In this document: piece by piece, positions 1-64,000 of the stretch
Layout: each line of letters starts with the position of its first letter
How positions within the stretch are numbered: position 1 is the first letter of the stretch
Assembly (NCBI RefSeq): GCF_030684315.1
Contig: NC_081387.1
Span: forward strand, 7,048,497-7,112,496
From: Stegostoma tigrinum
Lineage: Eukaryota
Direction of reading: 5' to 3'
DNA length: 64,000 nucleotides
The notes under the pieces: generated by a model
Told to the model about the DNA's origin: nothing
What the model saw: the letters and a program-made list of their open reading frames with translations, nothing else
The model's database searches: none
Position numbers and translations under genes: made by a program

Positions 1-164
1 TCAGGTGAAAGCTTAAGTACAGGAGTTGTGACATCATGCTATAACTGTTCAAGGCATTGGTCAAGCCAAAAATGTATATTGTGTACAATTCTGGTCGCCC
101 AGCTCGAAGAAGTATATTATTAGACTGGAAGGGTGCAGAAACAGATTTACTAGCTGTGACAAAG

Positions 165-470
165 GGGTGGCACAGCAGTTATCATTTCTGCCCCACAGCA
201 CCAGTGACCTGGGTTCAATTCCACCCTTGGGTAACTGTCTGTGAGGTGTTTGCATATTCTCCCTGTGTCTGTGTGGGTTTCCTCTGTCCGCCCTGATTTC
301 CTCCCCCACAGTTCAAAGATGTGCAGGCTAGGTGGATTGGCGATGCTAAATTACCTGTAGTTTCAGGGATGTGTAGATTAGGGGGATGGATTTGAGTGGA
401 TGCTCTGAGGGTGTGGGCTTTTTGGGCTAAAGGGCTTGTTTCCACACTGTAGGGATTCTATGATCTATGG
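165..470 (+). mobile_element. tRNA-derived SINE (HE1-like) with CR1-type tail
   Basis: A box ggtggcacag, B box gggttcaattcc, conserved body, 3' ttctatgatctatg repeat. Confidence 0.8.
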
Positions 471-474
471 AAGT

Positions 475-1300
475 TATCTCAGAGTACAATCGGCTTTTGA
501 TCAGAAGGGCCAATGGGCCAAGGAGATGGAGTTTAATTTAGATAAACGTGAAGTGCTGCATTTTTGTAAGGCAAATCAGGGTAGGACCTATGCTCTCAGA
601 GGCAATGGGAACTGCAGATGCTGGAGAATCCAAGATAACAAAGTGTGGAGCTGGATGAACACAGCAGGCCAAGCAGCATTTTAGGAGCACAAAAGCTGAC
701 TTTTTGGGCCTTATAAGGGGTCCAGGCCCGAAACATCAGCTTTTGTGCTCCTAAGAGGCTGCTTGGCCTGTTGTGTTCTTCCGGCTCCACATTTTGTTAT
801 CCAGGACTTATGCACTTATTGATAAGATCCTGGGAGTGTTGCCTAACCAAGAAGCCTTGGAATGCAGGTTCATAGTTTCTTGAAAGTGGAGTCAAGGTTA
901 GGCAGGATATTGAAAAAGGCATTTGGTATATTTGTTTTTATTGGACAGTGCATTGAGTATAGGAGTTTGGATGTCATATTACAGCTGTACAGGAATTGGT
1001 TAGTCCACTTTTGGAGTGGTGCATTCAATTCTGGACTTAAAAGGGACCGAAGTGACAATATTTTCACACAGAGGGTGGTGCACATATGGAATGTTCTGCC
1101 AAAGGAAGTGGTGGGAATTAGTACAATTACAACATTTAAAATTAATCTGGATGTATACATAAATAGGAAAGATTTAGACGGATATGAACCAAATGCTGGC
1201 AAATGGGATTAGATTAATTTAGCATATCTGGTCAGTATGGATGAGTTGGACCAAATGGCCTTTTTCTGTGCTGTACAACTACATGACACTACGATTCTAA
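475..1300 (+). mobile_element. CR1 (HER1-like) LINE 3' end
   Basis: ORF2 C-terminus KKAFG..FIGQCIEYRS..LQLY..FTQRVVHIWNVLP; interrupted by PLE 597-801. Confidence 0.88.
597..801. mobile_element. Short non-autonomous PLE F1 palindrome inserted in CR1
   Basis: Inverted arms gataacaaagtgtggagc.../...gctccacattttgttatc, 37-nt left tail, degenerate 15-bp TSD taggacctatgctct / caggacttatgcact. Confidence 0.88.
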
Positions 1301-1304
1301 GACA

Positions 1305-4300
1305 GCTAGCAATGAGACTTTATTTTTATCCTTAATGAGATGCTGAGAGACAATTTGGCATATAGGATTAATGATGTAACCATGCAAACACGCTTATTAG
1401 CTGAATCCCAACAGGACTACTAACAGGCACCACTGGATTTATCATTGGAAAATGGGGCAAGTGAAGCATATGATTTGTAGGGTATTTCAATGGAAGTGGA
1501 TACTTTGCTAATCTAGCTGAGCATGAGGAATTCCACTTAAGTAACAGCAATTGCATAGCTTCACTCAGGACATATCCTGAACAGGGGGACTGTAGGTCAG
1601 CCCACAGCAAATCCCTAAACAAATCCCAGCCTTGGCCAAATGGTTAAATTTCTCTTCAAGATCGTGGTTGGCAAACTGTTGTAGTTGCTGCTCTTGTGTA
1701 GACTTGATACAGCAAAATAGTCTCCGTCAACATAAATTGAGGAAGAGAACTCATAGGCCGGTATGCAGGAGAATGCACACCATGGAGAGGCCAACTATAT
1801 CTGATTTGGAACAGTTAAATTGCTTAGCAATTTAAACAGATCTAAATTAGAACCAACAAAATAAACATCTTGTTAATTGCTCACCCAGTTCTAATGGAGA
1901 TTAATTCTGGTATGCACATTTCCGTAATTGCAAAACCAGTTTATAACCAAATTCATTCTGGACTCCAAACCTTAAGTTTTTGCCAGACCTCGGCCATACC
2001 GTGGAACATTTATAGATTGAGTGTACAACTTTGGTTCCAGTCTCATACGAAGAATCAGCTGGTTCAGGTAACACTGATTGTAGTAAAAAGCTCAGGTCCA
2101 AGCTTGATGGAGCAAAATTGGTTGAAAGAGATTCACCTAGATTGGATCAACATTTTTCAACTATAAAATAGCCCCTTGAGCGAAGTCCTAACTAAATACC
2201 TGGAAGGTTTTCAGGAGGGTCTAGGGACTTTCAAAGGAGTCAAAGCCATCTTGTATGTTGACCAGGAAGCAATTTCACAATTCTGCAAAGCCCACCCAGA
2301 AGGCTGGAAAGTGAAGGAATCATCCAACCAGCCCAGTCTGAAGAATGGTCAGCACAAGTGATACCGATTGTGATCCTCAACAGGTCAGTTCACCTTTGTG
2401 GGAACTTTGAACAAATGGTAGACTGCTTTTCATGGCTGGATAAATACCTAGTTCTTTGCATAGTGGATTTATATGCAAAGCTGTCAGGGTGGCTGTCTTT
2501 CATGAAGCTGCACATGAGCGATGTGTACTTCCAATTGAGGCTAGATGAGGATTCCCAAAAGATTGTTACAATTCGTACCCAGAAGGGTTTGTACCAATAT
2601 ATGGCACTGCCTTTTGGGGTATTGTCAGCTTGTTCAACTTCTCGACGGATGTTTTGAAAACATTTTGAAAGGTCTATCCAAGGTCGCTATTTATCTAATA
2701 ACAGGGAAGACCAATAAGGAGAACTTACAGAGAACTTGGATATAATCCTCAGGTGTTTTTCTGAGGTGAACGTACACTCTAAAAAGGAAAAAAAGAAATA
2801 TGCTGCTTTAGGCTACAGTCAACAAGACCAGGTATACCCATTGGAAAAGAAAAAAATAAATAAAATAAGGGTGATCAAAAATGCCCCAGGTCCCATCTTA
2901 GTACCAGAGATTGGATACTTGGGCTGGTGAATTATTATGGAAACTTCATACTCAACCTTGCCTCCATCCTGGCACTTTCACTTCAACTCTTGAAAAAGAG
3001 ACAGCCTTGGAAATTGTTACATAACCAAGCCATAGCTTTCAGGGAAGTGAAGAAACAGCTATCATTCCCTAAGATGTTGGCGCACTGAGATCCAAAGCAA
3101 GATTTGGTATTGACGTGATACCTCTCCATACAGTGTCAGGATAGATGCAGAACGTAAATATACTCAGATAGAGAAGGAAGGCTTAGTGGTCAAATTATGA
3201 GTCAGCAAGTTCCACTAATGTGTAATGGTTGTAAATTTTTAACAATAACAGACCACAAACCCTGCTAGATCTACGCAAAGAGGCTGTGCCACCAATAACT
3301 TCAATCCGAATTCAGCTGTGGGCTCTTAGACTAAATGCATATAATTAAAAGTTGGAACACCATCGGGGAGGCTAAGTAGCAAATGTGGATGCATTGAGCC
3401 ACCTCCCTCAGGCGGATGTGCCACTGGTGCTACCTCCACTGGAATAGTCCACAATGTTTTTCAATTTTCTGGATACACTTCCAGTCACGGTGGACAATTT
3501 GAGACTTTGGACACAAAAAGATCTGTTGCTGGCAAAATTGAAACAGCTGGTGGTGATAAGAGAATCCAAAGTGCCATCGCAACCAGAACTGAAACCTCTG
3601 ATGCTCGGAGAGACCAGATCATAATAGAGGATGGTATATAATTGTGAACAGCAAGTGTGATTATCATGAGCATTGGGTTGCTGCCAGATTGTGTCTGAAC
3701 ATCACAAGGATTATCCAGGGATTTCCAAAATGAAGATATTTTTGAGACTTTATGACTTCTGGCCAGGACTAGACACAGACATAGCTGTGTCAGTGAGGCA
3801 GTATCCAGAGTGTCAACCAGGAGAAAAATTACTGCCAGCAGCCTCTCCACATTCATGAGGACGGCTGGATAAGCCCTGGACTTGGTTTGACTATGCTGGT
3901 CATTTCATTGTCTCATTGTTCTTAGTCAATGTGGACGTCAGTTCAAAATAGCTGGAAGTGCACATAGTTCGTTCGTCAAACAGGGGTGCAATGACAGAAA
4001 AACTGCACACATATTTTGCAATACACGGAATACCAGAAATGTTGATCGAAGATAACAGGCAGTCATGTGCCAGCAGGGAACCTAAGCATTTCCTAAAATT
4101 GAACAGTATTTACCATATAAGGAAAGCTCCATGCCATCCATCATCCAATGGTCTGGCAAAAAGAGCAGCCTAAACTTTTGAGGCAGACTCAAAGAAACAG
4201 TCTACTGCTTTAACAGATATCAAACTGCCCTGTTTCCTACTTGATTATAGGATGGCGATAATGCAACTATAATGAATAGCTCCAGCAGAGTTGCAAATGG

Positions 4301-5147
4301 GGAGAAGACTCTACACCTGGCTAAATATGATGTTCCGGAACCTTTCTGGGGTGGAGGGGACAGGAATGCCAATGTCAGACACAAGATCCCACTAAGTGAC
4401 AGACAGTTTATTCAGGGAACAAAATTTGGTATGGGAACCTCAGCAGTGGCCCTGCATGGGTAAGAGGCACGGTCGATGTGAAGATAACAAAGTGTGAAGC
4501 TGGATGAACACAGCAGGCCAAGCAGCATCTCAGGAACACAAAAGTCGATGTGAAGTCAGTCCAGGGATGCATAAAGTTCAGGTATGTGTGACGGTCCTGA
4601 ACAAGCATGTTGATCACATGAAAGCTGCAAACTCGCAAGTGGTGCAGGAACAAAGTGCCCAGCTCTCTAACTGCTTTATCAAATGTCCGAGAACCCATAG
4701 TTTCTTCCTCTCCATTAAGCATTGAAGACATCTCTTAACTAACTAGAAACAGTGGATGGCGCCACCTCAACACCTTAGTCACCTGAAAGAGGAGAATGAA
4801 TTTCTTACGAGATGCTCCGGCTGCAAGAGGAGAGTTAATATGCATTCCCGCCATCCATATCAGAGGCAGAATTAGAGGAATCTGAGCCAGTGCAAAAACA
4901 TCCCAGAGAAGGGGAGGATGCAGTCATTGCAATGAGGTCAACCAGGTGGATCTCTCAGAATACGATTCTCTTATTTGGCTGTTAATCTGATCCAATCATG
5001 GAGCCCTGCATGACAGATATTAACTGGAGTGTCAGAGAATCTGTTCACAGAGAGCTGGCTGAGGGAGCTAGATCCATGTCAACGGCTCTCCATATGTACA
5101 TGAAGGGTGACTTTGTGATGGGATACTGCAGTCTGTAGAATTAGTTA
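1305..5147 (+). mobile_element. Decayed Gypsy/Ty3 LTR retrotransposon (pol plus 3' LTR)
   Basis: RT YQYMALPFGV, integrase zinc-finger remnant H..PGISKMK..FWPGLDTDI..C, core HPSSNGLAKRA, polypurine tract agagaaggggagga 4905-4918 followed by TG (LTR ~4919-5147); many stops and frameshifts. Confidence 0.88.
4484..4543 (-). mobile_element. 60-bp PLE F1 single-arm insertion in Gypsy
   Basis: F1 arm sequence flanked by perfect TSD gtcgatgtgaag (4472-4483 / 4544-4555). Confidence 0.88.
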
Positions 5148-6928
5148 GCGTCCCTTCCTTCTTGTCTGAATATATCATGAAATGGGCTAGTAGTAATTTT
5201 AAAGAATCTTGTTTATCTTTCTGAAAATAAGCATCTAAAAAAATTGATTAAGCTCTGCTATGTACTGCTTGTGTGTTTTGTGGAGGCTCCAAGTGATATG
5301 GGAGCTGGATTATTACCTGAAAAGTGAACAAATGTACAGAGGGAAGGTGGGAGAATAGCATTAGGACATGGTCTTTTGAAGTTGCGTGCTGACATGACAT
5401 ACTCAGTGGTCGCCCTCTGTGATGTAACAGTTCTGTGATTCTGAGATATCAGTATTTTACTCGTGCACCCAGAGCGTTTCCAGTCCTCTTGAAACATTTT
5501 CTTATAAATGACACTGAAGTATTTTCACCTTAAATTATTCGTTTCAATAAAACAAAATCAGTTCTATATGCATTGCACTTGACCAAGCCATTTTGTAACC
5601 AAAGAAAGTTGCTTTTCTGTGGGTATTGTCCAAATAGTCTTTATTTGTGAAAGCAAAACAATTTTGAATACTTTGTAAAAACCAAAAGAACTACTTAACA
5701 CTTTAGGTATCAATAATTCCTTCTTATTTCACTGAACTTAACAGCAACTTGAATTCCATTTAACTTAATTATAATTTAATTCTATCAGAGTTAAATATAT
5801 AAATTAGTTTGACTTGAAACAAATGCCACCTCAATTCAAATGAAGCGGTCAACTTTTGCTCTTGGCATGGATCTTGCATCGTGATACTTTGTTGCTAAGT
5901 ATATCTGGTGAATGTGGGTCTAGAGTGTTGGTAAGGAAAAATTTCTGCGCTGTTAACTTCATTGCAAATTTCACTCAAACAAAGGATCCAGTGCACCAGG
6001 TTTTGCAAAATCACAATTTTGCCTATATTCTGTCCACGTCAGCAATTTCTTATTCAGATATTGCTTAACCAAGCTTTGCCAATCAATAGGAATCTCTAGG
6101 AATTTAATCTGTCACTTTAACTTGTGCGTTTTGCAACTGAAAATCTGCCTTTTCTTTACTGACAGTATCAAGTTTCTATATGACCTCTGCATTTTCTGAT
6201 CTCAACTCACTTATCTCAGCATTGTCCTGCCGTAACACACACACATTTCACAGACTAAGTTTGTGCAAAAAGTCAAATTCCCACAGCCATTTTCTTACAG
6301 ACCTCTTGACCAACTAACAGATAATATGGATTGCTGGGATTTGAGATATCACAAGCTTCTCAATACTTTGTGCACTTCGGAAATCTCTTATTCAAGTGTT
6401 TCTTAACCAAGCTCTCCCATTCACATTTATTGTCTGCCATGATTTCAAAGCTAAGTTCCAATGCCAAATTCAACAGCACAAAAATTCAAACGTTATGATT
6501 AAATCTAAAAATCCTTGCTTCTACCCACACTCAAATCCTGGCTGTCATGTGGGGCAGTTGCCCTCTTCCTCAGGCTCAAGCTGGATTTCTAAAAATAAAA
6601 GACTAGTAGGTTCCACTTCGGAGCAACTTAAAATTTACCTCTTATCAAAGCCCACCCAGAGGCATCAATTATCGTGGATAAATTGGCACAAGTTACCTTG
6701 AGGTTCAGCTACTGAAGAATTCACACAAACAAATACCGAAACAATGATTTAAAAACTTAATTGCAAATAAAAACCAAAATTCGACCCCCTCAAATAAACA
6801 AGTTCAGCCTCACAACTCAACTTGTTTATTGGAGATAATGGGAACTGCAGATGCTGGAGATTCCAAGATAATAAAATGTGAGGCTGGATGAACACAGCAG
6901 GCCAAGCAGCATCTCAGGAGCACAAAAG

Positions 6929-6960
6929 CTGACGTTTCGGGCCTAGACCCTTCATCAGAG
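6929..6960 (-). ncRNA. Minimal type I hammerhead ribozyme motif (PLE F1), intact core
   Basis: CU-CUGAUGA-A-GGGU(CUAG)GCCC-GAA-ACGU-C-AG: conserved core, stem II, palindromic ACGU in place of helix III; stem I only 2 bp. Confidence 0.7.
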
Positions 6961-7182
6961 AGGGGGATGGGGGGAGGGAACTGGAATAAATAGGGAGAGA
7001 GGGGGAGGCGGACCGAAGATGGAGAGTAAAGAAGATAGGTGGAGAAGGTGTGGGTGGGGAGGTAGGGAGGGGATAGGTCAGTCCAGGGAAGACGGACAGG
7101 TCAAGGAGGTGGGATGAGGTTAGTAGGTAGCTGGGGGTGCGGCTTGGGGTGGGAGGAAGGGATGAGTGAGAGGAAGAACCGG

Positions 7183-7624
7183 TTAGGGAGGCAGAGACAG
7201 GTTGGACTGGTTTTGGGATGCAGTGGGTGGGGGGGAAGAGCTGGGCTGGTTGTGTGGTGCAGTGGGGGGAGGGGATGAACTGGGCTGGTTTAGGGATGCA
7301 GTGGGGGAAGGGGAGATTTTGAAACTGGTGAAGTCCACATTGATACCATATGGCTGCAGGGTTCCCAGGCGGAATATGAGTTGCTGTTCCTGCAACCTTC
7401 GGGTGGCATCATTGTGGCAGTGCAGGAGGCCCATGATGGACATGTCATCAAGAGAATGGGAGGGGGAGTGGAAATGGTTTGCGACTGGGAGGTGCAGTTG
7501 TTTGTTGCGAACTGAGCGGAGGTGTTCTGCAAAGCGGTCCCCAAGCCTCCGCTTGGTTTCCCCAATGTAGAGAAAGCCGCACCGGGTACAGTGGATGCAG
7601 TATACCAAATTGGCAGATGTGCAG
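7183..7624 (-). pseudogene. 5'-truncated PLE GIY-YIG endonuclease C-terminus
   Basis: CTSANLVYCIHCTRCGFLYIGETKRRLGDRFAEH...VANHF...EQQLIFRLGTLQPYGIN: VY..CxxC..YIG motif with conserved R, E and N. Confidence 0.93.
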
Positions 7625-7958
7625 CCCAGCCCAGCCCAGTTCATCCCCTCCCCCCACTGCACCACACAACCAGCCCAGCTCTTCCCCCCCACCCACTGCA
7701 TCCCAAAACCAGTCCAACCTGTCTCTGCCTCCCTAACCGGTTCTTCCTCTCACCCATCCCTTCCTCCCACCCCAAGCCGCACCCCCAGCTACCTACTAAC
7801 CTCATCCCACCTCCTTGACCTGTCCGTCTTCCCTGGACTGACCTATCCCCTCCCTACCTCCCCACCCACACCTTCTCCACCTATCTTCTTTACTCTCCAT
7901 CTTCGGTCCGCCTCCCCCTCTCTCCCTATTTATTCCAGTTCCCTCCCCCCATCCCCCT

Positions 7959-7990
7959 CTCTGATGAAGGGTCTAGGCCCGAAATGTCAG
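7959..7990 (+). ncRNA. Minimal hammerhead ribozyme motif (mirror copy, ACGU changed to AUGU)
   Basis: CTGATGAAGGGTCTAGGCCCGAAATGTC at 7961-7988. Confidence 0.6.
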
Positions 7991-9208
7991 CTTTTGTGCT
8001 CCTGAGATGCTGCTTGGCCTGCTGTGTTCATCCAGCCTCACATTTTATTATCAACTTGTTTATTAACTGATTAACAGTTGAATTTAGCTACAATTCCAAC
8101 CAATAGAGCCTGTCTCTCGGTATGCCTATGTTTTGAAGCGAGCTCACTGTTGCTTTCCAAAATGCTGCTAATGAAGGGTTCTGGTGTTGGATTCTTGTAC
8201 TGAAGGACAAAACTACATGATGTGCTATAACTACCAGTTGCCCTTACAGCATAAATCAGCTATTTATCAAGCAGTTGTTAACAGTGTTGTTCATGTCGCT
8301 TTAATGTCACCTACTCCCAAAGTGGCTAATTGTTTTCAATTCCTGTATAACATTTCCCTTGTCCTTTAAGAACTTAGTCCAGACAGTTATTACTCCTTCC
8401 TTCTGTGTTTAATCCATAACTAGCTACTGAGTCCTGAAGTTCAAAATATCACAACCTTGTAACACTATTTACCTTGGTGTTCCTCTATGAATCAGTTGCA
8501 CATCTATAAACATATTGATCTATCATCTCTATACTTGAGAGTATACATTGCTTTGTCCTTTAGGGAGTGTGAGCGTGTGTGTACATTTATTTATCCAACA
8601 TTTCTGCATGTGTGTACACATCCACCTCTATCCATCAATTTAGATGTGTGAAATGCAAACATACTGGAATCATATTAAAAATTAAAATGACATTCAACTG
8701 AGCTTCCTCACAGCAGGAATGAAGGTCAGATGATTAGAAAAAAACCCTGACACAAAGTCAAAGTCAATCAAAAAAAAATAGCTTCCAGTTGCGGATGTTC
8801 TTGTCATGAATTAGGGTGAGAACAGTCTGGTCAGCTCATGTGGTTCGAGTGTCTGATGAACAAATGGTCTTTCTGGAGCATTCTGGGATCAACGAAAAGC
8901 GTTGTGAAGTCTGCTTAAAAGCATCTTTGAAACAGTGCAAGCTGTACCTTGGTATTTGGAAATGCATTGTTCAAGATTCGAAATTATGAGAGCAAAAGTC
9001 AGCTCTGAAGAGGTCTCCAACTGTGAAGCTGTTCACTTTGCAAAGCAACAGTTACATTAAACAGCAGCAGCAAAGTCTGGTTTGAAACATCAGGATCCCA
9101 AATAGCAGGAACTGGAATCTCTTATTCAATCAATGGAAGCACAATCCCAGTAATGATCAAACCAAGGAGGAGTGGATGGGTTGGAAGATGAACACTTCAC
9201 TTACTGAG

Positions 9209-9240
9209 TCATGAAGGAGCGAGAACAGTGACATCAGAAG
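9209..9240 (-). pseudogene. Candidate terminal coding exon ((T)SDVTVLAPS*) followed by putative 3' UTR
   Basis: Strong acceptor cctttttttctttttattttcccag, SDV motif resembling class I tails, stop at 9209-9211, minus-strand AATAAA near 8586-8591. Confidence 0.35.
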
Positions 9241-10019
9241 CTGGGAAAATAAAAAGAAAAAAAGGTGAGGTATTCAAAATCAACCATGGGGCCCAGGATT
9301 TATTCACTTCCCAGCATTAACTAAAAAGATTTTAAAATGATGATTGTGAAGAGAATACAGACTAGAAAAAAAAAGGCAGGGGCAGTCCAAATTGGTACAG
9401 CCCCAAATCAGTGATTCCAAATTTTGAGAAGTCAGGTATTGAAGTGAGGAAATCAACACTGCGTCCATTATATTCCATAGAACTGACTGATATTCTCTGG
9501 AATTGAGAATAATGTAGGGTAATCCCATTGACAGGTAAACACATCTGAAGATTTGAGAGATGGCATGAGTTACATCTTGGCTACAAAGTCAAGAACTAGC
9601 GTACAAGTTCATCTAGTTGGAAGTGAGCTGAGAAGAAACTTCTTCACTGAAGATTATTAACCATTGGAGCATTCGCACCCCACAGCACTCACTCGTTGAG
9701 TATATGAGAGATGGGGGTTGGTACACTCTGAATCGTAACAGCAGCAGATAGAAGGCAGTCTGCTCAACTCTGTTGATTCTATGTGAAGCAATCCAGTCAG
9801 TTTCACTTGCCATTCTTTAACCCCAACCTTGCAATCCCATTTATTTCCAGTGCATATCCAATTTTAATTGGAAATTGTTGCTTATTTCTGCTTCCATCTC
9901 TCCAGTAAGGAGTGAGTTGATAGTCATTACATTCTCTGTGCAAAAAAATAGTCTTCTCAACTCCCTTTTTTCTCTTAGCCAAAATCTTGAACTTGCGGCT
10001 CCACCTTCCACCTACAAGC

Positions 10020-10342
10020 AGAGAGGGATTCTACATGGAAGCAGGCCACTTGGCCCATCAAATCCACAGCACCATTCTGAATAGTATCCCACCCAGGCCC
10101 GCCCTCTCTATCCTGTACCTCAGCATTTCCCATAGCTAATCCACCCAGCGTGCACGTTCCTGGACCACGCACCTGGCTGCACATGTTTTGCCTGTGGGAG
10201 GAAACAGGAGCACCCAGAGAAAACGCCCGTGACACAGGGAGAACATTATACTCCACACAGACAGACGCACAAAGCTGGAATAGAATCTGGGTCCCGGGGG
10301 CTGCAAGGCAGTAGTGCTAACCAATGAGCTACTGTAACACCC
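10020..10342 (-). mobile_element. tRNA-derived SINE (HE1-like)
   Basis: Reverse-complement similarity to 165-470. Confidence 0.78.
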
Positions 10343-11473
10343 TGGTCCTTGTACGAACCAGTAAGGAGTTCCTTGTCCTTCTGTACCATACCTAATCCTA
10401 TCATAATCTCGTGCACCTCTATTAAAGCTCCCCCAGTCTCCGCTGTTCCAAAAAGAAATAGCCCACCTTTTCTAATTTAAACTTGCGGATAATGTCTTTC
10501 ATCACTAGAACTATTCTTGCAAACTTCCTCTTCAATCTCAAAACACCCTGAGTTCCGTTGTGGAAGGTGATCTGGAAGCAATATTACAGTTGTGGCATAT
10601 GAATTGGAGCAGGGGTAGACCACTCTGTCCATTGTGGCTGCTCCGTCACTAAATTAAGTGAGTGACTGCAACCATAAATTCACATTCCTGCCTACCAATC
10701 AAAACATTTCACTCTCATTTAGTGAGAATCTAACTACCTGCATACATTTGCCTGAAAAATAGTCACAGACTCAACTTCAAATTCAAGGATTCTGTTATAA
10801 GTACCTGAGCGTTCGAAAGGGTCATAATCCTGAAAGGAAAGAGGAGCCTAATCTGTTCTTAAATGAGTGAACAATAGTTTTCTTTTTTTAACAGAAAGCC
10901 TCGACTTCAATTCTCCCTGGAGAAGAAACATTTGTTCCACATCTACCCTGTCAAGACCTCTCAGGATCTTATATTTCACTCCAGAGAACTAATCACATTT
11001 TGTAAAGATTTAGTTAGCATAAATTCTCTGCAATATCTGTATTTAACGACAACCAAGTTTCCACATGCCTTGCTCACCACTCTCAGACTTGCATGCTAAA
11101 GTCAAGAATCAAAATCTATGTGTTTCCAGGTCTGCTATTCCTGCATAATGCTCAGAATTATGCCGTTACAATTACATTTTAACTCTGACTCTTCTTCCAA
11201 TCATGTCAACTCAGACTTCTCTGCACCACATTCCATCTGCCACTTGTCTAGCCATTAGCTAGTCTAAGCCCTATTGCAGTTACTTCGTATAATTCTTACT
11301 GCATTTATCACTTCTCCAAAATTAGTTTTGGTGGCAAACTTTTAAATTTCAACTTGCATCACCATATTCAAATTATTTATATAGGTCGACAAAAGTGACG
11401 GTGGAGTCACTGATCCTTAGGAAGCAGCACTATCACTCTCCAGCCTGAAAAAAACCATTAACAATGAGTCAAA

Positions 11474-11660
11474 GATAACAAAGTGTGAAGCTGGATGAAC
11501 ACAGCAGGCCAAGCAGCATCTCAGGAGCACAAAAGCTGATGTTTCAGGCCTAGACCCTTCATCAGAGAGGCTCCTGGGATGCTGCTTGGCCTGCTGTGTT
11601 CATCCAGCTTCACACTTTATTATCTTGGATTCTCCAGCATCTGCAGTTCCCATTATCACT
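11474..11660. mobile_element. Short PLE F1 palindrome (tail on right)
   Basis: Inverted arms, antisense hammerhead remnant 11538-11565, tail ttggattctccagcatctgcagttcccattatc. Confidence 0.88.
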
Positions 11661-12267
11661 CAGCAATTCCTCGTCATTTTTTCCCCATTCTCTCACACAC
11701 ATGCACACACTCGCAGACGCACACAATCTTCAAACAAACTGCACCTTCAGTCACTTGCTGCAAGCTGTTGTTTAAGTCATCCTTGGCAAATCTGTAGAAG
11801 CAAAATAAATGTCACTTAGAACGGGGGATAACCCATTATCAGAGAATGTGAACAAAGCAGTGTGTTCGAATGTAGATTATGAAATAAGTGTAACAGATCA
11901 AGAGACAGAAATAAACTTTTGAAGTCTACAATATTCTTTTAAAAAAATAGGCTTATGCACTAAGTACAAACCATTAATGATCACCATTTTAAAATATAAA
12001 ATAACAACCAGAACCTGATAATTCATTTTAAATTATATGTAGTAGGGTTGACTGAATGACTAACAACACAAAAGACATAACACAGCCACAGTCAAAACAT
12101 TTTAGAACCATCAAATTCATTGTCATCAGCACGTGTTAACTCAGCATTCTGAGTTATTTTCGGCTATAACATCTCTGTCGTGTCCAGCAACAGGGATTTC
12201 ACGTGCTACTCACACTACATCTCAACAATACCTAGGCAGAAACACTATATGATGAATACCCACCTAC

Positions 12268-12370
12268 TTTTCATCTTCTGGGCTCGGAGAACTTTTCCGC
12301 CTTCTCTACAGAATTCCATATTGGAAACAACAAAACTCTCAATGTCCTTTGGCCTCAGCTTCGGTCTGGG
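12268..12370 (-). pseudogene. Candidate class I cytoplasmic exon B (PRPKLRPKDIESFVVSNMEFCREGGKVLRAQKMK)
   Basis: Acceptor ttttatttaatcag, donor A|GTAGGT, open in phase 0 to 1, apparently non-repeat sequence. Confidence 0.3.
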
Positions 12371-14353
12371 CTGATTAAATAAAATTGCTCAACTCTGATT
12401 CAGTTTGTAGAGCCTCAATAAAGGCAACTTAAAAATGTTTCTCAGCTACTTCATTCAACTCTCGTGAACTCTCTGCAATGTTTACATTCAATCTCATAAC
12501 TGTAGTTAAAGTTATGATTTGACCGGGAGGTTCTTTTATAAGCTCATTTCTTGGACATATTCCTAAGAACTTCAATAAGGCCTGAAAATACATCCACACA
12601 AAATTGCAACTTTCTGATTGAAGATGTCACTATGGAAACACTTTGACCTTTGATTCTCAATTCCACCCCCAGCAGATTAAAGTTGGAGGAAACATTGCTG
12701 GCTCATTCCCAATTGTCTCTTTGGCTGGCTTACATGCCTTCCTTTTACTGTACTGTTTTTATCCTTTTTGGTTTTGTGGAGTGGGGGACTGTAAGACCCA
12801 AGAGTAGAATTAGACCATTTAGCCCATCAAGCCTGCTCCACCGTGTGACCACAGCTGATTTGAGAACAGGAGAATGATTTTGGTTTGTGGATCACTTCTA
12901 CTGTCAGCTAGCTCACTGCCCATTTAGCTGTTGCAACATAAATTCCACGTACTGTTCTGTTCAATTCATCTGTGTGAATAATTTCCAAGATCTTCAGCTC
13001 TTGATTCCTATAAACCAGTGAAATTGCTTGGCTTTACGCTTTCAAGTTGAATTTGAGTCTGCCCAATATGTTTCCACAAGTTTTTTTTTTAAAAAAGTGT
13101 CATAATCCACCAAAAACTTTCCCAGAAGGAGCTCTATCTGTCCAGATGCTCTGCAAGGTCAATAATCAAATTTACCTCCCGCTGAGCATTTTTTCATTCA
13201 AGTATTTTTTTCTAAACAGTATAAAGCAATGCCTCTACATCTTTTTCCTGAAATTTTGATCAGAATTGTACAAATTTAAAAAAATGAGAGGAGGGAAAAA
13301 AAATAGAAAAATTTCCCTGCCTGGGCTTTGGGTCATGGCCAATGTGTTTTTCTTCCTCATCAGAATCACCTTTTTCAATAGCAACAGTTATTGGCAGTCC
13401 CTCATTTTTTTTGAGGTTTTGCAATTCTAATTCAAGCCTCTTTCTCTTTTTCCTTCTGTCTCAAGTCAAAATTCAAGCCTTTCATTTCCGTTTCCCTTTG
13501 TATTTCCATTTACCTTTCCATCATGTCCTTGGACCAGTACCTGGTCTTTCTCCCATTTCTACTACTCTTAAATTCTATGGTAATATTTCAATCACCTGAC
13601 TTCTTGGCTTTTGCAGGAAATCTCACCTTTCACTCCTTTGTCAATTACCTAAATCTTGTAAACCAGTCAAGGATAAGCCCATCTTTAAAAGAGGGAGTTT
13701 CAGCTACTTCAAAAAGAACATTTTAATGTTTTAGTAAGAAAAACCCAGTATGTGTCCTTTTGTACTTTACAAGTTACAATTATTCAAGTCCAATTTCATG
13801 CTCTGCATCCAGTCCCTACACTGGGGCCCAAACTTTGTTATGACTCGGACATAAAGGAGTGCAGTTGTAATTAACCACCCCACAAACTGTTCCAAAAGGT
13901 TCAAATGTTTCATTTTTACCAAAGTTGTCAAGTTGTTTCATTTTAATATTGCTATCTACAACTAAATACTGCCCGAGGTTTCTTCAATCAGCTCAAAAAT
14001 ACTTTGTTTAATAAAAGTTAAATGATTTAAACAGGTGGCAAAACTGGTTATCAACTACAGTACTGTGCAGAATAAATGATATTCCTTCAATCCCAAATAC
14101 ACACACCCTGACACATAGAGAGTGCAAGGACTCTGCAGAGATATTATGGGTTTGAAAATAAAAGGGAAGAAAGCAGCCACATCACTGTCAGACATGGGTG
14201 CAAATTTAGCTGATTCAATAGGTTTGATTATCAGTTCCTTTGATGCCTGTCAATAAGCTCCAGTTGCTGATAGTCTCAGAATTATGGAAGACACTTGACA
14301 GTCCTGGTATTTATACAGTCATAGAGCATGAAAACAGACCCTTCACTTCAAAC

Positions 14354-14567
14354 AGAGATAGTAGGAACTGCACATACTGGAGAATCTAAGAGAACAAGGT
14401 GTGGAGCTGGATGAACAAAGCAGGCCAAGCAGCATCACAGAGCAGGAAGGTTGACGTTTCGGGCCGAGATACTTCTTCATTTCTGAAGGGCATAGGCCTG
14501 AAACGTCAGCTTTCCTGCTCCTCTGATGCTGCTTGGCCTGTTGCGTTCATCCAGCTCTACACCTTCG
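14354..14567. mobile_element. Short PLE F1-related palindrome in a CR1 3' end
   Basis: Inverted arms with two decayed hammerhead halves (gacgtttcgggcc / ggcctgaaacgtc) and a left tail. Confidence 0.82.
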
Positions 14568-16213
14568 ATTCAACTATATTTCATCCATCATCCCCAAATT
14601 AAATTAGTCCCGCCTGCTGACTCTTGGTCCACATTTCCTAATCATGTACTTACCGAAATGTTTTTTTAAGTGTTTTAACTGTACGGCCAACTTCTTCTGC
14701 AAGTTCATTCCATATACAAACAACACTTTGTAAAAAAAGTTTTAAAAAAAAGGCCCTTATATCTTCTAAAGCTTTCTCTTCTCATCTTGAAAATATGCCC
14801 CGTGGTCTTGAAATGACCCATCCTACAGAAAAATATACCTGCCATTCACTGTGTATGTACACCTCATGACTTTATAATCCCCTGCAAAAGGGCATCGCCA
14901 ACCTCTTACGCCCCATTGAGAAATGTCCCAGCCTCTCCGGCTTCTCCTTATAACTCAGATGCAGCCACCATTCCCAGCATCATCCTGGTAAATCTCTTCT
15001 GAGCCCTTTACGCAGTTTAATAATATCCTTCCCACAACAGGCTGACCAGAACTGGGCGCAGTACTCCAGAAGAGGCCTCACCAATGTCCTGTACAGCCTC
15101 AACATGACGTCCCAATTCTTACGCTCGAAGGTCTGAGCAATAAAGGCAAGCATGGTAAATTCCTTCTTAACCAGACTGTCTACCGGAGATGCAAGATTCG
15201 AAGAATTGTGTATTTGAATCCCTAGGTCTTTCCATTCAACAACACTGCCCATGTCCCCATTTTAATTGCAGAAATCCAGCCGGTTTGTCTTTCCAAAACA
15301 TAATATCTCACATTTTGCCAAATTAAACTCCATCTGCCATTCTTGAGCCAATTGACCCAATTGATCAAGATCTTTGTAATCTTAGATAACCTTCTTCACT
15401 GTCCACTTCACCAATTTTGGTGTCACCCGCAAATTTACTAACCACACCTATATTCTCATCTAACTTATTTATATAAATGACAAACAAAAGTAGACGGAGC
15501 ACTGATCCCTGTGGACCGCTGCTACTCACAGGTCTCCAGTCCAAAAAAAAATCAGTCTGTCTCTTGCCATTAGGAGAACGTTGTATTCAATTGGCAAGCT
15601 CACCCTGAATACCATATGATCTATCTTAACTAATTAATCTACCATAGAGAACCTTGGGAAGGCTTTATTAAAGTCCGAGGAAACAATGTCTACCGCAGTG
15701 CCCTCATCATTCATTTTGGTAACTTCATTAAAAGGAAAATTTCACTCAATCAAGTTTGCAAGTCACAATTTCCCTTGCACAAAACCATGCTGATGACGCC
15801 TCATCATTCCTCGCCTGTCTAAAGGCATATAAATCCGTATACTTCAGAATCACTTCCACCAACTTATTCACCAACGTCAGACTCACGGGTCTAATTCTTC
15901 TCCTTACATCCGTTCTTTAAAAACCACATTAGCCACTTCAGTTTTACGACACCTCCTACACAGCTATAGATAATACAAGTGTTTCTGCAAGTGGCCCCAT
16001 AATGTCCTCCCTAACTTCCCACAATGTCCTGGAATACAGACGATAGGTCCCAGGAAGTTATCACCTTTGTATTTCTTCCAGCACTTCCTCTTCTGTAAAA
16101 TGAACTGTCTTCCAAATAGCAATGTTTATTTCTCTGAATTATCTGGCTTCTGTTTTTTCCTCAACAGTAAAAATGGATACAAAATGTTCACTTAATACCT
16201 CTCCCATTTCCTG

Positions 16214-16975
16214 AGAACAAAGAACAAAGAAAATTACAGCACAGACACAGCCCTTTGCCCTCCAAGCCTGCGCCAATCCAGATCCTACCTAAACCTGTCA
16301 TCTATTTCCTAAGGATTTGTATCCCTTTGCTCCCTGCCCATCCATGTACCTGTCCAGATACATCTTAAAAGACACTATTGTGTCTGCGTCTACCACCTCT
16401 GCTGACAATGCATTTCAGGCACCCACCACCCTCTGTGTAAAGAATTTTTCACGCATATCTCCCATAAACATTCCTCCTCTCACTTTGAACTCATGACCCC
16501 AAGTAATTGAGTCCCCCACTATGGGAAAAAGCTTCATGCTATCCACTTTGTCTATACCCCTCATGATTTTATAGACCTCAGTCAGGTCCCCCCCTCAATC
16601 TCCATCTTTCTAATGAAAATAATCCTAACCTACTCAACCTTTCTTCATAGCTCGTGCCCTTCATACCAGGTAACATCCTGGTGAACCTCCTCTGCACCCT
16701 CTCCAAAGCATCCTTTGGTAATGTGGCGACCAGAACTCTACACAGTACTCTAAATGTGGCCAAACTAAAGTCTTATACAACTGCAACATGACCTGCCAAC
16801 TCTTGTACTCGATACCCTGTCCGATGAAGGAAAGCATGCCGTATGCCTTTTTAACCGCTCTATTGACCTGCGTTGCCACCTTCAGGGAACAATGGACCTG
16901 AACACCCAGATCGCTCTGTACATCAATTTTCCTCAGGACTGTTCCATTTGCTGTACAGTTCGCTGTTGAACTAGA
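16214..16975 (-). mobile_element. Younger CR1 3' end nested in older CR1
   Basis: VKKAYGMLSFIGQGIEYKS..LEYCVEFWSPHY; terminal gaacaaa repeats at 16214-16230. Confidence 0.85.
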
Positions 16976-19445
16976 AGATGGCCTCTTTCATCTTTAAGGG
17001 GCACTACTCTCCCTCAATTTGTTCCCTTGCTCTTAATGCACTTGTAGACACTCTTGGGGTTATCTTATCTTTATTTGCCAAGGCTATCTCATATCCTCTC
17101 TCTGCATTCCAGATTTGCCTCTTGAGAATACACCTTAAAACACCACTTTAACTCCAAGAGATTCATTAGAAGCCAGTTCTCTATACATAATATGTGATTC
17201 ATTTTTATTCTTGCCGAGAATCTCAACACCTTTGTTAATCTTTGTTCTCTAATCATACATGCCTTGCATTTCACTCCAACAGGAACTTAATTCTGGACAC
17301 TTGTCACCACACTTATAGACAATAGACAATAGGTGAGTAGGCCATTCATTATGATCATGGCTGATCATCCACAATCAGTATCCTGTTCCTGCCCTATTCC
17401 CATAACCCTTGATTCCACTATCTTTAAGAGCTCTATCTATCTCTTTCTTGAAACTATCCAGAGACTTGGCCTCCACTGCCTTCTGGGGCAGAGCATTCCA
17501 TATATCCACCACTCTCTGGGTGAAGAAGTTATTCCTCAACTCTGTTCTAAATGGCCTACCCCTTATTTTTAAACTGTGTTATTTATTTATTTGTGTCTTC
17601 CTTCACTCACTTAAGTATGAAAGCCTCTCACTTACAAAATATTCCTTTCCCTGCAAAGTCAATTCCAAGCAACGTTTCCAAGTTTTTCTCTCATTCCATT
17701 AAAATTTGCCCTACTCCAATAGGAAAAAAAAATCATTGTTTTAAAACTGTTTTAAAATGAATAGAATTCTAATTCCTAGACTCAACGTGTTGCCCTATCA
17801 CCCCAGTCACTTGCCCTGTCTTATTACAGAAGGAAGTCAGGTTTTGCTCCTTCTGTAGTAGCAACACTCACATATGGTTAAAGAAAAAGTTCTTGGACCA
17901 TATTTAACCAGTAGGATATCCTTTACTGTCACGTGTACTCCAGTAGAGGAATGGTGCCATTTTAGGTACAAAGTACTGAGGTAGAAATCTTGGATACAAA
18001 ACAAGAATAAGTCAAAAGTGAAAAATAAGATAGAAGATAGGTACAATTCTGCACCATCCAAATCTCTAACAATGTGGCTGCTCCAATCAACGTTTGGAAA
18101 GTTAAAAATCACCGACTATCACTGCGTTATTATTCTTACATACATCAGAGATATCTCCCCACATTTGCTCCTCAATTTCCCTTTGGCTATTGTGGATACT
18201 ATAGCACAATCTAAGGGTGAGAATTCCTTTCTTATTTCTAATGTGAACCTATCTATTTTCACTGGTCAATTTTTCAGAGATATCTTCTCTAGTTACAGCA
18301 GTAATGTTTTTCTTAATCAAAACTTTCTCCTCTTTTACCTCTCCTTCTATCCTTCCTCTAGCATCTGAAACCCAGAACACTGAGCTGCCAGGCCTGTCCA
18401 TCTCTCAGACAAGTTTCTCTAACAGCAATGACATCCAAATCCCATGTTCCCAAACATAGAGTTCATCAGTCTTACCTGTAAGATCACTTGCTATGAAATA
18501 TATTCAGTTGAATTCTTCAGAATAACTTATTCTCTGAAATGCTCGTGTCTGTCTTTTCTAACTAACGCGTTCTTTTCAGATTCAAAAGCCCTCCGCATCT
18601 ATCTTTATATTTACTTTACTACTTAGGATCTCTCCACACCCCCTCTCTTATAGATTTCCATCTCTGTTAATAGAATTAGGAAATCTGCCTGCTCGGATAT
18701 TGGTCCTTTTCCAATACAGGCCAAACCCACCTTTTTTAAATTGGTCTTTTCTGCCCCAGAATAGATCTCAATGATCCAAGAGCCTGAATCCCGGAACATC
18801 ATGCCACCTCCGATTTATCTCCTTTATTCCTTCCCTCATTTAAGCTTGGTGTTGGGAGTAAACCAGAGATTACTACTTTTGAGTTCCCGTATTTTTTTTA
18901 AATCTTCTCCCTAACCTCTTATATTCAATCTGTAAAGTATTAACCTTTTTCCTAACGATATCTTTCTTAGCAAGATGTATAATAACTTATGGCTTCTCAC
19001 GCTCATCTTTAATTGCATGTTTCAAATGTTTTGGGAGGTCCTTAATCCTGGCCCCAGGAAGGCAACCTAAGATCCTAGATTCATGCTCGCTGCCACAAAA
19101 TCTCCTGTCTGTGCCATTAAGAGGACAGTCCCTTATAACAATTACTCTGAAATTTGTCAAACCCTGCCTGACACAAGATTCATTTTTAATGCCCAAAATC
19201 TGACTGCTTTTCTATTTTTTCGCTGAAGGACTATCACTATCCTTTCCAACAGTACTTAAAACAGAGTATCTGTTTGAGAGGAGAGTAGGAGGCTTCTGTA
19301 CTATCTCATCCTTCCTGACACAGTCACCAATCTATCTGACTGAGCCTGCTGTGTAATCACTTTGCTAAATCTACTGGTCATCTGAGTCTGTGTCTCTTGT
19401 ATGCCTTAGATGACATTAACTCTAAAACAAAGCAGCTTTCACTAG

Positions 19446-19628
19446 GAGAGATAATAGGAACTGCAGATGCTGGAGAATCTGAGACAACAAAGCGTAGAGC
19501 TGGATGAACACAGCAGGCCAAGCAGCATCAGAGGAGCAGGAGAGCTGGCGTTTGAGGCCTAGACCCTTTTCTGCTGCTAAGATGCTGCTTGGCTTGCTGT
19601 GTTCATCCAGTTCTACACTTTGTTATCT
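19446..19628. mobile_element. Short PLE F1-related palindrome
   Basis: Inverted arms, left tail, perfect TSD agctttcactag (19434-19445 / 19629-19640). Confidence 0.88.
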
Positions 19629-19942
19629 AGCTTTCACTAGCATCTTATTTATAAAATAAACTACCGTTCCTTACCCAAAGAATTAATACCAAGCATGCAA
19701 AAAGAAGTGTATAAAATCACTTAGCTGATCAAGTTAAAATATGACTTCTCCTCAAGAGGCTCAGCAGATAGCTTTTAATCTTCTGATTAAAAAAACCCTC
19801 ACTCCAGGGCCATGTGGAGGCCTCTGCAAAAGCTCAGTTTTTAAAAAAAAAACTGTCCTCTGCAATTTAAAACAAAATCTCTTTAGCAATGGTACATTAA
19901 AAAAAGTCTCCTTCTAGGCCATTAACACCATTTGCAAAATAC

Positions 19943-19976
19943 CATCCACTTTGTTTTTTTGTTTTCTTGTTTCTGA
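19943..19976 (-). pseudogene. Candidate class I cytoplasmic exon A ((S)QKQENKKTKWM)
   Basis: Acceptor cttttagttcttttgtag, donor G|GTATTT, open in phase 2 to 0, matching the TM donor at 22112. No homology support. Confidence 0.3.
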
Positions 19977-22111
19977 CTACAAAAGAACTAAAAGTGAATC
20001 AAAATAAAAACATTATACTACTGAAATGTGGTAACTGTAAGAAAGCTGGCTTGCTTACTTCCAGTTATCTCAGAAACAGATGCAAGATTCACTCTACTCT
20101 CAGTCCGTGTTATTCAAACTTTTTTTTCATTTTCATACTACGCCACAGAATAAGAGCTTATTGCTGGTTTTAGTTTTAGGCTTTGCTCTGAGTGACAGAG
20201 ATAAAAATATTAAGAGCTTTTCCTGGCAAGTTGCTACAACTACTGTTCACATCCAGGTCTGTGAACAAACACAGCGTCTCGGTCCAAATGCTGTTATTGC
20301 CGAGCAACAGATCTGAACTTCGGCTTTTTGCAAGTCGCGTTGTCCAAAAATTAAGGGCCACAAAAGTCCAATTCTTGTCTCTTAACCACTCTTAGTGGCC
20401 TTCTCTTCCAAAATATACTTGCTTATCCGAATAATCCACAGGCAGTCAAGGTGGTTAAAGCTGTGCACAGGATATATGTCTTTGACTAATAAAGTATCAA
20501 ATACAAGAGCAAAGAAATTATAATGGTGCTGATATAATGTTGTTTAGACCATGGCTACAGTATGCATTTCTCTTGACCGTATTATAGAAAGGGCGCAACT
20601 GCAAATCGAAAAAAAGTGCAGAAGAGACTCAGCTGGATGGTGCCTGGCTGGAGGGATTCTGCTATGAAGAGAGGAGTAGATAAGCAAGACAACCCCAGCC
20701 TAGAGCCGAGAAGACTGGGGGTGAGGGGGGGGGGGGGGGTGGCGGCGGTAGGATCTGATTAAGGGGTAGAAAATTCGGACTATCACTGACAGAGCAGATA
20801 AAGTGCAAGTTTTCACCAAGTGAAGGTGTCAATAAATGTGGAGCATAGATATGCAGCAGGAGGTTTAAGGGAGGATTTAAAAAGGAAATATTTTTTCACC
20901 ATCTTCAACAAGAGAGAATCTAACAATCGTCGCTGGACATTCAATGGTGCCACCACCACCGAATCCCCAACTATCAACATTCTGGGGAGTTAGCATTGAC
21001 TGGAAACTGAACTGGACTAGTTATACAAACACAGTGTCTCCAAGTGTGTATCAGAAGCTCGAAATACTGCAGTGAGTAACTCAGCCCCTGACTCCCCAAA
21101 GCCTGTCTACCCTTGATAAATGCCACATCAGGAGAGACTTCTTCCTATTTGCCTGGACGTGTGCATGTCCAGAAGTACTCAAGAAGCCTGACAGCAAAGG
21201 GCAATCCAGTACCACATCAACCACTGACACACAGTAGCAGCAGTGTTCACCACTGACAAACTGCACTGCAAAATTCACCAAATGCATGATCACTTCCATC
21301 TAGGAGGACTAGAGCAGCTGATACACTTGTAAGTGCCCTCTAAGCCAGTTGTCATTCTGGCTTGGAAATATGTCACCGCTCATTCAAATTTGCTGGAACC
21401 AAATCTTGGAATTTTCTCCCTCATGGCATTGTGTGTTTACCCAGACTAAAGTGTTTCAAGAAGCAACAAAAGATATGCGATAAGTGCTGGCCCAACCGGT
21501 GAAGTTCATATTAGGTGAATTAAGTTTTTTAAGAAAAGAATATGATGGAAATCTGGGATTCACTGTCAAAAAGGGTGGAAGATACAGGAACCAACAAGAC
21601 ACTTAAGAACTGTTTAATGCAACAAACCAAGTCCTGGAAAACAGGATTAGAACAGATGTTTGTTTGGTGAATGGCACAGGCAAAGTGGGCCAAAGGGACT
21701 CTTTCCACATTGTAGAAACTCTCAACATGAAGTAAGCAAAACGGGTCTCTCTGGAGTGAAACAAATATTCTGAGGAACCAATATTTCTTTTTCTCACTGA
21801 AAAGGCTGGAGGCAGGTCATGATTTGGCTTATATACGTAGAACGCACAAAAGCACGATTTTTGGTACCATACAAAACAGGGTTATCCCATATGCCACAAT
21901 ACAAGGTGCTCACAACAGTGTCAAATAAGGTACATATAATTTCAAACCGCGGATCTGACCCACCACATTTACTTTTTCAAGACCCATTCAAATACTGATC
22001 AGAGTGCAGAAAACATACAATGACCGGACAGTAAGATTGAAAATTCTATTGGACATAAATCCACACCCACTCTATCACCTGACCTCAACATTCATTAATT
22101 TTTTACCTCAC

Positions 22112-22223
22112 CTCAACCTTTTCCATCTGATTACTGCGATTATTCCGATAATCACAAGTGCAGCAACGGCCAACAATGTTATAATTCTTGCAGTGGAGCC
22201 CCGGCCTCCGTCCTCCACTGTTT
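22112..22223 (-). pseudogene. MHC class I connecting peptide/transmembrane exon
   Basis: ETVEDGGRGSTARIITLLAVAALVIIGIIAVIRWKRL: hydrophobic helix plus basic stop-transfer. Acceptor tttttcag. Donor either AG|GTGAGG (22112) or G|GTAAAA (22107, which includes a TGA). Confidence 0.9.
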
Positions 22224-22341
22224 CTGAAAAACATTTGAATAGTAATGGATGTCACGATGTTCCTGAATTCATATGCAAATTCTGTCTTGAAGGATTATTC
22301 TAACCAAACCGGCCTGTCCAGAAAGTGATGCGCATACATAC

Positions 22342-22620
22342 CCCACTGATAGAACTTGGGCTCTGACAGGCTGCTGTGTTCAATTTGACAGGAGTATTGA
22401 TCCTCATCCCCAGCATTGATTTCAATATCTTTCTGGATCTGATGGGTCCCATCATGGTTCGGCCGAACCCCTGAGGATTGTCTCTCAGGCCAGACCTCTC
22501 CATTCCTTAGCCAGGTCACCACGATTTCTACCGGGTAAAATCCAGTGACCAGGCAGGAGAGTGTGAGTGGCTTGTCCTGACGACTGGGGTCGCTCCTGGA
22601 GCTGAACACTTCAGGCTGAA
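22342..22620 (-). pseudogene. MHC class I alpha3 (Ig C1-set) exon, open
   Basis: VQPEV...LTLSCLVTGFYPVEIVVTWLRNG...PNHDGTHQI...YSCQIEHSSL...QW. Both Ig cysteines present; acceptor ttccatcacag, donor G|GTATGT; 279 nt. Confidence 0.97.
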
Positions 22621-22721
22621 CTGTGATGGAAAATGGTGAAAACACAAAGCATGTATGAAAGGTAACAAACGGAACAAGGAGTAGTTTCAAAGATCAGTAT
22701 GTTGTCAAAATGGAAACATAC

Positions 22722-22997
22722 CTTTCCTTTCGAAATATTCTTTTCCAACCTCCAAATCCAACAGCAATTGCTCCAGAAATATTTGTTCCAGATGTGTTTT
22801 CCAATACTTGGTCCAGGATGCATCAGAATTCCATTTCTCAGTTGTCATTACTGCATGGTGGTTGGTTGCAATCCATCTCATTCTCTCTGCCTCTAAACTA
22901 ATATAGTCTTTTCTGTCATACCCAAAACGCATTGATATCTTAACGGAGCCATCTTCAACTATTTCAGCACAACTTATCCATTAAAACAGGTGAATTC
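22722..22997 (-). pseudogene. MHC class I alpha2 exon with premature stop
   Basis: GIHLF*WISCAEIVEDGSVKISMRFGYDRKDYISLEAERMRWIATNHHAVMTTEKWNSDASWTKYWKTHLEQIFLEQLLLDLEVGKEYFERK. YDxxDYI, W133 and TxxKW motifs; 276 nt; donor G|GTATGT. Confidence 0.95.
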
Positions 22998-25900
22998 CTT
23001 TCAGTGATGAACAAAGGGATCAAAAGCCAACATTTAATGATACATCACATGCTGTCTGAACAGAGACAACAGGCATCTGATTTCAGGTAGAAATGGGGGC
23101 TTAGAGTCAGAGCCTAATCAGAAAAGGAAGAGGATTCAGTTGAAAATGTATACCAATTGTTGCGGCTGTGAATTCAGTCTGAACTTTCTAAATCATTTGA
23201 ACCTGATGAGTGGTCAGAAGTCAAACAAAATGGTTTTTGGGAAATTAAGCATCCAACCAGGATTCAGTGGTCTTAGAAAGGGCTAGTAAACTAATGACAA
23301 GACTTGATTCCCATACATTAATAGCAAACAACAAATTAATTCCCCAGAAACTAATAACTTGAATTAATAGACAACATATTAATCCCAGGATGCTCATGTG
23401 TGTTGGTTTCAGCAAATTTACAACAGTTAACTGCCAGTCAGTGGTTAAGTCCCAGATGTTAAAAATAAAGCATTAATTTATAACTTGCTCATAATAGAAG
23501 ATAAATTTCCAGCTACCAACAGGAATTAATTCCTACCACATTGACAACACAAGTCCCCAACATACAAACAACAGAAGTTTACTGCCAGCACATTATGGGT
23601 GGTTTTAATTTACAAGATGCTAACTCAAACATGTGAAAGTTAGAAGTTATTCCCAACTGCTAAAGAATATATTTAATTTAAAGTCACTACGAGCAATGTG
23701 ATGAAATGTCTCGTTATTTCCAGCTTTTTCTTTGCACCAAGCAAGCCAGCAAACTACGTCAATTTCTACTGATAGACATTTCCAAGTGATGCTAGGTGCC
23801 AACAAAAGGGAAGGGCTCACCATAAGACTGAAACAGATTACTCAGCACAAAGAATTGCAGTTTAAAATTTTCAGTAGCTGACTGTAAGGTCAGTGTGAAG
23901 GTGACAGAGAGTGGATGGCATATTAGGAGTCCTGATTTTTAGCTGCCCTACAGCAAAGGCAACTGAACTACAGGATTTCCCTGTAGTTGACACATGGAGT
24001 TAAGTTCCAAGAGTAGATGGGTGTCTGTGTTGTTGGAACCACAGCCAAGTTCTCAAAGACGTTAGGCAACTAAGGTGTCGCCATCAGGGCTCAGGAAAAG
24101 TGATGGTGGTTCACAAGTAACCAGCTGTGACCAATAGGTCAGTATGGCTGAGTGTGGTCATTGAAAGATCGCCAAGAGTAGCTGCTTGATGCAACTCAGC
24201 AAGATGGGAGAGCTCAAGAAAAATGCAAAAGAAAGATTCAGCTTGGTAAAGCCGGCCTGAATTGTGGCAGTGAATCAGTACTGGAGTGCTGTTTGCAGAG
24301 TCTGGGGCAGCACAGACCCAGGCAGGAGGATGACCAGCTCTAACAAGAGCAGTCATTGAGCCAGTCCATGACAGACCACAAGGCATAGGATCAGAAATAG
24401 TCAATTGGCCCTAACGACTGCTTTGCCATTTGATCACTGCTGCCAATAAGTGACTTAAGAGTGGATTTGAAGACCAGACTAGACCAGCAAAAACAAAGAA
24501 CTGTAAACGCTTGTGAAGTTCAGTGAGATTTATTGACTGACCGCTTGTAAACTTAACCGCTGGAGGATTTGCTGAGAAAGCTGTAGGGTCTGCCTTGATC
24601 GCATTTGACACATAATTAAAATCATTTGAAAAGCTGGCAATGAGCTGCCTTTTTGATCCCTGCAGTCCAGGTGCTGTAGGTACACCCTCAGTGCCAGAGA
24701 AATTCCAGGATTTTTGACTCAACAACAGAAAATGATATGCTGATTTTTTTCCAAGTCAGGACGGTGGCTGGCTTGTAGGAGAACTTCCAAGGTGGCAGTG
24801 TTCCGCTGATTATCTCTTGCCCTTGTCCTTCAAGATTGAAGTGATTACAGATTTCAAAGGTGATATCTGAAGATCTTGGAATGCTTGTTCAGAGAACAGC
24901 AGATGGCAGGACTGATTAATACAGCAGTTAAAAAGGCACATGTGATCCTTGCCTTGATTAGTCATGGAACAGATCGGAAGAACAAGGAGGTCATGTTGGA
25001 ACAGCACTGAACTTTGGTGAGGCCACACCTGGAACACTATGCATTCTTTTGATCACCATCTTCCATGTCATGGAGCTTCCATGTATCTGCTGTCCTTGAC
25101 CTTCTAGATGGTAAAGGATGGGGTATTGAAAGATGTTGTCTAAAGGATCTTTGGTGAATTTCTGCAGTGCATCTTTGCAGATTATACACACTGCTGCTAC
25201 TAAGCATCGGGGAAGAGGTAGTGTTTGTTTGCGGATACCATGCCAATAAAGTAGAATGCTTTGGCCTGGATAATTTCAACACTCTTGATTTTGGAGCTGC
25301 GCACACCCAGTAAAGTGGGGAGTATTCCATCACACTTCTCACTATGCCACATGGATGGGGCCAGGTTTTCTGGAGTCAGGATGAGAAGTACTCCACTGGC
25401 TTATGGGCCCCAGCCTTTTCACTCGAGGCTCCCCTATCTCACATCCAGCTTCCCTCTCTTACTGCTGAAGCCCAGTCAAAATTGCACGTTTAACTGCATA
25501 CCAATTCATTGGTATATGAAAACCACATGTGATAACATCAGTGCTTGGAACGCTGCGTTCCTGAATGAGGACACACGTAGTTTGTCTGCAATACCTACTT
25601 TTTGACATGTGCATGGGTTGCCAGATCACAGCCTATTACTCAAAGTTAGCACGTTACTTCTGTGTATTCGAAGTAAGTTTTACATGCATTGTCAATTGAA
25701 ATACTGATGCAACTTGTATGGCACTATAAAGGAAGAGTCGCTACAGTCCAGAGGACCATAGGGCACAGAAACACAAATGGTAGTGAGCTTAACGCATCTC
25801 AGTCAAGGGACAAATTTGAGAAACTGGGACCTATATAGTAACCTAAGCCAGTGTGGAACATGAACTCTTGGCATCACAAATCCAGCATCCAGACAACTGA

Positions 25901-38229: not shown

Positions 38230-38850
38230 TTGCCTTCAATCGGGAAGCCGCCGCATTGTCGAACCCGTTACACTCACCTAGTTCCACGCGTGTTTCACCG
38301 TTCACGTCTCACTTTATGCAGGGAAAAAATGTATCAACATTTTTAAAACTGTATTCTCACGAAGCTGCCTCTGAGATTCCGTTACGAAGAAATGTTACTA
38401 CTCACTACAGAAGTTACCGGAATTGAATCGTATTTCCGGCATTTGTTGTTTTCTTTCGTATTTAACTTTCGTGAATCTTGAGACGTTGATTCCTGCCGGC
38501 CTCCCCCCCCCCCCCCCACACACACACACACACACACACCGCCGTTCGGATCCCTCGTCCCGCTTTTGGGAAACACTATACCGATAAATGCGACGCGTTC
38601 TGTGGGGAGTGGTTCGGAGAGGGGCACATGGAATTTGATTTGTCATGATCTCGTTCCTGAAATCAGTTTTTTTTTCCCCAGGGTACGTGTGATATTCATT
38701 GACAAATTCACCGTGTTCCAGCACAGGTAGGCGAGGGTACTGGCGGCTATACCGGGCAATCATCACCTTTCGGCAGTTTTACATCGGCAGAGCAGAGCAG
38801 GAGAGCAGAAACTGGCCATCGGAAATCCGTTAGACGATGAAAAAGCTGCT
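38230..38850. promoter_or_regulatory. CpG-rich promoter-like island with ETS motifs and a minus-strand splice donor
   Basis: Local CpG retention in a CpG-depleted window; CCGGAA/TTCCGG at ~38417 and ~38434; minus-strand AG|GTGAGT at ~38272-38279. Confidence 0.45.
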
Positions 38851-39662
38851 TCCAAATGGACGTCTGTATTTAATATTGTTTTGTCTCCCCTAATTCAATC
38901 CGCACAACAGCAGTAACTTTACATGGTGTTTGCAATCTCTAGAAACAACTTACAGCAGTCTCTGAATTCAATAACTTAAGACGAGAGTCTTGTGAAGGCA
39001 GTTAAGAAAGTGTGGAACTGAATGAACACGGCAGGCCAAGCAGCATCATAGGAGTAGGAGCAGGAAAGCTGACGTTTCGGGCCTAGATCCTCCTTCAGAA
39101 AATGGAAATATTGCCAGCTAGGAGTGGGGAGAAATGGAAAATAATAACAAAACGGTCTCAGTTCTGTAACTCGTGAGGGAAACTTGTGTTCGACTGACCA
39201 AACGGAGAGAGGGCACTTTTTTTTCGGGACCGAAATTGCTGGAGGACGCCCAGCAGTTGGCAATGCCTGTCGAGAGAAAGCAAAACTAATATTTCGATTC
39301 TAGTAACCCACATTCAGAATTGTTCCCTTCACAGATGCTGCCAGATCTGCTGAATTTTTCGAGCGGTTCTTTGATTTTGTTTTAAGTCAAATTATTGTTC
39401 ACCTTTCTTTCTCCTTTGAGATGCTGTAAGGTTTCCAAAACAAAAACTAATCTGTGTGACTGAAGGAACTTCCGTTATTGCACATCAGGAAAGAAAGTGC
39501 AATATTGGTTTCAGAGCAATGCGCATATTATCTTACCGATGCAATGAAAGGCGGCAACGATAGCAAGGAAAGCATTGTCATCGATAACAAATATTTACAA
39601 AACATAAATCTGTTTGTGAGATGCCGATGATCGATCACTCCTAGAGGTTACTCTTTATGTGA

Positions 39663-39736
39663 GTTTTTGTGGTGCAATCGGTTAGCGCGTTCGGCTGTTA
39701 TTAAAAAGGTTGTTGGTTCGAGCCCACTGCTTGGTT
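39663..39736 (+). pseudogene. tRNA-Asn (GTT) pseudogene
   Basis: GTGGTGCAATCGGTTAGCGCGTTCGGCTGTTA...GGTTCGAGCCCAC matches tRNA-Asn D arm, anticodon and T arm. The 3' anticodon stem and 3' acceptor stem are broken and there is an internal T5. Confidence 0.85.
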
Positions 39737-39892
39737 ACTTTTGTCAACTATAATGCAAAAGTTGTCACGAATTTTTGTCCACTCCATTCCCACGGAAGTT
39801 ATCCACAAACTTTGTCAGCACGAATGTTATCTAGTAAGATTAATTATCATTTAAAAGACCTCAGAACATAACCAATTATCAATTCAGATCCC

Positions 39893-40062
39893 TATCTCCC
39901 CACCCATACTCTCCTCTGCACCTATCTCTCTTCAGTCCGCCTCCCCCTCTCTCCCTATGTATTTCAGAACCCTCTCCGCATCCCCCTTTTCTGATGAAGG
40001 GTCTAAGCCTGAAACATCAGCTTTTGTGCTCCTGAGATGCTGCTTGGCCTGCTGTGTTCATC
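39893..40062 (+). mobile_element. PLE F1 3' UTR fragment
   Basis: ctgatgaagggtctaagcctgaaacatcagc... ending at the family endpoint ttatc. Confidence 0.8.
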
Positions 40063-41116
40063 CAGTACCACACTTCGTTATCCATCGGGTATACTGTTGT
40101 GTTTTACATTTTAACTTGTGTTGTAGCAAATGATGTATTTAGGTCAGGCAAATCAGGGCTGGACTTAATGGGAAGGTCCACAGGAGTGTTGCTGAACGAA
40201 GAGACCTTAGAGTACAGGTTCATTTTTCCTTGCAAGTAATGTCCCAGACAAACAGGATTGTGAAGAAAACGTTTGGCATGCTTGCATTTATTGTGCAGTG
40301 CATTGAGTATTGGAGTTGGGAGGTCATGTTCTGGCTGTACAGGGCATTAGTTTAGCCACTTTTGGAATATTGAGTGCAATTCTGGTATCCCTTTTCGGGA
40401 AGGATGTTGTGAAACTTGAAAGAGTTCAGAAATAATTCACAAGCATGTTCCCAGGATTGGAAGTTATAGGCAGAGGCTGAATAGGCTTTGGGCTACTTTC
40501 CATGGAGCGTCAGAGGCTGAAGGGTGACACTATTGAGGTTTATAAAATCATAAAGGTGCATGGATACAGTGAACAGCCAAGATTTTTTTCCCTGGGATGG
40601 AGGAATCCAAACCTCGAGGGCATAGGTGCATAAGATAACAATGGCATTCAGATTGCTCAGCCTTCTAATCTATTCACTTTATTCTCTTTATTTTTCTTTC
40701 TTTGATTTTAATGTTTTGAATAGTTAATGTTAAAACATCATACTTCATTTCACTTTAAGTAACAGCTTATGCAGTGACAGGGTGGCTTCTGCAGTTCTTT
40801 TCTCAGCCCTGGTGTGGTGTCCTTGTCTTGGATTGATGGTCTCATTCCAGCTGTGTGTTGTGTGTTTTGGTCGGCTTCCCCGAGGGGTAGCCATTAAATG
40901 GACAGTGATGAACTTTTGTCTTCATTTTTTAATGTTACTTATGGCTTCTGTTATTAATACAGGCACCGTGGTAGGGTGACTTTTAACAATTTTCATAAAT
41001 TTACAATTTATTTGGAAAATATTATGTGGAAATTTATGTTTAAGGTGAGAGGGGAAAGATTTTAAAAGAATTGGAAAGGTAACCTCTTCATGCAGAAAGT
41101 GGTGCATGCATGGGTT

Positions 41117-42476
41117 GAAAAAAAAAACCATAGACCTGTGGATGCTGTAAATCAGGAACAAAAACAAAGTTGCTGGTTAAGCTCAGCAGGTCTGGCAGCA
41201 TCTGTGAAGGAGCAAACAGAGTTAACGTTTTGGGCCCAGTGACACTTCCTCAGAACTGATGGTGGCTGGGAAGATGTCAGTTTATATGCAGAAAATAAGA
41301 ATGCGGATGGGGTAGGGAGTAACCGATAGGATACAGCCCAAAGAGAGAGAAAGACGGTTGGACAGACAAAAGGACCTGCTAACGATCAGGCTGGGAGGGT
41401 GAGTAGTTGTTAATGGGGACAGTTAGTGACTAACAACAGGGGGATGTGTAATGGCAGGGTATGTGGTAACAAGGCCTGGTGTGTGGGGTTGGGGCACTGG
41501 GACATGGGGGAGTTTAGGCCCTGAAATTATTGAACTCAATATTGAGTCCGGAGGGCTGTAGGGTCCGCAAGCGGAAAATGAGGTGTTTTCCGCCCACCTT
41601 GCATTGGTCTTCGCTGGAATGTTGCAGGAAGCCAGAGACAGAAATATTGTGCAGGGGCAGGGTGGTGCTTTAAAAAGTGGCAGGCAACGCGTAGTTCAGG
41701 GTCTTTTTTGCAAGCAAAATGTAGATGTTCTGCAAGACAGTCACCAAGTCTATGCTTTGTTTCCCCAGTGTAGAGGAGACCACACTGTGAGCAGCAAATG
41801 CAGTAGCGCAGATTCTGGGAAGTGCAGCTGAAGTGTTGCTTCACCTGGAAGGTATGTTTCGGCCCCTGGATACTGGTGAAGGAAGAGTTAAATGGGCAGG
41901 TGTTGTACCTTCGCCAGTTACAGGGGAAGGTGACATAGGGCTGTGGAGGGGTCAAGAAAGTGTGGACCAGGGTGTCCAGGAGGGAGTGGTCTTTGGGGAA
42001 GGTGGACAAGGGAGGGGAGGAGAATATGTGCCTGGTGGTGGCATTTCACTGGAGATGGCAGAAATGTTGTCTGATGATATTCTGGATGTGGATGCTGTTA
42101 TGTGAGGATATGGAAAATCCTATTGCTGTTGTGGGTGGGAAGCGAAGGGGTGAAGGCGGAAGTGTGGGAAATGGGTCAGACCTGGTTGAGACCCCTGTCG
42201 ACAATGGATTTTGGGACTCCTCAATTCAGGATTGTCAAAGTTGGCCTGATCTGAACATATGCGACCGAGAAAATGGGAAGGAGCCTTTACAGGAAGTGGG
42301 GTGTGAGGATGTATCGTCTAGATAGCTGTGTGAGTCAGTTGGTTTGTAGTGGATATTAGTGGCCAGTCTATCCCCAGAAATGGAAACAGAAATGTCAAGG
42401 AAGGGAAGGGAGGAGTCAGTGATAGACCAAGTAAAAGTGAGGGCAGGTTGGAAATTGAAGGCAAACTGATGAAGTT
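41117..42476 (-). mobile_element. PLE family F2, RT end plus GIY-YIG plus 3' UTR, inserted in CR1
   Basis: LPFLDI..YKPTDSHSYL and CTSQNLRYCICCSQCGLLYTGETKHRLG; hammerhead remnant at 41219-41258. Confidence 0.9.
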
Positions 42477-42599
42477 TGTATGGAATGAGTTGCCAGAGGA
42501 AGTTGTCGATGTGGGTACAATTATAGCACTTAAACACCACTTGGACAGGTATATGAATAAGAAGGAAGCGTTTAGAGGAACATAGGGCAAATGCAGTAG

Positions 42600-44110
42600 G
42601 CTGGTGTTAGTGTATCCTGATAGCTAGTTTTCTTCCTGTCTGGCTGATGTAATTAATGTCTCCCTACTGGGCACACCTACATACAACCTAGCTTAGGACC
42701 TACAACAAAGACTGAAACACCTGGTCGACACATCACCAGACTCCATCCACTCAACCCAGGAATTTATTAATAACCTCAAGAACATCAAAATCAATGATGA
42801 TGAGATTATGGTATCCTTTGATATTAAAACGCTATTCACGTTAATTGATATCCCATGAGCCAAATAAACACTGACCACATTACTACAGGAAACAGGAAAG
42901 CTGACTGACAGGTCCATCAGCAAGGACAAAATACTCAGACTACTGGATGTATGCCTCACTACATATTTCACCTTTAATGACCAAGTATACAAACAGACAA
43001 ATGATAAATTCATGACTTTCATGACCTTCAGGACTTCTTGTAGAGGCAATCACATGGATTGGAATGCATGACTCTCCCTGTCATACAGCCAAAACTGTGG
43101 ATACCATACGTAAACGACAAATTTGTCACCAAAGTCACTAAGTTAGGAGAAAGACACCACCTCATCAATAACATTCACTGGGATCAAATTCACAAGAGGA
43201 AAACAACAATCAGCTTCCGTTCTGTCTTGACATCTCAGACGGATGGCCAATGGGGAAATCCAAACCATAGTATACAGGACGGCAATCTACACTGACCAAA
43301 TCCTCAGTTTCCATAGCAAATCATCCCAATGTCCACGAGTAAACCTGTGCAAGGACATAATTAAATGAACTACAACCCGCTACAAAACATCTCGGCAATA
43401 AGGAGGAAGAGCACCTGTAAAAGTTCTTCACTATCAATGCGTACTCCACCAACTTTATCTGCAGATGCCTCCTAGATAGACAACACCAAAAGGGCACAAT
43501 ACAACCTCATACATTTGGCCACATTACTGTATGTCAAGAACATATCAGAACTGATAACGAGACTCCTAAGACCACGAGGAATCAGGAAAGCACATAAACC
43601 CACAGTCAAACTATGACAAACACTTACAAGGACTAAAGACCCCATATTCATGACATGCAGGACAAATGTAGTGTCCAAAATACAGTGCAAGGACTTCCAG
43701 AAATTATATCAGTCATACAGGAAGGAAATTAGCCATCATGATACATGAACACCAGCTAACAGCAAAACTACACACCTTACTTTCATTTCAGCACACTCGG
43801 ACAATGAAGGCCATCAATTTAACTGGGACGACGTGACCATCGTAGTCAAAGCCAACAATAGACACTCGAGGCAATTACTGGAGGCCTGCTTCTTTACCCA
43901 TAATTCAATCAATAAACACATGGAATTAGACCCCATAGACAAATGTTTGCTAAAAAGAACCGGAAGTGATACAAAATACCACAACAGACGGGATCATATA
44001 AATGCTAAGCAGAATAGAATAACATTGCTTCAGCGGAGGCAACACTGATGATGTTAGCTAGTATGGTGACAAAACATCTGAACTACAACCAGCCTCCTCT
44101 GCGGGCAAAA
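42600..44110 (+). mobile_element. PLE family F3 (Poseidon-like) RT plus GIY-YIG, decayed, with short inverted 5' piece
   Basis: MVSFDIKTLFT and YVNDKF (YVDD-like) RT motifs, RQLLEA endonuclease motif, hammerhead remnant ctgatgatgttag...gtgacaaaacatc near 44045; 42600-42655 is inverted relative to ~43700-43757. Confidence 0.85.
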
Positions 44111-44534
44111 CAAATGTCTGTCTGACTGAAAGCTTTACAAGATGCACAATACCGGTATTTCACTTGAGATAATGAGCCCATTTTTTCAATGATAGCACAA
44201 ATCCCCTGATTCTAAACAAAAATGGTTTATGGCCTCCCATCATCTCGGTGGAAAGTATTAAAATGTAATAACGTGACAAAGCAGGCTACAATGAGAGGAA
44301 TTTTCCAAGAAGTATTTCACATATTAGGAATCAACATAGGAAGTAACAACAATGAAGGCAGGTCTGTGGTGGAATATTACCAAACTGGTTGGATGAGTGC
44401 AGTTCCAACAGCATTTAAGATGCCCAAGTCCATCCAGGGTAAAGCTACAACCTCAACCACCCAGAAGGACAATGCAGAGTACAACAGAAGTTCCCATCCA
44501 ATCCACATACGATCCTGGCTTAGAACGTCATCAT

Positions 44535-45740
44535 AATTACTGGGGAAGGAATATGTAAAGGGATTGCATGTTCACAGTAAAGAGGAGGCAGCTGGAGTCT
44601 ACAAACTGGAAGTTTTGAAACTTGCATAACGTGTCAGGTGAAGCTCAGAAGTATGTGGGCAAGGATTAGACCAGGACAGAGAGCTTTGAGTCAAGTTAGG
44701 AAGAAAAGAATTATATAGGGCAGAGCAGGCTGAAACGTTGGATTTGCCCGGACAGTCCTCTTTGTGGATTTTAGGGCAGGGGTAAAACAGAGCTGTGTGA
44801 GTTTGGGGACCATCAGCTTGGAAGCAGTGGAGGGAGGTCACCAGACGAAATGAGATCAGGTACTCTGGCAGATACAATGGTCTGATGTGTCATGGTGAGG
44901 TCATTGTGCAGGGGAACCCACCCGCTTACAACCCCACAGCACCTTCTCCTGCAACTGGAGAAGCTGCATTACCTGCCCATTTAACTCCTCCTTCTCCACT
45001 ATCCAAGGGCCCAAACATAACTTCCAGGTGAATCAACACTTGACCTGTACTTCCCAGAATCTAGTCTACTGCATTCGCTGCTCACAAATGTTGTCTCCTG
45101 TACATTGCGAAAACAAAATATAGACTGAGTGATTGCTTTGCAGAACATCTATGTTCTGCTCTCAAAAAAGAAGCTGAGCTACCTGTTGTCTGCCACTTTA
45201 AGACACCACCCTGTTCCCCGGCCAAAATTTTTGTCGCTGATTTTTGCAGTGTTCCAGCGAAGTCTAACGCAAGCTGGAAGAACAACACCTCATTTTCCAC
45301 TTGGGGACCCTGCAGCCCTTCGAACAATATTGAGTCTAACAATGAAAACGCTTCCATGTCCAAGCCCCCTAACCCACACTCATCAGGCCTCGTTATCACA
45401 TAGCCTGTAATTACACACTACCTATTGTTATTCACTAACAGTCCCCATTAAAAACTACTTACGTTCTTAGCCAGATCATTATCACTCTTTTGTCTATCCA
45501 ACTCCTCCTGTCTCTTTGGGCTCTATCCTATCATTTACTGCTTACACCATCCTCCTCTGTTTTTTTTCTGTGTATAAGTCAATGTTTTCCCAGATAATAT
45601 CAGTTCTGAGAAAGCGTCATCGGTCCTGAAATGTTAACTCTGATTTTCTCTTCACAGATGCCGCCAGATATGCTGAGCTTTTCCAGCAACTTCTATTTTT
45701 GTTCCTGATTTACAACATCTGCCATTCTTTTGGTTTTTAT
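44535..45740. mobile_element. PLE F2 with inverted RT piece (minus) and GIY-YIG/3' UTR (plus)
   Basis: PKIHK RT motif on minus; CTSQNLVYCIRCSQCCLLYIAKTKYRL on plus; 3' UTR complementary to 41117-41540. Confidence 0.85.
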
Positions 45741-45744
45741 CTAC

Positions 45745-47070
45745 TATTTCACTCACTGCCACATGTCTTCTTGGCAGGCCAGCCTTGAAGAATTTCTGCT
45801 CCTCTCTCCGACGGGATTTCTGTTCCAATCTTTCTTTTTGTAAACCAACATTAATTTCACTGTTAGTCCTGCTGTTTGAACAAGTTTTTGCTGAAACTCA
45901 TTTCCACAGCCATGTCACATTCTTCACTGATTGCCTTTGGCCCAGACTCACCCCTTATTGATTGCAACTGGTTTCATCCCTCAGTTTTTGAATCCACCAG
46001 GATCGCAGATATCTCCATGATGTTCAAAGCTCCAAGGACAATTGCTCTTGTCGGATCATGAGATCCACACTCAATGCAATGAGGTGTCAAATGCACTCTC
46101 GAAACTTCTCTCCAACAGCATCACAACACACTGGCTCAGGGCTGTACCACTCACAATTCTACTTTAACCTCAGGCTCATTTGCCACACAAACAAGAAACT
46201 TGTCCTTTCCTCTCAGGCATCAAGATACAGAAGATGCAACAACTCAAAGATACCCACAGCTCTTTTGAATCTTCCTCTCCTTCCCTTCCCTGTGACTCCA
46301 TCCCATCTCACAAGCCCTCTTCCTGACAGGTATTCACCATCCCTCCTAACTTCCGCTCTCTGATGCTGAACGATCTGTACTTAGCGAAGACCTCAGCTTT
46401 ATTCCACTGCATCCCCACCTTAACGAATTTTGCGCACATGACGTGAACTCTCCTCTGCTGTCTTCACCTCCGAGCCTATTTCTTTGGACAAGAGTCCTTT
46501 CTCCATCCCACGGACACCTTCGCCCACTTCCAACACTGTCCCTTCACCTGTACCCCTCCGTCTTGCCTTTTAGCTGCACTCGATCTATTCATTGAGACTG
46601 TGGACCTGATATCGGTCACGTCAATTTCTCGCCCCCCCAACTCTCACCAAATCCCACCTATTTCCCTCCGAACTGACTGCGCTCTGTGCACTTAGATCAT
46701 AACCTAACTTTGTTATTCAGCCTACTGATTCGGGTGATGCTGTTGTAGTCTGGCGTACTGGCCTCTACATTTCAGAGGCTGAGCACTAGCTCTCAGATAC
46801 CTCCTCCTATCTTCCCCTTGACACTCTCAAACCAGGCCTTATCATCAAATGAACTGTGACTACGCCATTACATTATCAGCTACTAATCATCCCCATTAGC
46901 AGCTATTGATTCTCCCAGGCTGACTGTTACTCATTCATTTCTTTGCCCTGCTGGTGTGTTTTCTCTCTGGGCTCATTCACCACCTATCATTTACTCCAAC
47001 CCCTTTCCTACACCTTCTTGCTTTAAACTTGTATGCCAAAACACGTCCCGATTTCTTTCTTGCATTTATT
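45745..47070 (+). mobile_element. Decayed PLE N-terminal ORF region plus 3' UTR
   Basis: PTDSGDAVVVW (PADKGxAVVVW-like) near 46720-46753; F2-like UTR 46830-47060. Confidence 0.6.
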
Positions 47071-47084
47071 CTGGTTGACCTTGC

Positions 47085-48063
47085 ACTCCTCAAGGATTCA
47101 GGATCCAACTTCCATGCATACTTAGGTTATGTGAAGAGTGAAGAAATGCTTCACATGAACTATTAGAGACCTAGGAAGCAGAGTAGAAGTTGTTTAGTGC
47201 TGCACTTGGGGTTTCAGTGAAGGAACTCGGCAATATTTGTAAAAGCTGATAAAAGGCAAAACAATAGGAAAGCAATTATCAGACAAGGATCCATGTCAAC
47301 TTTAATGTTCATGAGTTGTAAATTTGATTATTTAATCGAATTCACTGGAAAAACTCAATATGTTTGACATCATTTATAGGGAGATCAGTTCTGAAGTAAA
47401 GGTCACTGCACCCAAAATGGTTGCGCAGGTTTTCGCTACGCAGATGCTGCCATAACTAATGAGATTTTTCAGCAATTCTTGATTTTCTGTCACTAATGTT
47501 AGGACCTGAGTACAATCTCCCATTTCCTTACCCCAACAACCATAAAACAGGTCTTGTCAACAAATGAGCGACCACATATTGATTCTTAGCAATACCTTTT
47601 CCTGCTAAACAGCTGGTCTCTCCCTCTCTGGGCTCAATCTTCAAGTATCATTTATTCCTCCCAACTTCCTCTATCTTTTGTCTTCAGCTCACATAATAAA
47701 TCCTTCCTCACTACAATCAGTCCTCCAAAAGGGTCACTGGACCCAAAATGATAGCTCTGCTGCTGTTCCGTGGGTGCTGCCAGGCCTATGGAAATAATTT
47801 TCAGCAAGTTTGATTAAATAATCAAATTTACAATTCATAAACTTTAAATGTAATAGCGATCACTATCTTGAAACTGCTTCTGCAACAATTTCCTTTCAAT
47901 CTGCTTTCTTTAACAAATATTATGGAGGCCTTCTAATGGAGTCTCCAATGCAGCACTAAACTTGTACACTGCCTCCTTGGTCGTTAATGTTTCACACAGA
48001 ACATTTGTATACTCTTTAAATCACCCAAGATTGTAATGAAATCAGGTTCCTGGGCCCTTGCGG
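47085..48063. repeat. Diverged ~270-bp inverted repeat (47085-47355 / 47797-48063)
   Basis: ttgtaaatttgattatttaatc vs gattaaataatcaaatttacaa; tttagtgctgca vs tgcagcactaaa; aatatttgt vs acaaatatt. Confidence 0.8.
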
Positions 48064-51000
48064 CATATCAGGACAGTAGGAATGCATCCTAGAGGGAAAT
48101 CAGGAGGCCAAAAAGGTGCCATGAATTAACTTTGGCAAATACCATTAAGAAGAATACAAAAAGATTCTACAAATACATTAAGGTCAAAAGATTAACGAAG
48201 GAAAGAATATGGCCACTCAAATATCAATAAGGTTGTCTACATGTGGAATTGCAGGAGATATTTGAGATATAAATGAACATTTTGCATCAGTATTTACTGT
48301 GGAGAAGGATATGGAAACTAGAGAATGTGGAGAAACATATAATCACAGAGAGCAAGAATGGCAGATGCTGGATCCAGAGTCAACACAGTGTGGAAGTGGA
48401 GGAACACAGCAGGGCAGGCGGTATGAGAAGAACAGGAGAATCAACGTTTGGGGCTGGGACCCTTCATAAAAGCTGGGGAAGGGGAAGGGAGCTGGGAAAT
48501 AGATAGAGGGAGGATGGGTGGGGCTGGGGAAAGATTGGTGTGATGTTGATAGATGGATGCCAGTAGGGAGTAGTGGGGACTATTCAGTCGGAATGGTGGG
48601 GTGGATAGGTGGGGAGGAAGATGGACAAGTTGAGTCAGGTCAAGGAGGCAAGAGGGAGGAATGGTGCTCTGGGAGGGAACGTGGAATGGTGATCAGTGAA
48701 TGCAGAAAGGGGGTAGTAGGGATGGATCAGTGGGAAGAGTGGGGCAGATAGATGGGACAGAAGATGGACAGCTTGTGTCAGGTCAAGGAGGCAGGGATGA
48801 GGGGGAGGTTGGACATGGGATGAGGCTGGGTGATGGGAGTTTGTAAAACTGGTGAATTATATGCTCAGGCCTTTGGGCCATAGGCTTATGAGGTGGAATG
48901 TGAGGTTTTGCTTCTCCAGTTTGCAGGTGGTATCATTGTGCGCTGGAAGAGGCCCAGGGTGGGCATGTCATCTGTGGAGTGGGAGAGGGAGTTAAAATGG
49001 TTAGCAACTGGAAGGTTTTGTTGATTATTGTGTCCAGAGGGCAAATTGTCCAAGAATCAACCCCCAAGTCTTTGCTTCGTCTCACCGATGTAAAGGTGGC
49101 TATATTGGGAGCAATGGATACAGTCAACCATGTTGGTGAGTGTACAGGTGAACCCCTTTCAGATATGGAATGTTTGTTTTGGGCCTTGGAGGTGAGAGGG
49201 GAGGTGGAGGTGCAGGTGTAGCATTTCCTGCAGTTCCAGGAAAAGGTGCCAGGTGTGGTGCAGCTAGTGAGGAGTGTGGAGCAGACAAGGGAGTCATGGA
49301 ATGAATGGTCCCTACAAAAGACAGATAGGGGTGGGAAAAGAAACATCCCTTTGATGGCAGGGTCGGATTGTAGATGGCAGAAGTGGCAGACATGCTAAAT
49401 GCCGAATTGGTGGGGCAGTATGTGAGGACAGGGGTATTCTGTATTTATTTTTCTTGGGGAGAGGTGGTTTGAGGGTGGAGGTGCAGGAAATGCAAGAGAT
49501 GCAGTTGAGGGCACTTTTTTGATCAATGGAGGGGGGATGTTGCAGCCCTTGAAACAGGAGGACATCTAAGATATTCGGGAGTGCAATGTTCCATCTTGGG
49601 AGCAGACTTGCCGAAGGTGGTGGCATTTGGAGTAAAGGTTAACATTCTTCAGGAGGGTGGGTGAGAGGAGGTCTAGTCCTGGTAGCTATGGGAGTTGATC
49701 GGTTTGAAACATACTATGTTATCTTGCAAAGTGTCCATATTACAGAAGATGTTGCGTTGTACAACTTAAGATGCATAAAGGTGGATTAATGCATTTCTGA
49801 AGAAGGGTCCTGACCTTAAACATCAACTTTCCTGCTCCTCTGATGCTGCCTGGAATGCTGTGTTCCTCCAGCACCACACAGTGTTACCTCCAATTCCAAC
49901 ATCTTCAGTTTGTACTATCTCTTAAAGTGCGTAAAGTTAGATTAATCCCTTGGAGCTAATCGCATGTCTCCCAGAACTTTGTGGGAAGATAAAGAAGTAG
50001 TTGTTGGGCTCATTGGTGAGATCCTTGTATCATCACTGGCCACGGAAGAGATTCCAGAAAAACAGATAGTGGCTAATTTGGCCATTACATCTGAAATTTG
50101 GTGGGGAGATGCCAGGAAAATCTTGACTGATGAGTCTGACATCAGTGTTAGTTGCTGGAGGAGATTCTGAAAGACAGGATGTACATGTATTTGTAAAGGT
50201 TAAGACTGAATAGGGATAGTCAACATAGCATTGTGTGTGGGCAATTGCGCCTCTCTAACTTGATTGAAGAAGCAGCAAAAAAGGATCGCTGAAGGCAGAG
50301 TGGTGGACGTTGTCAGTATGGGCTTCAGCAACACATTTGACAAGGTTCTGCATGGTAGACTGGTGGGCAAGGTTAGTCACATGGAGTCCAGGGAGAGCTA
50401 GCCAATTGGATAAAGAATCGTCTTGAAGGTTAGAGAAAGAAGGTGGTAGTGAGGAGTTGTTTGATGGGTCCAAGGCTTATGAGCAATGGTGTGCCACAAA
50501 GATTGGAGCTGGGTCCAGTGTTTTTCATCATTTATAAAAATGAGTTGGATGTGAATAAAGGAGGAATGGTTCGTAAGTTTGCAGATGGCAAAAAAAATTG
50601 GTGGGGTAGTGGACAATGAAGAAGGTTACCTCAGAGCCAACAGGATTTTGATTGGATTGACCAATTGACAGTGAGTGGCGCATGAAGTTTAATTTAAATG
50701 AATTTGAGGCACCTCTGCAATCAAATACCCTTCCCCCAATAAAAATAAAGACAGAGCTCCCCCAGGTCTTCACATACCACCCCACTCACCTCCACATCTA
50801 GTATATCGTCCTCCCCCACTTTTCCCACTGACAATACGACCCTACCACCATAGAGATATTTAGTAAAGCAAAAGCACAGAACTTATACAGTGATGGTAGG
50901 GACTGGTGCACATTTCCAAACAAAGAGGATCAACTTTCCTTGAAGGTAAATTCACATTTAGAGCAGTGAGGAACAATTCAGTACACTTGCCTTTATTGGT

Positions 51001-51580
51001 CAGTTTATTGAGTTTCAGAGTGGGGATGCCATGCTGTGGCTGTACTGAACATTAGTTGTGCCACTTTTGGAATATTGCATTCAATTCTGGTCATCCTGCT
51101 ATGGGAAAGATGCTGCTAAACTTAAAAAGGATGCAAAAAAGATTTACCAGAATGATGCCAATGCTGAAGGTTTTCACCTATAAGGATAGGCTGAAGAGGT
51201 TGGGTCTATTTTCCCTAGAGCTTTGGAGTATGATGGGTGACTTTGGAGAGCTATATAAAATCATGAGGGGCCAAGGTCCAATTTACTATGGTAGACAAGT
51301 CCCAAACTAGAAGGCTTAGGTTTAAGATGAGAGAGGAAAGATATTAAGAGCACCTAAAGGGCAGCTCCTTTCTTCCACACAAAGGGAGGTGCATATATTG
51401 AATGTGCTGCCAGAGGAAGTGAAGGCTCATATAATTAAAACCAGGAAGTGTTCCAGAACAGGAAAATTTCAGAGGCATATGTAAAAATTCTTGCAAATAG
51501 CACTAGATTATTCTAGGATATCTGGTCACCATGGATGGGTTGGACTGTAGGGTTTGATTCCATGCTATACAACTCTATAA
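48064..51580 (+). mobile_element. Decayed CR1 ORF2 with several PLE insertions
   Basis: KFADD-like region at ~50575, QKRFTRM..RLKRLGLFSLE, CR1 3' UTR. Confidence 0.8.
48345..49710 (-). mobile_element. Older PLE (F1-related) RT end plus GIY-YIG plus UTR, inserted in CR1
   Basis: CRKCYTC knuckle, frameshifted VY..YIG region, purine-rich UTR and tail similar to 6831-7200. Confidence 0.85.
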
Positions 51581-51949
51581 CTGTTACGCATTGTTTGATT
51601 ACTTCATTTGTAATCATCCCTAAAGACCATTTTTAGCACCTGTAAGTATTTCCAAGGTTATCAATGCACAATTAGAAATAAAAATATGAAAGAAATCAAA
51701 ATATTCAAGCAAGCCTGTCTTATTAAAGTTTTGCCCATTTGGCTCTGATTTCCTTTTTATGACCAAAGTAACTTGAGTTATCTTTTTCAGAATTTCATCA
51801 TACTTCACACAAGAGTTCTGCTTTATGATGGGAAAGCATATGTACCAAAAAAATTCAGCCAAGGATTCTGTAGGAAGTGAATTTGGATATTGCCAAGGCA
51901 CTTGCCATGATCTTTCAGTTTTCCTGGGACTGCCACTAAATAATGAGTG

Positions 51950-53620
51950 CTCATGAGAGCGGGAGTACTGGTCAGGAGAGTAGGAATAGGAGGGAGGGCA
52001 GAGGAATGCGTGTCTGAGGAGCATGGAACAGGGATAGAGATTTTTGGATCATTGAAATCTCTCCTGGAGCAACAGTGACTATACACGACCTAGAGTTTAC
52101 ACAAGGACTGGAAGAGAACCAACATCCTGGAGAGGTGGTTTTCTGGAACTAATCTAATATAGTTAAGCTAGTCTAATGAGGGGATTGGGATCCTAAACAA
52201 CGATGAGACAAAAGAGAACAATGAAACTGGGACAGAAGCTAAAGAAAGCAAGTTAAATAGACAATGCAGGAAATTGCACTGCAAAGAATGAGAGCTCACT
52301 AATAAATCAAACTGCATTTATTTTACAGCAAAAGGACCAACAGGTCTGGCAGATTAACTCAGAGCATAGATGGGAGTGTGGGACTGTGACTTCATTGCTA
52401 TTACAGAAACATGGCTTAGGGAGGGACACGTTCCGGGTTACACGTTATGTAGGAAAGATAGAAAGGGACTAAGCAAGGAGGCTTAGTGATGTTTTTAATT
52501 CAGCATAACATCAGAGCAGTACTTAGACAGTATATTTTTGAGGGATTGTCCAATGAGTCTCTTTGGGTAGAACTGAGAAATAAGAAGGGTGTGATCACTT
52601 TGATGGGATTGTGCTATGTACCCCCATTAGTCAGTGGAAAACTGAGGAGCAAATATGTCGGAAATCGCTACAGACAGCTATAGAATAGAATTGTAATAGT
52701 TACCGATTCAAAATTTTGGAACATAGGCTAAGTCTGCCATTGTGTTAAGTGTTTGGAAAGGAAGGAATTTGTTAATAGTGTGCAGGAAAGTTTTGCAATA
52801 AATATGTAGGTGCAGAAGGAGTGGTCTGGTCCACAAGGTAAAGTTATAATAGGGCAAAGGCTAATTTTGTTTGTATGAGTTGAGAACTCTCAAAAGTTGA
52901 TTGGAAGATGTTGTTCAAAGGTAAATGTGCATCTGGTAATTGGAAAGATTTCAGAAGTGAGATAAGGAGAGTTCAGAGACTGCATTTTCCTATCAGTGTG
53001 CAGGGCAAGTCTGAAATGGGTAGGGAACACTGGGTGACTGGAGATATTCAGGTAAAGGAAAGGAAAGAGGCACATATCAGGTGTAGGCAGCTGGGATCAC
53101 CTGAATTCCTTTAGTAGTCTAAGGGATGTAGGAGTAACCTTAAGAGGGAAACCAAGAGAGTGAACATGGGGATGTGAAAAAACTTTGGATTCTTCTTAAA
53201 CTCATCTGCTAAATAGATTCTGCAAGTGTATTAAGGGTAAAATCTTAACTAGGGAGAGGATCAAACCCTTAAAGATAAAGTTGTCATCTATGTGTTGAGC
53301 CACAGGAGTTGGATGACATCCTAAATGATTATTTCTTGTTATTATTTACTGTGGAGGAAAACATGGAATCTCGGGGCCTGAAGGAGGTCAATAGTAATGT
53401 CTTGAAAAGAGTCTACATGACAGAAGAGCAAGTCTTCAGGTCTTAAAATGCATGAACGTTGATAAAACCACATAACATCTTCAAAAGGTGTCTCAGGACA
53501 TTGCAGGAAGCTACTAAAGAAATTGTAGGGCTCCCAGCAGAGATACTTTTGTCAATGGCAGGCATGGGTCTGTAGCTGGAAGCTTGGCAGGTGGCTGATG
53601 TTGTGTCATTTTGTAAGAAA
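51950..53620 (+). mobile_element. Decayed CR1 (ORF1 end, endonuclease, RT start)
   Basis: IAITETWL, ESLWVELRNKKG endonuclease motifs. Confidence 0.78.
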
Positions 53621-55009
53621 GTATTATGGACCAGGTCATACCCCCTCAAAGTGTATGAAGAAGATAGCCTATACCCCAATGTATTTTGTTCAAAGGCAAG
53701 TGAAAGACGTTGTGCTCTAGCTGCAATTTATTTGGTCAAACTACCAGGCTTGAAGCAAAACACATTTCATTCTAATACTATAGTTCAAACACAAACAGAA
53801 GAAAGAAGAATTGAGATAACTTTTGTTGGAAAACATAACAGAATAATTGAATATTTCATGACTAAACATCAATTTTTCCAATATAGCAGCATTCCATAAA
53901 TGCACCTTTGGCCGAGGAAAATTCAATAATTTAAACTGTCTCACATGCAAATCTCCAGTCCAAGAGGAAAGGACATCATGAAAAATTATGACAGAGAAAA
54001 CTGATGAGTTTTACAGTTGCAGAGAGAGATGTTTACTAGCTTCCAAGCACCAACATCTACTGAAAACTGAAGTTAAAAACCTGGCGTTGTGGGAACTTGA
54101 TCTCACTCCTGTGTAAATCTTAGAATCCTTACAATTTGGAAACAGGCCCTTTGGACAAAAACATCCACACCAACCCTTGGAACATCCCACCCAGATCCAT
54201 CCCCTTTAATCCACTGAGTCTACACATCCCTGAACACTTCAGGCAATTTAGTATGGCCAATCCATTAATGATGCTTGTATTATTCCAACTTCAAACTAAA
54301 AAGCGAAGGCCTCACAAGCTGTTAACTTTATTAGCTTGCAACAGTCATTGCTTTACCTCTGTCTCAACCTTTCATCATGAAAAGAAACAGGGCAGCATAA
54401 ATGGTATACATAGTATAATCATACCTTCCCACGTAAAAAAATGCACAAGTGCAATACAAAGACAATTCCATTTTTAAAACAGTTAGTCCTACATTGTTTG
54501 TGCACTAGTGTACATGTACATTACATTGACTCAAAGCATGCAGGCATTCAACATGAAAGTTCATTTCAGTTTATTTCTGCCAGCACCAAACACCTGTCAC
54601 ACTCATTAAAGTCATGACAATACATCAGGAATTATATTCTCTTGTCTTGCAGCGTGTATAATTTTTGAAGTTGAATGAAAGCAATAAGAACCTCAAGCCA
54701 AATAGCCTGGAATTGATATTCTTAAAGTTTTTTTTTCAGAAAACGTAGCTAAGAGGTTATGATAAGTACACACAATTGCCTCAGATACATTACTGACAAC
54801 ATAAATGTTGAAATGTTGAAATGTTGCAATGTCAATGCCAAATTCAAGGTCTCCTTCTCAAATGTGATTTTTTTTTCCTGGAGACGAATATCCTGCTCCT
54901 CTGATGCTGTTTGGCCTGCTGTGCTCATCCAGCTCTACACCTTGTTATCTCAGATTCTCCAGCACTGGCAGTTCCTACTATAAATCGATACATCCGTTGT
55001 TTTTGGACT

Positions 55010-55167
55010 TTTTTATTTGAAAGCAAAAGCTTTCAAAGCCTCGCTTCCTGAAGAAGGACAAAGGTTCTGAAAGCTTGCACTGTCAAATAAACCTGTTGGA
55101 GTGTAACCTGGTATTGTGCAATTTCTGACCTTGCCCACCCCAGCCCAACACTGGCACCTCCACATCA
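55010..55167. mobile_element. Short PLE family F4 palindrome with hammerhead-like core
   Basis: tttatttga..aagctttc / gaaagctt..tcaaataaa inverted arms; CTGAAGA..GAAAGCTT core with AGCU palindrome. Confidence 0.55.
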
Positions 55168-55276
55168 TATCTTTTGATAATCTTGGTGTACTTGCTATAG
55201 AAGGCCTGAAATAGAACAATGCTTGTAATACTAATTCTCTAAGTTTTGTCAATGGCATAACCTAGGTACAAATTTC

Positions 55277-55437
55277 CTAATGTCCTTTATGGAAGGAAAC
55301 TGCCATCCTTACCTGGTCTGGCCTACATGTGACTCTAGACCCACAATGTGGGTGACTCTTAACTGCCCTCTGGGCAATTAGGGATGGGCAGTAAATGCTG
55401 CCTAGCCATCGACACCCTCATTCCATAAATGAATAAA
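55277..55437 (+). mobile_element. SINE fragment made of the body and 3' tail of the 26281-29458 LINE family
   Basis: 55277-55372 matches 26480-26551; 55372-55437 matches 29390-29455. Confidence 0.75.
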
Positions 55438-58389
55438 CACAATTTTGGACTGGTCTGGGGAGAACATTTGTGGTAGAAACAGAAATCACAGTTATGAAAT
55501 TGCAGAGAAAGTGATTAGTTTATATGTTCAAAGATTGATGAATAGTGTTTCAGAGTCACCTGAAAACATCCACATTGTTTATTGGCATGCTCTGTTTTGC
55601 TGTAGGACAGTCAAAGGAAAAAGTAAACATTGAAAGAAAACAAAAGGTAAAGAAGCATGCAAGTGTTGTCAGTCAAGTGATGATTCTGTTAAGAAAGCAT
55701 ATGCTGTAAAATGACAGTTGAATGCAAGGTACTGATGTAACAGTTGGCTGTTATGAAGATAGCCTCTATGACCATTTGTCGCGCAGCAAATGATGTGCAA
55801 TTGGTCATGTTACCGAGAAAATTCATTGTGTCAAAAAGGATTCAGAGCTGGAATGTTTGTCAGAGCCAAGCAAAGAGATTGTGTCCCCTGTCCTGTCTAC
55901 AGTGCATACCCTGACAGATTTAAAACAACACTGCTGAAAACCAAGACTTTTTTTTCGTAGTCTTAACAAATATGTGAGCAAAATCTCAATGACCACTTCA
56001 CTGCTTATCGTCTACCAATATGAGAATGGCAGATTTATTCATACTCTCTGCTTCCTGCCTATTAACCAATCCTCCATCCATGCCAGAACCAACTGATTCT
56101 TAACAGGTGAGACTTTAATTCCTACTTTCTCATTTCTTGGTTAAGTAAATGTTTGGTCTAGAACTGTTGGATTTATTCTCTAATTTACGTTAGGTGTAGT
56201 CTTCTAACCCCTCTAAATTTCGGTTTGTTGAGTTGAATACAAGCTCCAGCTCAGATTTTCAGTTTCCATTTGTTCACTAACAAACTATGTCCAGCTTATG
56301 TGCAATAAAAAAAAGATAAATCAACTCCCTCTGACACTTCGATAACAAAGTGAAGCTCGTGGACTTTGTTTCCAGTTGATTTTCAAATTAGCTATATGTC
56401 AGAACCCTTCATTGTTACTTAAAAATTAAATGCACAAATCAAATCATAACTGTTTACATCATTACAGCATTCAGACTACTGGAATCACAGTTGTGACTCT
56501 GTTAGAAATGCATTCTGGTACGAACAACTTACATTTTCTTCCTGACAAAATAGCCAAACCGCTTTTTAAAATTTTCAGCACACTCATCTGGGTTTTTGAC
56601 AGATATGCATACATCAGCTACACTGATCTCTTCCATTGAAATGTAAATTAAGTAAACTGCCCTATAATACAACAGCTTGTAAAAACTTACAAATGTGACA
56701 CATTAGATTGGGCATTTCCACAGCGAAGTCATTTGCATCTCTAGTGATGGTAATTCATCATAATTCACAATCTATGTTAATAAGTAGTTAACTTTGTGGT
56801 GGAACTAATTTTGAAAACTAAAAGCATGGAACATCTCTAAAAATATTTTCACTTTTTGATCTAGATGTGCGGTTGCTACTGCCTCATCGGAATTTAAAAG
56901 GGTTGTGCGTGCAGTTACCACATTAACAAATATAAGGAGTAGAGAAGTTGGATCTGTGTGATTCCTTTGCCAGTCAGTAAGGCCATGATAGATATAATGG
57001 GTGAGCTGTGAATTTATATTGTATTCAAATTTATCTTGACATTCAATTCCCAAATAGTTGCAGGTATTTTTCTTGGAGGCTTTCAACAAAAGACTGTCCA
57101 TTCCTTCTAGACACAGGACATTTCAAAGAATCATTATTTGACCTGAGGAAACTTTCCCTTCTCATAGTCTTAACTGACTGATTCCTCATTTTGAGGCTGC
57201 CATCACAATTCTAGATGTCCCAGCAATAGTAAATATGTCTGATCAGCAAGCGAGGTTTTATTCTGCATTTCTGAGAAGAAATGAATTTCATGCAATCCAT
57301 TTGGACTTCAGCAAGACTTTTGATATAATTCCACAAGGAAGATTGATAGAAAAGTTCAGAGCCATGAGCTCCAAGGAAATTTGTCAAAATGAATCCAGGA
57401 TTGGTAATATACAAAATGGTGGTGTTGGATGTGTTTATTTTTTCTGACCTGATATTTGTGTCTTGCAGGGTTCAGCAGTCATTGTGTAAGGCACATATTG
57501 GTTGACATACACGTTGGCAAGTCAAACAACGCCAGAGATAATGAACTGTTTTAACCGAAGAAGTAAGCAGGATCAGTCAAACCTTGGTGTTCATGTCCAA
57601 CCGTCCTTGAAAGTTGTGACTGTTAATATAAAGTGGATAAGAAAGCATATGGAACACTCCCCTTTTTTTGGCCTGGGCGCAGACTTCATAGCTGGGAGGT
57701 TGTGCTGCAACTGTATAAAATATTAATTATGCCAGAGCTAGAATAATTGTGTTGAATTCTAGGATGCTCATGACAAGAGAGGGTTTAATTGCAACAGAGA
57801 GTGTGCAGAGGAAATTTACGAAAACATTTTCTCTGTTTGAAAGTCATACGTATGAAAAGAAATCGGATAGACTGGGGTCACTTTCTTTGGACCAGTGGAG
57901 TCTGAAGTGGGAAATAATTATGATCTGTAAAATTGAGCGTGGTAAATCGGGTGGAGAAGAAGGCATGTTTTGCTTTGGCATTTGGATTCTATTCCTCTTG
58001 ACATTCATCATCAATATATTGCAGAATTTTAGCTATTGATTTGTATATTTCTCATTCTCTTCCCCTGTTGATTCTACCTTTTCAACTGTCCCGCTGCCAA
58101 TTTTCAGAGTGATCATCAAATTCGTCCTTATTTCAGATTGTGGGGAAGACCTGGAGGCAAAATACTATCTAATGAAGATGTTCTATCTTTCTTTCTGGTG
58201 GAGGAACGTGAGACATTAGTGGCAATACTGGATAGATTGCTAGACTGAAAATCACTGCAGCTTGACAGGCGTCTGTGTTGAGGCTGCCCCAAAATTGTCA
58301 CCCAATTGCAGATCTTTTGGGGTGATTTGTGGGTGGATAATCAATATTTGATCAAACAAGATTAAACAACCTATTTTCCTACTTTGAGA

Positions 58390-60180
58390 AGACAACTTGC
58401 ACACGACCTGGAGGCAGACTGATACTCTGGTGGGGAGGTTTGCTGGAGCTATTCTTGAGGATTTAAACTAGTCTGGCTTGGGGTGAATTCCAAAACTGTG
58501 GGGAGATGAAAGACAAGGTTGAGACAGTACAGAAGTTAATGAGAGCCAGTTAAATGGCAGAAAGTGGTGTTGGTTATCCTCATCCTATATGGGACAAGGG
58601 GTACAGATGCTATAGGAAGGATTGAACAGCATACACGAGATGAGAGGTAGTTATATTTTTTATTAAGGAGAATATCACAGCTCTACTGAGAGAATATTCT
58701 TTAAGACACATCCACTGAATTTATATGGGTAGAACGGAGAAGTAAAAAGGGGGAGACCACTTTGATAGTATTGTAAGATACAGCCCTTCCATCCCCAATC
58801 TTAGTGGGAAACTGAGGAACATGTATGTAAGGAGATCACAGCTAGTTGTAAGAATAATAGGGTTACAACTGTAAGGGAATTTAACATTCTTAAAAGAAAC
58901 TGGGTCTACCAGAGTGTTAAAGGCTTGGATGGAGGGAAATTTGTTAAGTGTGTTCAGGAAAAATTTCTCATCCAGTATGTAGAAGGCCCTCATAGAGAAG
59001 GGGCAAAATGTGACATCTTCGAGAAATAAGGCAGTGCAAATGATGGAAGTATTAGCAAAAAAGCATTTTGGGACAAGCAACCAAAACTACATGAATTTTA
59101 AAATAGCTATGCAAAAGGACAGGTCTCATCCATGAGTTAAAGTTCAATGTTAGGAGAGACCAGATTTGATGATCTTTGACAGGAACTTTCAGAAGCTGAT
59201 TGAGCGAGGCTGTTTGCAGGGAAAGGGACACCTGATAAGTGGACATTTTCAAAAGTTACTTAATGGTTCAGGGTCAATGAATTCCTGTTAGAGTGAAGGG
59301 TAAGGCCAGCAGGATGAGGGAACCCTGAATGAATAGAGTTATTGAGGCCTTGGTCAAGAAAAGGAAGGAGGCATATGGCACATATAGGCAGCTGGGTTCA
59401 AGTAATTTCCTTGAGGAGTTGAGGAAGTTGCAGTGCACACAAGAGAGAAATCAGAAGGGTTAAAAGGGGCACAAGATAGATTTGGCAGATAAGTTAAAGG
59501 AAATTCTACAGGTATATGAAGGGCTAAAGAGTAACTAGGGAGAGAATAGGGCCTCTTAAATTCAACAAGGTCGTCTACGAGCAGAGCCACAAAAGGATGG
59601 GCGGGATCCTAAATGCATACATCTCTTCAGCATTTAACATCAAGAAAGGCAATGAATGCTAGGCAACTTGTGAAAATAAATGGCGATACCTTGAAGACAA
59701 TCCACATTACAGAAGTGGAGGTGCTGAAAGTCTTAAAATGCATTAAGGTGGATAAATTCTCTAGACCTGATGAAGTTTATTCTAGAACTTTGTGAGAGTT
59801 TAGAGAAGAAGTTGCAAGGCCCCTTGCATCCAACATTGACAGCCATAGGTGTAGTGCCAGAAGATTGGAAGGTGGCTAATATTATGCCATTATCTAAGAA
59901 ATGTGGGAGGAAAATGTCTGTGAACTACAGATCGATGGGCTTAAATGTCTATGGTGGGTAAGTTAGAGGTGATTCTGAGAGACAGGACCTACTAATACTT
60001 GGAAAGGCAAGGACTCATTTGGGATAGTCAGCATGGGTTTGTGCGTAGGAAATCTTATCTCACTTATTTGGTTTTTATTGAAGAATCAAAGACGATTGGT
60101 GAAGGCAGGACAATAGACATTGCTTTAGCATGACCTTTGATAAGATTGTGCATGGTGGGTTGCTGAGTGAGGTTAAAGCT
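58390..60180 (+). mobile_element. Decayed CR1 (endonuclease to RT)
   Basis: LKCIKVDKFSRPDEVYSRTL, VPEDWKVANIMPL, SQHGFV motifs. Confidence 0.8.
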
Positions 60181-61140
60181 ACCAATAGTTCTGAAGAAGT
60201 TTCACTGCTTTCTTTCCACAGATGCTCCCAGGCCTATTGAGAATTCTTTTTTCAGCACATTCAATTAAATATTCGACTTTAAAATTCATGAGCTTGGAAA
60301 TTAATAGAGATCACTAAAATCGTAACTGCTTCCTTACTGATTTGCCTCCTATCAGACATCTTTTACAAATATTATGATGTTCTTCCCCAGGAGCTTCCAC
60401 TGCAGCACTAAACAAAAAAATTTACTCTGCTTCTCTGGTTGCTAACACTTTTGGTAAAGCATTTTTTTCCACTGTTCACATCAGTCACACATGCAATAAA
60501 ATGAGGTTCAGAGATTGCTGTGTTAATTTGATTGTAATCAGGCCTTGGACACAATTTTTATCACTTCCAGCCATTTGCAAGCATCACCCTGCACAACTAT
60601 AACTAAAAATGAGAAAGAAACCCACACACTCAAGCAAGCCCATCTTATAAAAGCTTTGCCTGTTTTGGGTCTCTCCTCATGACCTTGGCAAAAATCAAAT
60701 CATTGTTATCTTTTGTAAATGTTTCAACATACTTCACACCAGTGGTTCTGCTCGAAAATGAGAAAGCACAAGGACTGATGAGATGCATCCAAGGATTTTG
60801 AAGGAAGTGAAGGTTAATATTGCCAAGGCAACTGCCATGATCATTCAGTCTTCCCTGGACTGCCACTGAATATCAAGGGGCTGTGAAAATAGGAATAGTG
60901 ATGGTGAAAACAGGAATGGGAGGATAGGGCAGATAAATGCATTGCTGAGGAGCTGGGGCAGTGAGCAGGGTACAGATTTTTGGATCATTAGGATCTCTTC
61001 TAGAGCAGAGGTGATCTTTACAAGAAGGAGGGGTTATACCTGGATGAGAGGGGGACCAAAATCCTAGCAGAGAGAATGGGAGAACTGAATGAGAGTTTGC
61101 TCGCTGAGCTGGAAGGTAGTTTTCAGACGTTTTGTCACCT

Positions 61141-62785
61141 TTTTCATTTTTATTTGAAAAAAAAACTTTATTCATAGAATGTACAAAAAACCCCAAAACA
61201 TTTATACACCTACCCAGTCACGCAAGCTGCTCCGGGTTACCCGGGGGTACGGACACCAACTAAAGGCAAAAACAAAACAAAAAAGAAATAAAAACAAAGC
61301 AAAGAAAAGAAAAAACCCCAGCAGTCGTCTCCCCGCACAGTCCCGGTTGGCCCCCTGACCAGTTGGGGAAGGCGCCAGCGGAGCCCAGTTACCAGATAGG
61401 GGCCTTGTTTCTGTTCTGGACGAGGGGTTTCATACGGTGGTCTTTCCCCACCACGCCTTGGCGGCAGCTGCCCCAAGCTTTAGCGCGTCCTTCAGCACGT
61501 AGTCCTGGAACTTGGAGTGCACCAGTCCACAAAACACGCGGGGTCAGTTCTTTCAGCTGGCAAACCAGCAAGATGCGGGCAGACCAAAGAGCGTCTTTCA
61601 CCGCATTGATGGTCCTCCAGGCGCAGTTGATGTTGGTCTCGGTGTGCGTCCGGGGAAACAGCCTGTAGAGCATGGAGTCCCATGTCACGGAGCTGTGGGG
61701 GGCGTGGGGGGGGAGAAGAGCGGAACCTGCAGGGGCGCTCTGCTGGCCTCGGGTCCATCCTGCAGGGCTGGTCCCTCCTGCACGACCTAGCCCTCCTGCA
61801 CATTAGGGGAGGTCCTTGCAGGGCCCTGGTACCTTCCTCTCCTCCGGCAGGGCTTGCCCCGCTTTGCCCCTGCCGGCGACCCGGGCATAGGTGGTTCCCC
61901 CGCTGCAGGCATGTCCTATAGAGGTGGCCTGCTCCCCAAAGGTTGCAGCTTTTTTCTTTTGGGCACTCCTTTGCAAGGTGTCCCCCCTCCCTGCAGTTCC
62001 TACAGATGGTGGCTTTGCAGTCAGCTGCTACGTGACCTGACCTACCACAGGCATGGCAGATTTTAGGTTGCCCTGCGTAGGTCGGGTAGCCCTTGCTCCC
62101 GCCGATCGCAAAGCTGGATGGTGAGAGTGTACGATGTTCCCGTCCGAGCCCGTCCTCAGCATCACCCTGTCCTGCCTCTTACTGGTCCAGATGCTTAAAG
62201 GGGTCCATGATGTTGGTTAGGTCCCCTTCCACCTTCACGTACCTTCCAAGGAAGGTCAGGACATCAACTGCTGGCACATGCGGATTGTACATGTGTACAG
62301 TCACCATACGGCTCCTCTGCACTGGCATCATGAACAGCGGGACAGCGGTCAATACAGAGAGGGGGCCCTCACCTCCTTTCTCCTTGAAAACCTCCTGGAA
62401 GGGCTCGCAAAGCTTGGCACTCCTGAAGGTTACATCGTAAAAACCTCCTCCAGGGAAATCCTGCAGGCAGTAAATGTCCGCAGCATAAACCCACAATAGT
62501 CCAACAGGACCCTCTTCACGAAGAAGGTGCGGTCCACAGATGCACCTTCATCCACCTTCTTCACGGAAACGCGGATGGTGTTCCAGACCCCCTGACCCGG
62601 GGCACGAGCACTCCCCGCAGACATCGTTGTGGATTGGCTGCTCCCCTGAACCAGCGTTAGGCCGAAGCCAGCATTAAGATCCACCGGTTGAAAGGGTGTA
62701 CAGCCAACCCGCCGTCTTCCTTCCACCTCCAACACAGTCGCGCTCTCCTCTTCTCGGTCCACAAAAGAGTGGGTCTTTATTTTGT
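61141..62785 (-). mobile_element. Internally deleted Tx1/L1-group retrotransposon: ZCCHC3-like ORF1 plus ORF2 C-terminus plus A-rich tail
   Basis: ORF1 from ATG ~62624: DIYCLQDFPGGGFYDVTFRS...YAGQPKI-CHACGRSGHVAADC-KATI-CRNCREGGHLAKEC-PKEKS-CNLW-GAGHLYRTC (frameshifted). Fused near 61700 to SVTWDSMLYRLFP..AWRTINAVKDALW. AATAAA and A-rich end at 61141-61172. Confidence 0.85.
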
Positions 62786-62825
62786 TCCGGATGTAGGCTG
62801 GTTCACTCAGCTGCAAGGTTCATTC

Positions 62826-62865
62826 CCAGACGTTTCATCACCATTCTAGGTAACCTCATCAGTGA
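62826..62865 (-). ncRNA. Minimal type I hammerhead ribozyme motif (PLE F3)
   Basis: UCA-CUGAUGA-G-GUUACC(UAGAAU)GGUGAU-GAA-ACGU-C-UGG: intact core, stems I and II. Confidence 0.75.
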
Positions 62866-63090
62866 GCCTCTGATGAAGCGCTGGTGTTATGTCCCGCGTT
62901 CTATTTATCTGTTTAGGTTTCCTTGTGTTGGTGATGTAATTTCCTGCATTGGTGATGTCATTTCCTCTTCTTTTTCTCAGAGGATGGTTCGATTGACTCC
63001 AAATCAATGTGTTTGTTGACATCACCAACCCAAGGAAACCTAAACAGATAAATAGAAAGCGGGACATAACACCAGCGCTTCACCGGAGGC

Positions 63091-63130
63091 TCACTGATGA
63101 TGTTACTTAGAAAGGTGATGAAACGTCTGA
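63091..63130 (+). ncRNA. Minimal type I hammerhead ribozyme motif (PLE F3)
   Basis: UCA-CUGAUGA-U-GUUACU(UAGAAA)GGUGAU-GAA-ACGU-C-UGA: 3-bp stem I UCA/UGA, intact core. Confidence 0.78.
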
Positions 63131-64000
63131 AAACTAACCTTCCAGCTCAGCCAGCAAACTCACATCCAGAAACTCAACCTGAGCTACAAATCTTCTCCAA
63201 ACTCGCTAATGGGAGAGCTATTCTTAACAAGTTACTCTGGCCTGGTAGGTAGGCAGGGATCCTAAACAGCAAGAGACAAGAAATCATGATGGGGCTGTTA
63301 GAGAAGTAAAAGAAAGCAAGTTAAACAGAAAAGGCAGGGAATTAGGAATGGGTGATAAATTAAATGGCATTTATCTGAAAGCAAGAGGGCAGACAGGTGA
63401 ACTCAGAGCATGGGTAGAAACACTGGAATAGTATATCATAGATACAAGGGAAACACAGCTGATGAAGGGGTCTGGTCTGGGGTACAGATCCTATAGGAAA
63501 GATAGAAGAGGAGGGGTAGTGTTTTTTTTAATTAATTAGGGGAAACATCAGAGCAGTACTTGGAGAGGATATTCCTGAGGGATCATCCAGTTAGGCTGTG
63601 AGTGCAAACGAGTTAAGTAGGAGTGATCACTTTGAAGGGATTATAATACAGGCTCATCATTATTCAGTGGGAATAATAAGGAGCAAACATGTAGGGAGAT
63701 CGCAGACAACTGTAAGAAGAATACAGTTATAATAGAGAGATGTAAACATTCCAAACACAGATTGGGATTGTCATAGTGCTAAAGTTTTGCAAAGCGTAGG
63801 TTTTTGTTGTAGGTGTTCAGGAAAGAAAGGACATTGTAATCAATATGTAGATGGCCCAATGAGAGAAGGTGGGAAATTCAACATGCCCTTGGGTAGTAAG
63901 CAGCAGGTCTGACTGAGGTGTTAGTGTGAGAGAACTTTGGAAGCGTATAGCATAATTCGGTTAGTTTTAAAACATTTACAGAAAAGTGTAGATCTGTTTC

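Follow-up and report, generated by a model that had tools for sequence, protein, structure and literature searches.

Small palindromic insertions in a shark genome are probable pseudo-LTR stubs of a Neptune-type Penelope-like element

A 64-kb stretch of Stegostoma tigrinum DNA (contig NC_081387.1, positions 7,048,497 to 7,112,496; hereafter the window) carries a family of insertions, F1, whose small palindromic members are in all probability 3' (pseudo-LTR, pLTR) stubs of a Neptune-type Penelope-like element (PLE), each likely assembled at insertion from two separately primed, head-to-head cDNAs. Judged from its predicted linker finger, F1 is a PLE of the Neptune (or Nematis) clade. Its layout is already known for the PLE class: PLE copies typically have an inverted pLTR, with or without a tail of 30-40 bp (PMC3846280, PMC8557442, PMC8969392), and a pair of start sites flanking the tail has also been published. 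The novelty claimed in a first-pass annotation of the window was therefore overstated.

Architecture of the F1 insertions

All six insertions lie at the coordinates given in the first-pass annotation, and at five of them (E1, E3, E4, E5, and E6) two arms of one repeat face outward with their 3' ends outermost; the sixth, E2, is one 61-bp arm alone. E1 occupies 597-801 (205 bp; 583..816 with its duplication, both strands) and consists of a tail-bearing arm on the minus strand, from 711 to ~597, and a short arm with a mutated hammerhead core on the plus strand at 710-801. E2 is a tail-less minus-strand arm at 4484-4544 (4472..4555 with its duplication) that lacks a hammerhead; it starts on the 3' side of the predicted ribozyme cut, 2-3 nt away. 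E3, at 6831-8052 (1,222 bp; 6817..8064 with its duplication, both strands), has a tail on the minus strand at 6831..6866, which runs ~35 nt past the inner end point on that arm only, and a short, tail-less plus-strand arm at 7631..8052. E4 (11474..11661, 188 bp, both strands) pairs a tail-less minus-strand arm with a tail-bearing plus-strand arm that starts 9-10 nt 3' of the predicted cut, while E5 (14353-14562, 210 bp; 14340..14573 with its duplication) is of an older subfamily with both cores damaged, and E6 lies at 19446-19628 (183 bp; 19434..19640 with its duplication). The earlier description of the family as tiny, at 180-210 bp, is apt for E1, E4, E5, and E6 (183-210 bp) but not for E3. 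Arms in most copies measure 54-130 nt and contain no ORF.

The short arm stops at a TTATC site (E3 coordinate 6867 ± 1) in E1, E2, E3, and E6, as do the single arms E8 and E9; the short arm of E4 may reach up to 8 nt past this site, and that of E5 ends ~5-9 nt before it. Tail-bearing arms (E1L, E3L, E4R, E5L, E6L, E7, E10, and E11) extend 32-37 nt beyond the short-arm stop. Both observations bear out the earlier reading of outward-pointing arms, one stopping at or within a few nucleotides of TTATC and the other running ~36 nt further. No alignment column separates tail-bearing from short arms.

Further copies lie elsewhere in the window. E7 (35560..36069, minus strand) is a lone, long tail-bearing arm 96% identical to E3, and E11 (54891..54981, plus strand) is another lone arm with a tail, whose start lies 6-9 nt to the 3' side of the predicted cut. 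The lone tail-less arms E8 (39000-39104, minus strand) and E9 (39889-40082, plus strand) were considered as a single insertion, which we rejected as they show no duplication and differ in subfamily. An old tail-bearing arm of ~1.4 kb that reaches the reverse transcriptase (RT), E12 (within 48346..49922, minus strand), stands back-to-back with the old tail-bearing arm E10 (49792-49922, plus strand); the two may represent one insertion with tails on both arms. No copy in the window continues past the tail. Four predicted proteins matched tail-region peptides, and these matches were set aside since they look like spurious read-throughs and none enters the RT ORF of the element.

Two other families had been described as similar. 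F3, a second PLE family at 61075..63216, does have two arms, a 36-nt tail on the right, and an exact 9-bp duplication, its left arm being interrupted by a Tx1/L1-like (LINE) fragment. For F4 the comparison is not demonstrated: it shows a weak 70% inverted repeat (E 0.001) and, by eye, an extension of ~80 nt and no duplication, and we did not accept it as a proven example of the same architecture.

Central junctions and the origin of the two arms

As the first-pass annotation had noted, the central junction varies, and all five two-armed copies in the 64-kb window have distinct centres. The sequences meeting there have 1-3 bases in common, except in E3, where a filler of ~6 nt is found instead. 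In E1, E4, and E5, three of the five two-armed copies, each arm holds private sequence relative to its partner: the tail-less arms have 5' reaches of -27, -32, and -33, respectively, against -13, +10, and -26 for their tail-bearing partners, and the tail is present on the partner only. Neither arm of these copies could therefore have been copied from the other, which argues for two templated syntheses over a snap-back, in which a single cDNA would fold and extend, its first arm serving as DNA template for the second. Snap-back would account for young copies with near-identical arms, for the short overlaps at the centres, and for E3 and E6, in which the tail-bearing arm covers the whole of its partner, and a later deletion at the centre could mimic the pattern of E1, E4, and E5, but such a deletion would be required in three of five copies, and we regard this explanation as very improbable. 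The two priming events proposed earlier are thus supported by the private sequence, and the two fixed 3' end points are supported as well; the proposal that one priming took place at the RNA end is not.

Sister arms resemble each other: those of E3 are identical at 420 of 422 sites, where the closest other copy differs at 15-17, although those of E6 conflict at three subfamily-diagnostic columns. Across the copies, sister arms share subfamily states in 51 agreements versus a mean of 37.6, the best of 120 pairings (2/120 score as high), in a test on which new building and several palindromic subfamilies would score alike. Together with the five distinct centres, this agrees with the earlier suggestion that each palindrome is built anew at insertion.

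Identity of the parent element

In the 1.2-kb E3 copy the arm runs on into sequence for a GIY-YIG endonuclease that shares 96% identity with the zebra-shark RT-endonuclease (RT-EN) protein LOC125456532, and this continuity identifies F1 as a PLE and upholds the RNA-derived origin put forward in the first-pass annotation. This C-terminal domain of the parent PLE lies at 7285..7624 on the minus strand, which encodes the EN+ PLE endonuclease motif, and is cut off at the E3 centre; its match to PF01541 (E 0.00027, 21.6 bits) falls under the gathering cut-off of 22.6. A 92% identical relative, P0003, has a GIY-YIG domain above the PF01541 cut-off and an RVT_1 match (E 9e-5, below cut-off), placing the RT upstream of the endonuclease, and degenerate RT sequence also precedes the endonuclease in the related copies E12 and E13. 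A CX2-5CxxC finger, which defines Neptune/Nematis (PMC8557442), is present in the RT-EN linker of P0003, P0014, and P0018 and degenerate in P0002. The family accordingly displays the features of EN+ PLEs, namely an endonuclease, its fusion to an RT, a predicted minimal hammerhead, and an inverted pLTR with an optional 30-40-nt tail and a variable duplication. E3 is truncated before the RT and downstream of the RT-EN linker. A search of metagenome contigs with the shark RT-EN found no relative.

Target-site duplications

Candidate duplications were scored against 1,494 random site pairs, the share of which scoring as high is given here. Exact duplications flank E2 (12/12 bp, share 0.0007), E3 (14/14 bp, share 0), and E6 (12/12 bp, share 0.0007), and E1 has a 14-bp duplication with 2 mismatches (583-596 and 803-816, share 0.007). 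That of E5 is marginal (12 bp with 2 mismatches, overlapping the arm, share 0.03), and none was found for E4 (best share 0.42) or, in the same test, for the single arms E8-E11. Duplications are hence clear at four of six loci, marginal at one, and absent at one, and differ in sequence between loci. The 12-15 bp reported earlier for most copies stands as 12-14 bp (12, 12, 14, and 14) at those four, with no 15-bp case.

These data bear on whether F1 copies are MITEs mobilised by a DNA transposase, as their size of 183-210 bp, inverted arms, and high copy number might imply. The ends, however, are asymmetric by ~35 nt (32-37 nt in all five two-armed copies) with no symmetric TIRs, the duplications are long and variable where short and fixed ones would be expected, the single arm E2 has a duplication of its own, the centres vary, and the arms derive from the 3' terminus of an RT-EN element. 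We consider a MITE origin for these copies extremely improbable, while a MITE-like subfamily could yet exist elsewhere in the genome.

A predicted hammerhead ribozyme

A minimal type-I hammerhead is predicted on the minus strand at 6929..6960 (core 6958-6931), with a 4-bp helix II plus an extra unpaired base, a palindromic helix III, and a helix I of 2 bp; its cut is predicted between 6931 and 6930. Intact minimal cores occur in three of eleven arms, E3L, E3R (at 7961), and E4L (at 11565), and so in only one of the four tiny palindromes, which narrows the earlier description of the family as hammerhead-bearing. A hammerhead descriptor returned 8 matches versus 0.4 in shuffled sequence, five of the eight in F1 arms. 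With matches up to E 1 considered, Rfam detected no hammerhead and just two microRNA matches far under their gathering scores; helix pairing and covariation were not above the shuffle control (88.6% versus 88.0%), and the exact 23-nt core pattern had zero matches in viral or metagenome contigs. Classification of F1 as a non-LTR retrozyme was rejected, the six loci being inverted pairs or single arms, not direct tandems, with an intact core in three of eleven arms.

Genome-wide reads and contigs

Genome-wide reads show depth steps at 6832 and 6867, and 609 contigs of run X1 have unrelated flanks at 6866; both end points recur in a second organism (13 contigs at 6832 and 10 at 6866). Tail-to-core depth was 0.43, 0.38, and 0.30 in three runs, and by reads and contigs ~30-45% of arms carry the tail. 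The family is abundant, with 0.48% of run X22 reads falling on a 321-nt stretch. At the other end, the 5' ends of 12 of 17 arms cluster across the predicted ribozyme; this cluster may mark defined RNA ends, and stubs may end at the ribozyme more often than under random breakage.

Depth also drops steeply over 6944-6966 before a plateau, and 580 contigs exit at 6959 into unrelated sequence, as would fit a defined 5' end. Joints that return to the tail end from 6901, 6911, 6920, and 6930, and whose kind is inferred, suggest short head-to-tail units. Together these signs could point to a short non-autonomous master, either a whole mini-palindrome or a solo pLTR of ~130 nt, that is transcribed and then mobilised by the PLE protein in the manner of a SINE or retrozyme, with some palindromes copied as units; vertebrate PLE-derived retrozymes do exist (10.64898/2026.07.22.740005). 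We judge such a master unlikely. The five copies have five distinct centres and include several subfamilies, the 1.2-kb endonuclease-bearing copy has the same layout, and for the 11 opposite-strand joints listed from unconverted contigs, depth was 0-12 in 0-2 contigs; that count was incomplete, and short contigs may not split. Bisulfite reads of run X22 had yielded clusters of opposite-strand joints, the top class with 351 reads, but 8 of the 11 listed classes sit at C-to-T conversion edges on both sides (versus 15% of background pairs) and the other three on one side; these joints neither show nor exclude shared centres and were rejected as junction positions, and X22 loose ends were discarded for the same reason.

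Proposed assembly at insertion

By analogy with Poseidon_Ac, the endonuclease would nick both strands ~12-14 bp apart, and reverse transcription would start from each nick, at one or other of two internal RNA positions that flank the tail; micro-homology end joining would then unite the two cDNA ends, and the target duplication would result from gap filling. Against this reading stand the missing duplication of E4, the doubtful one of E5, and the lack of any at the single arms E8-E11, as well as the possibility that E12 and E10 are one insertion with tails on both arms. The precedent, moreover, is a Poseidon and not a Neptune element, and the main text of that study (PMC11167929) reports start sites alike on both strands, which leaves the rule of one tail per pair unexplained there. 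As both Poseidon_Ac starts are internal in that text, and the 34-bp repeat in Drosophila is, in the account of PMC2377424, the ORF start, the earlier proposal of priming at the RNA end is unsupported.

The smallness of the stubs, a weaker point of this reading, might reflect polymerase run-off at a nearby RNA 5' end or stalling at the ribozyme, candidate 5' ends being the predicted ribozyme cut or a start site ~33 nt upstream of it. We tentatively suggest that the stubs are complete run-off copies, with the PLE protein priming twice, on opposite DNA strands, at the pLTR near the RNA 5' end and copying back to one of these defined ends, though this is less than an even prospect. If so, PLE start sites and in vivo hammerhead cleavage would be preserved in the shark genome as a very extensive fossil record, and mixed-subfamily pairs such as E6 would point to a protein dimer using two RNAs.

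PLE integration is poorly understood, and the many short F1 insertions are useful because a single locus shows where each cDNA was primed, where each cDNA ended, and how far apart the nicks were. An F1 census could tell if an event draws on one RNA or on two, and if RNA cut by the ribozyme serves as a template in vivo, which the single in vitro study did not see. MITE-like repeats in shark annotations may likewise prove to be PLE stubs.

Comparison with known systems

In L1 twin priming, staggered nicks give two primers and an inverted product with micro-homology at the junction, as proposed here for F1; its arms, however, copy different parts of the RNA and its second start is variable, whereas in F1 a single stretch is copied into both arms, from two starts at fixed positions. 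The known comparison set is that of canonical EN+ PLEs (Arkhipova 2013, PMC3846280; Craig 2021, PMC8557442 Fig. 2; Goubert 2022, PMC8969392), with which F1 shares a 5'-truncated copy beside an adjacent inverted copy, overlap at the inverted junction, a 30-40-nt tail at one end, and a variable duplication. Unlike these, most F1 copies consist of two arms of 54-130 nt only; their duplications are 12-14 bp versus 8-10 bp in Adineta, and they are present in far more copies.

Poseidon_Ac of Anolis has been studied in vitro (Frangieh 2024, PMC11167929), and in the main text of that work both starts are internal and bound the tail, and both strands are cut and extended. In F1, too, the 3' ends fall at two fixed points separated by 30-40 nt, on the downstream side of a minimal hammerhead, but the linker is of the Neptune/Nematis kind. 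Uncleaved RNA is the main Poseidon_Ac substrate in that text, and none of the RNA reads stopped at the ribozyme cut; some F1 arms and joints, by contrast, start at or just after the predicted cut; inverted pairs are not treated in the main text.

Metazoan PLE hammerheads (Cervera and De la Pena 2014, PMC4209133) share with that predicted for F1 an extra base between 9 and 10.1, a G10.1-C11.1 pair, and a palindromic helix III, and in Schistosoma dual motifs lie 100-700 bp apart on opposite strands (PMC4209133). Helix I of F1 has just 2 bp, as in D. virilis, and the core is missing or mutated in the majority of the tiny copies. Non-LTR retrozymes (10.64898/2026.07.22.740005) are like F1 in being small, non-coding, hammerhead-linked, and pLTR-derived, but are direct tandem repeats with a ribozyme per unit, whereas F1 copies form inverted pairs in which an intact core is usually lacking.

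Architecture of the F1 copies

The window is repeat-rich vertebrate DNA in which blastn and a profile search located 17 arms of F1, the Penelope-like element (PLE) repeat under study, each arm being a copy of the PLE 3' (pseudo-LTR) region. Five loci carry two arms whose 3' ends both face outward (E1, 597-801; E3, 6831-8052; E4, 11474-11661; E5, 14353-14562; E6, 19446-19628), and seven arms stand singly (E2 and E7-E12). Short arms end at an internal TTATC site (6867 ± 1 in the E3 left arm, our reference) in E1, E2, E3, E6, E8 and E9, while tail-bearing arms end 32-37 nt beyond it. Of the five two-armed loci, E4 has its tail on the right and the other four have it on the left. The first-pass annotation had one arm stopping at or within a few nt of TTATC and the other running ~36 nt further, as seen in E1, E3 and E6 (32-37 nt); the short arm of E4 possibly extends up to 8 nt past the site and that of E5 ends about 5-9 nt before it. 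The proposed size of 180-210 bp likewise fits four of the six loci originally named, but not the single-armed E2 or E3, which spans 1.2 kb. E2 lies inside degenerate sequence (about 1700-5000) that we take, by eye, to resemble an LTR-retrotransposon pol region.

Arms E12 and E10 (48346-49922) are old: they stand back to back, separated by no more than about 45 nt, and have old states in common. Each has a tail, and no target-site duplication was found for the pair, which may depart from the one-sided pattern. The flanks beside the E4 short arm (11464-11474) and the E7 tail (35547-35557) have an 11-nt word in common, in opposite orientation, reflecting either target preference or chance. The E3 left flank (6790-6830) appears to be multi-copy, with the same substitution at 6805 in 18 contigs and in 10 of 10 reads there.

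Element identity and the predicted hammerhead

The long arm of E3 runs into an open frame bearing the PLE GIY-YIG motif (Pfam E 0.00027, slightly below the cut-off), supporting a PLE origin of the family. This endonuclease fragment shares 96% identity with a zebra-shark protein and 92% with a whale-shark protein (both Orectolobiformes), which makes a carpet shark the likely host. The shark relatives of the fragment hold reverse transcriptase (RT), thumb and endonuclease within one ORF. The 92%-identical protein, P0003, has a CX2-5CxxC linker, given as a mark of Neptune and Nematis (PMC8557442), and on this motif in its relative F1 probably belongs with these groups.

Of the eight matches returned by a minimal-hammerhead descriptor (0.4 in 50 shuffles), F1 arms hold five, F3 two and F4 one, F3 and F4 being other candidate families. 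The predicted F1 hammerhead has an unpaired base before helix II, a G10.1-C11.1 pair and a palindromic helix III, all described for PLEs (PMC4209133), and a helix I of 2 bp. Rfam gave no hammerhead match, and pairing over 10 arms (88.6%) was above that of slid controls (9-47%) yet did not beat that of shuffles (88.0%); both results were counted against an F1 hammerhead. The core is intact in E3L, E3R and E4L (L and R, left and right arms), such that "hammerhead-bearing" suits 3 of the 11 arms of the named loci and not the other eight.

F3, F4 and neighbouring repeats

F3 (61084-63207) is another PLE family, with one two-armed insertion whose tail measures 36 nt and whose 9-bp duplication is exact, and its claimed likeness to F1 stands; F4 shows a hammerhead-like motif and an inverted repeat of only 70%. 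The left F3 arm is interrupted by a LINE fragment carrying RNA-binding domains of the ZCCHC3 type. The inner piece of this arm matches the right arm at 104/111 positions to two bases beyond the predicted cut and at 28/42 thereafter, and the outer piece of the arm does so at 53/59. The split seems due to a Tx1/L1-like fragment (about 1.65 kb) that apparently made a 16-nt duplication and opens with 42 nt of a different F3 subfamily, read from the cut onward; in this single case it looks as though ribozyme cleavage at a donor site had set the 5' end of its RNA.

Older single F3 arms lie at 36299-36421 and 43995-44082 (71-75% identity). A related Neptune-type family has two long outward arms (41133-42465 and 44940-45722; 78% identity, about 2.5 kb apart), one extending to the RT, for which no duplication was found. 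A tRNA gene or tRNA-like sequence occupies 37862-37933 (Rfam, 56.9 bits).

Fixed 3' end points in public sequencing runs

Four of 23 listed runs were aligned to 6790-7110 at 80% likeness: three of contigs (organisms A, B and D) and one of bisulfite reads (organism A, run X22). As 61,956 of 12,836,656 bisulfite read records (0.48%) map to this stretch, the family is very abundant. Depth rises stepwise at 6832 and then at 6867; beyond 6866, 609 contigs of run X1 continue in unrelated sequence (agreement 0.39), and those of run X9 depart at 6832 (13) and 6866 (10), indicating that both 3' end points are fixed and common to a second species. Tail-to-core depth (0.43 in X22, 0.38 in X1, 0.30 in X9) is near one tail per two arms. 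Run X13, with 52 records only, added little.

Opposite-strand joints are crossed by at least 1,168 reads, in the 11 classes listed. Small palindromes are therefore common, though library chimeras may contribute. In eight of the 11 classes (expected, 15%) both sides coincide with a C-to-T conversion edge, which makes the clustering of the classes unusable as evidence on centres; for these joints the unconverted X1 contigs gave lower bounds of 0-12 in depth and 0-2 in contigs, among joints listed. No subfamily with a single common centre appeared in these data, though one may exist. Other joints appear to lead from mid-arm (6901-6930) back to the tail end (6832-6875), one at depth 210, and suggest that short units stand in tandem, head to tail, several of them beginning precisely at the predicted cut.

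Target duplications and centres

Duplications are exact in E2 (12 bp), E3 (14 bp) and E6 (12 bp), matched as highly by shares of 0.0007, 0 and 0.0007 of 1,494 random site pairs, respectively. E1 has 14 bp with two mismatches (0.007), E5 is marginal (0.03) and E4 has none (0.42). None was found at E8-E11.

Central junctions do vary, as first proposed, being distinct in all five two-armed loci. Relative to the predicted cut (+1, first base 3' of cleavage; 6930 in the E3 left arm), arm 5' ends, some refined by eye, lie at -13/-27 (E1), -694/-358 (E3), -32/+10 (E4), -26/-33 (E5) and -21/+3 (E6). One to three bases are shared between arms, except in E3, where a filler of about 6 nt repeats the adjacent pentamer.

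Arm 5' ends near the predicted ribozyme

Arm 5' ends fall at -34 to +10 in twelve of the 17 arms; the stretch from -35 to -136 contains none, and the other five arms are long; several positions were read by hand, and very short arms are harder to detect. X1 depth is 0.81 of peak up to 6943, 0.29 by 6966 and 0.29-0.36 in the bins tabulated beyond, with 580 contigs departing at 6959 into unrelated sequence (agreement 0.37), and X9 depth drops to about 0.1. Contig-edge effects, and subfamily divergence upstream of the ribozyme, can account for part of the drop.

We tentatively read these 5' ends as run-off to defined RNA 5' ends. Four arms begin at +3 to +10, and 4 of 12 filler-bearing X1 joints (among 80 listed) depart exactly at 6930, a cut position fixed before the count (binomial probability 1e-4 for a single position out of 46, provided the rows are independent, which two perhaps are not). 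Since 6930 is absent from the six X1 loose-end positions listed, ends at the cut are a minority. A polymerase stall at the ribozyme or C-rich tract fits as well, as does a short non-autonomous master. In vitro, uncleaved RNA is given as the main substrate (PMC11167929).

Formation of the palindromes

In E1, E4 and E5 the tail-less arm extends further 5' and only its partner carries the tail. As both arms hold private sequence, neither can be a snap-back copy of the other, arguing against snap-back of one cDNA at these loci and supporting the earlier proposal of two priming events. Sister arms share subfamily states (51 for the true pairing, mean 37.6; 2 of 120 pairings as high), no column distinguishes tail arms from short arms, and the E3 arms differ at 2/422 sites, versus 15-17 between E7 and the E3 arms. 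Arm layout and sister-arm sharing together argue for two templated syntheses at the insertion site, the likely origin of each palindrome. Five different centres also favour palindromes built anew, although several palindromic subfamilies would equally pass the sister-arm test. The E6 arms (19446-19628) disagree at three diagnostic columns despite their exact 12-bp duplication, which may reflect either decay or a single event that used two template RNAs.

The Poseidon_Ac protein is reported to cut and extend both strands, and the two RNA positions at which it starts are given as internal and as delimiting the tail (PMC11167929). By analogy with this enzyme, nicks may be staggered by 12-14 bp and one start site used per strand; the two cDNA ends would then be joined by micro-homology. 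Priming at the RNA end, as first suggested for one arm, is not supported: the two published starts lie inside the RNA, the 34-bp repeat of Drosophila is given as the ORF start (PMC2377424), and transcripts as beginning in the upstream pseudo-LTR (PMC2377424, PMC6765202).

Comparison with known systems

F1 shares with the standard PLE structure, as outlined in PMC3846280, PMC8557442 and PMC8969392, an inverted 5'-truncated copy and a one-sided tail, there optional and 30-40 nt long. In Schistosoma, paired minimal hammerheads are described on opposite strands, 100-700 bp apart (PMC4209133). Retrozymes, also PLE-derived, are reported as tandem (10.64898/2026.07.22.740005), whereas the six named F1 loci are inverted pairs or single arms. 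Titles and abstract openings, with most subscription papers and Repbase outside this range, held nothing on shark PLE palindromes of MITE size, nor on arm ends bounded by a ribozyme. The F1 palindromes are real and derive from a PLE, and their miniature architecture is for the most part already known; L1 twin priming provides a further comparison.

Follow-up and report, generated by a model that had tools for sequence, protein, structure and literature searches.

The exon at positions 22722..22997 of the minus strand of the window, by which we mean the whole 64-kb stretch of DNA that was analysed, very probably belongs to a non-classical MHC class I pseudogene of sharks, in which it is the alpha2 exon; the lineage is likely UEA. 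The canonical Cys101-Cys164 bridge that the exon lacks is missing from the intact members of its family as well, a state that was likely inherited. The loss of the disulfide is real and lineage-wide, but it marks a shark lineage that has already been described, and the copy in the window is a pseudogene. Belonging to a defunct copy within a family already on record, the exon is itself of minor importance; the interest lies in the groove of the intact family, in which nature has put the purpose of the near-invariant alpha2 disulfide to the test.

Organization of the class I gene

The exons were located by tblastn with shark relatives and present the layout of a class I heavy chain, in which leader, alpha1, alpha2, alpha3 (Ig C1-set) and transmembrane exons follow one another in order, all on the minus strand and with phase-1 introns. 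The leader (signal peptide) exon (34149..34200, 52 bp) has an ATG start and a phase-1 GT donor, and tblastn aligns it at 80-88% identity with the opening 15-16 residues of its shark relatives. The alpha1 exon (31724..31984, 261 bp; tblastn E 8e-29 to P0002) carries Val at the place of Tyr7, Thr at that of Tyr59 and Gly at that of Arg84, and retains the Asn86 glycan site. The alpha2 exon, of 276 bp and bounded by an AG acceptor and a GT donor, is followed by an intron of 101 bp (22621..22721, GT..AG), and the same 101 bases are skipped by a contig of run X20 (CT..AC on the plus strand). The alpha3 exon (22342..22620, 279 bp) is an open frame with both Ig cysteines, a Pfam C1-set match at E 2.8e-16 and 84-87% identity to the best family members. 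The connecting peptide and transmembrane exon (22107..22223, 117 bp) was likewise found by tblastn, and a run X20 contig aligns over 22107-22224 and departs from the window DNA at both ends.

The alpha1-alpha2 intron (22998-31723) is ~8.7 kb long, as against ~100-120 bp for the alpha2-alpha3 and alpha3-transmembrane introns. In the 64-kb window tblastn found no convincing second class I gene and no convincing cytoplasmic-tail exons, and no flanking MHC gene was found there. A weak UGA-like leader match at 44844-44713 (E 0.004) was rejected, as the match would cross an exon border.

Cysteine codons of the alpha2 exon

The translation of the alpha2 exon matches Pfam MHC_I (E 1.4e-11, profile positions 93-177), and in a comparison with solved structures 472 sequences were matched at E up to 0.01. 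The top PDB matches, avian class I chains among them, align without gaps over the matched stretch and place Phe opposite the second cysteine, and the residue register of the window's alpha2 is therefore safe. In the alpha2 alignment of PMC10751288, as far as available, the family is one residue shorter than HLA-A2 near 109 and one residue longer near 151; since the deletion and the insertion cancel, columns 101 and 164 keep their HLA numbers.

On the minus strand, codon 100 is TGT (Cys, 22971-22969), codon 101 is GCT (Ala, 22968-22966) and codon 164 is TTT (Phe, 22779-22777), which confirms each of the three codons in the original prediction together with the absence of a C101-C164 pair. The same exon carries His159, Gln167 and Asp171, and it retains Thr143, Lys146 and Trp147.

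Loss of the disulfide among shark relatives

A search with the alpha1 and alpha2 domains of the best relative gave 90 proteins, of which 89 came from 13 named shark species, and 89 relatives were aligned to the window's alpha2, in rows that include isoforms and are not all independent genes. Column 101 is Cys in 0 of 84 rows, being occupied by Val (78), Ala (2), Ile (2) and Leu (2), while column 164 is Cys in 8 of 87, with Leu (29), Phe (23), Tyr (10) and others; column 100 has Ser (33), Thr (29) and Ile (13) and likewise no Cys in 84. In the control, which comprised 158 vertebrate alpha2 domains taken as other representatives from the library-wide profile search, both cysteines are present in 151 and no domain is without both. 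Two of the three control rows with Cys164 only (P0185 and P0197) are alignment slips, their sequences containing the first cysteine.

The loss at 164 is not uniform in the family, and Cys164 persists without Cys101 in 6 of the 77 intact tree members, on scattered branches. In the seven closest intact relatives, position 101 is Val (six) or Ala (one) and position 164 is Phe in all, so that these relatives, in which a retained C101 and C164 had been sought, have neither. The proposal that the disulfide loss is a lineage trait and not pseudogene drift is borne out by these counts, and from the family-wide figures and the subclade in which every row has Phe164 it follows that Phe164 and the absence of Cys101 were likely inherited. 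The supporting argument from the number of base changes away from a Cys codon is not supported, because Ala101 most likely arose from the family's Val, one change away, and not from Cys.

Phylogeny and lineage assignment

A quick maximum-likelihood tree was built from alpha1+alpha2 with columns 100, 101 and 164 removed; 13 family rows and one outgroup row with fewer than 160 aligned residues were left out, and 13 outgroup rows were kept. The window gene groups with 77 relatives in a single clade (SH-aLRT 100) that leaves out these outgroup rows, which are UAA-, UBA-, UDA- and UGA-like. Within the clade the window gene falls into a subclade of eight rows (support 90, not starred), all with Phe164, and its nearest database relative is a sawshark protein with 63% identity (support 92, not starred). 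The other rows of this subclade (P0013, P0009, P0012, P0010, P0011, P0015 and P0002) span sawshark, lamniform and carpet sharks and are conserved among them, their groove residues being almost the same, which sets them off from the other members of the expanded family; the subclade may represent one stable ortholog whose ligand is fixed.

The family is multicopy, with 10 clusters in the white shark, all on one 115.8 Mb contig, and among the 120 of 140 profile-search matches listed there is no ray or chimaera name. According to PMC10751288, the white shark has an MHC-Ib cluster on chromosome 19, and UEA is multicopy and MHC-linked, with UDA, brd2 and beta2m as its neighbours in the MHC class Ib cluster; a 2025 review (PMC12562908) lists two shark class Ib families as expanded, UBA and UEA. 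Since UBA keeps both cysteines and a UBA-like row stands in the outgroup of the tree, the window gene and its family are, by elimination, most likely of the UEA lineage. UEA is said to lack most of the classical peptide-anchor residues and to have a relatively hydrophobic groove, the most so among shark class I; it is reportedly present in sharks, absent from rays and chimaeras, and weakly expressed in tissues. The window's family resembles UEA in being multicopy in sharks and in wanting most peptide anchors, while the window copy differs in being a pseudogene with three stops and a private Cys100/Ala101.

Classical shark UAA (PDB 6lup; Triakis alleles, P0138 and its cluster) as well as UBA, UDA, UGA and UFA resemble the window gene in exon layout and class I fold. 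They share Gln96 and the Asn86 glycan site with its family, and Thr143, Lys146 and Trp147 are shared with UAA. All five lineages keep Cys101 and Cys164, unlike the window's family, and the UAA-like controls also differ from it in retaining Gly100, Tyr159, Trp167 and Tyr171; for UFA the comparison comes from the available alignment of PMC10751288 only, whereas the UAA-, UBA-, UDA- and UGA-like sequences fall outside the window's clade in the tree.

An origin in the lineage of dogfish UCA, a sequence that is not in the tree, or in an unnamed sister lineage, instead of UEA, is improbable. The window gene's alpha3 is by eye ~81% identical (~75/93 residues) to the nurse shark sequence 'UCA_NODE_26056' and ~42% identical (~39/93) to that of dogfish UCA, and in alpha2 the agreement with the nurse shark sequence is ~51/92, again by eye. 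Moreover, the window gene nests within a multicopy family of 13 shark species, which fits UEA, described as multicopy and expanded. In favour of UCA are the nearest database relative of the window gene, a sawshark protein, the sawshark presumably sitting on the dogfish side of the shark tree, and the published alignment. The supplement of Verissimo et al. 2023 (PMC10751288), which holds query sequences for class I lineages earlier reported in cartilaginous fish, labels the matching nurse shark sequence 'UCA', and the label 'UEA' is absent from the part available. In the alpha2 alignment of the same source, read by eye, both cysteines occur in 23 of 26 rows; dogfish UCA (AF515705) has Val101/Val164, nurse shark 'UCA_NODE_26056' has Val101/Leu164, and a 'UHA' row, which is poorly aligned, is also without both. 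Dogfish UCA is like the window's family in having Val101, in lacking Cys164, Gly100 and Trp167, and in a W97 and EV motif of the first alpha2 strand similar to the family's, yet it is far from the window gene in alpha3 and has a divergent alpha1 (PMC10751288, alignment as available).

UEA, described in 2021 by Almeida et al. (J Immunol 207:824), remains the preferred assignment. Any novelty implied for the disulfide loss lapses, as the same state is visible for dogfish UCA and the nurse shark in the available part of the published alignment (PMC10751288); the literature searched, which did not extend to the primary papers, nowhere puts into words that the cysteines are missing from UEA or UCA.

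Inactivation of the window copy

Three stop codons interrupt the gene, namely TAG at Trp60 in alpha1 (31814-31812), TAA at position 96 in the alpha2 exon (22983-22981) and a TGA (22110-22108) that takes the place of the Arg with which the transmembrane exon of close relatives ends. The residues at the first two are Trp60 in 77/77 and Gln96 in 76/77 members of the intact family. Of 46 well-conserved columns in alpha1/alpha2, the window gene deviates from what most of the family has at 8, including the two stops, against a median of 2 of 46 among the intact members (n=77), one of which reaches 11, and its terminal branch in the alpha1+alpha2 tree is 0.36 against a median of 0.14. The frame runs through the joined exons without a shift, and every splice site that was read is canonical. 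To call the gene barely decayed, as was done at first, is an understatement in view of the three nonsense codons and the changed columns, though frameshifts are indeed wanting. The window copy would yield no protein; it was likely inactivated later, with Ala101 and Cys100 as private drift.

A locus that is functional in the species, with stops due to errors of assembly or to a null allele, is very unlikely. Contigs of run X1, which may be the source sample, match 22604-23100 and 22050-22415 with 0 differences each, so that two of the three stops are not simple assembly slips, and three separate stops together with the drift at conserved columns point beyond a recent null allele. What speaks for function is the frame without shifts, the canonical splice sites and a run X20 contig, from another organism and presumably RNA, which has 12 differences over 277 bases of alpha2. 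It joins alpha1, alpha2 and alpha3 at the predicted borders, which suggests transcription of a close ortholog in that organism. Null alleles of non-classical class I genes have also been reported in trout (PMC6523485, text as available).

A spliced contig of run X20 (record 20) differs at 15 of 107 alpha3 bases (22514-22620) against 12 of 277 alpha2 bases (22722-22998). This is the reverse of the usual pattern and may reflect homogenisation of alpha3 among paralogs.

That Cys100 is a shifted or repurposed cysteine engaged in an alternative bridge or a heavy-chain dimer has only the slightest probability. Cys100 does adjoin the canonical position 101, and an extra Cys at 100 is seen in some cavefish S-lineage sequences in the available part of PMC4364491; however, none of the 84 relatives shares it, no other cysteine occurs in the alpha1+alpha2 translation of the window gene, and a stop lies four codons upstream. 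Neutral drift of both cysteines after pseudogene formation can be set aside as practically negligible in probability, for although the three stops, the long terminal branch and the excess of conserved-column changes would suit it, intact relatives are without Cys101 in 84/84 and the closest intact clade has Phe164, and drift accounts only for the Val-to-Ala change at 101 and the new Cys100.

Unpaired cysteines recur in the alpha1 domain of intact members, at position 45 in 29/77 and at position 71 in 11/77.

Groove residues of the intact members

The classical anchors of the peptide termini are Y7, Y59, R84, Y123, T143, K146, W147, Y159 and Y171. The window gene keeps four of these nine (Y123, T143, K146 and W147) and has V7, T59, G84, H159 and D171 elsewhere; with this set of anchors and no Cys101-Cys164 pair accompanied by Gly100, it does not qualify as classical class Ia (UAA). 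Among the intact members Gly100 and Cys101 occur in 0/76 and Trp167 and Tyr7 in 0/77, Tyr159 in 14/77, Tyr59 in 30/77, Arg84 in 15/77 and Tyr171 in 52/77, while Trp147 is present in 77/77, Lys146 in 69/77 and Thr143 in 58/77. In the control domains (n=155) Gly100 is found in 137 and Trp167 in 114. The intact members also keep Gln96, Gly120 and Asp122, which we take to be contacts of beta2-microglobulin.

In the account of Wu et al. 2021 (PMC8236899), Gly100 breaks the strand and lifts the Cys101-Cys164 pair, and it turns the helix in such a way that the groove is blocked by Trp167. MIC-A and MHC class II beta1 are without the Gly100 irregularity, and a residue other than glycine at 100, which the shark family has as well, goes in that source with a strand that is regular and an H2b helix that is differently placed. 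The cysteine pair is retained in class II beta1, whereas the shark family has lost the pair too, and the likeness is inferred from sequence only.

The disulfide appears to have been lost along with the rest of the N-terminal wall, since Gly100, Trp167, Tyr7 and mostly Tyr159 are gone as well. In the intact members Val101 would pack on Leu, Phe or Tyr at 164 in replacement of the covalent link, and the class I fold with its presumed beta2-microglobulin contacts (Gln96, Gly120, Asp122) would be preserved. The end of the groove that fixes the peptide N-terminus, stripped of Gly100, Trp167, Tyr7 and mostly Tyr159, would be rebuilt or open, while the Thr143/Lys146/Trp147 end would be preserved, and the ligand presented would differ from the usual terminally anchored 8-10-mer and probably be more hydrophobic. 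From these residues we infer a rebuilt or open N-terminal groove end and an unconventional ligand in the intact members. The differently shaped groove of the original prediction is thus a reasonable expectation for the intact members, but it cannot apply to the window copy, which makes no protein.

Groove hydropathy, calculated as the mean over 39 positions that we take to form the groove, is 0.63 for the window gene and 0.43 +/- 0.33 (range -0.23 to 1.2) for the family. The controls gave -0.03 and -0.13 for UAA-like, -0.25 to -0.55 for UDA-like, 0.45 for UBA-like and 0.51 and 0.78 for UGA-like sequences. The family is therefore above the UAA- and UDA-like sequences, and it overlaps the UBA- and UGA-like ones and is not above them.

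The predicted model of the intact member P0013 shows class I topology and places 101 within a strand and 164 on the long helix (pLDDT 91-93 around both), and it matches chicken BF2 (Foldseek E 3e-27) as well as MR1 and class I chains (VIA Z ~24). The model was folded without beta2-microglobulin, and when the whole ectodomain is compared its rmsd to the best VIA matches is ~5-6 A; it cannot show the shape or flexibility of the groove. As far as such a prediction goes, the alpha1/alpha2 platform fold is present in the intact family. Among solved PDB chains, a sequence search with P0013 found no member of the family, the best matches being bird class I.

In HLA-A2, mutation of the alpha2 disulfide abolishes TAPBPR binding (PMC6926029, in the part available), and dozens of intact shark genes manage without this bond. 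Shark class Ib lineages are described as being of unknown function in the available text of PMC10751288. A broader scenario, offered tentatively and on balance rather doubtful, is that a large class I family has been maintained in sharks from a time before the main orders diverged, and that in it the N-terminal wall (Gly100, Cys101, Cys164, Trp167, Tyr7 and mostly Tyr159) was dismantled as one module while the C-terminal anchors (Thr143, Lys146, Trp147) were conserved. The groove would then be open or hydrophobic at one end, its ligands, such as N-extended or N-lipidated peptides, would be held by the C-terminus, and folding would proceed without the disulfide on which TAPBPR binding depends in mammalian class I.

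Other elements in the window

A GIY-YIG-like stretch at 7183-7749 was matched at a Pfam E of 5e-4, which is below the Pfam cut-off. Similar text lies near 41536-42045 and 45065-45403, and Pfam gave no match on the copy at 41539-42045. These stretches are probably decayed elements of a type for which we assume the family name Penelope. On the minus strand, two adjacent frames at 61492-62547 encode zf-CCHC zinc knuckles (E 2e-9) and RNA-binding domains of the ZCCHC3 type (E 2e-10 and 8e-9); together they likely represent ORF1 of a non-LTR retrotransposon, split by a stop.
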